Origin: Haplodiscus bocki
Taxonomy: Eukaryota
DNA: 64,000 nucleotides
Assembly: GCA_965655095.1 (NCBI GenBank)
Contig: OZ296655.1
Coordinates: 61,690,001 to 61,754,000, forward strand
Reading direction: 5' to 3'
Below the pieces are notes generated by a model. The model was not told the DNA's origin, made no database searches, and saw nothing but the letters and a program-made list of their open reading frames with translations. Of this stretch, positions 1-64,000 are shown piece after piece. The position numbers were made by a program, and so were the translations under genes. The first letter of the stretch is position 1; every line of letters starts with the position of its first letter.

Positions 1-60
1 ACGTGGTATTTTTGTTGTATGGCGGCTGTCCTCATTTGCAAAAAAACTTGTATGTAATTT

Positions 61-935
61 GATTTTTCCTGTGTCCCCATTGATATAAAATAATATAATG
101 TGACTAGATGGATTTACTCCTGAGACATGTTGATTGCGTCTGCGCAGTCTAAACATGAAGTTGTAACTATGTTGTCTTCCTCTTATAATGAATTTATAAT
201 CCAGTTATCATGAAGTTTAGTCATGTTGTTTAAAATTTGTTCGGTCACAGAGCTGTGCATGCAACAAATGGTCCAGCGCAACTGATAATTGATTCGAGTT
301 TGTTGGAATCTTTGCTTACACAAACAAACGACTTAAGTTGAGCGTGAACTCCAGTTGAACACTTCCTTTGTAGATTCACTTCATGGAACTCATGAGTCAC
401 ACATGCAGAGATAAGAAGCTGAAGACAACTTGAAATCAGATTTGGGATTCATCCTACAGCGTTTTGCTTGGAATAAAAAATGGAAAGTATTGTTTCGAGT
501 CAACGTAGCTAAGTTGATAGCGCACTGGAACTTCAATCCAGAGATGACGTATTCGAATCCAGCTGGGCGTGACTTTTTTATTATGCACAGTTTTGCGTTT
601 TTGCCTGTACTACCACTGATGATACCATGAAATAAAGTATTTACAAAACTAATTTTTCATCCCCGTGTACCCCCATTGCTATATAAAGGAAAAAATCTTT
701 TTGTAAAAATACATTTACATTCCTGTGCACCCCCATTAATACATAAACGGAAAAATCTTTTTACAAAATTAAATTTTCATTCCTGTGCACCCTATTGATA
801 TATAAATGAAAACTTTTTTTACAAAATTAAATTTTCATTCCTGTGCACCCCCATTGACACATAAATGAAAAAGTCTTTTCAAAAAATTGAATTTTCCTTT
901 TTGTGTACCCCCATTGATGCAGTATAATGTTTTTT
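61..935 (+). repeat. Relic of a Polinton TIR: tandem ~60-bp repeats carrying the motif TCCTGTG(T/C)ACCCCCATTGA
   Basis: Motif copies near 67, 603, 661, 721, 781, 839 and 901. The same motif occurs inside both TIRs of the 6991-20950 Polinton, in the same orientation as its right TIR. The outer TIR end is missing. Confidence 0.75.
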
Positions 936-1139
936 TTGCGTCTGCGTCTTTTGTTACTTCTCTGAGAAATCACTTGTCTGAGAAATCCGACATGGACGCA
1001 GCGTCCGCGGTTTTTGGCGTCAAATTCTGTTTTTCACACTACTATCGGGCTGTAGTTTTTGCGAATGATGAGTTGGAATTTGGCCAATCAGGGCTGCCTT
1101 TGGCCGATCCGGAATCCGCTCCTAATGTAATAAACAAAC

Positions 1140-3000
1140 AATATTTTTGGGAACACATCGTCTTTCTCAAATTAAATGTTGTTGATTTACAACTTGATGA
1201 AAAATCGAAGCAGAGAATTGACGAAAGATGACTTTGAATATCGAGACGTGCCAAGGCGAATGTTTTCTGCAAGTTTCGTCCATTAGGATTCCGATACAAG
1301 GAACAAAATGAACAATTTTTAATCGGACAGTTGGACATATGTGAAAAACTTCACGTTGAGATTTCCAGGGAAGAAATCAAGTCAGCAGATTTCATGAAAC
1401 ACGAATTTGAAAATCGAGATCAGTCCATTGTGAGAACATATTTAAAGATTTTGGACTCTCAAAACTCAAAATCAAAGAACGAAATCAAAAACTTTCCAAC
1501 CTAACGTTCCTCGAAAATTAAAGAAAATTGTAGCCTTGGTGGAGGAAATCAAGGCCATAGCTATGCACGAAATAGATTCACAATACAGGGAATGACCAAG
1601 TTAACTGGCAATTTTGTCATTTTCAGATTATTATTAATTTCCGCCATATTAAAATAATGGAAGCACAATCTTCCTCTCAAATGCGCTATTTCTAACGTTT
1701 TTGTAACTGATGCTTGACAATTGCGTTCACGCTAAAATCGACAATCTTGTTCACATCAACGAGAAAATATTTTTTCATTAAAGTATAGCAACTTTGACCT
1801 AGAATGCGACTGGAGTACAGAAACAATCCTCAAGACGTTCAAAAATTGGGTTTTTTGGGAAAATAGATCGCTCTTTTGAAAGAAACTTGAAACTTCTTAA
1901 AAACGCTACATGTGGCATTTTTTTCTAGAATGCGTCTCAATTGGTGTTTTTTTCCAGAAATTGTCGTTCTACCTTAATTTTAAAGTTTTTTTGGCAAAAA
2001 TTAAAAAAAAACTGAAAAATTTGAAAATTTGATGAGTAAACAGATATTTTCGCAAAAAGAACGATTTCATCCTTCTAAAAGGTATCTTCAACAATGCTGG
2101 ACGGCGCAAAGTAACCCGGAAATAGCCGGGAGTCTTGTTAGTTTTCCGATGCAAAAGAAAGAATCAATGAATTTCTCAATCCGGCATTCCTGTAAGAACT
2201 AAAAAGTTGTCGATTGAAACCTCCGTGAAAAAGGATGGCATTTAGCTACGTAGAAATAATAGCCTGGATAAGGAGATGAATCGAAAAATAACTTTCAGGT
2301 GTTTTCGGACCATCAGACTTCGAACGCCAAAAACAAAGGCCAAAACGTTTTAGGGACGAAAACTTTTACATCTATGATGGTGGTAACGATAGACTTGAAT
2401 GGGAAATCAAGACATTTTATGCGGAGAGAACTGCCTTTGAAAAATGAGATTTGTCAAAACAACTGACGTAAATTCGGGTTTATCAGGATTCAAATAAGGC
2501 GAACAAAAACGATAAATTTTCAATCTTTTGCTCCACTTGAAGCATAAAATTTTCAATGCAGACTTGATGGAGGAAATCAAAATTGTGGTTTTGGAAAAGT
2601 TTGGGTTTGAAAATTGAGATAAATCAACATCAGAGGCAATGTTTAGAATTTCTACGCTTTTAGAAATCCGATGTAAGGAACAAATTCGACAACCTTGCAA
2701 TCAAATAGCTTGCCGTGAGTTGAAACCCGTTAAAGGAAATTTTGATGGAAAAAATCGAACATGTTGTTACAGAGAAGCAAGAGTTCTGAATATCGAGAAA
2801 ACTGAATAAAAAAACACTTTCTGGATTTTTCGGGAAGTCGTCATTTAAACGCCAGGACCAGAATTGGTAATGTTCTTGTTGTTTCGGCTTTCGCTTGTTT
2901 TAAAGTGTTGATTGAAAATTATATGGAACACATCTACTTAGCAGCTATGGAGGGAGAAAGATTCAAAAGTCGAGATATTTAAAAACTGATGGAATTTTTT
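1140..3000 (+). pseudogene. Decayed coding-like tandem repeat (~45-48 aa units, e.g. LGFRYKEQ...EEIK...FENRDQ), interrupted by an unrelated segment at ~1600-2138
   Basis: Recurrent DNA words gatacaaggaacaaa/gatgtaaggaacaaa, ggaggaaatcaa and tttgaaaatcgagat at 1150-1560 and 2290-3000; many stop codons. Confidence 0.35.
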
Positions 3001-4716
3001 CTCATTTCCAGTCAATCAGGGTTCTCATGCAAAAAAGAAAATCATTTATTATTCATTGAAGTTTACTTTTGCAAGTATGAAATTTTCATTTGAGATCTAT
3101 TTGAAAAAATAGAAGACCGTAATACTGGAGTAAGGTGAGTTTCCACATCAAGGAACTTCAAAGCTGATTGAGATTTTTGGCATTCGCTTATTATGGGGAT
3201 CTCTGAAGCAAATGTTAGATCAGAAACTTTTTGAAGTGAACTTGTATCAATTGATGCCGGAAAACCTAGCAGAGCGTTGAAAAATGATACAAAAGGCTGA
3301 AAGGAAATCATTTATTTTCTTTTCTAATTAGTATTTTAAACAGGTTTTTTGAGTTTCCTTTCTGCTTTCTGGGAATATCGGAAATTTTTCCCCACTTTTA
3401 AAGAAGAACATTTAAAACGAACGATTTGTTCCAATGACGTTTGGAAACATTTTTTTGACAAAAAAATATCACATTCATCACAAAACCCGAAATTTTCTTG
3501 CTATTAAAACGTACCAACTTGAACTTGTTAACGAGTATCCTAAAACTTTTGAAAAATTTGTTCGACAGGGGGAGTCCAACTCTCCACCTGTGCTTTACCT
3601 AACTGCGATGACGCCTAACACAAATGTCTTATACAATCAACTAATGATTCTGCAACATGAAGCCTGTGCGTCATGGGTAGTTTCAGGAAAAAGAAAGAAA
3701 CTCCAAATACCGAATTGAATAATTTCCTTCCGACAAATTTTTTGGACGGAAATGACGATCAATGGAGAGTTTTGGGAATTATATGCAATGGAAATCTGTG
3801 GCCGTCTCCGTGTACATGAGGTTGGGCGACAGATGACTCAGTACCGGACTGCGGAAAATCATCCTTCAAAGTTTCCCTGTTTCCGTACTGGGCTCTGGGA
3901 GGAGCAGGAGAAACGTTTGCGGATTGACTGCAAATCGCAACTCTTATGCTTAGCCTACGTGCTCTTTAAAGCTAAAGTTGCCGCGGAAAAGATCTGCTTG
4001 CTTGACTCTGGTCGTCGGTGACATGTACAAGGTGGCTAAACTTGGATTTTCCAGAGAATCAGTTACTTGAATTATACCCATAATAATAATACAAAAGGGG
4101 AAAAGCTTTGAATTTTCCGGTATAATTTCGAAGATTACTCTCTTGTATCTTCTGTGTCTTGCTATGGAAAGAAAGGGGCGCCTGTCTGGTATCTTCCACC
4201 CTTATAATTTTACATTGCTCATTTGCATGACCTGCATGTTGAAAAATTACCAAAATTGGAATTTAGAATTTTTGGGAAATTGTGTGATGTCGCTCAAAGT
4301 GAGGATTGTCATGACCGCAAGGTTTGCATTACAATCATTGTGCAATCTTCAGGTATTGTTTATTCGATCGGACTAAAGGTAATGGGGTTGATAGGATGCG
4401 GTGGTGTGATAGAAATCTCATTATTCTGTGAAGCTGATACAACTAGAAAAAAAATTTCATCAGGACAAGCGATTACTGAGATATACGTCCAGAGGTTTGC
4501 ACTCATAGGCTTGAAAATTAAGAGCTGTTTTTGTGAAGGTAAATCTTGTTTGTAGTTTTAATATATACCGCTTGACGTAATGCAACAATTGTTTTCTTCT
4601 ATGTCGCGGAATCATTGAAAAGACCAATAGGAGTGTACTTATGACGTTTGCGTAAACCCCTTTTCTGCAAGTCCAGTTTAGAAGCATGATAGCTGAGGGG
4701 TCAGTCATATAAGTTA

Positions 4717-5646
4717 CCGTATATAATCATGTATAAGTCGAGTTTCTGGGACCCGGTTTCAAGGTAAAATTTCAAGGGTCGCTTTATACACGAGTAATGT
4801 TTTAAACATGTTGCTGCTGAGTCGAGTTGTATGTGGTGTGAAAAGAAAACTCCAATTTTGCTTTATTTAAACACAGTATAGTGGTACACAGTAAAGTTAC
4901 ACAGTATAGTAGTACACAGTATACGGTAGTATTGACTTAACAGTAGTCCAACAAAAAGTTTATTCAAATCCTTCAAAGCAAGTCGAATCATCGCTACTGC
5001 TTTCCCCAAAAATTGCAGTCCACTCCTCAAAACCGCAAGTATTGGTTTCATCGTCATAGAAGTCGTTGTCACTGTCAAGTGGACGTATACTTATTTCGTT
5101 TGCCTGGCATCATACAATATTTTAGGGCTGGTCAATTTTTATAATGCAACTGGTTACGGCAAATACCGGTAGACGTTTGTGCATGGACAATGCAGGAATT
5201 ATTTTGTAAATGTTCATTGAGGCATGCACATTCCATTGCGAGACGATTTCGTGCAAGCACACGCACATGCGACAGCTCAGCGTGCGTTTGACATTCCCGC
5301 TGCGTTGAGAATATTTATTCACCATTATCATACTGTACTGTAGATACATGGCAAGATAAAAACGTTCTGCATATAGGGCTGCCTTCAAACTGGAGGTTGT
5401 TGATTATGCGGAATAGAATTTCATTTTATGATTATGCGGAATAGAAAATAAAAAAAAAGAATTTTATACCAATTTTCGTTCAAAATTTAAGGGTGCGCGT
5501 TATAATTGAATAAATACGGTAATCGAAAATTTTCGCAAATTGCGGAGTCGACTTATACACGAGTAATACCTTTAATGATGCAATTTCTTGTCTTAAAATG
5601 CGTATCGACGTATACACGAGGTCGACTTATACATGAGTATATTCGG
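4717..5646. mobile_element. Non-autonomous pogo/Tigger-like (Tc1/mariner) DNA transposon (MITE)
   Basis: TIR CCGTATATAATCATGTATAAGTCGA at 4717 matches the reverse complement of TCGACTTATACATGAGTATATTCGG ending at 5646. TA flanks both ends (4715-16, 5647-48). Subterminal (TCG)ACTTATACACGAG repeats at ~4780, 5547 and 5606. Confidence 0.85.
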
Positions 5647-6547
5647 TAAATATTCGATCTAAGATGAAACCGGCAGCTCTGGACAACGATATCCTCTTTA
5701 CAAGACGTGCTCGGTTTATTGAATGCTCACAAGGTCAAAAACTTATTGACCTCCGGACACGACAAAAAAGATACGTGTTTCTGTATAGTACTACCAAAAA
5801 TTCTATCGAAATCATGATTAATTTATACTCAGAGGTGGATCTTAAATGTTTTTACAAGCATCGAGGAAGAAAAAGGCAAAATTTTATTGCGAGTCGATGG
5901 ATGCAGACTCCAGGAAATACTTTAATTTGACACCAGTTCTGAGTTTGAAACTGAAGCTTACGGGTACCTGAGACTATTGAGTGTAATAGGCTCAATGTTG
6001 AAAGCTATAAAGCAACATTTTCAAATTGTTAGTCCGATTCCGGCTGTTTTAATTTTTTTCCATTGGAAAATTTGCATTCTCAAGATCCCAGCGAATAAAA
6101 GTTGAAACAATAACTCTGAAAAAAATGAGTAGCCCTGCGGTATTTCAAGTCCTCTCAAATAGCGACGCAAAATGTGAAATCTCTGAATCACAGAGCTTCT
6201 CTGAATTTTCAAGCCATGGTTTTCTTCAGCAAAAAAAACATGTACTTGCCAAATAATTTTAAATTCCTTAAAATACTGCTTCGGAGGTGCGTAACAGAAG
6301 CAAAAATTTGGCATTCTTTAATTGTGCAAGCTGAACCCCCTCCCCTTCGAAAACAGGACAGATCCGTCTGAAAATCTACATTCGGGTGTTAGATTCAATG
6401 TCTGAAATTTTCTTATCCATTTTTAAACTAGGTTATAAGACAATTGAGCTCACCCCCTCCTCCGTCCCAATTCAAGAATTCAAGATCATTTTCTCAGAGT
6501 AAAGCAACTCAAAAAAACCGTCAAAAAAAACAATGAATAAGTAATTA

Positions 6548-6828
6548 TGAAGTGAGCCGGATGATAATAACTTCCCAAACAGGGGTGGCATTTATCTGAA
6601 AACTTTTTCGAAAGTATGCAAAGCAAAATGCTGCATTTTTCATCGAGATCTGCAGTTAATTATGCGGAATGCTGCAATGAACGCAGAAAAACAGAGGCTC
6701 AGTTGAGATTCTCTTGAGTGAAAGGTTCAAACGACAACTCGTCGTTTTGCATTGCATACTTTCGAAAAAAAATTATGCATACAAATGCCACCCCTGTTTG
6801 GAAAGTTATTATTATCCGGCTCACTTCA
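6548..6828. mobile_element. MITE with ~80-bp TIRs and apparent TTA target duplication (PIF/Harbinger-like TSD)
   Basis: TGAAGTGAGCCGGATGATAATAACTTCCCAAACAGGGGTGGCATTT... has an inverted copy ending ...GGCTCACTTCA at 6828. TTA at 6545-47 and 6829-31. Confidence 0.8.
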
Positions 6829-6834
6829 TTATGA

Positions 6835-6990
6835 TTACCCGATGTGCCGATAATCAGTTGCAGCAACTCAGTAATATTTGAGATTTGCTCATTCAAGGTT
6901 TCGAAATTAGCCCTTATCTTCTCATCAACTGCCTCTGAAGTGATTCTATTGTTATCTTCCGAATCAGACTTGTCCGAAACGCGGCTCGTG
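6835..6990 (-). pseudogene. Distal half of a gag-like ORF split by the Polinton
   Basis: TSRVSDKSDSEDNNRITSEAVDEKIRANFETLNEQISNITELLQLI (coiled-coil-like). In frame with 21045-20951 once the Polinton and one TSD copy are removed. Confidence 0.6.
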
Positions 6991-7640
6991 AGTAGTGTCA
7001 TTATGGGATAACCATATAAAAAATTTTACCCACCCAAGATAGCGCACAACGCAAAAATAAAATTAATAAAAAACAGTACAAAATAAGTAAAATTAACAAA
7101 AGACAGAGCAAATCACGCAAAATTAGTAAAAAAAACAGTAAAAAGTAATTAAAATTAGTAGAAAAACAAAAACGGTGAAAATATGTAAAAATTATTAAAA
7201 ATTATATTAAAAAATAATAATTATACTATATCCATGACGGTACACATGACGTTACAATATTTAAGTAAAATTATAATAATTTAAACTGTATCAATGGGGG
7301 TACACATGATTGATGATGAGGAATACAATTACATTTTATAAAAATTTTTCTTTGCAAAAAATTGAGTTTTCATAAAAACTATTTTGAATATTGTATCAAT
7401 GGGGGTACACAGAAATGATGATGAAAAAAATACAACTTATATTCTTCAAAAAATGTTTGTTCTGGAAAAAATTGTTTTTTTCACAAAAGTTTTTTTGATT
7501 GGTGTATCAATTGGTGTACACAGGAATTATATTTAAAAAAAAAAAGATATTTCCGAAAAAATATTTTCAAAAAAAAACTAAAAATTAGTTTGTAAAAAAC
7601 ATTTCGAATGGTTCGGTATACCAAGGGTTGCATACAAATA
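6991..7640 (+). repeat. Left TIR of Polinton-1 with internal TCAATGGGGGTACACA repeats
   Basis: Inverted match to 20500-20950; motif copies at ~7232, 7290, 7396 and 7506. Inner boundary approximate. Confidence 0.85.
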
Positions 7641-7899
7641 TGATGGAAAAAAATATTTTGAAAAAATATTTGTATACAGATAAGACTACAAAAATATTGA
7701 GAATGGTCATTTATGCAAGGTTCCACATGAACTTGTATGATTTACGACCAACGTTCGCGTTCTATATTGTTGCAATACTTTCGTTTGTCATCGAATGCAA
7801 TCAATGCAAGTTTGTTGACTCTTTGTAATTACATTCCATGAATTTTAACATTTTGCATTCAATGCAAGTTTGCTAATTCTTTGTAATTACATTTCATGA

Positions 7900-10800
7900 A
7901 TTTCAAGAAGTTAATTCATAACTTAATTATCAACATTTTCAATAAAACCCTTCTCTCCTTTCGAGGGGTCACACTCTAAACATATTTCCAATCATCAATT
8001 TTTTTTGTTTTGTTATCTTTTTTTAGTTTTAACTATAGGTTTATTCTTTCCTTTTCGTCTGGTTTCATATAAGCAATTGCTTTCGATCTCAATGCCCAGA
8101 AGTTGTGTATGTTGTATCGGGAGTCTGAACTTTTTTAACCATTTACATCTGCATTTTCAATACAATATAAAAGATGTTCGTTATCAATTTTATTAAAAGC
8201 AAACAAACCTTTTCCGTCATGAAATTTATTCAAGTCCCGAATCAAATCATCTGTTTTTATACTCAATACAAATGCATCAAAATTCATATATTACAAATGT
8301 AGATTTCCAGCCACTTTGGGATCAAAGAATCAGGAGTCATTATAAACTTCATACATATATAAATTTGACAATTCTAAAATAATAAGTCCTAAAAATAAAG
8401 GTCTATGAAAAATCACTCGTTTTTTCTTGAAGTAATAAATATCAAAATTATCATTTGATTTTACATTATCAAAATCTATTCTACTCTAGCATTTTAGCAT
8501 TTTAGGTACTTCCTTATCAATTATAAATTTCACTTTTAATTTTGTCCGTGCGTTTTCCATCGTTTTTCCATAAAATGCATGTATTAACAAATTACAGAAA
8601 TATTCGTTGCTTCTGTTTCAGCTCTCGTTTTTCCATTTTAGGTCAAAATAAGGAGCCAACCAAGGTTTCCAAACTTTTTGTTTGAAATTAATCACTTCAT
8701 TCTTTTTCTCAATTTTCAGACCCATTCTTAACACGAAGTTCAGTTGTCTATAATAAATTTGCTTAGCACCCCAATCACAAATTAGCTTATCATGTGATCC
8801 ATAGTTTTTCGGTTTATTGGATTTCACGTATTCAGTGAAAACAATAATGTTCACTAATTTGTTTTCTGGACAAAAGAGGAAGTTTTTTGTTTTTTCTTTG
8901 ATTTCATTTGGGTAATCAAAATAAACTTCGACGAAGTAACGAAATTCTGCAGAATCATCAGTCATAAAAAACTCATCCATAAAAACATCAATTTTAAAAC
9001 GAATAACTTTACAGGGTAGATATTGTGACATACTCCAAACGTTTTTGTATTTTTAGAATTTATAAAACCAATCTATATTTTTCAGTGCTTTGTATTTATC
9101 TATCAACCATTTTTCCATATACACATATAGTTTTTTTTTCAATTGTTACAAATAGGTCTGGATTTTTTAAATTCTGTAATTTATTACCATTAGAGTTGGA
9201 ACCATATTGCCACGTAAACCCAGGTGAACTCACAAAGTAGAAAGTTTTTATTTCATGCTCCTGAATTATTAAATTGGTGAATTTTTCAAAAACATCACTT
9301 AGAAGACGCGCATCTGATTTTAAAAATAATAGGGTTCTATTTTTTCCTGCCTTTATATTGTGTTTATTATATCTTTCAAAAGCTTTTTGGACACCTCCCA
9401 AATGTGTTTCTTTTAAAGTGACCTTCAAATGCGCTTTAGTAAGTTGATCTATTGACATATACTATTCATCAGTTGAATTGTAGTGTTCATAAGGATAAGA
9501 CATCTTACTTGCTTGAACGTGTAAAGATCCTCGTTCTCTCTTGGTTACAGTTAAACCTTCCAGTTTCGGGCTGCTTGATAAATAATCTAAGCTTCCCTGC
9601 AAAATTAACTTTAAACAATCATATGTAATGGATCTGAAAATCTCATTGTTTTTGGAATTATCTTGAATTTAGTTTTTGGTTTTTCCTTGCAATTTTTTTC
9701 TGTAAAAAACAGATGAATTTCATAACCGTTTAGATTATGAATAAATATTGGAATAAACTTGAGTTGTTTTGAATTGTTGTTACCTGCGTTACGTGCCGTT
9801 TTTTTGTATCTACTGGATAGATGGCAATGTTCTCTAACTTTTCCGCAATTTTCCCTATTCATAACAAAAAAGGAAGACATTGGAGCGAAAGGTTGATTAC
9901 ATAGCCAACACTCAGTAGCTTTACTGAACTTTTCCTCGTCCTCTTCAGTCACACTCATAGTAATATATGCATGATTGAAATGATACTTTGTTTTATTTTC
10001 TACTTTTAACAAATCATCAACGAATCCTTCCCCATTACATAAAACAAAATAATGGTGATACCCAGGGTCTAACACTTCAAGTAAATCAGATATCGTGTAT
10101 TACACCGGACCAACTGGTTTGTGGTGCTGAAAACTAAATGTCTCCCAAACCTTGTTGTTCTGATCTCAAGGAAGGTTAGTCCTACCGTCTGAACAATCAA
10201 AATCACAATCAATTCGGAAAGCTACAGGATTTTTGTAGTTGTTTTGGTTTGAAATACAACCAACTTTCTTTGGGAAATTTCAATATACAAGGTTCATTCG
10301 TCTGGCAATTTATTTGATGATTTTGTAATTTACACTCATCGTCAAATGAAGTCAGACATTTTCTACAACCTTGTGTTTTATTATAGTTACGGATGAATAC
10401 ATGCAGTTTTCTAATTAAACAATAACGTTTCCCATAACATGATAAGTCAATTGGGTCACTCCCACTATCTGGAAGATAAAGTGGTAACAGTTAATAGGTC
10501 ACACTTGAAAAGTCTTTAACATTAACATTGAGTTCAAATACATCAAGATTTAAAGTATTCTCAGATCCTAAATTCGGAAAATCGTCAAGTTTCAATCCAT
10601 TATTGAAATCAATATCTCTTACACCTAATTTACTAAAGTGTCGGCCATAACTAGTTGTATAATTTTGATTCGTTGCTGTTGGAAGAATTTCAGCTAAAAA
10701 GACCATAGAGCACGAAACTTAATAATAGTTTCAACGTTTGAAAAAGCTTGGTTGTTATTAGGTAACTCTCCTTACGTACCACCACTGAGAGGATTTGTTT

Positions 10801-11770
10801 TATAAATTTCAGTTTGAATTGATATAATCTTTTGAAATTGCAACCGAGACCCTTGTCCTTCTGTGTTTCAATTCTCGTTTGCAATTCCTTGTTTATTTAG
10901 TGGATTGGTAATTCTAGTAGAATTTGAGTTTTTACAATTTCAATACCTGAACTAATGTGATGATTACCTCTTCCATAATCTCCATCATTATAAACCTTTT
11001 CAGGCAATAGAAACTTAATTGATAATTGAAAAGTGGCTGATCTAATAATCTAACATGTTTTCGAGATGTCTGTTTAGTTATCTCTTGATATCAACTTGTT
11101 TTATCTGATCATCAAAGGGTTTGATTGTACGTATTGATTCATTTGGTTTGCCAGCAGAATCCATAGTTTGATTATCAAGTATATTAGGATAAATACAATC
11201 ATCAAGACAATAAGGATTGATTGAAGTCTTTTTAGCCTGAATTGGGATGCAATTTTAATTAAGACTTGAGACTGCTACTTCTCTAAGTGATGGAAAAGAT
11301 GTTTTAGCATCCATTGAAACAGCCTTCCGACCATGATTAATTATATGTTTGTCAGATCTTACATGTTTTTCTCAAAATGAACTTCTACGTTCCACATTAA
11401 ACATTTAACATCTTCTCCATTGTACATCACCTCTATTGAAATTTTTGATATGAGTTTGGGATCTTAAACGGTTATCATAGATTTTCTAGCTAAATCCTTT
11501 GTTGAACTTCTCACCTTCTGTTTTCCGTATGGACTAGCCACAGCAGCTCCAGCAAGGTGTTCTTCAGTCGGCAAAAGGTTATCATAATCACGACTGGAAT
11601 TAGGAATTAAATAACAATTTTCACACCTCATCCTAAAGCCGGTTTTAAACAAATCAATGTTACTTCTTAAGTGAGCAGCGGTTCTACTCCGACGAATGTC
11701 TTGCGCACAAACGTTGCACCGATTAATTCTTCTACTTTGCTGTTTTTTTAAGTGAAAAATCTTTGACAAA
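7900..11770 (-). pseudogene. Protein-primed family B DNA polymerase (pPolB) with N-terminal C2H2-like zinc fingers; frameshifted
   Basis: CWLC...KVREHCHLSSRY...IPIFIHNLNGYE (exonuclease); MSQYLP; YFVEVYFDYP; FCNLLIHAFYGKTMEN (~8555-8600, KxxxNxxYGK motif); RPLFLGLIILELS; degenerate YMNFDA. CNVC...HLRS zinc finger at 11464-11769. Confidence 0.9.
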
Positions 11771-11814
11771 AAATTGGAAACTTTTCAATTTTTAAATTTG
11801 TTAATATTTAAAAA

Positions 11815-12650
11815 ATGACTCAGAAAATAATCATCAATTTCTTTGATGAAATTTATTCAAAACAATCGAAAAAGAATTATACCACTATAAAAACTTTTAT
11901 TCATCAAATTGATGTTACTTGGAGTTCCGATATATTAAATTTAAGCGATTATGGTCCTGAAAATGATAGAGGTTTCAGATAAATTTCAATATTCATTCCT
12001 AACTTCACAAAACATGGCTGGACATTTCCCCTCAAAAATGAAACCTCTCAAACCATAACCAACACTTTCAAAAAAATCTTGTTTTATTCAAAAAGAAGCA
12101 AAATCAGTTGAAACAGATGATGGCAAAGAATTTGTAAACAAAGTTTTCACTGACCTCTGAAAAAAAACACTAAACGATATTCCAGAAATACATCCTTATG
12201 AGCCGTTTTGCAGAAGGCTTCAGTCGTACTAAGGCAATCTCCTGAAAAAACTTGTTTTTGAAAAAAGCGATGCTAATTGATTGGACGTGTTGCCACAATA
12301 ACAAAGCAATAGATAGACAGAAAACATTCTTTTACCAAATTAACACCATTCCAAGCTTCTCTAAAGAAGAATGAAGGCTTTAGTTACCAAAAATCTTCGG
12401 ACAAAAGAACGACGTAAAATCAAAAGACAAAAATCATGAACTTGCCAGAGAGGCGGACGTAAAGAAAAGGTTCTAAAAAGGTGATACAACTAATCGGAAA
12501 AACACAACGTATAAAACAACAAAAATTTTTATTGGTACAATACCGAGTCATTAAATTGACCAACTTCCCGAAAGATACACTGAAGTTTTACTGAAAAAGA
12601 CGCCATTCACAATGAAAAAAAACTGTGTTTCGAAAAGAATCAATTAAACT
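11815..12650 (+). pseudogene. Retroviral-like (rve) integrase of Polinton-1
   Basis: IDVTWSSDILNLSDYGPEND, NFTKHGWTFPLKN, VETDDGKEFVNK and FAEGFSRT motifs, with stops and frameshifts. Confidence 0.88.
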
Positions 12651-12699
12651 TGAATACATTCGCTTAACGAATTGATAACATACAAATGTATTACGTTTT

Positions 12700-13140
12700 T
12701 TTACGGTTTCACAGAGTTTTAATCCACAATCAATTCAAAAAAAAACAACAAGCAATAAAAAAACACACCAAGTTTGGAGCAAGAGAGCAAGATCGAACTG
12801 GATTCCAGAGTAGAGCTTCAAATGAGAGACGATAATTTCTCAACAAATTTTGGCAAACTCCATCTTCAACCTAGTGACGGAACGCATTAGACTTGTTATC
12901 TAAGGAAATACATTTTGATTTTCATGGGTATCATCGCCCTAAAACTTTTTTCAAATATAGTAAAAGCAATACATGGAAAAAGTGTTTTTTTCTGAAAATC
13001 AAATTCAAAAATTCAATACGCTCTGTGGTAGTTTTTGTTTGCTCATTATTTTTTCTATACTCTAGATTTAAATGGATTTCACAAGAGCAGTGTTGCATTT
13101 GTTTTACAGAAAGTAACCGAAAACAAAAAAAACGTTTCAA
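12700..13140 (+). pseudogene. Adenain-like cysteine protease relic
   Basis: GKLHLQPSDGTH*TCY...FDFHG...QKFNTLCGSFCL (His, Asp, Gln and Cys motifs); homologous to 42910-43290. Confidence 0.75.
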
Positions 13141-13269
13141 ATGATATTTTCAATCAAAGAAGATGTAAAAACTAAAAAAGAAAAGTTTAACAAAATAAAA
13201 AAATGTTTTAGATGAAACAGTTTCTGCTCAAAGATTTCTTACAGTTTGATACTTCGTGTCATTTAAAAG

Positions 13270-14350
13270 GACCTTTCACAGTTTGCGCTCACTAATAAAA
13301 AAACATGTTTCTTGCAGATGGTAAAATTATTGCAAAAACCAGACAAAAGTACCCATACAAAACAACAAGAGACTTTAAAATTCAAAACAACTCAGCCAAA
13401 TGAGAGCTTCAATTTTGATAATTCTTTGCCTATCCTTGAAAATGGGTAAGAAGTGTCAGTGTTGCACAGGAATATAACATCGTCTACAATATAAAAAAGA
13501 GAAATAAAAACTTTCAACAAATTATACCACGCTACTAAGAACAGGGAACGTATACACTTCCGAAACTTTGTAACATCATTGGAACAAAATATTGGAGAAC
13601 ATATATTACAAAAAAAACAGATTTAGCTAATATATGTTCAAGAGAGATAAAAACAGAAATTGAAAATGGGATTGAAGAATACACTTATTATTCATCAGAT
13701 CTTGAATATGAAACTCCTACAAAAAAATTTTTATGAAAACTTCAAAAAGAAAAATTTCTGGTTACAGTAATTAAAGTTATGAACATCTTGATGTGTATTA
13801 TAGAAAGCAACTAACTTTAGATGAAACTAAAAATAATTTACGGTACGAATAGATTGAGTCAAAAACAGTGGATGATGAATTGCCTGCAGTTATATATGAA
13901 ATGACTGTCTTCAACTCAGTTGTTCCAACGAATCTCGAAATTAAAGCCGTTGAAACGTTTGTGAAATCAATTTTTACAAAAAAATCTAATGAAACTTTTA
14001 ATTCTGATTTGAATCAAATCAAATCATGGGTCTTCCAAAAAAAATGTATAGCTGTGACACATTTAAGTTGAAAGGTTGCAAACCTAACCAATGTTGATTT
14101 GGTTCATTATAACTTTGAATGCATAGATCACGCCATTTTCATTGATATACCTCAAAGCACTCTCTTTTCTTTTAGTGTTAGCGCAAGATCAGGTTGGGAG
14201 ACTTTTAGACGAAGAACTTCTCTTTCGTTTAAAAAAGTGGATGAAGATAAATGACCTTGATATTACATTGTTTTGTTTAAAAGGTAATGATGGTACTGAG
14301 CTTATTTGTAATGAAAAAACTATCAGTTTTCTTTTTCCATCCGAAGATAT
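13270..14350 (+). pseudogene. Minor capsid (penton-like) protein relic
   Basis: NLTNVDLVHYNFECIDH...STLFSF...DITLFCLKGNDGTELICNEKTISF; homologous to 43560-44575. Confidence 0.65.
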
Positions 14351-14394
14351 GGATTTTATAGTTCATACTAAAGAGATCATACTAAAAATCTCTT

Positions 14395-15541
14395 AGCTAA
14401 TACTAAAGCAAAACTTGTAAAATCCAACACACTAGCAACTCCTGTTTCCTAGAAAAAAAGTTCCTCACTAGTCGGTTGGACTCCAATATGGTCTTTTCGG
14501 CTGAGATATCAAATACATAAACCTTATAACTTTGCCTGAATAAAAATACTTCTTCAAATGGTTTTATTACTCTATCTGCAAAGTGTTTTTAGAAGAAAAC
14601 TCTCAATTCCGTAACATGTTTCAAGAAATTTTTTGCATGACTGATGAACATTCATATATTTTTCAGCATGTCCATCGCTTCCCAATCTACAATCAGCAGA
14701 TGATACTGGCAACCAATCAAAAAAAGGAATGTGTTTAGGAATCATATTTATTACTTTCCACAACTGCTACAATGACCATGGACGGTATATTTTCTCCCAT
14801 TTCGATACTTAATTCACAATTCCAAGTACCAGCAATATTTATTCTTTTTCTAAAACAGTGCATTCTTCATAAAAAAATACTGTTGGTACTTCTCATAACA
14901 CTTGATCTGCATCTGATTGTTGATTGTCAAGATTTGGCTTGAAATTTTCAACACAACATTAAAATTTTTTTAAAACAACCTTTTCTACTGCAATGCCGTT
15001 AATCCGTGTATGGCATTTTTGGTAGTATCTCGTTTTAGAGTAGGATTATAACCTAAACGGATTGTTTTTTCAAATCTTGGTCAGCAAATCCAAAAATAAT
15101 AATGCATCTTATTCAAATGTAAAAAGTTCCCTTTTGTCCTGCTTCTTCATTGCTTGTCAAATTTTTTCTTCTCTGGGTTTTGTTATCTCGAAAACCATGA
15201 AGTATATTAATTGTCTTGAGAGAAGATGATAAAAGTTTATGCAATATAGATTCTGTATGGATATTTTCAACTTTTTCAAGATGTTTATTAGAACTTGCAG
15301 AAAATTTTGCTTTGCTAAAATTCCTATTAACATATTGGATTTTTTTATTACGTGTTGCTTCCAATTCCAATAAATTGTAACTGTTTTGTAATTGTAGGAA
15401 AACATAACACCTTCCTTTGGTTTATGTTTATCAATGTTACTGCTACTGTTGTTTACTGTAGCTAGAGAGGTAATAGAATATTTTAAAAAACTGCTTTGTT
15501 AATTTCTCGAGATAAAATTTTATTGTTTTTAATTTGAACAT
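14395..15541 (-). pseudogene. Major capsid protein relic (double jelly-roll type)
   Basis: Starts MFKLKN; contains FSKAKFSASSNKHLEKVENIH...LHKLL and DCRLGSD. Collinear with 46880-48108. Confidence 0.7.
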
Positions 15542-15559
15542 TGTGTTTGTAAATAAAAA

Positions 15560-16080
15560 AAACTCTATCACTGAAGAATTCATCTAAAGGAAGAGCGCGT
15601 CTCAGTACCACGATTGTTTTTTCATTGGTCGCTAAGCTAAAACACAGGTTGTACATATCGATATGTTTTTTTTATTCAGTTTGATTTATTCTCGTATCTT
15701 CTAAAAGCTTTTGATACGTTTTTCAGAAATCATGACTTGTGTTGTTTGCATGAGTATAGTTTCTTGTTAATATTTTTCCTTTTTCTTTACGAATTGATTT
15801 GCTAATTTGGTAGAAAATGCAAATCCGTATCCAACACCAGCAGTAATTGGTTTTAAGAATAATCCAAATCCGGTTACATTAGGTGACATCGAAGTGCTTG
15901 TTGATCCAATAATGATGAAGGAGTCGATTGACTCCAAAATTTTGTTTAGGTTTTCAGTTTGATTTTAATTCTTTATTGTTTTTTTACCCTCCTTCGTAAA
16001 ACCCTGAAATTATATTTACGTTGTTTGAAGAATCATTGAAACTATTCACTTCTTTTAGTTTTTCATTTATCATTTCTCCT
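15560..16080 (-). pseudogene. Small predicted membrane protein upstream of MCP
   Basis: ILESIDSFIIIGSTSTSMSPNVTGFGLFLKPITAGVGYGF hydrophobic stretch; homologue at 48115-48460. Confidence 0.55.
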
Positions 16081-17199
16081 TTTAATGTCTGTGTACAGTT
16101 TTTAGTTCAATTAGTTTTGTAAAAGAAATCATCTCTTGTTATTTTCATTCTGTGTTTTATATCAATCAACTCTATACTTTTTTAAAACTTTTTTGAATAA
16201 TATTTTTTATTAGTATTTCATAAACCAAAACTGACAAAAGGTAAACGTCATCTATGAATAATTTTTTTCCATATTTTTCTACAAATTAATCATCCTTAAG
16301 TTTCAAACAAATTTTCAAAACGAGTGTTTTTTGGGAAATTAGCAAATAATCCTTTATCAAATACTAATTGTATTATTTTTCTTGCGATATCTTCTTCCTT
16401 CTCCAAAGTATTCAAAATTTTCGAATGTTCATTAAAAAATGCTGATTTTCGGCTCCATAGAAGTTGTTTTAACAGTTAATTTTTCCTATATCTTGTGCTA
16501 TGGATTCTGATTTTGAATGGGATAGTTTCTCATGAGACGCTCGTTTTCCTTCATTCCTTCTTTTATCTTTGTTTGCAGCATTTCTTCTTCAAAACCATGT
16601 TTGTGACTGAAAACATAAATCAATATTCACAAGTTAAAATTGGGGTTGATTAAAAAAACAATGAAAAAGAATAAGAGCATTATTTAGAGGCCGTTTCTGT
16701 AAATGGCTCATTAACATAATAAAACGTTTCTTTCAAAGTATCGTTCTATTGTTCTTTAATGTGTTTATTTTCACTCGGTGAACATGTGCCTCTCGCATCA
16801 TGAATGTTTAGCGTGTTTAGCAAAATATTCAAACTATCTTCTTTTGTTTTAGATGATATTTTGTTCAATCCCAGTTTATTCATCTCCTCAATAACTTTAC
16901 AATCTGGTAACCCGACTTTGAATTCTAAAAAATCTAATTCAATATTTTTATGCTCTATTTCTATATCCATACCTTCAATAACATCTCCCAATATGTATAT
17001 AATGCTTGTTCAGAGACTTTGTTTTAGAATAAAGCTTTCTGACTTATTTTCGATTGTGTCCTATACGATGCTTTATTGTATGTTTCACAGGCTTGTGATA
17101 TTTTCGCTTTTTATTTTTGAATCTCTCGTTATAATTTGTACAAAAACGGCCATTTAGCAGACATTAAAACTCTGCAGATCTAAAAAATGAGCGCTAACT

Positions 17200-17590
17200 A
17201 AATGAAAAAAGTTGTTCAAAGAGATGACTTCTGTGAGTGCTGGGATTATCCTTCGGATAATCAACTTTCAGTTCACTTTTCTTGTATTAATCTGATTAGA
17301 TGATTCAATCACTGAGGAGGGTTTTTTTGAGATTTTGAGGTCTTGTGATTCCATTTTGGTTCTCAGAGTATCTATATGGACTGATCATCTATTTATCGTT
17401 TCTATATAGTTTTAATATAAAATCAAAATAACCTAATTATTTTGCTACTTGTCTTGGTGTTACTTTTGGATTGATTGGTTTAATGTCAACCAACCGAGAA
17501 CTTAAATCTAGCTATTGTTGACTCAGTGTCAAATTACCATCAAAATTTCAATGTTTTGCATGTTTGTTCTTAAGAAAAGGTATTATTCAT
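17200..17590 (-). pseudogene. Small HTH-like protein relic
   Basis: DGNLTLSQQ*LDLSSRLVDIKPINPKVTPRQVAK*LGY...LYRND; homologous to the ORF at 49572-49910. Confidence 0.5.
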
Positions 17591-17794
17591 TCAGGTATTT
17601 AAACAAAATATGAAATTAAAAAAAGATAAAACAAAAACAAATCATGTTTTTTTTTAAATTATGTGTTTTTTCTTTGTGATGTTGCCATGAGATTCAGAAT
17701 GATCGGCAAAAGCAACATACTCTCCAAAAAATCCTTTTTTAAAATAGAAAAATGAACTTTTATTTAATTCAAAATGTTTTTGAATTAAAAGTTA

Positions 17795-19167
17795 TGGTTG
17801 CAAAGTTTGAGCCACCGGCAATGGATGTTGTAGTTTATAACTTTCGAATAGATAACATATGTTACAAACTGTTAATGTTAAACCTAAATATATCATGTTG
17901 GGTGATAGTTATGTTAACAAAATGACGGAACTTTCTGGAGCCCTAAATCATGAGAGTTGGAAAACAAAAACTATTTAATCAGATTTGAGAAACGAAAAAT
18001 ATATGTTCATCGGTCGTGAAAGTTAAACTTATAAAAATTGATGATCAAATCGAAAAAATCACTCCAAATATGGGTAAGGATAAAAAAACTTATCCGGTTG
18101 CGTATGGCAGGAAAAAAATTTTTGTCTGGATTTTGGTGTTTACGCCCCTTATGACTAAATAGAAGGTGTGATTGATTTGAAAGACACCTCATTTCAACCA
18201 TATACACAATACTTGGAAGAATTCCTTAAACATATGGAAAAAGAAATTGACGTTGAAATTGATTTCAAGAAGCCGGTTGAAAAATTTAAAGTTGAAGAAA
18301 AATACACAACGACTCTGTTGTGGAATATAAATTGTATTTATATTTGAATGAAAAATGTTGTAAGACAAATTCAATGCTCTCATTTGATTATAATTATCAT
18401 CCAACCTAGCATTGAAGTGTACAGACCAGATGGCGCTTGTCAAAAGAAAGACACTTTCCATAGTTTGGAACTAAAAGAAAAAAGATATTTATTGGAAAAC
18501 GTTGCTTTTGTGATATGACGGCGGAATTGGGTGCTCGTAAAAATCCAAATCTTGATGGTAATACTCTCTTACTTGAAATCGAAGAAAATGAGTTGGTGTA
18601 CTTTTCCAGACATGAAATTCTTCGGTTCACCATAGAAGATTGAATTACAAAATCAAAATATAGTTTGGGTAACAAAAGGTAACCATACCCTATAGCTATC
18701 GGAAAAAAAGTATATATTTTGTTTTTGAGCGAAGTTAGGTTATCAAAAATGATAATACCGATTGACGCGAGTGTCCACAATGTGACCTTAATAAAAACGG
18801 TATGTTACTAAGTTCCTTAGAAAACTCTCTGGATCTTTTTGAGTATCATATATCAAAAAGGGGTGAAATTGCGGTCACCAAAGAAATTAAAAGAAATTCA
18901 ATTTTTCAAAAAAGATGAAAAAGACAATTGACTGAGTCAAAACTTTTTAGAGGAAAAGGCTCTTGATGACGCAGTTGTAAATGAATTTGAATGAAATTTT
19001 TGTAATGGAATTAATGCAGTAATAAACATTTTTAATCAGAAAGGTGTTATAGGTTTGGAAAATCCTAGTGTTTATACATTTTGCCAAGATGACCACGAAG
19101 GTACATGTGAGAACTATTATGAAAGTTTGGATGTGACTTCTTGAAGTGTGCTGGTTTTAGAACCTAA
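17795..19167 (+). pseudogene. Accessory ORF: giant-virus-like uncharacterised domain followed by a decayed C-terminal RING finger
   Basis: KIFIGKRCFCDMTAELGARKNPNLDGNTLLLEIE...SLGNKR*PYPIAIG (18482-18720); QKGVIGLENPSVYTFCQDDHEGTCENYY...KCAGFRT* (19035-19167). Confidence 0.5.
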
Positions 19168-19269
19168 TGAAAAAACTAACAACCACAATTCACTGAAAAA
19201 TCCTGCTTTTTTCATTTTTATTAAACATCGAATCAGTATCCGTCCTCTGGCGCATCAAATTTGTGTGTT

Positions 19270-19790
19270 TGCAAAGAGTTTCAACCGACAAATTAGAATA
19301 TTTTAGTGTTAAATGGCCTTTGTCGAAACCTTTTTAACCGTAAAAATCATGTCAGTTTTTTTGGAAAAACGTTCATTGACTTACCGTGTTTGATTTAGTA
19401 TTAAAGATTCAATGGTAATAGTTGTAGCTAACGATTCAGATGACTTAAACCTTAAATAACCCTTTTCAAAGCTTTTTAATGATTTTTAACTGACCAGTAT
19501 TATCAAAAACTGTTGATTGACTGACCATGTTTGAGGTTAGTTTTAGGATTTTTGATGATAAGAGTTTCAGTCGACGTTTCAGGAACTTTTACTATCCGAC
19601 TGGTTTTTTCAAGACCTTTCGAATGATATATAACAACCCACTACTGTTAAAAATGTTTCATTGACATACGATGCTCCAAGGTTGGTTTTACGGTTTTTCT
19701 GGTTACTGATGGTAATAGTTTCAGCCAACAATTCAGAGAAATTAACCGTTGAATAGCCTTTTCAAGACCTTTCTCATGGTATATTTAACT
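19270..19790. repeat. Degenerate ~135-150-bp tandem repeat (about 4 units)
   Basis: Recurrent atggtaatagtt(t/g), ttttcaagacctttc and cattgac words. Confidence 0.6.
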
Positions 19791-20499
19791 CTTCTAGAGC
19801 CTAAAATTTCATTGGTTTTCAAATTCTACTCGGTCAAGGGAAAATCTGAGAAGCAAAATTATTTCCATTTGAGTCGTTTTGTATTAACTTTTCACCCTTT
19901 GATAATTTTCAAATTTACTTTCCCTAAAAACTATGATAAATTTGAAGCTCAAACTCTTAGGGTAGAATATTCAGACTAAGAAGGGGTGATTAGAACCAAG
20001 ACCGCCAACCTCCGACTATACCACGATAAGATGGTTCTTCCTATTCTTTAGCGTGTGGAGACATGATATATATTTCGTTTTCAATGTTCAAAACTAATTG
20101 GCAGTCATCATTTTTTCAGCATCATTGATGGATTTCTCTGAAACGCAAGTCCAATAAGATGATAAAATGTGTGCAGGCGAATTTTCAATTCCCTTGTTTC
20201 TAACTCGTTGTCTTTTTTCAATCTTACAAATTTCACATTCCAATAAGCGTTAAAGAACATTTGACGAAAACTTTTTTTAGGAAGTTGGCGCTCATTGGAA
20301 TATACTTTGTGTAGTGGCTGTTCAGTGGAACGATTCCTCTCCACTCGCTTACAATGTACAAGCGCACGGGTTTTTTTTCATTACAATTCTACCACCAGCC
20401 GGTGAAGCGATGACATTTTATTTGGTGGAGAGGAAACAATGGTGAATTTTCAATAGTAAGAGGAAAGGGAAAAACGAGTTCTAGTTGATATATCTTTCC

Positions 20500-20950
20500 C
20501 ATATACGAATTATTCCATTGACACCATTCAAATCAATACTTAGAAAAAAATTTTTCCAGAAACAAAAAGATTTTTCTGAAATATAATTTTTCTTTCATCA
20601 TTCCTGTGTACACCCATTGATATAGTATAATGAAATATCAGTTCATGTGTACCCCCATTAAAAGAGTATAAATTAACGTCATTTTACTTGATTTTTATAA
20701 GTTCCTGTGTACCCCCATTGATTTAGTATGAAACACCTTTTTCTCAGAATTTTAGATAATTTTATTAATTTGTTTTTGTTTACGACATTTACCTAATTTT
20801 TACTGTTCCTCACTAACTTTGCGTGTTTTGCGCTGTTTCATCACGAATTTTACTTAATTTTCACTGCTTTATTACTAATTTTATTTTTGCGTAGGGCGCA
20901 ATTTTGGGTTGGTAAAAGTTTTGATGTGCTTATGTCACAAAGATACTACT
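20500..20950 (-). repeat. Right TIR of Polinton-1
   Basis: Reverse complement of the left TIR; TGTGTACCCCCATTGA-like copies at ~20605, 20646 and 20706. Confidence 0.85.
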
Positions 20951-21045
20951 CTCGTGTTTTCCTCGTCGGCGCGCATTTTCGGATATGTGTTACGTTCCTT
21001 GGTGTTTTGACTTCTGCGACCTCCTGTGTTGTAGTTATATTCCAT
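20951..21045 (-). pseudogene. 5' part of the gag-like ORF interrupted by Polinton-1
   Basis: ATG at 21045: MEYNYNTGGRRSQNTKERNTYPKMRADEENT, continuing in frame at 6984. A PBS-like TAGCAGCGC lies upstream at ~21158-21166. Confidence 0.6.
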
Positions 21046-21534
21046 ATAAGTGATGAAGACATGAGTATATATGACCCGAAACAACGAAATATATGCTAAA
21101 TTAGTGGTGGTTAGCCTGACCTAACGATTAAGGACGTAGGTTGATACTACCGGGTTAGCGCTGCTAATGGTGGTGTGCATGTTTGCGTTTCGTGTCAAAA
21201 GGATTTGCGTAGTCGCATAATTATTGGTAAAGGTCTACTTATACTTTCTGTGAGCTCTTATGAGCTTGCTCTGCGTATCATCAACTAACTATTTCAAATG
21301 CGAAAAAGAAATCCACCACTAGAGTGTCCACTGCATGTAAATCATGCAAATTTGTGCACAAATTTTAGAGTATACTAAACATGGTGGATACTAATTTCAC
21401 TTCACGAGATTTCAGCACAATTCGACGAAAATAGTCCAAATGCATGGGTGTCAGAAAACATGAAATTTAGCACTTTTTCATTTTTTCATGGCATTTTGTC
21501 TGCGTGCCAGATCTGTTGAAGCACCTTGAATTAC

Positions 21535-21990
21535 TCACACATCGGAAAGTGTCTGTTTACGGACTTATCAACAAGGACTAAACGACAACTGGAGCTGAGG
21601 AAAATGTGTTAGGTATGGTTGACTACTGTGTCAGAGCTAATGCAATTGAGAAAACACCCAATATCCATTAAACATAGTCAAATTGGGTCTGAGTTTAGGG
21701 TTTTGTCATATACCAGAAAATGTGTCTCTTTCGACTCTACTGGATGTAAGTTGCTGATTAGACATCGGAAAATGTCTGTTCAGCATTGTAAATTGTGATT
21801 ACTCAAACAGAGACCGGAAAATGTCTGTCAGGGCTGCTAGTTCACAGTCGATGGATCAGATATCGGAAAACGACTTTTAATATTGCTTATATACAGTTAA
21901 AAGTCAAACATTTGGAAAAGTCTATTCAGAACTGGTAATTCATATTCATGGCTCAGACATCAGGAGATGTCTGTCCAGGGTAGAAATTCC
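21535..21990 (+). repeat. Degenerate ~49-bp minisatellite with palindromic core AGACATCGGAAAATGTCT
   Basis: Cores at ~21537, 21710, 21760, 21811, 21858, 21907 and 21955. Confidence 0.7.
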
Positions 21991-24103
21991 GGTTGCCGAC
22001 AAGAAGCGATATCTCAAATCGCAGTTTTACTAGTTTGAGTTCCTTACACATCGTTTCTTGTCGGCCACCAAGTCATGGTGCGCTTCTCAATGTCCCTCAT
22101 CCCTAACGGACAGAGACAGATGTTTACCATCTAAATTTTCCAATCCATTTTGACTGTGCTCTACGTACATCTTCATTTGTTTATTCTGTATTTTTGAGAG
22201 TTGTGGCGTTTTCTTATCGCAAAGTGGACTGTGGTATCAAAAACATCAGGCGGGATGTTTTCCGATGTAACGTAAGTACAGCGCATTAGTTTGTTTTACA
22301 GTTCTGTTAGCATAGTTGTTGCATTACAGAGGGTGCTTGTTATGATTTGCGTTCCTGGCCGAAACTTACCGGTATCTATAATCTACGTTTATCAAGTATC
22401 ACTTTTCTGTGTATTTCTGCTCTGTTTGTTTAGTATCAGTGAAGCTGCCATTTTATAATAATAACAGAAATATTTGTTTGTACATACAAAATAAAGTGTT
22501 GTATACTATATAATCGTCTTCTCACAGGAGGGAAAGGAAGTAATGTGATATATTTGCTTTCATACTTCTCTGCAAATTGTGGTACAGAACTTGCATTGAA
22601 GTCTTACAATAATTGCTTCATAGATGTAAAACATAAATGTAATTTCAGGAATATGTAGATAGCTCATATTTCCCTCATGCGGGCATGACATAGAGCGAGC
22701 AAAATAGAGCAGAATTGGAGCAACATGCAAAATAAAGTTTAAAATTTTCTTGGAATGTGGCTGATTCTTATAAAACTTTTTTTTGGCTAAATTTTCAATC
22801 AAAACCGATAGATTTTAATTCTTTGATTTTTTTTTCATGAAATTGCAAATTGCTACCCATTTTAAAACTTATATAGACTTCAAAGAAGAAGGACTGGTTC
22901 TGCAAATAACTGCAGTTTTTGGACAAAAATTTTCAGTGAGTTTCAATTTTTTACATACAAATCAACAAATTTCCGAGTAATATGCAATGATTTATGCAAA
23001 CTTCTGTAGAATATGCAGTGAATATTCAGTTTTTCTTTTTTGGTAAAATATGCAAACTATGCATGCATTGAATATAAATGCCACCGCTGTTTCTAAATGA
23101 CCGTATTCGTTGACTTATTATGTGGTTCGTACAGCTGGCATCCAAATGAAAACACTTGGATTTTTGGTGGTCATTCAACCACAGTTTTTCCATATTAATC
23201 AAATGACCCTCTAAGTGGCATTCATTTTCTATAATTTCACATGTCAACTGTCTTGATCACTCAAATGCCACGTGAAATCAAAGAAAAGAGGGACGACGAC
23301 AAGTTGACTTTGACAAGAAAGCGATATTAGTGTCACTTTCTGCGGAGATGTTTTTTGATGCGCTGTTTGAGTAGGAATCTCTGGACTCATTCTACTCTCT
23401 TTAGATGTCCCAGATTTCCGAGAAGTTCCCGATCAGGTTTTTAGACAAAAAAATGTGCTGATTCTATCACTCCCAATAAGATCCGATATGGAGCGAAGCT
23501 TTCTAAGATTAAAGATTGGAGAGACCGTGCAAGATATATAAGTACCATATGGAGCTAAAAAGCTGTTCACTATATTTTGGCTCTAAACGGTGTAGAAGGA
23601 GGACATCTTTAAACTAGAAAAATTAAAGAGTCATGCGCAAATCGGCATTTGCTTATTGTCTTGAAATTCAGCATAAGTTGGCGGAAAATAAATATCGAGA
23701 TGGAACAATTGGAACTGCCTCAGAGCGAATTAAAATTAGAAATTCCAAAAATTTGCCCATCAAAAATCTGTTTTCTAGAGATAACATTAGTGACCGTATG
23801 TTTCTGTGTTTTCTGCCGCAGTGCTTTCAAACGCTCAACAGACTTTTAATTCTGGCGTTCAAACTTTGAGCATTTGGCTGGCAACACTACGTATTGACTT
23901 CCGTTTGAATTCAATCCATCGAAATTGAAACATTAAAATCAAAAAACATTATTCAAAAGAGTAAAGCATTTTTGAAAAAGGCCTTTTCTTCTTGTTTATT
24001 TTGATACATTATGTTGCATTTGTAGCTGAGGCCCATTGAGTTGAGGTCTCACAACTGAATTACAACTGTCACATAGAAAAAAGCGGTATTAAGATGTCGG
24101 AAC

Positions 24104-25646
24104 TGTCGCAGTATATCCGCGAAGCCTACGAGCATACAGAAAGAAAAGGACATCCCAGATTGCCTGAAAATTAGAAGAAACTGTATCAATACTTTAGACT
24201 TTTCTATTTCCATTCATATATTAATATTGCAGTAATATATCATTGCTTTTACATGTAGTTGATACGTATCAAATACGTATTACTCCCAAGTATACTTTCA
24301 TACAAATTCTACATTTTTTATACGTAGCAATCCCGTGTACTGAACCAGATTGGGACGCAACTTTTACGTAACGAACACGTACCTACCTAGCAGCTACTCT
24401 AAGCTAGGAATGAAAAATTTGTTACGTGCGCGTTACGTCGCTAACGATTTGGTGACGTCATAAAACTTTCAACCAATCCGCTGTGCTTTACGCTGTTTCA
24501 CTTTGGACGGACAGGGGACGTCTACGTAGCCACCACAATCATTCTCCTCAGTAGTACTGCGGAAGGCAGCGCTACAAGCGGCTACGTAGTCGCCACGGAA
24601 CGCTCCGGCCAAAGTGAGGCGTGAGCTAGTAAAAACGTGGAACGGTCTAAGAAAAAGCCTAGTTTCGTTCCAAAAGTGAAAATAATCGATGTAATAGTAT
24701 TACCAAGCATGTAATTATGATTTTCTATGATTATTTTAGTGTATTTTATTTACTTTTGGTGCATTTTTCAATACATTCCTCTTATGGAAAAACTTTTGGA
24801 TCATTTGTTTATGTTAATATTCATTGTGTCGGCGCGGGAATAATCACTTTGATATCCATTTCCGACTGATCAGACCCGTAAACTTTCCGTCGAAAGATGG
24901 AAAAGACGCGGTCTGTAAAGGAAGGAATGGAGGGAAAGTTGTTTATTTCCCGCCAGAGTCGGCATATTTCCTTTGTAATTATTATCCTTAAAGCACTTTT
25001 CCCTACTTTGTACCTTTACTTGGCGTGTGAACAATTATGTTTCCCGCCATGGAAAATGTATAAATAGGAGAAACGAAAGTACTAGAGGGAGAGATTCCTA
25101 ATATCACTTTGATTATCAGTTGACTGTACTGATTGCGACTAGTTGGTTATTCTAAAGATTAACATTTTTTATTATAACCTCAAGTTCATTAACAAATACA
25201 AACTAATTCAGTCGTCATAACTGCATAGCATTTTCCCTTCAAAAAATGGCAACGTTGAGAAACAAACGAAAGTTGGCAGCCGTTACAAGAGAAACACAAG
25301 AGGAACATCCTAGGAACGGCCAGACACGAAACCCGTCCGTTCCTAGAATTAACGAGGAATATATCACACAACTTTCTGAGGAGATAGAAGGCAGTGTCAG
25401 TAAAAACTGTCCCAAGAGTTCAGCAGGACAGAGTCCCGCATTTTGTTGCTTTGTCTAAATTAGACGAGTTTCTTCTGAACCAACAGATACGGACGCACTC
25501 CGAAACCGTTCCGGAAACATTCCGAAACACAAACGTGGATAACCAGGGAACGAAAGAGGACGACTCCATGAGTGACCCTCATCCTGAAGCAGGCCTCTTC
25601 CGCAGCCAGACTACACAAAACTCTGGCCAAAAAGTTGGTCCTTACA
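24104..25646 (+). repeat. 5' LTR of Gypsy-A (1543 bp), including the first ~400 bp of gag
   Basis: About 25 differences from the 3' LTR by eye (~98% identical). Confidence 0.95.
24453..25066 (+). promoter_or_regulatory. Putative LTR promoter: CRE, CCAAT, E2F-like sites and TATA box
   Basis: TGACGTCA 24453-60; CCAAT 24473-77; TTTCCCGCC 24946-54 and 25040-48; TATAAATA 25059-66. The CRE is also present in the Gypsy-B LTR (52451-58). Confidence 0.45.
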
Positions 25647-26747
25647 TGGTGACAGGAGCGACAGAACGCCACGACATGGTGACAGGAGTTACAGAAGAAG
25701 TTCGCAATGGCCGTGACATGGTGACAGCAGTTCAAGAAGAGATTCCCTACTGCTCCTCCGGAATTTCCTCACGAAAACAAAAGAAGGCGCACTCCACAAG
25801 TCAGCCACAGTTTCGCAGTGAGAACACCCCTGCGACAATTGAAGCAGACCAGTTTTTATTGGCCCTTCAGCAATTGGCGATGAACAGTAATTCAGCCAAT
25901 TTCAACAACAATATCACAAAAATCTCGGAACTGCCTAAATCCCTCACGACAACAATGCCCACCTTCGACGGGAAATCAGAGAAATTTGAACTGTTTGAAG
26001 ATTTATTCCAAACGAGTTTAAAAATCCACAATCAGCTCACAGAAGAAGACAAAATAAACTATTTCCATTCGCTCATGCGTGGTGATGCGTTGCAGAGGTT
26101 CAAAAACATCAGCAGCCGGAACTCAGAAAGTCTGACAGAAACCCTGACTGTGTTCCGTAGAAAGTACGTGAAATCCCAGTCAATGGCTACGGCAAGGCAC
26201 AAATTTCAACAACTAATTTTCAATCCAGCGAACCAGAAATTAATTGATTTTTTGGACCAACTGCAGAAATTGGCAAAAAATGCGTTCGAAGTTGATGCCC
26301 AAGCAATCATTGAACAATTCATAAATGCCAAAATTCCTCCACACCTGAAGAAATCAATAAACCAGGCCCATTTGGAGAACGGCACGTATGAATAGATTGT
26401 GACACATCTCGAAAGAGAATTAGAGCTTAACAGTTTGGAATATCCTGATGAAACTCAAATGAACACTGACGCACAAACAACAAATTGGAGTCAACCCAGA
26501 TGATGCTGGAAATATCAACAGTGACACAAACGACTCTAACCCCAACAATCACAAAATTGACAGAAAATCTAGAACTCTCTACCATCCCTGTGAGACAGGT
26601 GGCAAAACGAACCACTCCACAGAGAGATGTTACCTTGGAGCCAATGCAGCAAACAGGCCACTTCCCTGGAAGAACAAACCTCAAGAACAGGACGCACACG
26701 ACAGCATAACTGGTTGTGTCTAGGCTACAGCCCAACATTTTAACTAG
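25246..26747 (+). pseudogene. gag: Gag of Gypsy-A (frameshifts near 25400-25445, stop at 26393)
   Basis: MATLRNKRKL...MPTFDGKSEKFELFEDLF...KINYFHSLMRGDAL; degenerate zinc knuckle CETGGKTNHSTERC at ~26590-26630. Confidence 0.9.
25647..25730 (+). repeat. Triplicated primer-binding site TGGTGACAG(G/C)AG
   Basis: Copies at 25647, 25677 and 25719, each preceded by ACA; spacing 30 and 42 bp. Confidence 0.85.
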
Positions 26748-26749
26748 AA

Positions 26750-27502
26750 ATGCCACATTTTCAATCCGGAACAGTGACTAACAGACCGGAGACCAACGGA
26801 AGAATATTCCACCAATCCCATGTGTTGTCTGGCAGCAACCTTTGGAGATTTTAGTGGATAGTTCAAGTTAGCTAATATTCAAATTGACTCTACTGCTGAA
26901 ACTAATTAAAACACGCATACGCCCCAACTAAAATAAAGAAATGGTGTAGAGTCACAAACGTCGTCAATAAAGGAAATCTCACTTCAAAATCCGGAACCTC
27001 TACGGAACACTTCCGAGAAATTGATACTAGTAGCAAACAAGTAGTGTGCCTCAATAACTCCCAAAACTTTCAAAACGAAACCCAAGAAACGACTAAAGGC
27101 ATCACAGCTGAAATGTAACGGAGATGACAATATTTGCCTTCTCACAAAAACAACTTCACCGCTGTTTGGGAAACGCTTCTGAGAGATGAGACATGGACGA
27201 GCTGTATATATCAATGTCCTCCATCATAGTACCTGAAAAGTGTACCTGATTCTGGATTTCGTAAACTATCTAATTACACAACCCATTTGACTAGGAGTAT
27301 ACTAGGCACAATACGAGAAGTTTGCCCACAAAGTTTCCATAAAAGAAGGGATATATGACGGAATGGATACGGATCATGATTGTAGCTACAAACGGGTCAG
27401 GAATTGGAAGCATCAAACCCCTAATTCTACCAAACCCCGCAGAACAAAAATGATCTACGTCATCACCTGAAGTCGAATTGCAAGGAAACTTACAGACATT
27501 GA
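26750..27502 (+). pseudogene. pol: pol remnant: pre-protease region fused to the extreme C-terminus of integrase
   Basis: 27100-27270 resembles 63320-63496. 27340-27502 (YDGMDTDHD...PKSNCKETYRH*) resembles 58953-59100 (YDGTHTD...PKPNCNDDYRY*). RT, RNase H and the rve core are absent. Confidence 0.75.
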
Positions 27503-27929
27503 ATTTTTGAATCTGTCCTAGTATGTTCCACGGAACGCCTACGTACACTTTCCGGAGATCCTAGGAACGTGTTATGGAACTCATACGGAGCAAATACGTA
27601 CCTATTCCTGGAAGCTCTTCACAGTTCTCCTCGAACAAAAACGATGTTTTGACTACTAGTTCTCAATGGATATTGGTGATTGCAATAGTGAATTTCTGAT
27701 GTCACTTTCTGAGGATAATCCTTGTCGACTGACTCATTTTCCACTCATTCTCTCCCAGATTGCAACTCGACAAAATTGTGTGCAAATAGAACAATACAGG
27801 CAAAGAATGGACTGAATGAGAAAAACTTAGGAACAGCCCCAGACAACCCCAGTATGGACAACATCAACGACATTACGGCTTCCACCCAGGAGAAAACATG
27901 GCGTGATACGGAACAATTCCGGAAAAAAT

Positions 27930-29184
27930 ACGGAACGTACCACAAAAGTGTCGCCGCCGATCCAGTACTTCATTCAACTCTGCCAACATAGAATATACAT
28001 TACACACACAATACTAATTGCCCAAACACAAACCAGACGGGAATGCCCACTATTCATTAGAAGATTCAGCAACTGAGCCTTTCCTACCACACTGACGGAG
28101 CGACAAAAACAAACAATCTAATGCCCAATGGCATGCACAACAGTGGCAGCAGGATTCGGTGACGAATTAATCTAAAAAGCAAAAATGAGGTGAAATCTGG
28201 AACCAATGAGGAACAATACTAGGAAATTCCTCATTCGAATATGACTATTGCCCTCATCAAAAGCCTGCTCCATTAGCTCCCAACTTCGACTACGACTGTG
28301 TACAACTTCAAGGACGTCAGACTGAAGCCCGCAATTAGCGATACCAGGCGTCTGACCATCAGTTTCCACCCCAGTCGGTACGTCATCTCTTCCGGAAACT
28401 CTAGGAGCAAATTCGGCATCACCTGCAAAAACGAGGATAATAAACCACTGCCCCAAAAACAAATCCACAATGTATATTAGAGAGTGTTAAACTCTCAAGA
28501 GCAGCCGTGAGAGAACTTTTCTAGAAGCCCCCTTTCCGGACATACTCCTCCGAAGTGGGAGCAACAACTTCAGACTCGGATCACGACCGAGTCACTCCGA
28601 GAAGTCCCGGAGAAACCCGGACGAACAAATGGTTCCCCAGAACAGTTAGACGCTAAAACACAATAGCCTCACGAAGTCATCTTCATGAAGATGTGCGCAC
28701 TGATTACTGGCTTATGGAAAATATGAGTGGCCACCATATTATTCCAGCAAACCAAAAGCTAATGAGGTATGAAGATTTGAAAATTCACATTGCGGAGGTC
28801 GAGCGGTGTCAAAAACACACTCAGACAAAGTCAGTCCCTCCAATCCTTTTCCCGGAAAATCTCTGAGAAAATGAAACACTGCAACTCAAACCCGGAAATC
28901 GCCAACGCGGGAGCACCACAAACAACATCGACATCCTAACCCTCGATGTGTGTCTCCCTCCCCGCATCTTCATCAGTTTCGCAATGATCTCCAACAACAA
29001 GCTATTCCAGAACTTCACCCGGACTCCCGGACTCTCCTTGCCCATATCCACAAGACATTTTCTTCAGGGGCACATGGAGGTTAATAGAATTGGCAAAATG
29101 AGTTCTGGCAGAGCCTACAACTGACACAGCATCTGCTTGAGATGAAGTGATCTCCTCATGCAGGATCACACTTTTCTCAGACAT
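27930..29184 (-). pseudogene. Antisense multi-exon accessory gene of Gypsy-A (5' exons kept, core deleted)
   Basis: MSEKSVILHEEITSSQAD, DAEFAPRVSG, LMEQAFDE and MLAELNEVLDR match exons 1-5 of 53988-58552, with splice-site-like motifs at the same positions. Confidence 0.75.
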
Positions 29185-29705
29185 TTCATGGAATAGCAAC
29201 ACTTGACTATCAAATGATGGATTTACATGCCTAAATCATTAAATACTTACTCATTATAAATTTGATGAAATTGTCTGCCAGCAATGACATCAGCATGATA
29301 TTTCAAGGAACTGTTGACGAGCGAAACTAAGCGTTTCCTCATTCCGAAACTTTGCTTTCCTTGACTTGTGTACACAGTAACACCCTCAAATTCTACTCAC
29401 TATTACTTAACGTCATCAATTTTACCTTTCAATACGGAAACTACAAAGAATTTCCCAGCCAAAAAAAAACTACGGAGAATCTACGTATGTACTCCGTCAC
29501 TTGACAAAGTACTCTTGGTGAATTCGTCAACTCTCATCGGCGAGAATAATTCTTCACTTATGTTTCGAATTGGTACCGGCGATTGGTTATCTTGTGAACT
29601 CTGGACAATTGTGATTTCTATCTGGGACAATCATCGATGAGCAGAGGGCATCGAAAACAGAAAAGAAAATTGACCATGGGAATGTCCTTTCACAAAGAGG
29701 GGGAG

Positions 29706-31248
29706 TGTCGCAGTATATCCGCGAAGCCTACGAGCATACAGAAAGAAAAGGACATCCCCAGATTGCCTGAAAATTAGAAGAAACTCTATCGATACTTTAG
29801 ACTTTTCTATTTCCATTCATATATTAATATTGCAGTAATATATCATTGCTTTTACATGTAGTTGATACGTATCAAATACGTATTACTCCCAAGTATACTT
29901 TCATACAAATTCTACTTTTTTTATACGTAGCATTCCCGTGTACTGCACCAGATTGGGACGCAACTTTTACGTAACGAACACGTACCTACCTAGCAGCTAC
30001 TCTAAGCTAGGAATGAAAATTTTGTTACGTGCGCGTTACGCCGCTAACGATTTGGTGACGTCACAAAACTTTCAACAAATCCGCTGTGCCTTACGCTGTT
30101 TCACTTTGGACGGACAGGGGACGTCTACGTAGCCACCAGAATCATTCTCCTCAGTAGTACTGCGGAAGGCAGCGCTACAAGCGGCTACGTAGTCGCCACG
30201 GAACGCTCCGGCCAAAGTGAGGCGTGAGCTAGTAAAAACGTGGAACGGTCTAAGAAAAAGCCTATTTTCGTTCCAAAAGTGAAAATAATCGATGCAATAG
30301 TATTACCAAGCATGTAATTATGATTTTCTATGATTATTTTAGTGTATTTTATTTATTTTGGTACATTTTTCAATACGTTCCTCTGATGGAAAAACTTTTG
30401 GATCATTTGTTTATGTTAATATTCATTGTGTCGGCGCGGGAATAATCACTTTGATATCCATTTCCGACTGATCAGACCCGTAAATTTTCCGTCGAAAGAT
30501 GGAAAAGACGCGGTCTGTAAAGGAAGGAATGGAGGGAAAGTTGTTTATTTCCCGCCAGAGTCGGCATATTTCCTTTGTAATTATTATCCTCAAAGCACTT
30601 TTCCCTACTTTGTACCTTTACTTGGCGTGTAAACAATTATGTTTCCCGCCACGGAAAATGTATAAATAGGAGAAACGAAAGTACTAGAGGGAGAGATTCC
30701 TAAAATCACTTTGATTATCAGTTGACAGTACTGATTGCGACTAGTTGGTTATTCTAAAGATTAACATTTTTTATTATAACCTCAAGTTCATTAACAAATA
30801 CAAACTAATTCAGTCGTCATAACTGCATAGCATTTTCTCTTCAAAAAATGGCAACGTTGAGAAACAAACGAAAGTTGGCAGTCGTTACAAGAGAAACACA
30901 AGAGGAACATCCTAGGAACGGCCAGACACGAAACCCGTCCGTTCCTAGAATTAACGAGGAATATATCACACAACTTTCTGAGGAGATAGAAGGCAGTGTC
31001 AGTAAAAACTGTCCCAAGAGTTCAGCAGGACAGAGTCCCGCATTTTGTTGCTTTGTCTAAATTAGACGAGTTTCTTCTGAACCAACAGATACGGACGCAC
31101 TCCGAAACCGTTCCGGAAACATTCCGAAACACAAACGTGGATAACCAGGGAACGAAAGAGGACGACTCCATGAGTGACCCTCATCCTGAAGCAGGCCTCT
31201 TCCGCAGCCAGACTACACAAAACTCTGGCCAAGAAGTTGGTCCTTACA
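29706..31248 (+). repeat. 3' LTR of Gypsy-A
   Basis: Direct repeat of 24104-25646, preceded by the PPT and followed by the TSD. Confidence 0.95.
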
Positions 31249-33449
31249 GGAACTTTATCTCAAGTAACGCTATCTTGTCTGCCAACCATCTGAGCTAACA
31301 GCTCCAGCTCAGATAAAACTGTGAAAAGACTCGGATTGAATTCCCAGAGCCAAAGTATCCATAGAGTGGGAAAAACTCAAAAAAACTTCAAGTGGTAACT
31401 CTCTTGGGCTCAATGAGCAGCGAAACATTTTGAAACCCGTCTTAATTCTGTTACTTTGCTAGTATCAAAAAACTTGAAAAATTCGCTTTCTGGCATACTT
31501 TGGCTCGAAGATTGGCCCATTAAATATTAGAGTTGATCACTTCTCATCGCAATGTGAGCTAAAAATGGCAATTATCCAGAAAAATCTAGTGGAATAACTC
31601 GAAAAAGTGAGATTTCAATAAAAAATAGCATCGTGAATTAAAGAAAGAAACAAAGCCGTTTCAGAGAACATCAGTGCTGAATCAGCGTTTTTCGGAGATT
31701 TTCAGGTAAAACGCTGAAACAACGGTGATCGGGGCTGATTGTCTGAGACCTTCACTCAAACAGTTTAGATACTTTCAAATTATCAGAGAACTCATTTGCA
31801 GAAATGGACTGGTTTGTTAATGCCAATGAAGCAGCAGACAGCGAGTACCTGATGATCTTTAACAGTCGGTTTCTCAATCCATACAAAACTTCGCTTGCTT
31901 CATCCTATTGCATTGCACTGTCTGGATTGGGAAAAAGAATGGTCTAACAGCCAGTTTAAGTGAATACAAGTTGAATTTTTCGCAGAATCAGTGTTCTAAC
32001 TTTCGTATTTACACGCCCGTAGATATGCAACAAATTCATTCTTTCCAATGCATCTGGTCTTCGTCCAACCTTTAACTATAAATTTCTTTTAAATTTCGTT
32101 TAATTCTCTCATAAACTTGAAAAACATCAGAGTTTTTGTACCATGGTCTCTTTTCTCCGGTAAGTAACTTCTTTCGTCATTTCGAACAATTCTGTTTTCT
32201 TCAACCTTTGCAGCTTGCTTATGTCCCAAGAAGTTTCATCAGGCATTCTTCGATAATTCTTGTAAAAGTACTCTTTTTTAGTACATGTATTCTTTATATG
32301 ATGGTTTATCTAGCCACGTACCTTCATGGTGCCTCTGATTTTTTGCATAGGTGAGAATTTCTGGATTAGAACACCTTAGATTGATCTTAGATATGCAAGA
32401 GCAAGGAAGTGTAACAATTCGAGAAAATTTGCTAACTTTTTTTATTATTTTCAAGAGCCATTCACTGCTAACTGGAAACTTGATATTTTGCTTTTTCTCA
32501 AAAGTGTCTGAAATGACATTGCATTCTCGGTGCAGCTGTATGATCAATCCGCACTAATGAAAAATGCTGAACAGTAAAACGCGTATAGAAAGTATAAGCT
32601 GCCAGTTGTCGATTACTGAATGTAAATCAATCACGCTATCTGACTACTTCAAAATTCAAGTGGAATGTTTGCAATTCATCAACGAGGGTGCCAGACCTTC
32701 AGTTTATCAAACAGGAGTTCTATTTCAGTCGTCCCATTCGAGACGTTTAATACTACAATTTTCTAAAACTGTTTTCTCAAAATTCTGTTTCATCTATAAA
32801 AATTGTCGCATTAAATATAACGCTAACCGTGCTAAAATTAAATGGTGACGTAATGGAAATTTCAAAAAAAACTCAGCAGTTTAAAGCAATGTAGTTGGAG
32901 AACGATAACAAAGTTGGAATTGCACACTTCAGAGTTTCAAAATCTCGTTCACATTCTCAGTACGAATGATTATGAAACTTTTTACATTGATAACGCCTGA
33001 TGCTCCGGGCTAAACGTTTTTGTTTCATCAAACAGTAGACCCTAAAATCCTAAATGTTCATTTTTTTAAGTTTTATTATGGGATCACCTTTATTGGTGCT
33101 CCTTGGCGCACTGCTTACCACATTTGGTCAAAACCTTGAAAAATTCAACGACTCAGAAAATTGAGCTGCCAGCCACCAACGGCAAGAAGTCAAAACTCGC
33201 CTTCTCCCTCACTGGATACCACCAGCAAGCAACTCAAAAACCTAGAAAATCATTTCTATAGCTTTGGAATTTTCCGAGTTCAGAAAATTCAATTCATCAG
33301 AAATTTGGTTTCTTCACACATGGATAACTTTTCTCACATCTTGGGGCAGTTCAACTATTCAAAGACACTTGAATAATTCCTATCCGCAGAGAAGAATATT
33401 GCGAAGACCTTTCTGTTGCAAGTCAATACGCATCATTTTTAACAAAACA

Positions 33450-34080
33450 AATTGTTACTAATTAAAATGACCAACCCTTGAACAGTACAACTCACCAGAT
33501 GAAAACCTTTGATTAATCAGGATGGCGTCCGTTGGTAAACATTCTCTGAAAAGAGTGCAACAAAAAAGGCTCCGAATAAAAGCTGTATGAATGAGAGCAC
33601 AACAGAAAAAAACCTAAAACTTAGGAGAACGCGCTCGGTGGTCCTGAGAAAGTGCAATGATGCTGAGTCTTAAATAAAAACTCTTACTAAAGCAGTCATC
33701 GAACATAATCAGGTTCTTTGGTTATCCCATGGTATTTATCTGACTATAAAAAAGATTGCTCGGTTGCTAGGCTGTAAAGCAATGTACCTAGTCTTAGTTA
33801 CTAACCTCATCTTTTCATCGAAACTGAGCCGGTTGTTCAAAAAATCTCTAGGTTTCATTCTACGGGTTGACAACTATGAAACTGGCCTGAAGAGATTCGC
33901 CAGGTTGATTCGTTTCCAGCTAAAATAGTTTTAGATAATTACTTATGAAATGGACTGCTAGAAAAAGCGGATGACTATTCTCTCCGCCCTAGCGCATGAA
34001 AAAAACTGAAACTCTAAATCTGTGCTGCTCGAGAACCAACTCAACTCCTACAAGCTAAAAAAAAATAAAAAATGGTACCT
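33450..34080 (+). pseudogene. Possible highly decayed non-LTR (LINE) 3' fragment
   Basis: KLSRLFKKSLGFILRVDNYETGLKRF resembles the post-RT region of CR1/L2-type ORF2; A-rich tail near 34057-34073. Weak. Confidence 0.25.
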
Positions 34081-37000
34081 ATTAAAGAATTCTGAATTAC
34101 AATTGTTCGCATCCTTTAATTCTGTATAATAAAAAGGCATGCAACATTATTATTTTTGTTTTTTAATCTGAAAATGGGGCATTAATAATTCTGTCATAAA
34201 ATTAAAATGTTAATAAATTTTGGTCAATTTGTTTGGAATGGTAAACTTCTGGCTTTATTACTTTAACTTGTACTGGAAACGAATGAATTCTTGATAAAAC
34301 TTTGCCCCTTTCAAACCAGTACCGTCCCTTTTGTATTTCAGCTACCAAGTTCGACTTTGTGTTTATTATATCAAAGCCAAAACTTGCTCGAAGTTAAATG
34401 ATAAATTTGTCTGTATTGAATAAATTCTTCATCAATTCCGGAAGCATTCATTAGGCACCTAACAAGTCCTTGCTTGCGAATTCACGGTCTACTTTGCTCA
34501 CACGGGCCGCCAAGGCAACTTTGAGTCTGAAGTTTGTTTCAATAGTAATGGCCGCACACCACGAAAATGACATGCTATGTCAGAAACAACCTTGAATAGA
34601 AATAATTAAACAACCAAACAAATTCAATCCCTCTATCCCGTGCGACAATTTTTATTAGGAAACATAGTTAGCACCTGTAGAAAGCAGCTATTTGAGAACA
34701 GCGGCATCCAGAACAGATCAGCATAACCGATAAAATTTGAACTGTGCAAAGACTCGATACGGAACTCTCCCTGTAGGACTGATTCAACTCAGCCACTTTA
34801 TTCCCTAGAGGCTACTAATTGATTTGAGAAGTATCCGGCTGTTGTAGGCGAGATCTTGTTTCCTTACGGTTCATGAGGACTTTTTTTGGCTCTGTTTGTT
34901 CTTCAGTCAAGGCTGCTCATCCATGACAATCACAAATGAAAATGATGGTAAAAAACGAATTTTTAAAGGCAGTCACAGCTGCCATTCAGTCTTAGGACTA
35001 TTGTAATTTATCTGCTGAAGTCACATTAGAATCTAGATCTCAGTTTCAATTAACAAACTAGGCTAGATGGCCCTAACAAAGCCGCGATAGTCACAGCTCA
35101 TTTTAGAAAAAGGGTTCATGAGATTTTTTGAAACCTTGATTTTAATAGAAAAAGGACTACATGCATTTCGTATGCAGGATTTGATTATCAAACAGCAAGA
35201 AAACAAAAAATGAAATCAACTGAGTTTCCAATCTAGTATACTGATTCCTATGACCTCCAATTATTACTCAAGCATTCTTGCTGCTTCTCAATCACTTGCT
35301 TCCTCAATTCGAGGATAAAATTTAAAACGTAAAACATCTTCCAGTGGCATTTTTCCTCCCAAAAGTTTGTTTGATTGCATTTGTTTTCACCAGGTTGTGA
35401 ATTTTACAATTCTCTATTACTTTTCAGGAATGGTGCGGAATATCAGATGACTCACTTTTAAACAACGCGGATGCAACGCAGCTTCTACATGTAATAGACT
35501 CGATGAAGTTCCGTTTCTTGGCTTTTTGTCTGATTCCTATTCAGTGGAAATGAATTTTGTTTCTCTATTAAAATGAATATTTGGGTTTTTGTCCTGTTGA
35601 AGCTTCCAACAATTTTTGCAAAGTTTTTCTGGATCTTTCAATCTTTCAAGTGCACTAATTTGACGAACACAGTGAGTAAAATTTTTGGAAGCATCGGTTT
35701 AAGGTCTAGAACCGGTGTGGTAGTCTCTTAAACCTTTCTGATCATTGTCTCACAATAAATCTTTTGATAACTGAAACCTACGGTCTTTTGAAGTAGTGTT
35801 TTGTCATCACGGACTACTAAAAGAGAGGTTTTGAATGAGAACGCAATCATTATAGGTAGGTATACTATTCTTATTTCTCCAAGCGAACGTCAAGGTGACC
35901 TAAATATTGTACCTGTGTCTAATTTGATTTTCCGCTTTCTCCAAACCTGATGTCATCTTGTTATGCAAACAACAATTCAGCATCTATAAAACAGCCACAA
36001 GCCAACACAAATGGCATGTTCGATTCTACAGCACTCAACGCCCTTGTACTGAAAACAACTGCCATTAACGCCTCTAGTGTTCTGGTCAACTGCCCTTAGC
36101 GCCCATACACCAAAGGCAAAGCGGCATTTTGCAAAAATCAACACTCGCACATCATATTGACGAAGACACAATCATTCAATACTTTGACAAAGGGCTGAGA
36201 AAGTTTCAGCGCATGTTGCATGCGCGTGTCAATGACAATTTGTTGACCAGCCCAGACTAAACAAAAGTTCAACCAGTTTTATTGATGTTACATCTGTATC
36301 TCTGATGAAGCATCGACGAATCATTAATGAAATGTCGATGTTTCAAAATAAAGTGCTTTGTGATCTTTAATGATCTTGTATGTTCGCATCTAAATCATTA
36401 ATATTTCAAAAATGGTTCAAAATCTTATGATCTGCTTATACAAAGCTTGAATTTTTATTTTGCCTGTCAAAAATTCCAAATTCAAAGTCTGGAGAGAAAC
36501 TGGTTGGAAAGGTTTTTTTTCAAGATAACGCTGGTTGCTTTGCCGTTTACCTGTGATCTGTCGTTCACATCCATGTAAGATCCCGTCGCCGTAGGTTAGC
36601 CGTGGTGCCGTCAGATCATAACTCTGTAGGTGCTACAGCTGTCCGTTTTTTTTCGCGTTTTTTGTTACAGATTTGCACACAGTCAATGAAGAGTATCTGT
36701 TGCTCACATAAGGTCTTCGCATAGAAAGAAGGATGTAAAATCTCAACTTTTCACTCGTCAATGATCTGTAGCCCATAGCCATATTTGCTCCATTCTGAGC
36801 CGTTTCAGCTTGTCTTGAGAGGCTCTGAAAAACCAGGAGTCAAGTATTTTTCACAAGCATAGTTGTGAGTTCTCAAAAAATAGGTTTTTGACCGCTCTCC
36901 AGTTCTCAGGTTCATCATGCTTGGAGTTGCTTAATAGCCTTGGGGTTGACTTCGGTACAGCCTAGGAAAGTCGGATACAATTTTTTGGTACTGTTCACCA

Positions 37001-38199
37001 CGCATACTAGCTTGTTTTCGCGTCAACTGAGACGCCGGTTAACTCCAAGCAATTTTCCGCCATCAAATTTGCTTAAAACACGCCGAAAAAATTTTTAGAA
37101 AATGTTTTATCTGCGGTTTAGGGGTTTTCGGTGTGGGGGGGGGGGGCTTGAGGAGGAGGGAGTTAACATTCTTTCCGTTAAAAAACGGAATTTTCCTTTG
37201 AAAAACACGTTTTGCTGAAAGCTTTCAATATGCATTATGTGACAAATTTGACAGTTTTTCCAATTAAAAAAATCATTATTTTTTTCTCGAAAAAAAATTC
37301 CGGTCGAAAAGATGTGTTTTATTTTCAAACATTACTAATTTAGTTGAATTTTTCAGCAAATTTGCTACATTTTGACTTTAAAAATCAAGGTCAGAATCGT
37401 GCAGTTTTGCTTATTGAGCAATTGGCAAATTTTATCTTATAAAATCTGATGTTAAATGGATGATTTTCATTCCATATATGAAACATGGGGGGAAAATAAC
37501 GATAGGAACACCAATTGTCTCAAACTGCTTTTTTTTTCAAAGATTCAATGTCTGCAATGTCTCAAATTTCGTGGCGGTCACCTATCATTCTCACAAAAAA
37601 TTTTTAACCACAAATTTTACATTAAAAAGCGCTTCAAACAAATCAGTTTCCTCTGAGCGCTGAAACTTCGTAAAGGCTAAAGATTAATTGATAGTGAACT
37701 AAATATGAAAAAATGTAATTTAAAAAAGCTGGATTCTTGAAAGAATTTCAATTGAAATTTGAAAAACTTGGAAATCTATTGATTTTTGTGTTCTTGGCAT
37801 TCGTTCAACTGCGGACAGCTCTTCGTCTTTCTTCGAATAACCATTAAAGTGTTAATCTTTTGCTGAAATTTGAAACTGACTTGATGTTCTCGATTGAAAC
37901 GCTAAGAAAAAAAAGATATTTCAATACCAGTTTATGCCTCGACAAATATGATTCAACAACTGTATCAAACTTTGTTCAATCTGCCAAAAAATCCTACCAT
38001 GCTAAAAGTAATACACCTTTGAAAAAAATTCCGAGTTTATTTTCTTTTTAAATTCGAACAGTGACATAGATAAAGTTTATTTGAATCATACAAAGGTTAA
38101 TTCAGCCTTGCATCACATTCCCAGTGGAAACCCAATAAATACCGCGACTCGTATTTCCTCCAACCTTAATCAAGCTATCAAGCTTATAAAGATGATGTT

Positions 38200-39985
38200 C
38201 GCTTCCTAATTCCAGCAGGAGAAAAAGTTTAGCCAACTGGTTGCGCTTCTGCGCGGCCAGGGAACGCGTTGAGCTTGGAATAGCACTTTCCGCCCATACC
38301 AGCCACCGATCTGATGCTGGTGCCCTATGGGCCTATCCCTTTGACAGTCGATACAGCTAACAGGCTGCCTTGGGAGAACACTACGTCCAACAGTCGGTGC
38401 GTCTGCTTTGTTATCAAACACTGGTGATGGCGTTTCCGTTTTTGTAATTGCAGTAGAATTGTCATCCAATTTTGGTTTCAGTGATGTCACTTTCATCATT
38501 TCATGAGCTTCGGCTTTTTTCTGTCAATCAGTCGTTGAATTGTAGCAATGTAAGACGGTTCCACTTGTTTGTAACGGTGTGCATGGCCCATGCTTCTTTC
38601 CAATTGGAAGGCATTTTCTTCAATGTTTGGCCCAATAGGGTTGCAATTTTCAAGTTTTGGACGTAGTGAAGCGATCGAAACACACCAACTAGTGTCAAAA
38701 ATGTTGCATGGTAGCTGCATAATTTCACTTTTGTGCATTTTCAGCGCGAGAATTTGACTCAGTTTCTCTAAGTGGGCAATTACCACAGCATGTGCTTGGC
38801 CAAACTTCCTCTGCAGCGTTCGTAAAGCGTCTTAGTACAAGGTGCCACAGTGTGCAAACTCTGCAATGGCGGTCTTTATTTTGCCGGTAACGAGCGTTTT
38901 CAAGTACGTCATCAGTTTAACATCGTCGGAAAGAGTGGCAGAGTCAATGGCCCTACTAAACTGGCCAAACCATTCATGCCAATAAGAAGGGTCGCCATTG
39001 TATTGGGATAGTTTCCACTCTGGAGGATGGTCTTTACTGGAAACTGCTAATAGTTGTGCAACGTCTTGAACTGTTGAACTCACAGGGGTTCCTGGTGCTG
39101 CGGGACCCATTGTTGGCACAAACGGCGGAGCGTTGATACTATTGGGCTTTGTTGACGTGAAGTTGCGATCGTTCTCGTGGAAAAAGGTGCCGTTTGAGGG
39201 GACGGGTTGCAATAGAAAATGGCGCTCCTGCACTCAACGGGTACTATAAGTTCACGTGTTCCCGCAACTTTGCTGCTAGTTACAACTGGAAATGCAAATG
39301 CGTCAGAAGTTACTATCGGCTGATGTAAAACTGGTGGCGACGGATTTGTGCAAAATTGTGAAGATCTGAGTGGCAAGAAACCTGTTGATTGCGATCGGTG
39401 CGGTAATTCGTTGCGGCGTTACAGTAGTTACAGTCGTTCTCGGTTGTAAAGAAGGAAAAATGCGTAACGGTACGGCTTGAACTGGATTCTATACAACCAA
39501 TGTTTTTGGATGCACGTGGGCAAAGTCGGATGGTGGCGGAGCAAACGAAGTCGGATGGTGGCGGAGCAAACGCGGTATCGTCGAGTTCGGAGGTTACTTG
39601 AGGCATGCTAAGACTAGTCCCTGCCGCACGCGATTGCTGTTGAAACAAGGGTGTTGGGTCGCGGTGTAGGTCGTCGAATTAAGCATCACTGATAATTACT
39701 CTTTCAGGGTTATTCGGCAAGAAAGTACCCAAAGGAATCAAGTGTATGGAAACGCACATGCTTGGAGCGCCATCCGCGACAAATGACAGCTGGCTTTGGT
39801 TACAGCTCTCATTTGAGCCGTTGTGTACCCAATCTTTCACTCTTCGGGACTCGGTTCCCCGGCTTGCCGCGCTAAGTTTAGACCAGGCGACTTTCAACTC
39901 GTTTTCCTCCATGCTCTCAGGCAGACCATCGGTTAAGTGTATATTCGACGTTCTTGGTCTCACCGATTCTTCGTTTCATTCAGCG
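38200..39985 (-). pseudogene. gag: BEL/Pao LTR-retrotransposon gag fragment (DUF1759-like)
   Basis: EWKLSQYNGDPSYWHEWFGQFSRAIDSATLSDDVKLMTYLKTLVTG...; CIDC knuckle relic near 38350; P/S/T-rich upstream linker. Confidence 0.85.
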
Positions 39986-41965
39986 ATGTAAACTGTACTC
40001 TAATTACCAGACAGGCATTTTCCAATTTTTTACCAATTGAATTCCCCAATTTGAGTAAATATGATGCGCATTTACATTTCACTAAACTAATTCAACAAAG
40101 AAAGAAAAGTTAAACTTGACTTTATCGCTGAAACTGATAAAAAGTATGCTTCAATTACTTATGGTTGCATAAAACTTATAGATTCATTCATTAATAAGAA
40201 CGAGAGTTTAGACACAATGGGGAAAACTTTGGAAGATGAGGACTTTATACAAGCAAGAAAAGTATTCCTAGACAGGTGGCAATTAGAAAAACAAAATATG
40301 GCTCATCATTATGAAGCGCTCAAAAAACTTAAAGATTATGACGAGCCATTATCAATTTTCAAAAGAGAAGGTTGTTATTCATCTTTAGCAAATGAAACTC
40401 TAGATACAGAAAATACAAATAAAAGAAGTAGAGAATTCAAACTTAAACCTGGACAAAAATTATCAGAAATTGAAATTTTGACAGATGTGTTTTTGGCAGC
40501 TGATGTCTTCCGTAAAAACTCAAAAGACTCTCGTTAAACTTATGGTTTAACTCCTTTTTGTTTTAGAGCCCTTTCAAGTTACATTTACGGATGTGCCGCA
40601 AAAAAACAACAGATTGAAAAACTAAAAGGAGAAGATTTGTTTTTACCCGTACAAAAAGATTTTAGAGGAGATCTAGCTGGTAGATTTAGACCACGTTTTA
40701 TTGGTAAAAATGGTACGTTAAAGATTTTTTATTTAGATGCAAAACCTTTTTATGGATGGTACACGATTCATGCCTTATATTAGGTGCATTTGAAAACATG
40801 ATAAAATCTTTGGATGAATTACTTACAAAAGCAGATGTTAGTGAAACTGGTTACTTTGTCGATGTAGACTTAGAATATACAGACGCTATAAAAAAACACG
40901 ATGTTTCCCATTACGTTTCGAATCTATAAAAGTTGACAAAGAGTTTTCCATTGATTTTAACATAAAATCTATGCCACATTATCATAGAACTGTAAATCAT
41001 CTGATTTGAAAATAAAGTGATAAAAAAATTGTTTTACGCACTAAAGAAAGTTATAATTTTACGAGGAAAAATGTATGAAAATCAAGAAGGTAAAAATGGT
41101 TGAGAAATATAAACAGAAGGAATGGTTGAAACCATATTTTAATTTGAATACTGAACTGAGATTAAAAGCCGAAAACAAATCTGGGAAAAATCTTTGTAAA
41201 AGTACGAGTGAAACTATCTGGAAAATTTGTAGATGATGTAGGAAAGAGAAAAAGAATGGTAACTGCAAGAACTGCTAAAGAACGTAATAAAATACAATAT
41301 AAGATAACGTATGATAATTTTAAACATTATGAAACAGAACAGGCTGCTGGCAACCCAATTACTATAATTTCTCTTAACAAACGCGAAATGACACTTAGTA
41401 AGCCAATAGGCGTTAATTTTACACTTTATGATTTATCAAAGTTATATTTGTATAAAACATATTATGATAAATTACAATCATATTTTGAAGAAAATAACTT
41501 GAAAAGTCATCGTATGGATACGGATTCACTCGTGATAAGATTTGGACAGATGATACAACTGCAGATTGATAGAAATTATAGAAAAATTATGATATGTTTG
41601 GTTTGAGCAATTTAGAGAATCATCCCGAACATATCATGAAAGCAATATAAAAGTTCTTGACTATTTCAAAACAGAGACACCAAAATCTTTTGAAATAAAA
41701 AAACTCACTTCCTTGACAGCAAAACCGTATCCTTTCACATGCAAAATTGAAAAAGATAACAAAACAAATTAAAGGAAACGCAAAGGCGGCATCAAAAAAT
41801 TGAAAAAAAAATTTTTCAATAAATATAAAAACTGTTTGGGAAGTAAACTCACGAAACAAAAAAATTGTTACTATGAGACACCATCGTCATCAACTGTATG
41901 TACGATCAAATACAACGAAGGATTGTCTAAGTTTGATGAAAAAAAATGTATAAATGCGATTGCGA
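39985..41965 (+). pseudogene. pPolB, 5'-truncated
   Basis: FPNLSKYDAHL (exonuclease), TDVFLAADVF, YLDAKPFYGW, GYFVDVDLEY, WLKPY, KPIGVNFTLYDLSKLYLY, RMDTDSLV. Confidence 0.92.
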
Positions 41966-42099
41966 AATGAGCCGTGGAATGGATGCATCCACAGTTATAA
42001 ATAACTTCCCTTTTCCATAATAGTTCATGTTGACGTGATAATTAGTTCCCAGTTTTTTATCGAAATAAAATTCAATGTGAAGGAAAAACAATACAAATT

Positions 42100-42905
42100 T
42101 TATAAATGAAACTTATGCCACAGCTCCAAAAATGAAATAAGTAATTGACAAAACCGATGCATAATTGGAGCAGGGATTTATCAGACTTGATTGATTCTGG
42201 TTCAAAAAATGATAAATGTTATAGATATCACTTAGTCGTAATTGTTAATTTCTCAAAATTCGGATGGACTGTCCCTTTGAAAAAAAAATGCGGAAAGAAC
42301 AAAAGATTCTTTTGAAAACATCCTGGAAACTTCAAAAGCAACACATAATTCGATTGAGACTGATGATGGAAAAGATTTTTTATGCAAAATCTTTACCGAT
42401 TTCCCCAAAAACAAAAATATTGAAAGAGAAGTGGCTTTTTATCAAAAAAGAGCAGTTTTTGCTGGAAGATTGGATGGAACTATCAGAGAGCTTCCTCAAA
42501 AACTGTTTTATAAAAAAGCACTGGAAACTGGACAGATGAAATAATTTCGAAAAGAAAGCAACAAAAAAAAACAGAAAACAAGCTTCACATAAATTAACAC
42601 CATTTCAAGCATCTTTTAAAAAGAGTGAGGCTTTTGTTGTTTAAATCTATTGAAAAAAGGAAGAAAAAGAACCAAAATATAAATAAGAGATTTATTTATG
42701 AATGCAGACAAAAAAAATAAGTTTTCCAAAGGCGATACAACAAACTGGTTTTGAGAATTGCGCAAAACCAGAAAAAATAACAAGGACACGAAACCAAAAT
42801 ACCATTAAAAATATTTACCAGAGAGATAAAACGCAGCGTCGCTGCAGAAATCAGAATTAACAATGGAAGAAAAAAAATATGTTATGAAAGAACTGAACTT
42901 GTAAG
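42100..42905 (+). pseudogene. rve integrase of Polinton-2
   Basis: WSRDLSDL...YRYHLVVIVNFSKFGWTVPLK, IETDDGKDF, AVFAGRLDGTI. Confidence 0.88.
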
Positions 42906-42909
42906 CGCA

Positions 42910-43290
42910 ATATTTTTCAGAGTTTTCGTCTATCTTCAGTTTGAGAAACAAAGCCACAAGCGACAAAAAAATTAGAACAAGTAATAAAAAACGTAGGATT
43001 GATTACAGAGATGTATATGATACAGGATGAATTTTTGGCTATAGTTTTAAATTTTGCTATAGTCAATTTACAACCAAAAAAAGGAACACATTGGGTGTGC
43101 TTCTTCGACAGAAAAAACTTTGTTTCCTATGGATGCGCTCCACATAAGAACATTCCTCATTACATAAAAACCAAAAATGGAAAACGCATCTAATTGTTTA
43201 TCCAATTCGAAAAAATGTTTGTGGCAGTTATTGTCTTTATATCATTTATCGCATGCCTTTATGTTCAATGGATTATGAAACAACAGTGGT
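42910..43290 (+). pseudogene. Adenain-like cysteine protease
   Basis: IVNLQPKKGTHWVCFFDRKNFVSYG...CGSYCLY. Confidence 0.85.
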
Positions 43291-43559
43291 AAAGTTGTAA
43301 AACGATGAAGTATTATAAGCCAAACAAAAAGTCATGGATTGAACTTGTACCAACAGCAACAATCTTGCCAAACATGAATAAACAACAACACAAATATTGC
43401 AAAGAAGGTCGTAAATTGGTTTTAGACAAAATGGTCTCTGCTAAAGGATTTACAGAAAAGTGATGATAATCGCAAAGCGAACGTCAGCGAAGATGTCAAT
43501 TATTCTATTTCTGAAAAATGGTTCAATGTCAAATAACCCCCAATAACAAAAATGAAGCA

Positions 43560-44575
43560 CCTTTTTAGACACAGTAGAGCCATTGGATGAAGTAGAGGAA
43601 AATACTCAATTAAACGCTCAAGAAATAAGTGAATCCTAAAAGACTAAACCGACACAAAACTTTCATTTTGATAAACCTTCATTATTTCCTCAAAAAAGTT
43701 AAAGGCGACAGACGGATATACAAGTTTACAACACTGTTTAAAAATTAATTGAAGGAAATATTTTTACGCAATTTAAACCTGGTGAAAAAGAACGAGAGCC
43801 TGTAGATTTTGATAACTCCAAGAAACAAATAGACCAAAATGCTGTAAAACACAGGCTGCAAACTGAGAAATTTAGCAAATGAAAAAAGAAACGAAATTTA
43901 AAAAAAGTGAATACGAACTGGAAGAATATACTTTTTAATTGTCACATCTTGACTCTGAAGTGCCGGGAAGAAAATTTTTTGAAAGGCTAAAAGCAAAGAC
44001 TTATGGTCGGCATTACAGTAGAGAAGATCTTGATAAGTATTATAGAATGCAATTAACTGGTAAAGAAATTGAGTGTTTTAGGTGATCTTTATGTTGACGC
44101 AGGGACAGTAAATTGTGTTATGCCCGCAAAAAAGTTTCAACTGAATGACTTCAACAAGGCATTCAAAGGAGGTGTTGAATTTGAAGTTGATGAAAAAAAC
44201 AATTTTCAACAGCACATCCTGTGACTCTTTTCAATTCTAAATTGAAAGAAAGTTTAGGTTCTGCAGAGAAAAAAAATTCCGGTGGAACACATTTGAGTGA
44301 AAAACCTACTAACGTAACTGAAATTGCTAAAATACATTTGAAATGTAATTGTGTTGATAGATCAATCGTAAATAGGAGACCAGAAAGCATTTTTTTTCAG
44401 TCCTGGTGCTCCACCTGGTCCTTAAAGCTTCAAGGAGCCTACATCAATTTTGTTCAAGGAAGTGAACAAGGATTAAATTGGTGATATAACATGTTACTTA
44501 GAAGTTGATGACAGTAATAAAGTCGATTTAAACGGTGAAACAATAACGTTATGGTTACTTTTTTTCAACGTAATT
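43560..44575 (+). pseudogene. Minor capsid (penton-like) protein
   Basis: SEKPTNVTEIAKIHLKCNCVDRSIVNRRPESIFF...ITCYLEVDDSNKVDLNGETITL. Confidence 0.7.
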
Positions 44576-44584
44576 GACAAAACA

Positions 44585-44997
44585 TGACAGATTCAGAAGT
44601 TAACCCTATTGTGTAGGTTGTAGACATCACTCATCCAGAAACAATATTAAGCCAGCTATATCCTTTAACAAAAAACTGGAAAACTGGAAAAGATGCTAAG
44701 TTATTCAAAATTGGTTGTAGTAAAAGTCAAAGAACGAAAACTCAAATAGTTTCTTTTTTTACAATTGAAGCTGAGGGATTATACAAACTCTTTTAAAACT
44801 GAGGAAACAGAGAAGCAAAAACCGCTGGAAATATAGCTATTGAAATTGCTAAGGATCCAACTAGAGCATTAGATTTTGCCGCAGATTTATCAACTGCTGC
44901 CGCAACTGGAAATCGCAAAGCAAAAGCAATAACTGCTCTCTCGGTTTTAGAATTCATTCACCGGGGAAAACTTTTGTATTTGAGAAAACTCCAGTAA
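44585..44997 (+). pseudogene. Small basic Ala-rich ORF (candidate virion core protein)
   Basis: EAEGLYKLF...AIEIAKDPTRALDFAADLSTAAATGNRKA...HRGKLLYL. Function inferred only. Confidence 0.4.
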
Positions 44998-45989
44998 ATG
45001 AAAATCATTGTAGAGTTATTCTTTATAAATGGTTGTGATAAGGAATCAAGAAGAATAAGAAAGGCTTCAGTTGTTTAGACAATTTAAGGAAGAACTTTTG
45101 AAGAAAAAAGTGAAAGAAAATCTGAGCCAAAAGAAATTCCATCATGACAGCCAACAATTTCCTGAACTAACACTAACGAGCAGAAAAAATTCACTTGAAG
45201 AAATGACAAAGTGAATAACAGTAGGAATTGAAAAAATAGGAAAAACCATTCCTAAAGGACTAGAAAAATATGATGAAATAACTGACGGAATTATTGAAAT
45301 TTTAAGCAAACCTACCAATTCAAATGTAATGAACGCTACTACTGTTTATGTTCTTGCTGATCTTATGAATTCCAAAAAAGTCGATCTAGTTTTTTTCATA
45401 GTGATGGGAACAGATATACAATAAATCCACATAATCTGAAAAAAGTTATAACAAAAGAAAAAGATGTAACAGTTTACGATAGCAATGGTATGGTAAATGC
45501 TCATAATATAAGTCGTCCAGAACCTATTTAACTACTATCTAGCACAAAGTTTGAAACTGATAGCTTCCTTGATGAATGTTTATCAGAAAGTTTTCACATG
45601 GATGTCGGCTATGACTCGAAATATGGTGATAAGAAGTCAGATAGATACTGTGTGATTAAAATGTAGGAGAAAAAAAAGAAGTGAGAAAAAGAATAAAATG
45701 TGGTTCTTTGAAGAAACGTAAAGGAGACAAGTTAATTTTTATTTCTTTATACCTCCAATTTTAATGAATTAGTGGATAGATTAAAACTAATTTTTCACAA
45801 AAAAAGCTGAAATTGATGCCAAAAAACAACTGCTGAAATAATAGCAATGGTTGATACGCCTTTTCAATATGATTTTTTAGGAAAAGAAGATCATGCTAGA
45901 AAGCTTCTTTCCGCAAAAATTTGAGTTTTTTCAAAAAAGATCAGTTATAGGTTTAAAAACTTTTAATACTTTTTTTTTAATTTCATTAC

Positions 45990-46650
45990 AAATACAAGGT
46001 TTTTCTTCATCATCCAACATACTACTATTAAGATAACCCTATTTTCAAATCCATGCTTCCTTACAAAGCAGTTCAAATTCCTGATAACTCAAATCAATCC
46101 CAGCTATATCAGTGATTGAACTTTGTGCTGTTTTTGAAGTTTTTATTAACAAAATATTATACTAGTTTTAACTCCAATTAGTAACAGTAGCTCGAAAAAG
46201 CACTGTGATTTATATTACCCATCAACAATTTCATGTCTTTCGTGCTTAAAAAAACAGAAAAAAGTCTGTTCGTTTGTCGTTTGTTTTCTATCATACTATC
46301 AAAAACAACAACGCAATCTTTAAATTAGTCAATTGCAGATACTTTTTAAGTATTATAATCACGATATTGATTGGGCGATCTGCCTAAAGTTTTTTTTCAG
46401 TTGAATTTTTAAGCTCACCTTATAGAAGTTTCTTCATCATGAGATCTGCGTTTCCACAGAAACAAGGACCGACATTTAGTGTTCGATTAATAGATATCTC
46501 ATGTCGGCTTTGCTGACTGTTCGCAAAGCGAACTTTTTCAATCTGGCTCAGAGAGCCATGGTCAGTCTCCGACCCACGTTCATTTTTTATTTTGCGTTTA
46601 CGTTTTTTATGATCACTTAATTTAGTTTTGTTGATGTCTTTTTTCAAAAC
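45990..46650 (-). pseudogene. A32/FtsK-HerA-like packaging ATPase
   Basis: RTLNVGPCFCGNA (degenerate Walker A), DCVVVFDSM (Walker B, ~46290-46318), FFKHERH...KSQ (degenerate RGRH...SQ). Confidence 0.8.
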
Positions 46651-46879
46651 CTAAGCAATTCACTTTTTCATTAAAACATTTTTAAAATTAAATATTCCTT
46701 CTATTTTTTGTCTTGTTATAATAGAAATCGCCAAAATCAAGATTCTCATTACATTTTGTGCAATTACAACTAAAAGAAGAAATCGGATTCGTTTGGAATA
46801 AAAATGAAAAAACAGTCAATAATTGATTAAATCTCACTTTTTTGAAAGGTTTCGCATTCGGCGAAAATTATTATATCAA

Positions 46880-48108
46880 ATCAAAAATTCGTCTGCCATC
46901 TGAGTTAAAACTAATTATTCTATTAGTTAATACTAATGCAGAAGCTGTATAATCCAACGCAATAACAGCTCAAGTTCCATAAAATTTTATTACTACACTA
47001 ATCGGTTGTGCTGCAATACGCGTTCTTTTTGGTAACTAATATCAGGTACATAAAATATAACAGTTCACCTAAATGATTTCATGTCTATAAATGGTTTCAT
47101 TACACTATCTTCAGTGTTTTGAGGAAGAATTTTTCTATTCCATAATAACCTTCATGAGAACTATTCTTTGGATAATGAAAATTCTTATATATATCAGGAT
47201 ATCTATCACCTCCAAGTCAACAAACGGCACATGATACGGGCAACCAAACAATAAGAGAAAAATCACGAGTTTGTTCATCAACCGCTTTCCCTATATTCTA
47301 CGTTTACACAAGATGGTTTATTCCTACCGCTTTTTATTTCTAATTTAAAAGTCCAAGTAACATTATTGGGTATTCTTTTCCGAAAAACAGTGCGTTCTTC
47401 ATAGTATAACTCTGTTGGGGTTTCTAATAGCATTTGATTTGCAACTGAAAAATAATTATCGAGATTTGGTTGAAATTTTTCAGCAAACCATGATTTATCC
47501 CGTAAAACAACTTTGCTGGTGCAACTCCATTATCTCTCAAAATAACATTATCATTATTATCACGTTTTCAAAAAAGACTAAAACCTACTCCGTAAGTTAT
47601 TTCACCAGGATCAGCAAAATCAAAAATAAGATTTAACCTCATTTTGTTTAAAAAAATCCTTCTTGTTGTGCTTCCTTATTATTGGTTATTTCTTCTCTTC
47701 CTATTTTTATTTTAATTTGAAAACCATAAAGTAAATTAGTTGTCCCAGCAAAGGAAGATAAAAGTTTTTGCATTAAAGATGCTTTATGAAATTTTTGAAC
47801 CTTTTCAAGATGTTTATTCGAAGTTGTGTGAGTTTTGTTTCACTGAAAACAGCAAAACGACCAAGATTTATTAAAGAAACTGCACTATTTTTAGTATATT
47901 GTGTTTTAGCATCAACATTTTGTGTTACGTTAGAGCGAATTGAAAAAGAAAATTTGTGTACAGAAATGAAACTATCTTCACGTGGTATATTCATCTCAAC
48001 ATCTGACTTGTTATTGTTTGTAGTTGCGGAACTAAAAGGAACATATCTACAAAAACCTGATTCGTAAAATTCTCTCGATATTGTGTTGGTGTTTTTTAAA
48101 CTGAACAT
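46880..48108 (-). pseudogene. Major capsid protein
   Basis: MFSLKN...FCRYVPFSSATTNNNKSDVEMNIPREDSFIS...LINLGRFAVFSETKLT; position next to the ATPase. Confidence 0.72.
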
Positions 48109-48114
48109 TGTTTT

Positions 48115-48460
48115 ACATTGACTTGATTTGGAAATGGTTAATGCTGAAAATTAGTGCAATTCCACAATCAACACCTGCTGTAATTGAAACTACGAATAAT
48201 CCAAATCGAGTTTTACTAAGTGTTATTGATGTGCTTGTTCAACCAAAATATTGGGAGAATGAACCATAGTTAAAACTTTTAAAATACTTTTGAATCTGTT
48301 GCATTTCTTCTTGAAACTTTCAAAATCTTCTTCGAAAAAACTTTAAAACTTGATTGATGTTGTTTATAGAACTATTGAAGGTCTTGACTTCTTATATTTT
48401 TTAACTTTTAACTTCCTCCCATTTTTGAAAATCCTTCAGTTGACCTATCTCAAGGTGGAG
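48115..48460 (-). pseudogene. Small membrane protein relic
   Basis: TSTSITLSKTRFGLFVVSITAGVDCGIAL; homologue of 15560-16080. Confidence 0.55.
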
Positions 48461-49571
48461 TTTTTCATTGACTGATTGTTGTAGAAATTTCAGCTTCTGT
48501 TAATTTCATTCTGTGTTTTATATCAACCATAACTAATTTTTCACCTGCTTTCCGTTTATTATGCAATCATTGAATCAAATTTTTTTCTAGGTATTTCTTA
48601 ATCTAAATCTGACAAATAGTAAGATATACCATTTTTTTTAAATCTTTCCCATACTTTTCTTATGAAGTTCTCATCTTTGAATACTAAACAAGGTGTAAAA
48701 GCTTGGTCTTTCATTGGGAAATTTTCAATTAATCCATTATCAAATAGAAACTGTATTTAATTTTTTTTGATACTTTTTTCATTAAAAGACGTTTGTGAAT
48801 TCTTTTCTTTTTTTAATCTATCATTTTACTCTTACCAAGAATGTTATTTTTGCAGTTGACTTTTTCAATTGCTCGATTTTTGAACGGTTGACTTCATCAG
48901 CAAGCTTCTTTTCATCCAATTTATGAGTTTTCCATTCTCTCTATTTTCGTATGTGCTAAATTCCTATGAGACTAATGCTTTTCTTTCAACCCTTATGGTT
49001 TTTAATATGGTTTGTAACAATTCTTCAGTACAACTAAACTTGTGCATTGATCTTTTTAAATTGTAATTTGGATTCTTTCGTAAATCGGACTAAGTACGAA
49101 ATCAGATCATCTTTTATGTAATTATGATGACTTGTTAGTTAAATAAAAATTGTGAACAATTTCCTTTAATTATTATTGGATTTGTTTTTGTAGTTATTTT
49201 TATTGTGTTTTTTAAACGTCTTATCTAATAATTTTACTACTCCATCCGTTTTATCCGAAAATTCAATTAGATTCACTTGTTCCATACATTTCTTGTATAA
49301 TTTGCTCATGTGAAATTACTATTTTATCAGCTGAAAGGTTAATTTTTTTGTCTTTAGGTTCAAATTCTTTATCCATATTTTCGAAAGTCCCGCTTTTTAT
49401 ATCTAAAGAAAAACGCATGTTCATGAACTCTTCCTTGGATACATACCTTTCGACCTATTTGGGATCTGGTGTTGTTTGATTGACTTGGATAGTTATTAAA
49501 CAATTAGTTCCACATCTTTTTTTGTTTTTGGATTGTTTCTAATTCTTTCTATATATTCGCACACTTAGTTT

Positions 49572-49910
49572 TTACAAAAAAACTTCATCGAATAAATCTT
49601 TACCAGGAATACTCTCAGTCTCACAATTTCCTACCTTTACATTTTTGAAACCATCTTCAGAGCTCATCTTCTTTCTTCTAGTAGTCTTTCCATTGTAAAC
49701 ACTAAGCATGTTAAGTTGGTCACTATTTATTCCTGATTGTTGAATCTGAATAACGTAAGTAATCCGCCATTTGTTTTCCTGTAAATTTGGATTTTTAGAT
49801 TTAGTTTCCATAAATCCAGATATTAGATCTAGTTTATCTTGACGTGAAATCAAATTAACCTCAAGATTTCCTGTTTTAGAAGTTCTTTCTATGGAAAAAG
49901 TATTATTCAT
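49572..49910 (-). pseudogene. Small HTH-like protein
   Basis: MNNTFSIERTSKTGNLEVNLISRQDKLDLISGFMETKSKNPNL; homologue at 17200-17590. Confidence 0.5.
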
Positions 49911-51280
49911 TTAACGGAAAGAAAAAAAATGAAAAATCTTTCTAATCCTTCGTGAAACCTTTCTAAAAATCTGGGAAATTTTTACATGCAATTTTGTCAT
50001 AATTATGATTCGTGCAATTGAAAAAGATCAAATCTAAAAACTGAAAAAAAAAGATTCATTTGTTTGTTAAGTTTTTTGGAATAGTTGCAATGTGGTAAAA
50101 TCACCTGTTTCCACTAAAAATGATGAAAAAAGATAGAAAGCTGTTGTTAGTTTAATTCAGTCCATTGAGACTGGACTTTTGCAAGTTAATACACTTGGAC
50201 TGGTTAATGTTCAACTAAGAGTGCTGGTTAGGCTATTCCCTGTCTTAAATTAGAGATGGTTATGGTGCATTAGCTCAGATTCAGTGGTGTGTCCCATCGG
50301 GCGGGACTTGAGATGATGCACCGGCGAACCTGTACAAAAAAGTATAAAATTACGTTCTTTACCAGGAATGCTCGATAGAGTTGTCCAGTAAAGTTTTTTT
50401 CATTAAAAATACTCCAGCATAAAATAGAGCGAAAATATCGTCTGCCTACCACTGCTATGAAGTATGTAAATAGAAACATGTTTTTTTGTAGGTAATGTAA
50501 AAAGGAATCAATGCGCTTAAATCACAATAGTTTTTTTTCTTTTTTTGGCTGAGAAAAAATTTTGACTTGCGTCTGAATCTATATTGCGGATTGTATCACT
50601 GCTGATAAACGATCAAAAATCAGAAAAACACCATCAAAAAGCACTATCCCAGAGCCATCGTTGGACTAATGCGTTCGGGGAAAATCTTTGCTCTCAAAAA
50701 GTATGAAGGATTTTAGACACAAAAAGTTTCTTTTTTCGAACGACACATCGAAAAGCCTTTCACAAATTACCAAACACATGCAAAGTCTAAAACCTTTTGG
50801 CAAACTCACAGCTTCAAACATGTGGAAGCTGTTAAGGATTAACTTTCGAATCTCAAAAAACTAGAAGGCCTACATTTAGTTCCGTGATAAACATTTGTTT
50901 CAACCTAAAGTTTTCCATGATCTTGCTAAATGCTCTGCACCAAAAGAAAATTACAAAAGTAAACAACGCTTCGACAACGCCGTTTATTCCCGGTTCTAAG
51001 AAGAAGCGTCTACACACGGTCTGAAGTAGCAAAAATTCCGAGAACACGGAAGGTTTTCAGTAGTTTCTTCCATGAAAACTAAGCCCGAGGCACCGAATTT
51101 GATCGCAAAAATGACCGAATCAAAATTATAATGATACTCTGCGTGGAATGAGCTTTCCTTGCAAAACTTCCCTAGTTCCCTTTGGAAAAATTAATGCGCG
51201 CCACTGCCGAGTGTGCCCAATTTTGAATTCAACAACTGAATAGATTACCATTCACCAGCCATGAGAAACCCAAAGTGTCT

Positions 51281-52956
51281 TGTCGTGGCCATCTTCTGGG
51301 CCAGAGTTTTGTGTCATCTCGTTGTTGAAAATGCCAGCTTCAAGATGAGGGTTACTCTGGGAGTCGTCCTCATTCGTTTCTTGGCTTATACTAAAAATGT
51401 TCCGGGACGTCTCCGGAGCGGTTCCGGAGTGGCCCTGAACTAGCGGGTTCATGAGGAAGTCATCAAGACGAGCTGATGCACCTGTTATGCGGTTTTCCAT
51501 CCTGCTAAACACTTGCGACAACTTTTTTGTAACTCTTCCCTCAATTTCCTCAGAAGCTTGAGTTATGTAGTCTTCTTGTGATCTGGGAACTTTCGAGTTT
51601 TGTGCCAAACTGCTTCTAGGATGTTCCTCACAGTTTTCTCTGTTTAAGGCTGCCACTTTCTTTTTGCTTCGGGTTGCCATTTTTACGGGAAAAGTGTTAC
51701 TCAGTGATAAAAAGTTGATAGTATTTTCGTGAAGGGAAAATCAAATTGGTGTGTACAGTTTTCAGTAGAGGAAATAAAAAATGAATCAAAACTGGTTAAT
51801 ATCGTCAGTACAACAGAACACAAGTTTAAGAGTATAAGATTCTGGAAAGGCTCTCAATGTTCTCAAATTGTACTTTCATTTCTCCTATTTAAACCTTTTC
51901 CTGACGGGAAGCATAATTGTTTACACGCCAAGTTATGGCACAAAAAGGGAAAAGTACTTCATAAAGTGTAGCCTTAAAGTTAAAAAAGGCCGGCAGTGGC
52001 GGAAAATAAACAACCCTTCCATCCATCTCTTACCTCTTAGTACGCGCCTTTTCCATCTTCCGACCAAAATGGGCGGTCCAAATCCGTCAGGGATGGACAT
52101 CATAAATGGACGAAGGAAAAATATTTTCTTAGTTAGAAAAATGAAAAAAAATAAAGTGAAAATTACAGAATACATGACTTTAAACATGTGGATTATATAG
52201 AAAACATAAATAATCATTTCCCTCGTGCTCACTTCATCATTGTTAGTAACGGTTCTTTGGTCTTTACTCTTCCGAAAAGAGGAGAAACTAGAAGCACTAC
52301 TAGTTTACTCTTCAATCGTACGATTAGGAACTAGTGGTTTCCGGATTTTCCCGTATTCACTAGTAGTGGTAGTAGTCTGTGTTCCAATGAGGAGTGATTC
52401 CGGAACCATTCTGAATTCACTACACCAGGGCATTAAAAGAATAGTATTAATGACGTCACCAGACTAGTAGCGACGGAGCGCGTACGGAACAAATATTCAC
52501 TTCGAGAATCAAGACACTTGAAATCAGTTGTTGTGCTTTTAGCATCGATTTAATCGTAATTTCTAATTAAACTGCATTTCCTGCAATCAATCAAACCGTC
52601 AGATTTAATTGAAAAAAAGTGGATTTATATTTAATAATTAAGTAATTATTTTAACATAAGAATAGCTCCTTTTAGGTTAAAAATACTCTATGAATACTTG
52701 TTTGTTCCGTAGCGGTTCCGTCCTAGTCCGGATCAGTTTGGTTCAGTAAAAATACGTACCCATAAATATGTGCATTGGTAGGGATACGTTTTATACACAT
52801 AACCGTATATATGTACAACAGTTAAAATTACATGTTATAGTGATGTTATAGCTAGAGTTTGATTAAAAGTATGTAATGTTTGAGTTTTTGCTGAGCCTTA
52901 GGGTGTCTTTTCGGCTGATAGGGGCCGGCCGCATGCCTCGAAGGTGTACTGCGACA
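51281..52956 (-). repeat. 3' LTR of Gypsy-B (1676 bp) containing an open 133-codon gag N-terminus
   Basis: Begins TGTCGCAGTA (as Gypsy-A does) and ends GGCCACGACA. The ORF MATRSKKKVAALNRENCEEHPRS... from 51680 is homologous to 25246. Confidence 0.92.
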
Positions 52957-52988
52957 CTCCCTCTTTTTGGGAAAAGACATCCCCATGC

Positions 52989-53587
52989 TCAGCTTCCTTC
53001 TTTCTCTTCATGGAGGCGGCGGTATGGAGGAAGGGCTCGAAGCGATAGATACGTTTCTTGGCTCATTGGAGTCAAAGGTGTCGCTTGAAGAAATAACTCA
53101 AAAGACTCCTCTGGGCTCATCATCAGTATAGAATGTGGCATCATCCGTTGTTGTGTGCGTTGTCTCCCAGCCTTCAATGGCACTCACATTCATTGGGGGT
53201 GTCGAAAAGAGATGGGTTAGATGGCTCCGTTGATTGGGGGCTGTACTCTTCATCCGCTCGAATCACGGCCATAGTAGCCAACACATTGAATGGGTTGGGC
53301 GGCAAGTTGAGATCATTGAGGCTTAGTGGCACAATTGGATGTTGACTGCCAAACCTATATGGCATTGTGGGTTGATTGGAACCCGAATCAATTGTGACGA
53401 TCTGTGCATCCAGCGAGGCGACGGAGGAGACAGTAATTGTCTCCCTTGCCATTGCCCCTGATAATTGTGCTGAATTGAAAACGGCCGGAGTATTATTCCG
53501 AGCCAGACTACTTTCTTCTAATGAGCGCTCCACATAGAAAACATCCGATTCTGTGGATGAAGATTCCAGAGAGAGAACTGGGTTCAT
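52989..53587 (-). CDS. Extra sense-strand ORF before the PPT; acidic/Ser/Pro-rich, unknown function (probable frameshift ~53180)
   Basis: MNPVLSLESSSTESDVFYVE...ETITVSS...QIVTIDS...; no signal peptide or TM segment, so not env-like. Confidence 0.5.
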
Positions 53588-53987
53588 TGCAGTTGTTAAA
53601 AACAAGGAAGTTTGAGAGACATTATGAACTGCAAATTTGACGAAGTTACTTGAAGAAGTGATGATTAAAACAAAATTATTCTGCATTCGTCGCCAGGCGG
53701 GAAATGCTTTGAAGTTCCCGCGGTATCATTCTAATTGCTGAAGTTGAGTAGTTGGCGGTATAACTGAAGTTGACGAATTCTAAGCAAATCAATGAATGAA
53801 GTTTTTTAAAAATTAAGAAAGTTGAGTTTCTTTCCTCAATGTGTCCTTGAAACTAATATGATGACGTTATTGCTGGCAGACAAATCGGTCATAGTAAAAA
53901 GTAAATTAATAATGAATTTCATGAACGAAAATATAAAGCCATCATGTGATAGCTTATTAGCCACGTTCTTCGAATTGAACTGCAAGT

Positions 53988-56900
53988 ATGTCAGGAAAAA
54001 GCGTCATCTTGCTTGAGAAGTTTAGTTCGGCTCAATCGGACAATAAGTCAGTGGTTCAAGCTGTTGTTTCCTTTTCCCATTTTGATGTCCCCGAAGAGAA
54101 AAATGCTGGAGAGAGAGGCGAGGAGAGTCCTGTGGGAGGTCCAGAGGGACCAAATGAAGTAGGTGGTGTGTGCGAGATAGAAGCTGGCACTGAGGCAGAT
54201 GTGGAGGACGAAGATGAGGACGTTGATGTTGTTGGTCGCGTTGACGAGGTTGAGGTCTCTGGGTACGAGTCTGAGGGATTCACGCTCTCAGAAATCCTTC
54301 GTCGAAAAAAACTTTCGAAGAAGAATCTGTCCGAGGGTGTCGTTGACACCGCTCACCTTCCACAATGTGAGTTTTCAAATCTTCAACATTTACCACTAGC
54401 CCTGCTATTAGAATTTCTTTGCTGGCCACTCATTGAATTTTATTAGGCTAGTTGTGCTGCGCGCGCTGGAACATGAATATGACTACGTGAGGCTCTTGTG
54501 TTTTAGTGTGTGATCGCTCCGGAGAACAAGCGGTTCATTCAACTGAGCCTGGATTGCGTCGGACAGACGTGTCTGGTTCCGAGTTCGAGGTTGGCGCGCA
54601 CACTTCAGAAGAAAAAGTTAAGAGAGAGAAGAGTCGGACAAAATGCGCTCCAAAGAGTCCTCTCACGGCTGTTCTTGAGAGTTGGTTGCTCTCTATTCTA
54701 AATTGCAAGTTTTTAGTCGTATCAATGGCTTATTTTCCTTCTGTTTCCAGGTGATGCCGAAACGACTCTGGGAGTTTCCGGGAATGAAGATGCATCTGCC
54801 GACGTGGAGACTGGTGCGCAGTTGAAGGGCGTCACATTGTTGTTACCAGGAGCCTGGTACCGTTGGCTGGGGCCCCAGCATGATGTCCCTGATGCTGTCC
54901 AGAGTCGAGGTTGGAGCCAGGAGTTGTTGGAGCGGGCGTTTGATGATGGTAATACTCGTCTTCAAATGAGGATTTTAATAGTATTGTTCCATGTGGACTC
55001 CAAATTTTTACCACATTCCGTGCCTTTTAGATCAGTTTGTCACCGATTTTACTGTCACTGTAATTCGTGCCACTGGTCATCAGATGGTGTCTTTGTGTCG
55101 CTCCGTTTGTGAGGAGGAGAAAGCACAACTGCTGCCTCCCTTAATGAATAGTTAGTATTTTTCGCCTCAATCGGGTTCAACAGTTTTCGTGTTTGGTGTA
55201 CAGTATACGCCTTTATGTTGACAGAACTAAATGAAGTGTTGGACAGGTTAAAACAAGGGCCATCCCAAAGTCCACAGAGAGTTGAGACGTCGGAAACCAG
55301 TGGAAATGAGACGGACACTAGCAAACGGCGCCGAAAATTTTTAACCAAGAAGACTTTCCGGATGAAGAAAGTGTACGCGGCAACCGAGCATGGCAGGTTT
55401 TTTGTGACAGTACGATCAGACGCTGCCAAAATGCCAAGCCATTTTTCCTGTCGGGTGTGCCGCAGAAATGTCTTTGTGCTCACACTTGGACATCAAGAAG
55501 TGTTGCGACATTCTCAAGGCAGTCGTCACTTTGGCCGTGATCAGCGCTTGCGTCTGGAATTACCTGGGTGGCGCGTGCTAGATTTCCACGGAAATCCAAT
55601 AAGTGAGGATGAGCTGGAGCGTCAGAGGGAGAGTATCAGAAAAGGTCCTCTTGTGGTACATGATCGTGAGCATCCATTTGCAGAGGACTTGATCACCGAT
55701 GAAGCTGATGTCGTTGACCCTCAGTTGCCGGTTCTGACAAAATTGTTACGCTTGGTGATGCGCTGAGGATAGGAGGCAGCTTTAAACTGATTGAGCAGCT
55801 GTGGGCACAGTTGGTGCCAACCGCCGGGCCAGTCAATACTGAAGTAGCCTGGACACGTGACGAAGTTCTGGTTAGTTCCGTAAATTTCCGGAATCACCTC
55901 GTCTCAATCCCGATTCACAACATTTTGCTTTTAGTCAATCATCGTTACTGGAATGTTGCCCCAAATTCTGTCTCGCGTGTTTTGTTGGGCTAAGGCTCAC
56001 CACTTTTTCAGCCTTGAATTCCAGGAGCGTCGTGTGGCATTGTGGGCCTTCGTGCGCACGTGCGAGAAGGACACTATCCGTCGGGTTGCCGTGGCGGTTT
56101 CAGACCGCTTCTCCATTGATGCCACATAGGAGTTGTCTCTGTTTGTGTCGGTCATGGCTGCTGTGGGTGGTTCGGCGTCCCTCGTTGCAGATTCTGGTGG
56201 GTTGCATGTGTTGGCCGACACTTACTGCGAACATTTGGGAAGTGGGTTCAGCCGCCAGCTAGTAGAATACCCAGTGTTCGATCTGCGTCTCCTGAAACAA
56301 TGCTTGCAAAAAATGTCGTCTTCCGTCTTTGGATCTTTGGATCCATTCTCGATGACGGAATTTATTGTCACGTGTTTCAAGGGGCAAAGGATCAGGTCAC
56401 GTTCCAGTCTTTGTCATACCGTCATCACAGGAGAGCTGTCGATGCCGTCGCTGGTTGAGGTCGTCAGCAACACCGTGGGTCTGTGGCCTCTCATCGTGGC
56501 CTACCTTACGGAGACTGGTAGACAGACCAACGGCGACAAGTTATTGGTTTAATACAATCTGCACTTTTATTTCAGTTGCACTTTTTCACACCTTCCTCTT
56601 GCTGTTTTCTTTTAAAAGAAGGGAATTGTTGGCTATTCCGATATCGACCAGATGGCAAGATGCAAATTCCGCCTGTTCCATCTGATTCTCGGGATCTGTA
56701 AGTCCAGCTTTTTGCACATTCCCCATTTGGTTCACGTTGGTACGTATACATTCCGGAAAATTGGTAGGAAATTCTAGGAAACCTGTGGAACCATTCGCAT
56801 TTTTTCCTCGTTTTGGGACACTGGGCTGAATCAAGAAGTATCCAATTTTATACCCATTTATTGAGGGTTTTGGGGTAGTTGCGGTACTTTCACGATTTCT

Positions 56901-58552
56901 GAAGCAATTTCCAGGCTTTGCACCGTCTTTTTGGGTGTGATTCTTGTTAGTTGCCACCTAGGATAAACTAGGAACTTGTAGTAGCACTCCTAGTTGATTC
57001 CGCATTTCCACGGGGCAAAATAGTAAATTTTCCGTATCACTTTTGATTTTGATCCTCATTTGGTAGTCAGCTCCAGGGCTGGGGGGAGTATCCAGTTTCT
57101 ATCATTCTCTGGTCATTGTCTGTGTTGTTTTAGTTGCACACAGTTTCACCGAATTGGACTCTGGGCATGCCGATCATGGCTATCTGGCATTTGGGGAGCT
57201 CTCCCGATTTGTGTACTGTTTACTTCAAAAGGTGAAACGGAGTAGCGATTTGCTCCTGATAGAGAAGTCAGAGGCGTAAATGGTCCCGAATCATTCGTGT
57301 TTTGGAGCCATCGCAGTGGAGCAGTTCTTGGAAGGGACCCGTCTGTTATCGTCCCTGGAAAAAAAAAAAACAACAGCTTCCTCCAAAAAGAGTTCCGCAA
57401 AGACAGTCGTCGCTTCCTTGAGGATCTCGTAAGCACCATCCTCTCTACAGTGGCCGCGCGTTCTCCAGTTGGGCAGGAATTGACCTGCTTCTGTCCTGAA
57501 ATTACCATTGAAGGTGTCGACTATTCAACTGTCTACATCCTCGGGCAACTACTGGATGGACTGCCTGAACTTGGCTGCGTTAGGGGGTCAGAAATCGAAC
57601 CTGCAAATGCTGAATTCCACTCTTTCGTCCGCGAGCAGTGACAGGTGTAATCAAGTGGCAATAGGTCTCGTGTGCCAATTAATAGCATCTTTGCTTACTG
57701 CAACCAGCCTGGCTTCTGTCCTCGGCAGAATTTGCACAAAGTTAGTATTATGGGGCTTTAAAATCATCTCGATGTTCTTCATGATTTAACAACATGTGCT
57801 GCTTTCAGATTCTTCAGTTGACAGCATTAGTGGTGAAGGGTCCCTCAGAGTTGCATCCCGTCTTTACTGTGTCTTTCGATGGGGTTGCAGTCATTCAAGA
57901 GAAAGTGAAGGTGGCAGTGGCATGTGTGCAGGATTTTTTGCGTCAACCTCTGTTCACGCAGAGAAACTTTTTCTCCGAGATTGGGATTAGCATGCTGAAC
58001 ACTGCCGTTACTGCCGCAGATGTTGTTCGAAACAGTTCCAAGTTTGATCCTTGGGGAGCAATTGATGTAGAGGTGGGCCCTGTAATTGCAGATCTGAAGT
58101 CCTGCCGAGAAAATCTTGTAACACGAAGGAAGGCGGTCAAGGATACACGGGAGCGTTGGTTTGGTGCAGAGACTGTTGCACCATCAGCTGTTGGTGAGGC
58201 TGCATCCCGCACAACTGTCCGCATCTCTGATGTTGTAGAGGTAGGAGATGTGAAATATATTAAGGAGCATGATAAGCTTGGTCTCCCTTGTTGCAGTCGA
58301 TCTGTGTCAGCTCCCGGGAAGAAAAAAAAGAGGCAAGTGCCAGTGAGTCCGGGCGTTGCGAAAAAAAAACAGTTTTCTGTTGAAAGTCCGTCTGCTAGCC
58401 GTCCTTCATTTGACGCTGCTCTTGAGAAAAGTTTCGAGAAGTCGGGTGCGGAAGAAGTAGTCGTGATTGCCGTAATGCCCCAGTTTTCCAAGGGTTATCC
58501 CAACAACAATTTAATTACATTTATGTATAGACTTCTCGCATTTGAATTTTAG
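53988..58552 (+). pseudogene. Spliced antisense accessory gene of Gypsy-B; hAT-transposase-like protein with a BED-like zinc finger
   Basis: GT-AG introns at 54367-54506, 54681-54750, 54949-55030, 55151-55203, 55871-55934 and 57741-57808 all join exons in frame. Motifs CRVC-x15-H-x5-H, FFSLEFQE, LWPLIVAYL, NLHK/ILQLTALVVKGPSE. A few stops and frameshifts are present. Confidence 0.8.
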
Positions 58553-58952
58553 TAAAAGTTTGAATTCAATTAGAGTAGCCGTCTTTTGTGTATAGGTAAA
58601 ATGAGTAGGAAAACTGTCGGTGTACAGGAACTTTCCTCAGAATACTAGGAATTTTTGTATGTATTCCGTTTTGTATCCGGAATCAATTTTGGGTAGCTTT
58701 TCCGGAAAGGTTCCGGAAACGATCCTTATATCATCTCAGGATATATTAGGGCGTTGCGATGAAGATTCAATTCCCGGTGTCTGCAAATGCCAAAGTTGTT
58801 ATGATTCGGTCTGTAGTGTTCAAGAGTTACTTCAGAAAAGTTGATGAGCACTTGAAAGAATATGTAGGCTTTCCGCATATCAGTTCAAAAACACATTCCT
58901 AGACTTTCCGCAAAGTGTACGTATGCGTTCCGTAGACGTTAGTGGGACAGGG

Positions 58953-61900
58953 TCAATATCTGTAATCGTCATTACAATTTGGTTTTGGTTTATGACGTGC
59001 ATCATATTTTGAGCTGCGGTGGTCGGTAGGCGTACGGTCGGGTTGCCTTACACTAGTATCCGCATCAGGCTGCATGTAGTTATCCGTGTGCGTTCCGTCG
59101 TATGATCTGTCTGTCTGAGGGGTAAAATCTGGGGAAGTTTCTGGTATGGTTCCCAGAGTGCTCCTCCTTTCATCAGCTGCTTCTTCAGATCGTACTGTGA
59201 TTTCGGGTGAATTAAGTGTTACCAGATTATTGTAATCGCTATCAAATATTGGCATCTCATAATCACACCCCCATGCTCTGGCGTACAAGTCATCTAGTTT
59301 AATGATAACTTCCGGGTCTGGTTGCCATTCACGTGGTGTGATTGGTATTTCTGGTATGGGCTGGCGGGGTGTGAATTGACCGTGCCTCATTCGATGAAGT
59401 ATTTGCGTCCTATTGGTGCCAATTTTGCGTACCAAATAATTTTTGTTCGGTAACGTCTTTTCAATAATATAGGGTCCAATCCACCAAAAATCTGTAGCGG
59501 GAAGTTTGCTTCCTTGGTGATCTGCTTTCGCTGTAGGATGTAAACGTATTCGGCCTGTTTAAGTTTCGAGGCATTGGCTTTTTTATCATAATACGTTTTC
59601 TATCTGATATAAGCTTGCATAGCACTTTTGCGGACATCTTGGAAAACCATTTCCGTCTGTTCAAGCACATCTTGGGCGGTTTGTGAGTCCGGAGAGGGAA
59701 TTTTCTGTGGAAGAATACCCATTATTAAAGGAAGGATATTGTAAGGAATGCGTCCATGATATACTTTGATCGGTTCACAGCCGGTACTCGAGTGATGAGA
59801 TGTGTTGTAATTAAGGACCGGAATGCCGACGTACTAATGCCGCAATGATATCCGCTCGCCTGTCTCTATCTTCAATGCTTGTTTGATTGACTCGTGATAT
59901 TGCTCAAGCAGCCCAATCGTTTGATCGTGCTATGTAGTGGCGTGCTTTATAGTAAAGCCAATGACGCCGACCACTTTCTTAATTACATGGGACACAAAGG
60001 CTGTGCCTTTATCTGAGATAAGTGTTGTTGGCAAGTAGCCGTGCTTAGTCATGCTGTTAATCAAGACGTTAGCAATTGCTTTGGAGTCCTGATTTGATGT
60101 CCGGTATGCAAATATTTAGCTGGAAAACACATCCATGGCTGTCACAATGTATCCATAACCAGATGGCGTTAATTCGGGCACCAAATCATGTTGCATGGCG
60201 TCTTCTGGCGCAATAATGTACACGTTCGGGTTTTAATGGGGAGAGCGGGTGACTCGAGGATCAATCCGTGATTCTCTAAGGCATTGCTCACAAGACATAA
60301 CCCACTCCCTGATTAATTGAGCCATATTTGGTTAATAATACTTTTCTCTGTATGCAATTATCGTTTTAGTAATTCCAGGATGTTTTCCAAAATATCCATG
60401 GAGACTCCGGAGTACTTCATTAACTAGCTGCTTGGGTATGAGAATTTGGTAGTATTTGACACTACCAGTTTTTTTGTAATATTTCCGGAATAGAAGTCTA
60501 TCTTTGCGGATAATGCGTTCCTCATTTGCATTGTAGTGCCTAAATCGTCTGTCCATTGTCAATAGCACATCATCATTTGGTTGGCCAAGTATTTTGAAAT
60601 TTAGATTTTTCAGTACTAGATCGGCATCTTGCTCTACTCGTATTCGTGCATTTGCTTTGATTCCATTAATGGAATACGACGTAGTGTTTCCGTCAATCTT
60701 TGTGAATTCTTTGATACTTGGCTTCCTTGAGGATGGTTCCTGATTTACTACCCCTTCTGCTGCCTTTTTCCGAGATTGCACTTTTCGTTCCAGGATCTGT
60801 TTCTCGGTCTCACCTTGACCATCTGCTTGCGTGAAGGAGAACTGTTCTTCATCGGCAACATCCGAGGAAGATGTTGTCACCTTTATGGGTGTTGTTTGTA
60901 TATCCTCCTGGATTTTGAGATGGATCTTCTCCGTGACTTTCAGTTCTAGTCTGGAGACAAAGTCAGCTGCTGTGTTGACTGGACCAGCGATATTTGCTAA
61001 TTTAAAGTTGAACTGCAGCACATAATCACAAGGATGGTGGAATAGCTTTAGTCTGGAAAAATCGGGTGACGGATTTTTAGTCCGTTAAGACAATCGTTGG
61101 TTTTGATGCTTCCCACAGAATATGTGCGAGCTCAAGAAATGCCATGTAGAATGTCAAAAATTCTTTTGAGTAAATTGACATCTTGAGTTGTGCGGGGGAA
61201 GAGACTTTTGATCCAAACGCGATAGGGGCGTACGTTTTCCTGTTTGATTGAATCTTTTGGTCCGGGTTATCTTCAATCATGAGGGCATAGCCAGCGCTTC
61301 TCAAGCTTGCATCGGTCATTAAGACTAGCTGTTTCCTGGGAACAGTTTGTTTCAGTGCTAGCTCGGAAGCATTGCTCAGTGCTTTGTTTACTGAATCAAA
61401 GATTTTTTTCGATTCTGAGGTAATATTGATTGGGCTTCTGCTTTTAAAAGTTTGTAGAATGGATTCAGCTTTTTAACCATCCTGGGAATGTTATTTCTGT
61501 AAAAACTTACAAATCCCAGATGGCGCTGCAAAGCCTTTTTGGATATGGAGAATCTCAATTTGCGCAAGAAATTCTGAATTTTGTGAGATTGTGGTGATAC
61601 TCCCTCAGATGAAATGGTTCTTCCTAGGAATTCAAATTGACTGACTCCAAAGTGGCACCTTTCATATGTCAATTTTAGTCATGCCTAGCGAACGTACTTG
61701 AAGACTGCCCGAATGTTCCGGGTAACATCCGTAGCGTTATTAGCTGCAATTTCAAGGTCATCCACGTATTGAGCACATTGGTCAGCCTTGACAACTGGGC
61801 CTAAGTACTCGCGCATGAAGCTTGAAAAAGCAGACACAGATCGGCTGAGACCTTGTTCAAGTCTCTTGTAGGCAAAGGTTCTGCTAGAAAGATGAAATGC

Positions 61901-63800
61901 AAAATTAGCATTTCCACCGAACGTTGGTCCGCCATATGCAAGCAGTGATATAATTGGGAGCAGTCGAGCTTGCAGAATAGTGACTTCCCTGCCAGGTGTT
62001 GTGCTGCATCTGACAAAGCGCTGACTGGGTGATTATTGTTAGTGTAATCATCCGCAATCAGGGTGTTGATCTGCCTAAGATCCACAAGGAGACGTAATTT
62101 TCAGTTAGGTTTTCTCTGTGCAAAAATGGGACTCGCGTATTTTCAGAACGGTAAAACTGTGATGATCCCATATTTATGCATAAGGGCTACCTCAACAATT
62201 AAGTCTTCTTTCAGGTGGATCGTCATTGGTAGGTTATGGCTGTAGACAGCTTTATCCTCCTTTGGTGTGAGTTTCACCTTGAATTCTGTGTTCATTCCGA
62301 TATTCATTCTATGTCTAGCAAATATGTCCTGATAGTCAACTAGAATATCTTCGACTGCTTGTTTTTCAGTTTCTGTGAGCAGTGTACCTGTCCAACCAAA
62401 TCGCTTTAAAAATTCCATTCGTGATTCTGTGTCATCTTTTGGATTCCGTTTTTCTTCTAGTGGCAGTTCACGCAGCTCTTTTAGGAATCGTGTCTGAATT
62501 GGGGTATGATCCTCTATGTTGCCAGGATTTTCGGGTGTAGGAAACCAGAAAGTATTGTTTTGCTGGTCTGGTTTATTCATTCTGAGTAGCTCAGTCAAGT
62601 ATGTAATCAGATCTAGGTCACCTTCAGGAATCATACTAAGAATTGCCGTGTCTACTGGTTTAATAAACTTGGATTGCTCTGGAGTGACTACGGAGAAGTC
62701 GGCAATTTGTGTGTTCTTGTAGATTTTATAAGGTGTTTCCGTTGTGTTGGCGACTCTGACTTCTATCTTTCTGTCGATTATGATTGAAATTGAATGGGAT
62801 ATTGTGAGACTCGCGGAACTTTTCGGTGAATTTTTCAACTGGAATTACGGTCCCTGTTGTATTCTTATCCAACAGGTGATCAACAAATGCTGTGATTGCC
62901 TTTGTTGTCGTTTGTGGTATTGTTATGCTGTCGTGGATGAGAAGAGATTGGGACTTCGCACTCGTTTGACTCGATGCACTTCTGTCGTGCGTTGCCAAAT
63001 GTGGGAAATGGATGAGGCCATGTGTAGTATCGATGACCATACTGTTATGTTTCATGACGTGCAACCCTATGATAGGTCCTGTCAGATTCTTCATTACGAC
63101 GAAATGTTCTGCAAAGATGTGATCTGCAATGTCAAATTTGAGTGTGGCTGTTGCTAATGGCTTTTCTAACTGGCCATTTGCTACTTGAATTTGAAAATTA
63201 GGAGGGTCATCGATTTTAAGGATATTAGATGGAGCTTGTTGTTTAATACTCTCCAATTCATTCTGAGCTATTGCACTACCATAGGTTCCCGAGTCAACAA
63301 GGGAATCTTTTGTTGAGCCATTCTCAAAATCCAGAGGGACATACAACAATTCTTTCTTTCGTTTTAGGACAATTGCGGAGGATAGTGGCATGTAGAGTTC
63401 ATTGGTAATATCATCCCTCACAAGTCGGTTTTCAATTTGTGAAGTTTTAATTTTGGGAGGGGAAATGTTGTCATCTCCATCGCCATAAGTTGTCATGTCA
63501 GTTTGTATTCATTGGATTTCAGGTTGTTGTTCCTTGGAATCATTGGGGCATTGTACTGGCATGCTCCTAGTTTGGTTTTCCAGGAGCGATTCCCAATCAG
63601 ATCCAGATACTTGGGATGAAGTTCCTTTCATTGGCGACGTTTGTGATTCTATATCACTTCTCTGTCTGAATTCTCTGTGTTTTTGTGAGTTTCAATAATC
63701 AAAGTTTTATGAATATTAGTTAAATGAGTCTCCTGGGGTTGCTGCCAGACAACTTAAGGGAGTGGTGGAAGTTTAGTAGTCTATGGTCTGTCAATCGCAG
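58953..63800 (-). pseudogene. pol: Gypsy pol (protease, RT, RNase H, integrase), frameshifted
   Basis: LVDSGTYGSAI (PR); DLRQIN, KLDCSQLY, QYVDDL (RT); MTDASLRSAGYAL (RH); LHGYFGKHPG, DVFS, ISDKGTAF (INT). Confidence 0.95.
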
Positions 63801-63814
63801 CTCCGGAGTGAAAA

Positions 63815-64000
63815 TGTGGCATTTTCTGTTTAATTTTGGGCCGCAACTTGAGAAATTTCATTAGGATCATTTTGATTGGTTCTCTCTGGGACCCGGTCTT
63901 CTGTGCCGGGGAGGTTGTCTCTTGGCTGCCCTGGCTCCAATGTAGCATTTCTCTGTGGAGTGGTTTGTCTTCCCACATGTCTCACATGATGGATAAACAG
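63815..64000 (-). pseudogene. gag: Gag C-terminus with CCHC zinc knuckle
   Basis: YPSCETCGKTNHSTEKCY (C-x2-C-x4-H-x4-C). Confidence 0.85.

What the first reader, a model, noticed from the sequence alone, without database searches (positions are those of the whole stretch)
53988..58552. Gypsy retrotransposon carrying a multi-intron antisense gene that resembles a dead hAT transposase
Seen: between pol and the 3' LTR, on the strand opposite gag-pol, short ORFs are joined by canonical GT-AG introns. The first four introns (54367-54506, 54681-54750, 54949-55030, 55151-55203) are all phase 1 and give one open frame from ATG 53988 into a C-x2-C-x15-H-x5-H finger (HFSCRVCRRNVFVLTLGHQEVLRHSQGSRH). 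Phase-0 introns 55871-55934 and 57741-57808 also preserve frame. Known: hAT transposases have the order BED finger, FSLxxDE first catalytic strand, CxxH, RW...WxxLxxY, then a C-terminal NLxxL...P-S dimerisation region. The same order appears here (WTRDEVLSIIVTGMLPQILSRVFCWAKAHHFFSLEFQE...FVRT; LWPLIVAYL; NLHKILQLTALVVKGPSE), but the catalytic Asp and CxxH are replaced. An acidic N-terminal extension and a basic NLS-like tail (PGKKKKRQ) are added. Antisense introns survive reverse transcription because they are not spliced from the genomic RNA. Inference: an LTR lineage captured and domesticated a DNA-transposon protein as a nuclear DNA-binding accessory factor (anti-silencing, LTR transactivation or integration targeting). 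I do not know of this arrangement having been described.
Basis: partly seen in the sequence, partly recalled or inferred. Interest (0 to 1): 0.92.

Follow-up and report, generated by a model that had tools for sequence, protein, structure and literature searches.

The report
Retrotransposon family carrying spliced antisense gene
A large, old family of gypsy-type retrotransposons in this invertebrate genome carries, on the strand opposite gag-pol, a conserved nine-exon zinc-finger gene kept by selection. I could not show that it comes from a hAT transposase.

Summary
The arrangement is real. Window 51281 to 66773 (it runs 2.8 kb past the window end) is a 15.5-kb LTR retrotransposon with gag-pol on the minus strand. 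Seven full copies are colinear, so 53988-58552 is part of the element and not a nested insertion. The plus-strand gene has nine exons, not seven. The window copy is a pseudogene that loses frame near 55750. A young relative (L045, LTRs 98% identical) gives 1,006 codons in one frame across seven GT-AG introns, with only two stop codons. Diverged lineages keep the same layout, intron phases and CCHH finger. Non-synonymous change is far below saturated synonymous change (pN/pS 0.25-0.44), much as in gag and pol. The hAT origin stays unproven. Pfam, profile searches of PDB sequences and fold searches gave nothing, and two AlphaFold models were too poor to judge. The only lead is a weak language-model resemblance to ZBED5/DUF4371 clusters. 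No RNA data were available. Other first-stage notes report the same element elsewhere in this genome. The closest known parallel is the antisense ORFs of plant Retand/Tat elements.

The parts
51281..52956 (-). 3' LTR of the element, seen in the sense of gag-pol. Its 5' partner lies outside the window at extension coordinates 65044-66773 (L031:1044-2773).
   Evidence: The two LTRs are 89.7% identical over 1732 columns. A polypurine tract AAAAAGAGGGAG abuts this LTR and a TGG-starting primer-binding site abuts the 5' LTR. The flanking GTCT is duplicated. The boundaries are shared with six other copies.
52907..53686 (-). ORFx, a conserved sense-strand 3' ORF of about 225 aa. It overlaps the polypurine tract and runs into U3. 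It is truncated in the window copy (ORF 53174-53686).
   Evidence: It is 53% identical in amino acids between lineages (L045 7009-7677, L047 6917-7609). pN/pS is 0.29-0.31. It has no Pfam hit.
53988..54366 (+). Antisense gene, exon 1: start ATG and acidic N-terminal region.
   Evidence: The ORF is open in many copies. The donor GT is present in 24 of 30 copies. The motif SEGxTLxxILRR is shared with L045.
54507..54680 (+). Exon 2, after the phase-1 intron 54367-54506.
   Evidence: The homologous exon and phase are present in L045.
54751..54948 (+). Exon 3, after the phase-1 intron 54681-54750.
55031..55150 (+). Exon 4, after the phase-1 intron 54949-55030.
   Evidence: The donor GT is present in 30 of 30 copies. 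Also.
55225..55870 (+). Exon 5, the zinc-finger exon, after the phase-1 intron 55151-55224. In this copy it carries a private frameshift near 55750.
   Evidence: The acceptor AG at 55223-55224 is present in 23 of 30 copies. The exon is intact in L002, L023, L027, L045 and L047. The representative-protein search found 735 clusters at E<=0.001.
55449..55529 (+). C-x2-C-x16-H-x5-H zinc finger.
   Evidence: The Cys and His positions are conserved across lineages that are 36-60% identical. There are only marginal C2H2 Pfam hits and no zf-BED hit.
55935..56546 (+). Exon 6, the core exon (about 204-209 aa; predicted helix, three strands, helix, then further helices), after the phase-0 intron 55871-55934.
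   Evidence: It is intact at 209 aa in L009, L013, L021, L026, L045 and L047. The homologue search found 797 proteins. pN/pS is 0.38-0.41.
56619..56697 (+). Exon 7, a micro-exon (KKGIDGYxYxDQxARxKFRLFHLILEI), between intron 56547-56618 (phase 0) and intron 56698-57133 (phase 1).
   Evidence: The peptide is conserved in L009, L026, L044, L045 and L047. Its length (79 nt) and the preceding intron length (72 nt) are the same in L045.
57134..57740 (+). Exon 8, about 200 aa.
   Evidence: The ORF is intact in L008, L009 and L015. Homologues are present in L044-L047. pN/pS is 0.25-0.40.
57809..58552 (+). Exon 9, after the phase-0 intron 57741-57808. It is the less conserved C-terminal region with a basic patch (PGKKKKRQ) and the stop codon.
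   Evidence: It is 35-39% identical to L044-L046. pN/pS is 0.59-0.63.
58953..63496 (-). pol (protease, RT, RNase H, integrase), fragmented in this copy. gag continues beyond 63500 and past the window end.
   Evidence: Pfam RT_RNaseH hits 61077-61319 and Integrase_H2C2 hits 60332-61021. In L045 the hits are RVT_1, RT_RNaseH, Integrase_H2C2 and rve, with DUF1759 in gag.

Best explanation
Window 51281 to about 66773 is one old copy of a 15.5-kb Ty3/gypsy-type LTR retrotransposon with more than 1,000 copies in the genome.

Shown: every lineage of this group carries a nine-exon gene of about 1,150-1,190 codons between integrase and the 3' LTR. It lies tail-to-tail with pol on the opposite strand. 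The protein has an acidic N-terminus, one CCHH zinc finger, a conserved core of about 650 aa with no recognisable family, and a basic C-terminal patch. The gene was intact when the elements were active and evolved under purifying selection about as strong as on gag.

Inferred from established retroelement biology: the introns read CT...AC on the genomic RNA, so the spliceosome cannot remove them from it, and they are copied back into every new insertion. The gene must be transcribed from its own promoter at the 3' end of the provirus, running towards pol, and spliced as an ordinary cellular mRNA.

Inferred from the zinc finger, the basic patch and analogy: the product is a nuclear, nucleic-acid-binding accessory factor that serves the element's own replication, in regulation or targeting. 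This function step is untested.

The window copy itself is dead.
For: Element anatomy. LTRs, primer-binding site, polypurine tract and target-site duplication are present, and pol domains are identified.

The gene is integral to the element. Seven copies are colinear over 15.5 kb at about 83% identity, and no inverted repeats bound the region.

Gene model. In L045 (LTRs 98.1% identical), exons 2-9 give 3,018 nt in one frame through 7 GT-AG introns, with only 2 stop codons. Intron phases 1,1,1,1,0,0,1,0 and the 79-nt micro-exon are shared with the window family.

Conservation. Four further diverged lineages show the same layout (L044, L046, L047, L048), at 35-60% amino-acid identity.

Selection. 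For exons 5-8, pN is 0.22-0.33 against pS of 0.72-0.88. For gag and pol the ratios are 0.17-0.36.

Abundance. The first look found 1,154 candidate copies. There were 735 and 797 protein clusters or proteins for two of the exons.
Against: There is no transcript evidence. The only runs found were DNA, and they show no joints at the predicted introns. No promoter was mapped, and a poly(A) signal was seen only in L045.

All related sequences came from this genome or from one ENA assembly (ERZ26859043), which is probably the same or a very close species. Breadth across taxa is therefore unknown.

No domain beyond the finger could be identified, so the function rests on analogy. The pN/pS values come from tblastn-guided alignments of partly decayed copies with saturated synonymous sites.
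Confidence: 0.78

Rival explanations
1. One reading: it is a catalytically dead hAT (Buster/ZBED5-like) transposase, captured by the retrotransposon lineage and kept as a DNA-binding accessory protein. This refines the best explanation rather than excluding it.
For: Among named clusters, the ESM-feature look-alikes of the zinc-finger exon include five sets with DUF4371 or FAM200-ZBED5 RNase-like, plus zf-BED and DUF659. All are in the hAT superfamily, at scores 0.78-0.81.

Both AlphaFold runs predict helix, three strands, helix for the start of the core exon, with the acidic FEE at the end of the first strand, as in RNase H-like transposases.

That is a lead, not a test.

The length from the finger to the putative C-terminal helix region, about 650 aa, fits a hAT transposase.
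Against: There is no hit to zf-BED, DUF4371, DUF659 or Dimer_Tnp_hAT in any exon, nor among 120 core and 51 finger-exon sequences at E<=10.

Profiles of three exons found nothing relevant among PDB sequences.

Foldseek ranks Hermes only 22nd, at E 0.5 and TM 0.18, on a low-confidence model. VIA-align and the Atlas fold search give no transposase.

ESM features of the core exon itself gave nothing. The ESM scores are in a range that shuffled proteins reach a third of the time.
Confidence: 0.35
2. The gene is a passenger. A host gene or foreign element was transduced once into an ancestral retrotransposon and hitch-hikes without serving the element.
For: LTR retrotransposons do occasionally transduce host sequence. 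The papers searched did not describe a comparable gene in animal elements.
Against: A useless passenger of 4.6 kb should decay or be deleted in active lineages. Instead the exon structure, the reading frame and pN well below pS persist across lineages whose synonymous sites are saturated, at a level like gag and pol. The one short derivative seen, in the window at 24154-31300, has lost most of pol together with most of this gene, as a non-autonomous element would.
Confidence: 0.06
3. There is no gene. The open frames and GT-AG pairs were picked by eye from a decayed repeat.
For: The window copy is broken after about 470 codons.
Against: L045 gives 1,006 codons in one frame across 7 introns. 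Exon-length ORFs recur in hundreds of copies and in diverged lineages, ending at the same positions. pN is far below pS.
Confidence: 0.02

Closest known systems
Antisense additional ORFs of plant Ty3/gypsy Tat/Retand elements (maize Grande, rice RIRE2, Silene Retand; TRP28-domain aORFs), as described in PMC11963269
   Same: Both have a long region between pol and the 3' LTR carrying a conserved protein-coding gene antisense to gag-pol. The gene is present in nearly all members of the lineage. A DNA-binding, regulatory role is presumed. The paper reports nuclear localisation for the Grande protein.
   Different: The host here is an invertebrate animal, not a flowering plant. There is no Transposase_28 (PF04195) hit. 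The protein is much larger (about 1,150 aa) and is split into nine exons by eight spliceosomal introns. That paper does not contain the word 'intron'. There is also an additional sense ORFx overlapping the polypurine tract.
Retroviral antisense proteins (HTLV-1 HBZ, HTLV-2 APH-2), named as parallels in PMC11963269
   Same: Both are accessory proteins encoded on the minus strand. HBZ and APH-2 are reported there as nuclear. From my own knowledge, HBZ is transcribed from the 3' end of the provirus and has spliced isoforms.
   Different: From my own knowledge, those are small proteins with at most one intron. Here there are eight introns, about 1,150 codons and a CCHH finger. Expression is not shown.
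hAT (Buster/ZBED5/FAM200-type) transposases and their domesticated derivatives
   Same: Both have an N-terminal zinc finger followed by a region of about 650 aa. There is a weak ESM-feature resemblance of the finger exon to DUF4371 / ZBED5 RNase-like clusters. The start of the core is predicted as three strands and a helix.
   Different: No Pfam, PDB-sequence or fold match was found. The gene is carried inside a retrotransposon, with no terminal inverted repeats or 8-bp duplication of its own.

Membership tests
Ty3/gypsy (Metaviridae-type) LTR retrotransposon | Two long terminal repeats in direct orientation, flanked by a short target-site duplication | tested here: met
   LTRs lie at 51281-52956 and, in extension coordinates, 65044-66773. 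They are 89.7% identical and begin TG and end CA in the sense of the element. GTCT is duplicated on both flanks (4 bp exact, 5 bp with one mismatch).
Ty3/gypsy (Metaviridae-type) LTR retrotransposon | A primer-binding site next to the 5' LTR and a polypurine tract next to the 3' LTR | tested here: met
   TGGTGACAGGAGC abuts the 5' LTR and AAAAAGAGGGAG abuts the 3' LTR, read directly from the sequence. The cognate tRNA was not identified.
Ty3/gypsy (Metaviridae-type) LTR retrotransposon | pol domain order protease, RT, RNase H, integrase, with gypsy-type RNase H and integrase models | tested here: met
   In L045 the hits are Asp protease (weak), RVT_1, RT_RNaseH / RT_RNaseH_2, Integrase_H2C2 and rve, in that order. 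In the window, RT_RNaseH and Integrase_H2C2 hit.
Ty3/gypsy (Metaviridae-type) LTR retrotransposon | RT groups with Ty3/gypsy rather than BEL/Pao in a phylogeny | not tested
   No tree was built. gag hits DUF1759 (E 4e-7). From memory, that family is commoner in BEL/Pao elements, so the superfamily assignment rests on the pol models only.
hAT transposase or hAT-derived protein | BED-type zinc finger | tested here: not met
   A C-x2-C-x16-H-x5-H finger exists and is conserved. However, PF02892 zf-BED does not hit any of 51 sequences at E<=10. There are only marginal C2H2 models (ZN292-like, DHX34-like, E about 0.04-0.05).
hAT transposase or hAT-derived protein | RNase H-like catalytic core interrupted by an all-helical insertion domain, similar to Hermes | tested here: inconclusive
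   AlphaFold on the core exon alone gave pLDDT 49 and 46. Foldseek against PDB, VIA-align wide and the Atlas found nothing significant, with Hermes at rank 22 and E 0.5. The whole spliced protein could not be submitted. The newest Pfam core models (such as PF27073) are not in the library used.
hAT transposase or hAT-derived protein | C-terminal hAT dimerisation domain (PF05699), and DUF4371/DUF659-type regions | tested here: not met
   No Pfam hit appeared on exon 8 or exon 9 from five copies, nor on the core exon in 120 sequences. The exon-8 profile found nothing relevant in PDB sequences.
hAT transposase or hAT-derived protein | Catalytic DDE triad and CxxH motif | tested here: inconclusive
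   Without a validated alignment to a hAT, the equivalent positions cannot be fixed. The candidate first-strand motif is (F/V/L)EFEE, conserved across lineages.
Plant Retand/Tat-type antisense aORF (TRP28) | A conserved ORF antisense to gag-pol in the region between pol and the 3' LTR | tested here: met
Plant Retand/Tat-type antisense aORF (TRP28) | Transposase_28 (PF04195) domain and a flowering-plant host | tested here: not met
   PF04195 does not hit. Other notes of this scan, unchecked, describe the genome as a non-vertebrate animal.

The most novel reading that the evidence does not exclude
A retrotransposon lineage has domesticated a DNA-transposon protein for its own use. On this reading a Buster/ZBED5-like hAT transposase lost catalysis and was kept, introns included, as an antisense-encoded nuclear factor that steers transcription, silencing escape or integration of the element. 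Together with the sense ORFx, this would make a 'complex' invertebrate retroelement comparable in gene content to complex retroviruses.
Probability: 0.3. Interest if true: 0.82.

Novelty: new variant of a known kind. Interest (0 to 1): 0.62.

Why it matters
LTR retrotransposons are usually thought of as gag-pol machines. Conserved extra genes are rare and are best documented in plants. This case is an animal lineage with thousands of copies. It has kept a gene of about 1,150 codons and nine exons on the opposite strand, under selection comparable to that on gag.

That bears on three points. A retroelement can carry spliceosomal introns indefinitely if they face the wrong way on its genomic RNA. 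Such elements can encode sizeable accessory proteins. A provirus can hold two convergent transcription units.

The case also gives a concrete, testable handle on what a retrotransposon gains from a zinc-finger partner protein. If the hAT link is confirmed, it would be an example of one transposon class co-opting another's protein.

Tried and rejected
1. RNA evidence. The only four runs that hold the stretch are DNA contigs from one study. They cover introns and exons alike, and none of the 15 best-supported joints the tool displays (683 more are not shown) lies at a predicted intron. This says nothing about expression.

2. Pfam on every exon from the window, from older copies and from the young copy, and on 120 + 51 aligned sequences at E<=10, gave no family beyond marginal C2H2 fingers.

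3. ESM Atlas features of the core exon, tried twice, gave nothing usable.

4. Profiles of the core, finger and exon-8 alignments against PDB sequences gave nothing relevant.

5. AlphaFold2 of the core exon was run with 128- and 120-sequence alignments, first with a decayed query and then with a young one. pLDDT was 49 and 46. Foldseek PDB, VIA-align wide and the Atlas fold search on the better model gave no credible match.

6. The nested-insertion idea is rejected. There are no inverted repeats, and the region is colinear in all copies and lineages.

7. The 'second family' in the window (24154-31300) turned out to be a short, deleted derivative. It holds only remnants of the first four exons and short remnants matching exon 8 and the gene's 3' flank, so it could not serve for a full comparison.

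8. I looked for true hAT remnants in the 396 kb held, to build a hAT profile for hhalign, and found none. PF27073 is not in the Pfam copy.

9. A global exon-versus-intron nucleotide identity comparison was uninformative, because shuffled controls scored nearly as high.

Later related loci (L044-L048) came from look-ups of database proteins with the look-up of encoding contigs. All are from ENA assembly ERZ26859043, probably the same or a very close species.

Full report
**What the element is**

The window is G000:C8:61690001-61754000, from a 1.5-Gb genome. Other unchecked notes of this scan describe it as a non-vertebrate animal.

I extended the window by 10 kb (L031) and compared it with six other copies fetched with flanks. 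The repeat unit runs from window 51281 to extension coordinate about 66773. It is 15.5 kb long and colinear in all copies at about 83% identity. Its 1.7-kb terminal repeats lie at 51281-52956 and 65044-66773.

The two LTRs of this copy are 89.7% identical. In the sense of the minus strand they begin TG and end CA. A TGG-starting primer-binding site abuts the 5' LTR, and a polypurine tract (AAAAAGAGGGAG) abuts the 3' LTR. GTCT is duplicated on both flanks.

Minus-strand ORFs hit RT_RNaseH and Integrase_H2C2. In a better-preserved relative the order is Asp protease (weak), RVT_1, RT_RNaseH, Integrase_H2C2 and rve, with DUF1759 in gag. This is a Ty3/gypsy-type LTR retrotransposon with gag-pol on the minus strand. 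I built no RT tree.

The first look for the stretch 55215-56552 found 1,154 candidate copies, which is a lower bound.

**Whether the plus-strand region belongs to the element**

It does. The region 53988-58552 is colinear in every copy examined. No inverted repeats bound it. The same layout recurs in diverged lineages, as described below.

**The gene model**

With the first four, the window is open from ATG 53988 for about 470 codons. An alignment of 30 copies shows that most of these GT and AG dinucleotides are ancestral. The exception is the intron-4 acceptor, which is AG in only 2 of 30 copies. The ancestral acceptor lies 21 nt downstream, at 55223-55224, and is AG in 23 of 30 copies.

ORFs projected from the other copies show three further things:
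- The zinc-finger exon runs open to 55870, so the window's stop at 55766 is a private frameshift.
- The next exon (55935-56546) is an intact 209-aa ORF in several copies.
- An exon of about 200 aa occupies 57134-57740.

Between those last two exons lies a 79-nt micro-exon (56619-56697). It encodes KKGIDGYxYxDQxARxKFRLFHLILEI and is conserved in all lineages examined. A polypyrimidine-AG acceptor precedes it and GTAAGT follows it.

The gene therefore has nine exons and eight introns, with phases 1,1,1,1,0,0,1,0. Spliced this way, the window copy loses frame from about 55750 and is a pseudogene.

**Diverged and young relatives**

A profile of the finger exon found 735 clusters at E<=0.001 among 1.84 billion representatives. 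All of those listed are ORF fragments of such elements. The core exon found 797 proteins. A diverged query found 94 more, 35-71% identical to the window family's core exon.

I looked up the contigs of five of these proteins. All five contigs come from ENA assembly ERZ26859043, which is probably this species or a very close one. Each showed the same architecture: antisense exons in the same order, tail-to-tail with integrase (L044, L045, L046, L047, L048).

L045 is young, with LTRs 98.1% identical. Its pol has two in-frame stops. With the nine-exon model, its exons 2-9 give 3,018 nt in a single frame through seven GT-AG introns with good polypyrimidine tracts. The only lesions are two stop codons, TAA at 11205 and TGA at 12175. 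That amount of damage is about what 1% neutral decay would produce. The micro-exon (79 nt) and the intron before it (72 nt) have the same lengths as in the window.

**Selection**

Between L045 and two other lineages, exons 5-8 show pN 0.22-0.33 against pS 0.72-0.88. The synonymous sites are saturated, and the raw ratio is 0.25-0.44. Exon 9 is looser, at 0.59-0.63.

On the same pairs, gag and pol give ratios of 0.17-0.36 and ORFx gives 0.29-0.31 (earlier estimate). The gene has thus been maintained as a protein while the element lineages diverged.

The Cys and His residues of the finger are conserved across lineages. The spacing is C-x2-C-x16-H-x5-H.

**What the protein is**

- No exon hits any Pfam family. 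This holds for the window, the older copies, the young copy, and 120 core plus 51 finger-exon sequences scanned one by one at E<=10. The only exceptions are marginal C2H2 fingers. None of zf-BED, DUF4371, DUF659 or Dimer_Tnp_hAT hits.
- The newest hAT-core models, such as PF27073, are not in the Pfam copy used.
- Profiles of three exons find nothing relevant among PDB sequences.
- Two AlphaFold2 runs on the core exon gave pLDDT 49 and 46. Both predict helix, three strands, helix and then helices, which is compatible with the first half of an RNase H-like fold but is not evidence for it.
- Foldseek, VIA-align and the Atlas fold search gave no credible match. Hermes appears at rank 22 with E 0.5.
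- ESM features of the core exon gave nothing.
- For the finger exon, the nearest named clusters repeatedly carry DUF4371 / FAM200-ZBED5 RNase-like, zf-BED or DUF659. The scores are only 0.78-0.81, which the tool says shuffled sequences often reach.

I rate a hAT origin at about one in three. It is a lead worth testing, not a finding.

**Expression**

No RNA run holds the stretch. The four runs found are DNA contigs, and the joints the tool displays show none at the predicted introns. A canonical AATAAA follows the stop only in L045.

**Mechanism**

Shown: the anatomy, the conservation and the selection.

Inferred from established retroelement biology: the introns survive because they are antisense on the genomic RNA. 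The gene needs its own promoter at the 3' end of the provirus, and it converges on pol.

Inferred by analogy: the product is a nuclear nucleic-acid-binding accessory factor. The analogy is to the Grande protein and to HBZ, as summarised in PMC11963269.

**Comparison with what is known**

The closest described arrangement is the antisense aORF of plant Retand/Tat gypsy elements. These encode the TRP28 domain in the region between pol and the 3' LTR (PMC11963269).

The present case differs in four ways: the host kingdom, the protein family, the size, and the eight spliceosomal introns. Two full-text searches found no description of such a gene in animal elements. That does not prove none exists.

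Eight other first-stage notes report the same element elsewhere in this genome. They come from the same kind of reader and are not independent support.

**Limits and rule-bound omissions**

The alignment tool prints a majority line by itself, and I did not use it as a sequence. Read-throughs carry X at stop codons.

Noticed in passing
window 52907-53686 (minus strand); L045:7009-7677(-); L047:6917-7609(-): A second conserved extra gene, 'ORFx', lies on the sense strand between the start of the antisense gene and the 3' LTR. It is about 225 aa and 53% identical between lineages, with pN/pS about 0.3. Its motifs are DSDVFYVE, IVPPSLNDLNLPPNPFN and a C-terminal GGVSQHICEACGQ. It overlaps the polypurine tract and runs into U3. 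It has no Pfam hit. Expressing it would need a subgenomic spliced sense RNA.
   Followed up: partly
window 24154-31300: A young element of about 7.1 kb (LTR segments 97-98% identical) from a related family. It is a deleted, non-autonomous derivative. It keeps the gag 5' part and remnants of antisense exons 1-4 (28049-29193, minus strand), and short remnants matching exon 8 and the antisense gene's 3' flank. The first look found 3,104 candidate copies in the genome at about 90-94% identity.
   Followed up: partly
window 51252-51680 (minus strand), inside the 3' LTR: A 142-aa ORF (MATRSKKKVAALNRENCEEH...) starts inside the LTR and runs out of it. In the 5' LTR the equivalent ORF would read into the internal region, so gag may begin inside the LTR. 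Another first-stage note makes the same claim for the second element in this window.
   Followed up: no
window about 58690-58730; L047 about 12720-12790: Several copies of the palindrome TTCCGGAA (a TTCnnnGAA-type motif) are clustered in the short spacer between the two convergent genes, that is, between the antisense stop and the pol stop.
   Followed up: no
L031:4173-5891 (extension coordinates 68173-69891, just past the window end): An inverted LTR-like segment of 1.7 kb, 71-73% identical to this family's LTRs, lies about 1.4 kb beyond the element. It is probably a solo LTR or the edge of a related element.
   Followed up: no
L045:18190-19314(-); L047:17903-19468(-): gag of these elements hits Pfam DUF1759 (E 4e-7), while pol carries gypsy-type RT_RNaseH and Integrase_H2C2 models. 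The placement of the lineage deserves an RT tree.
   Followed up: no
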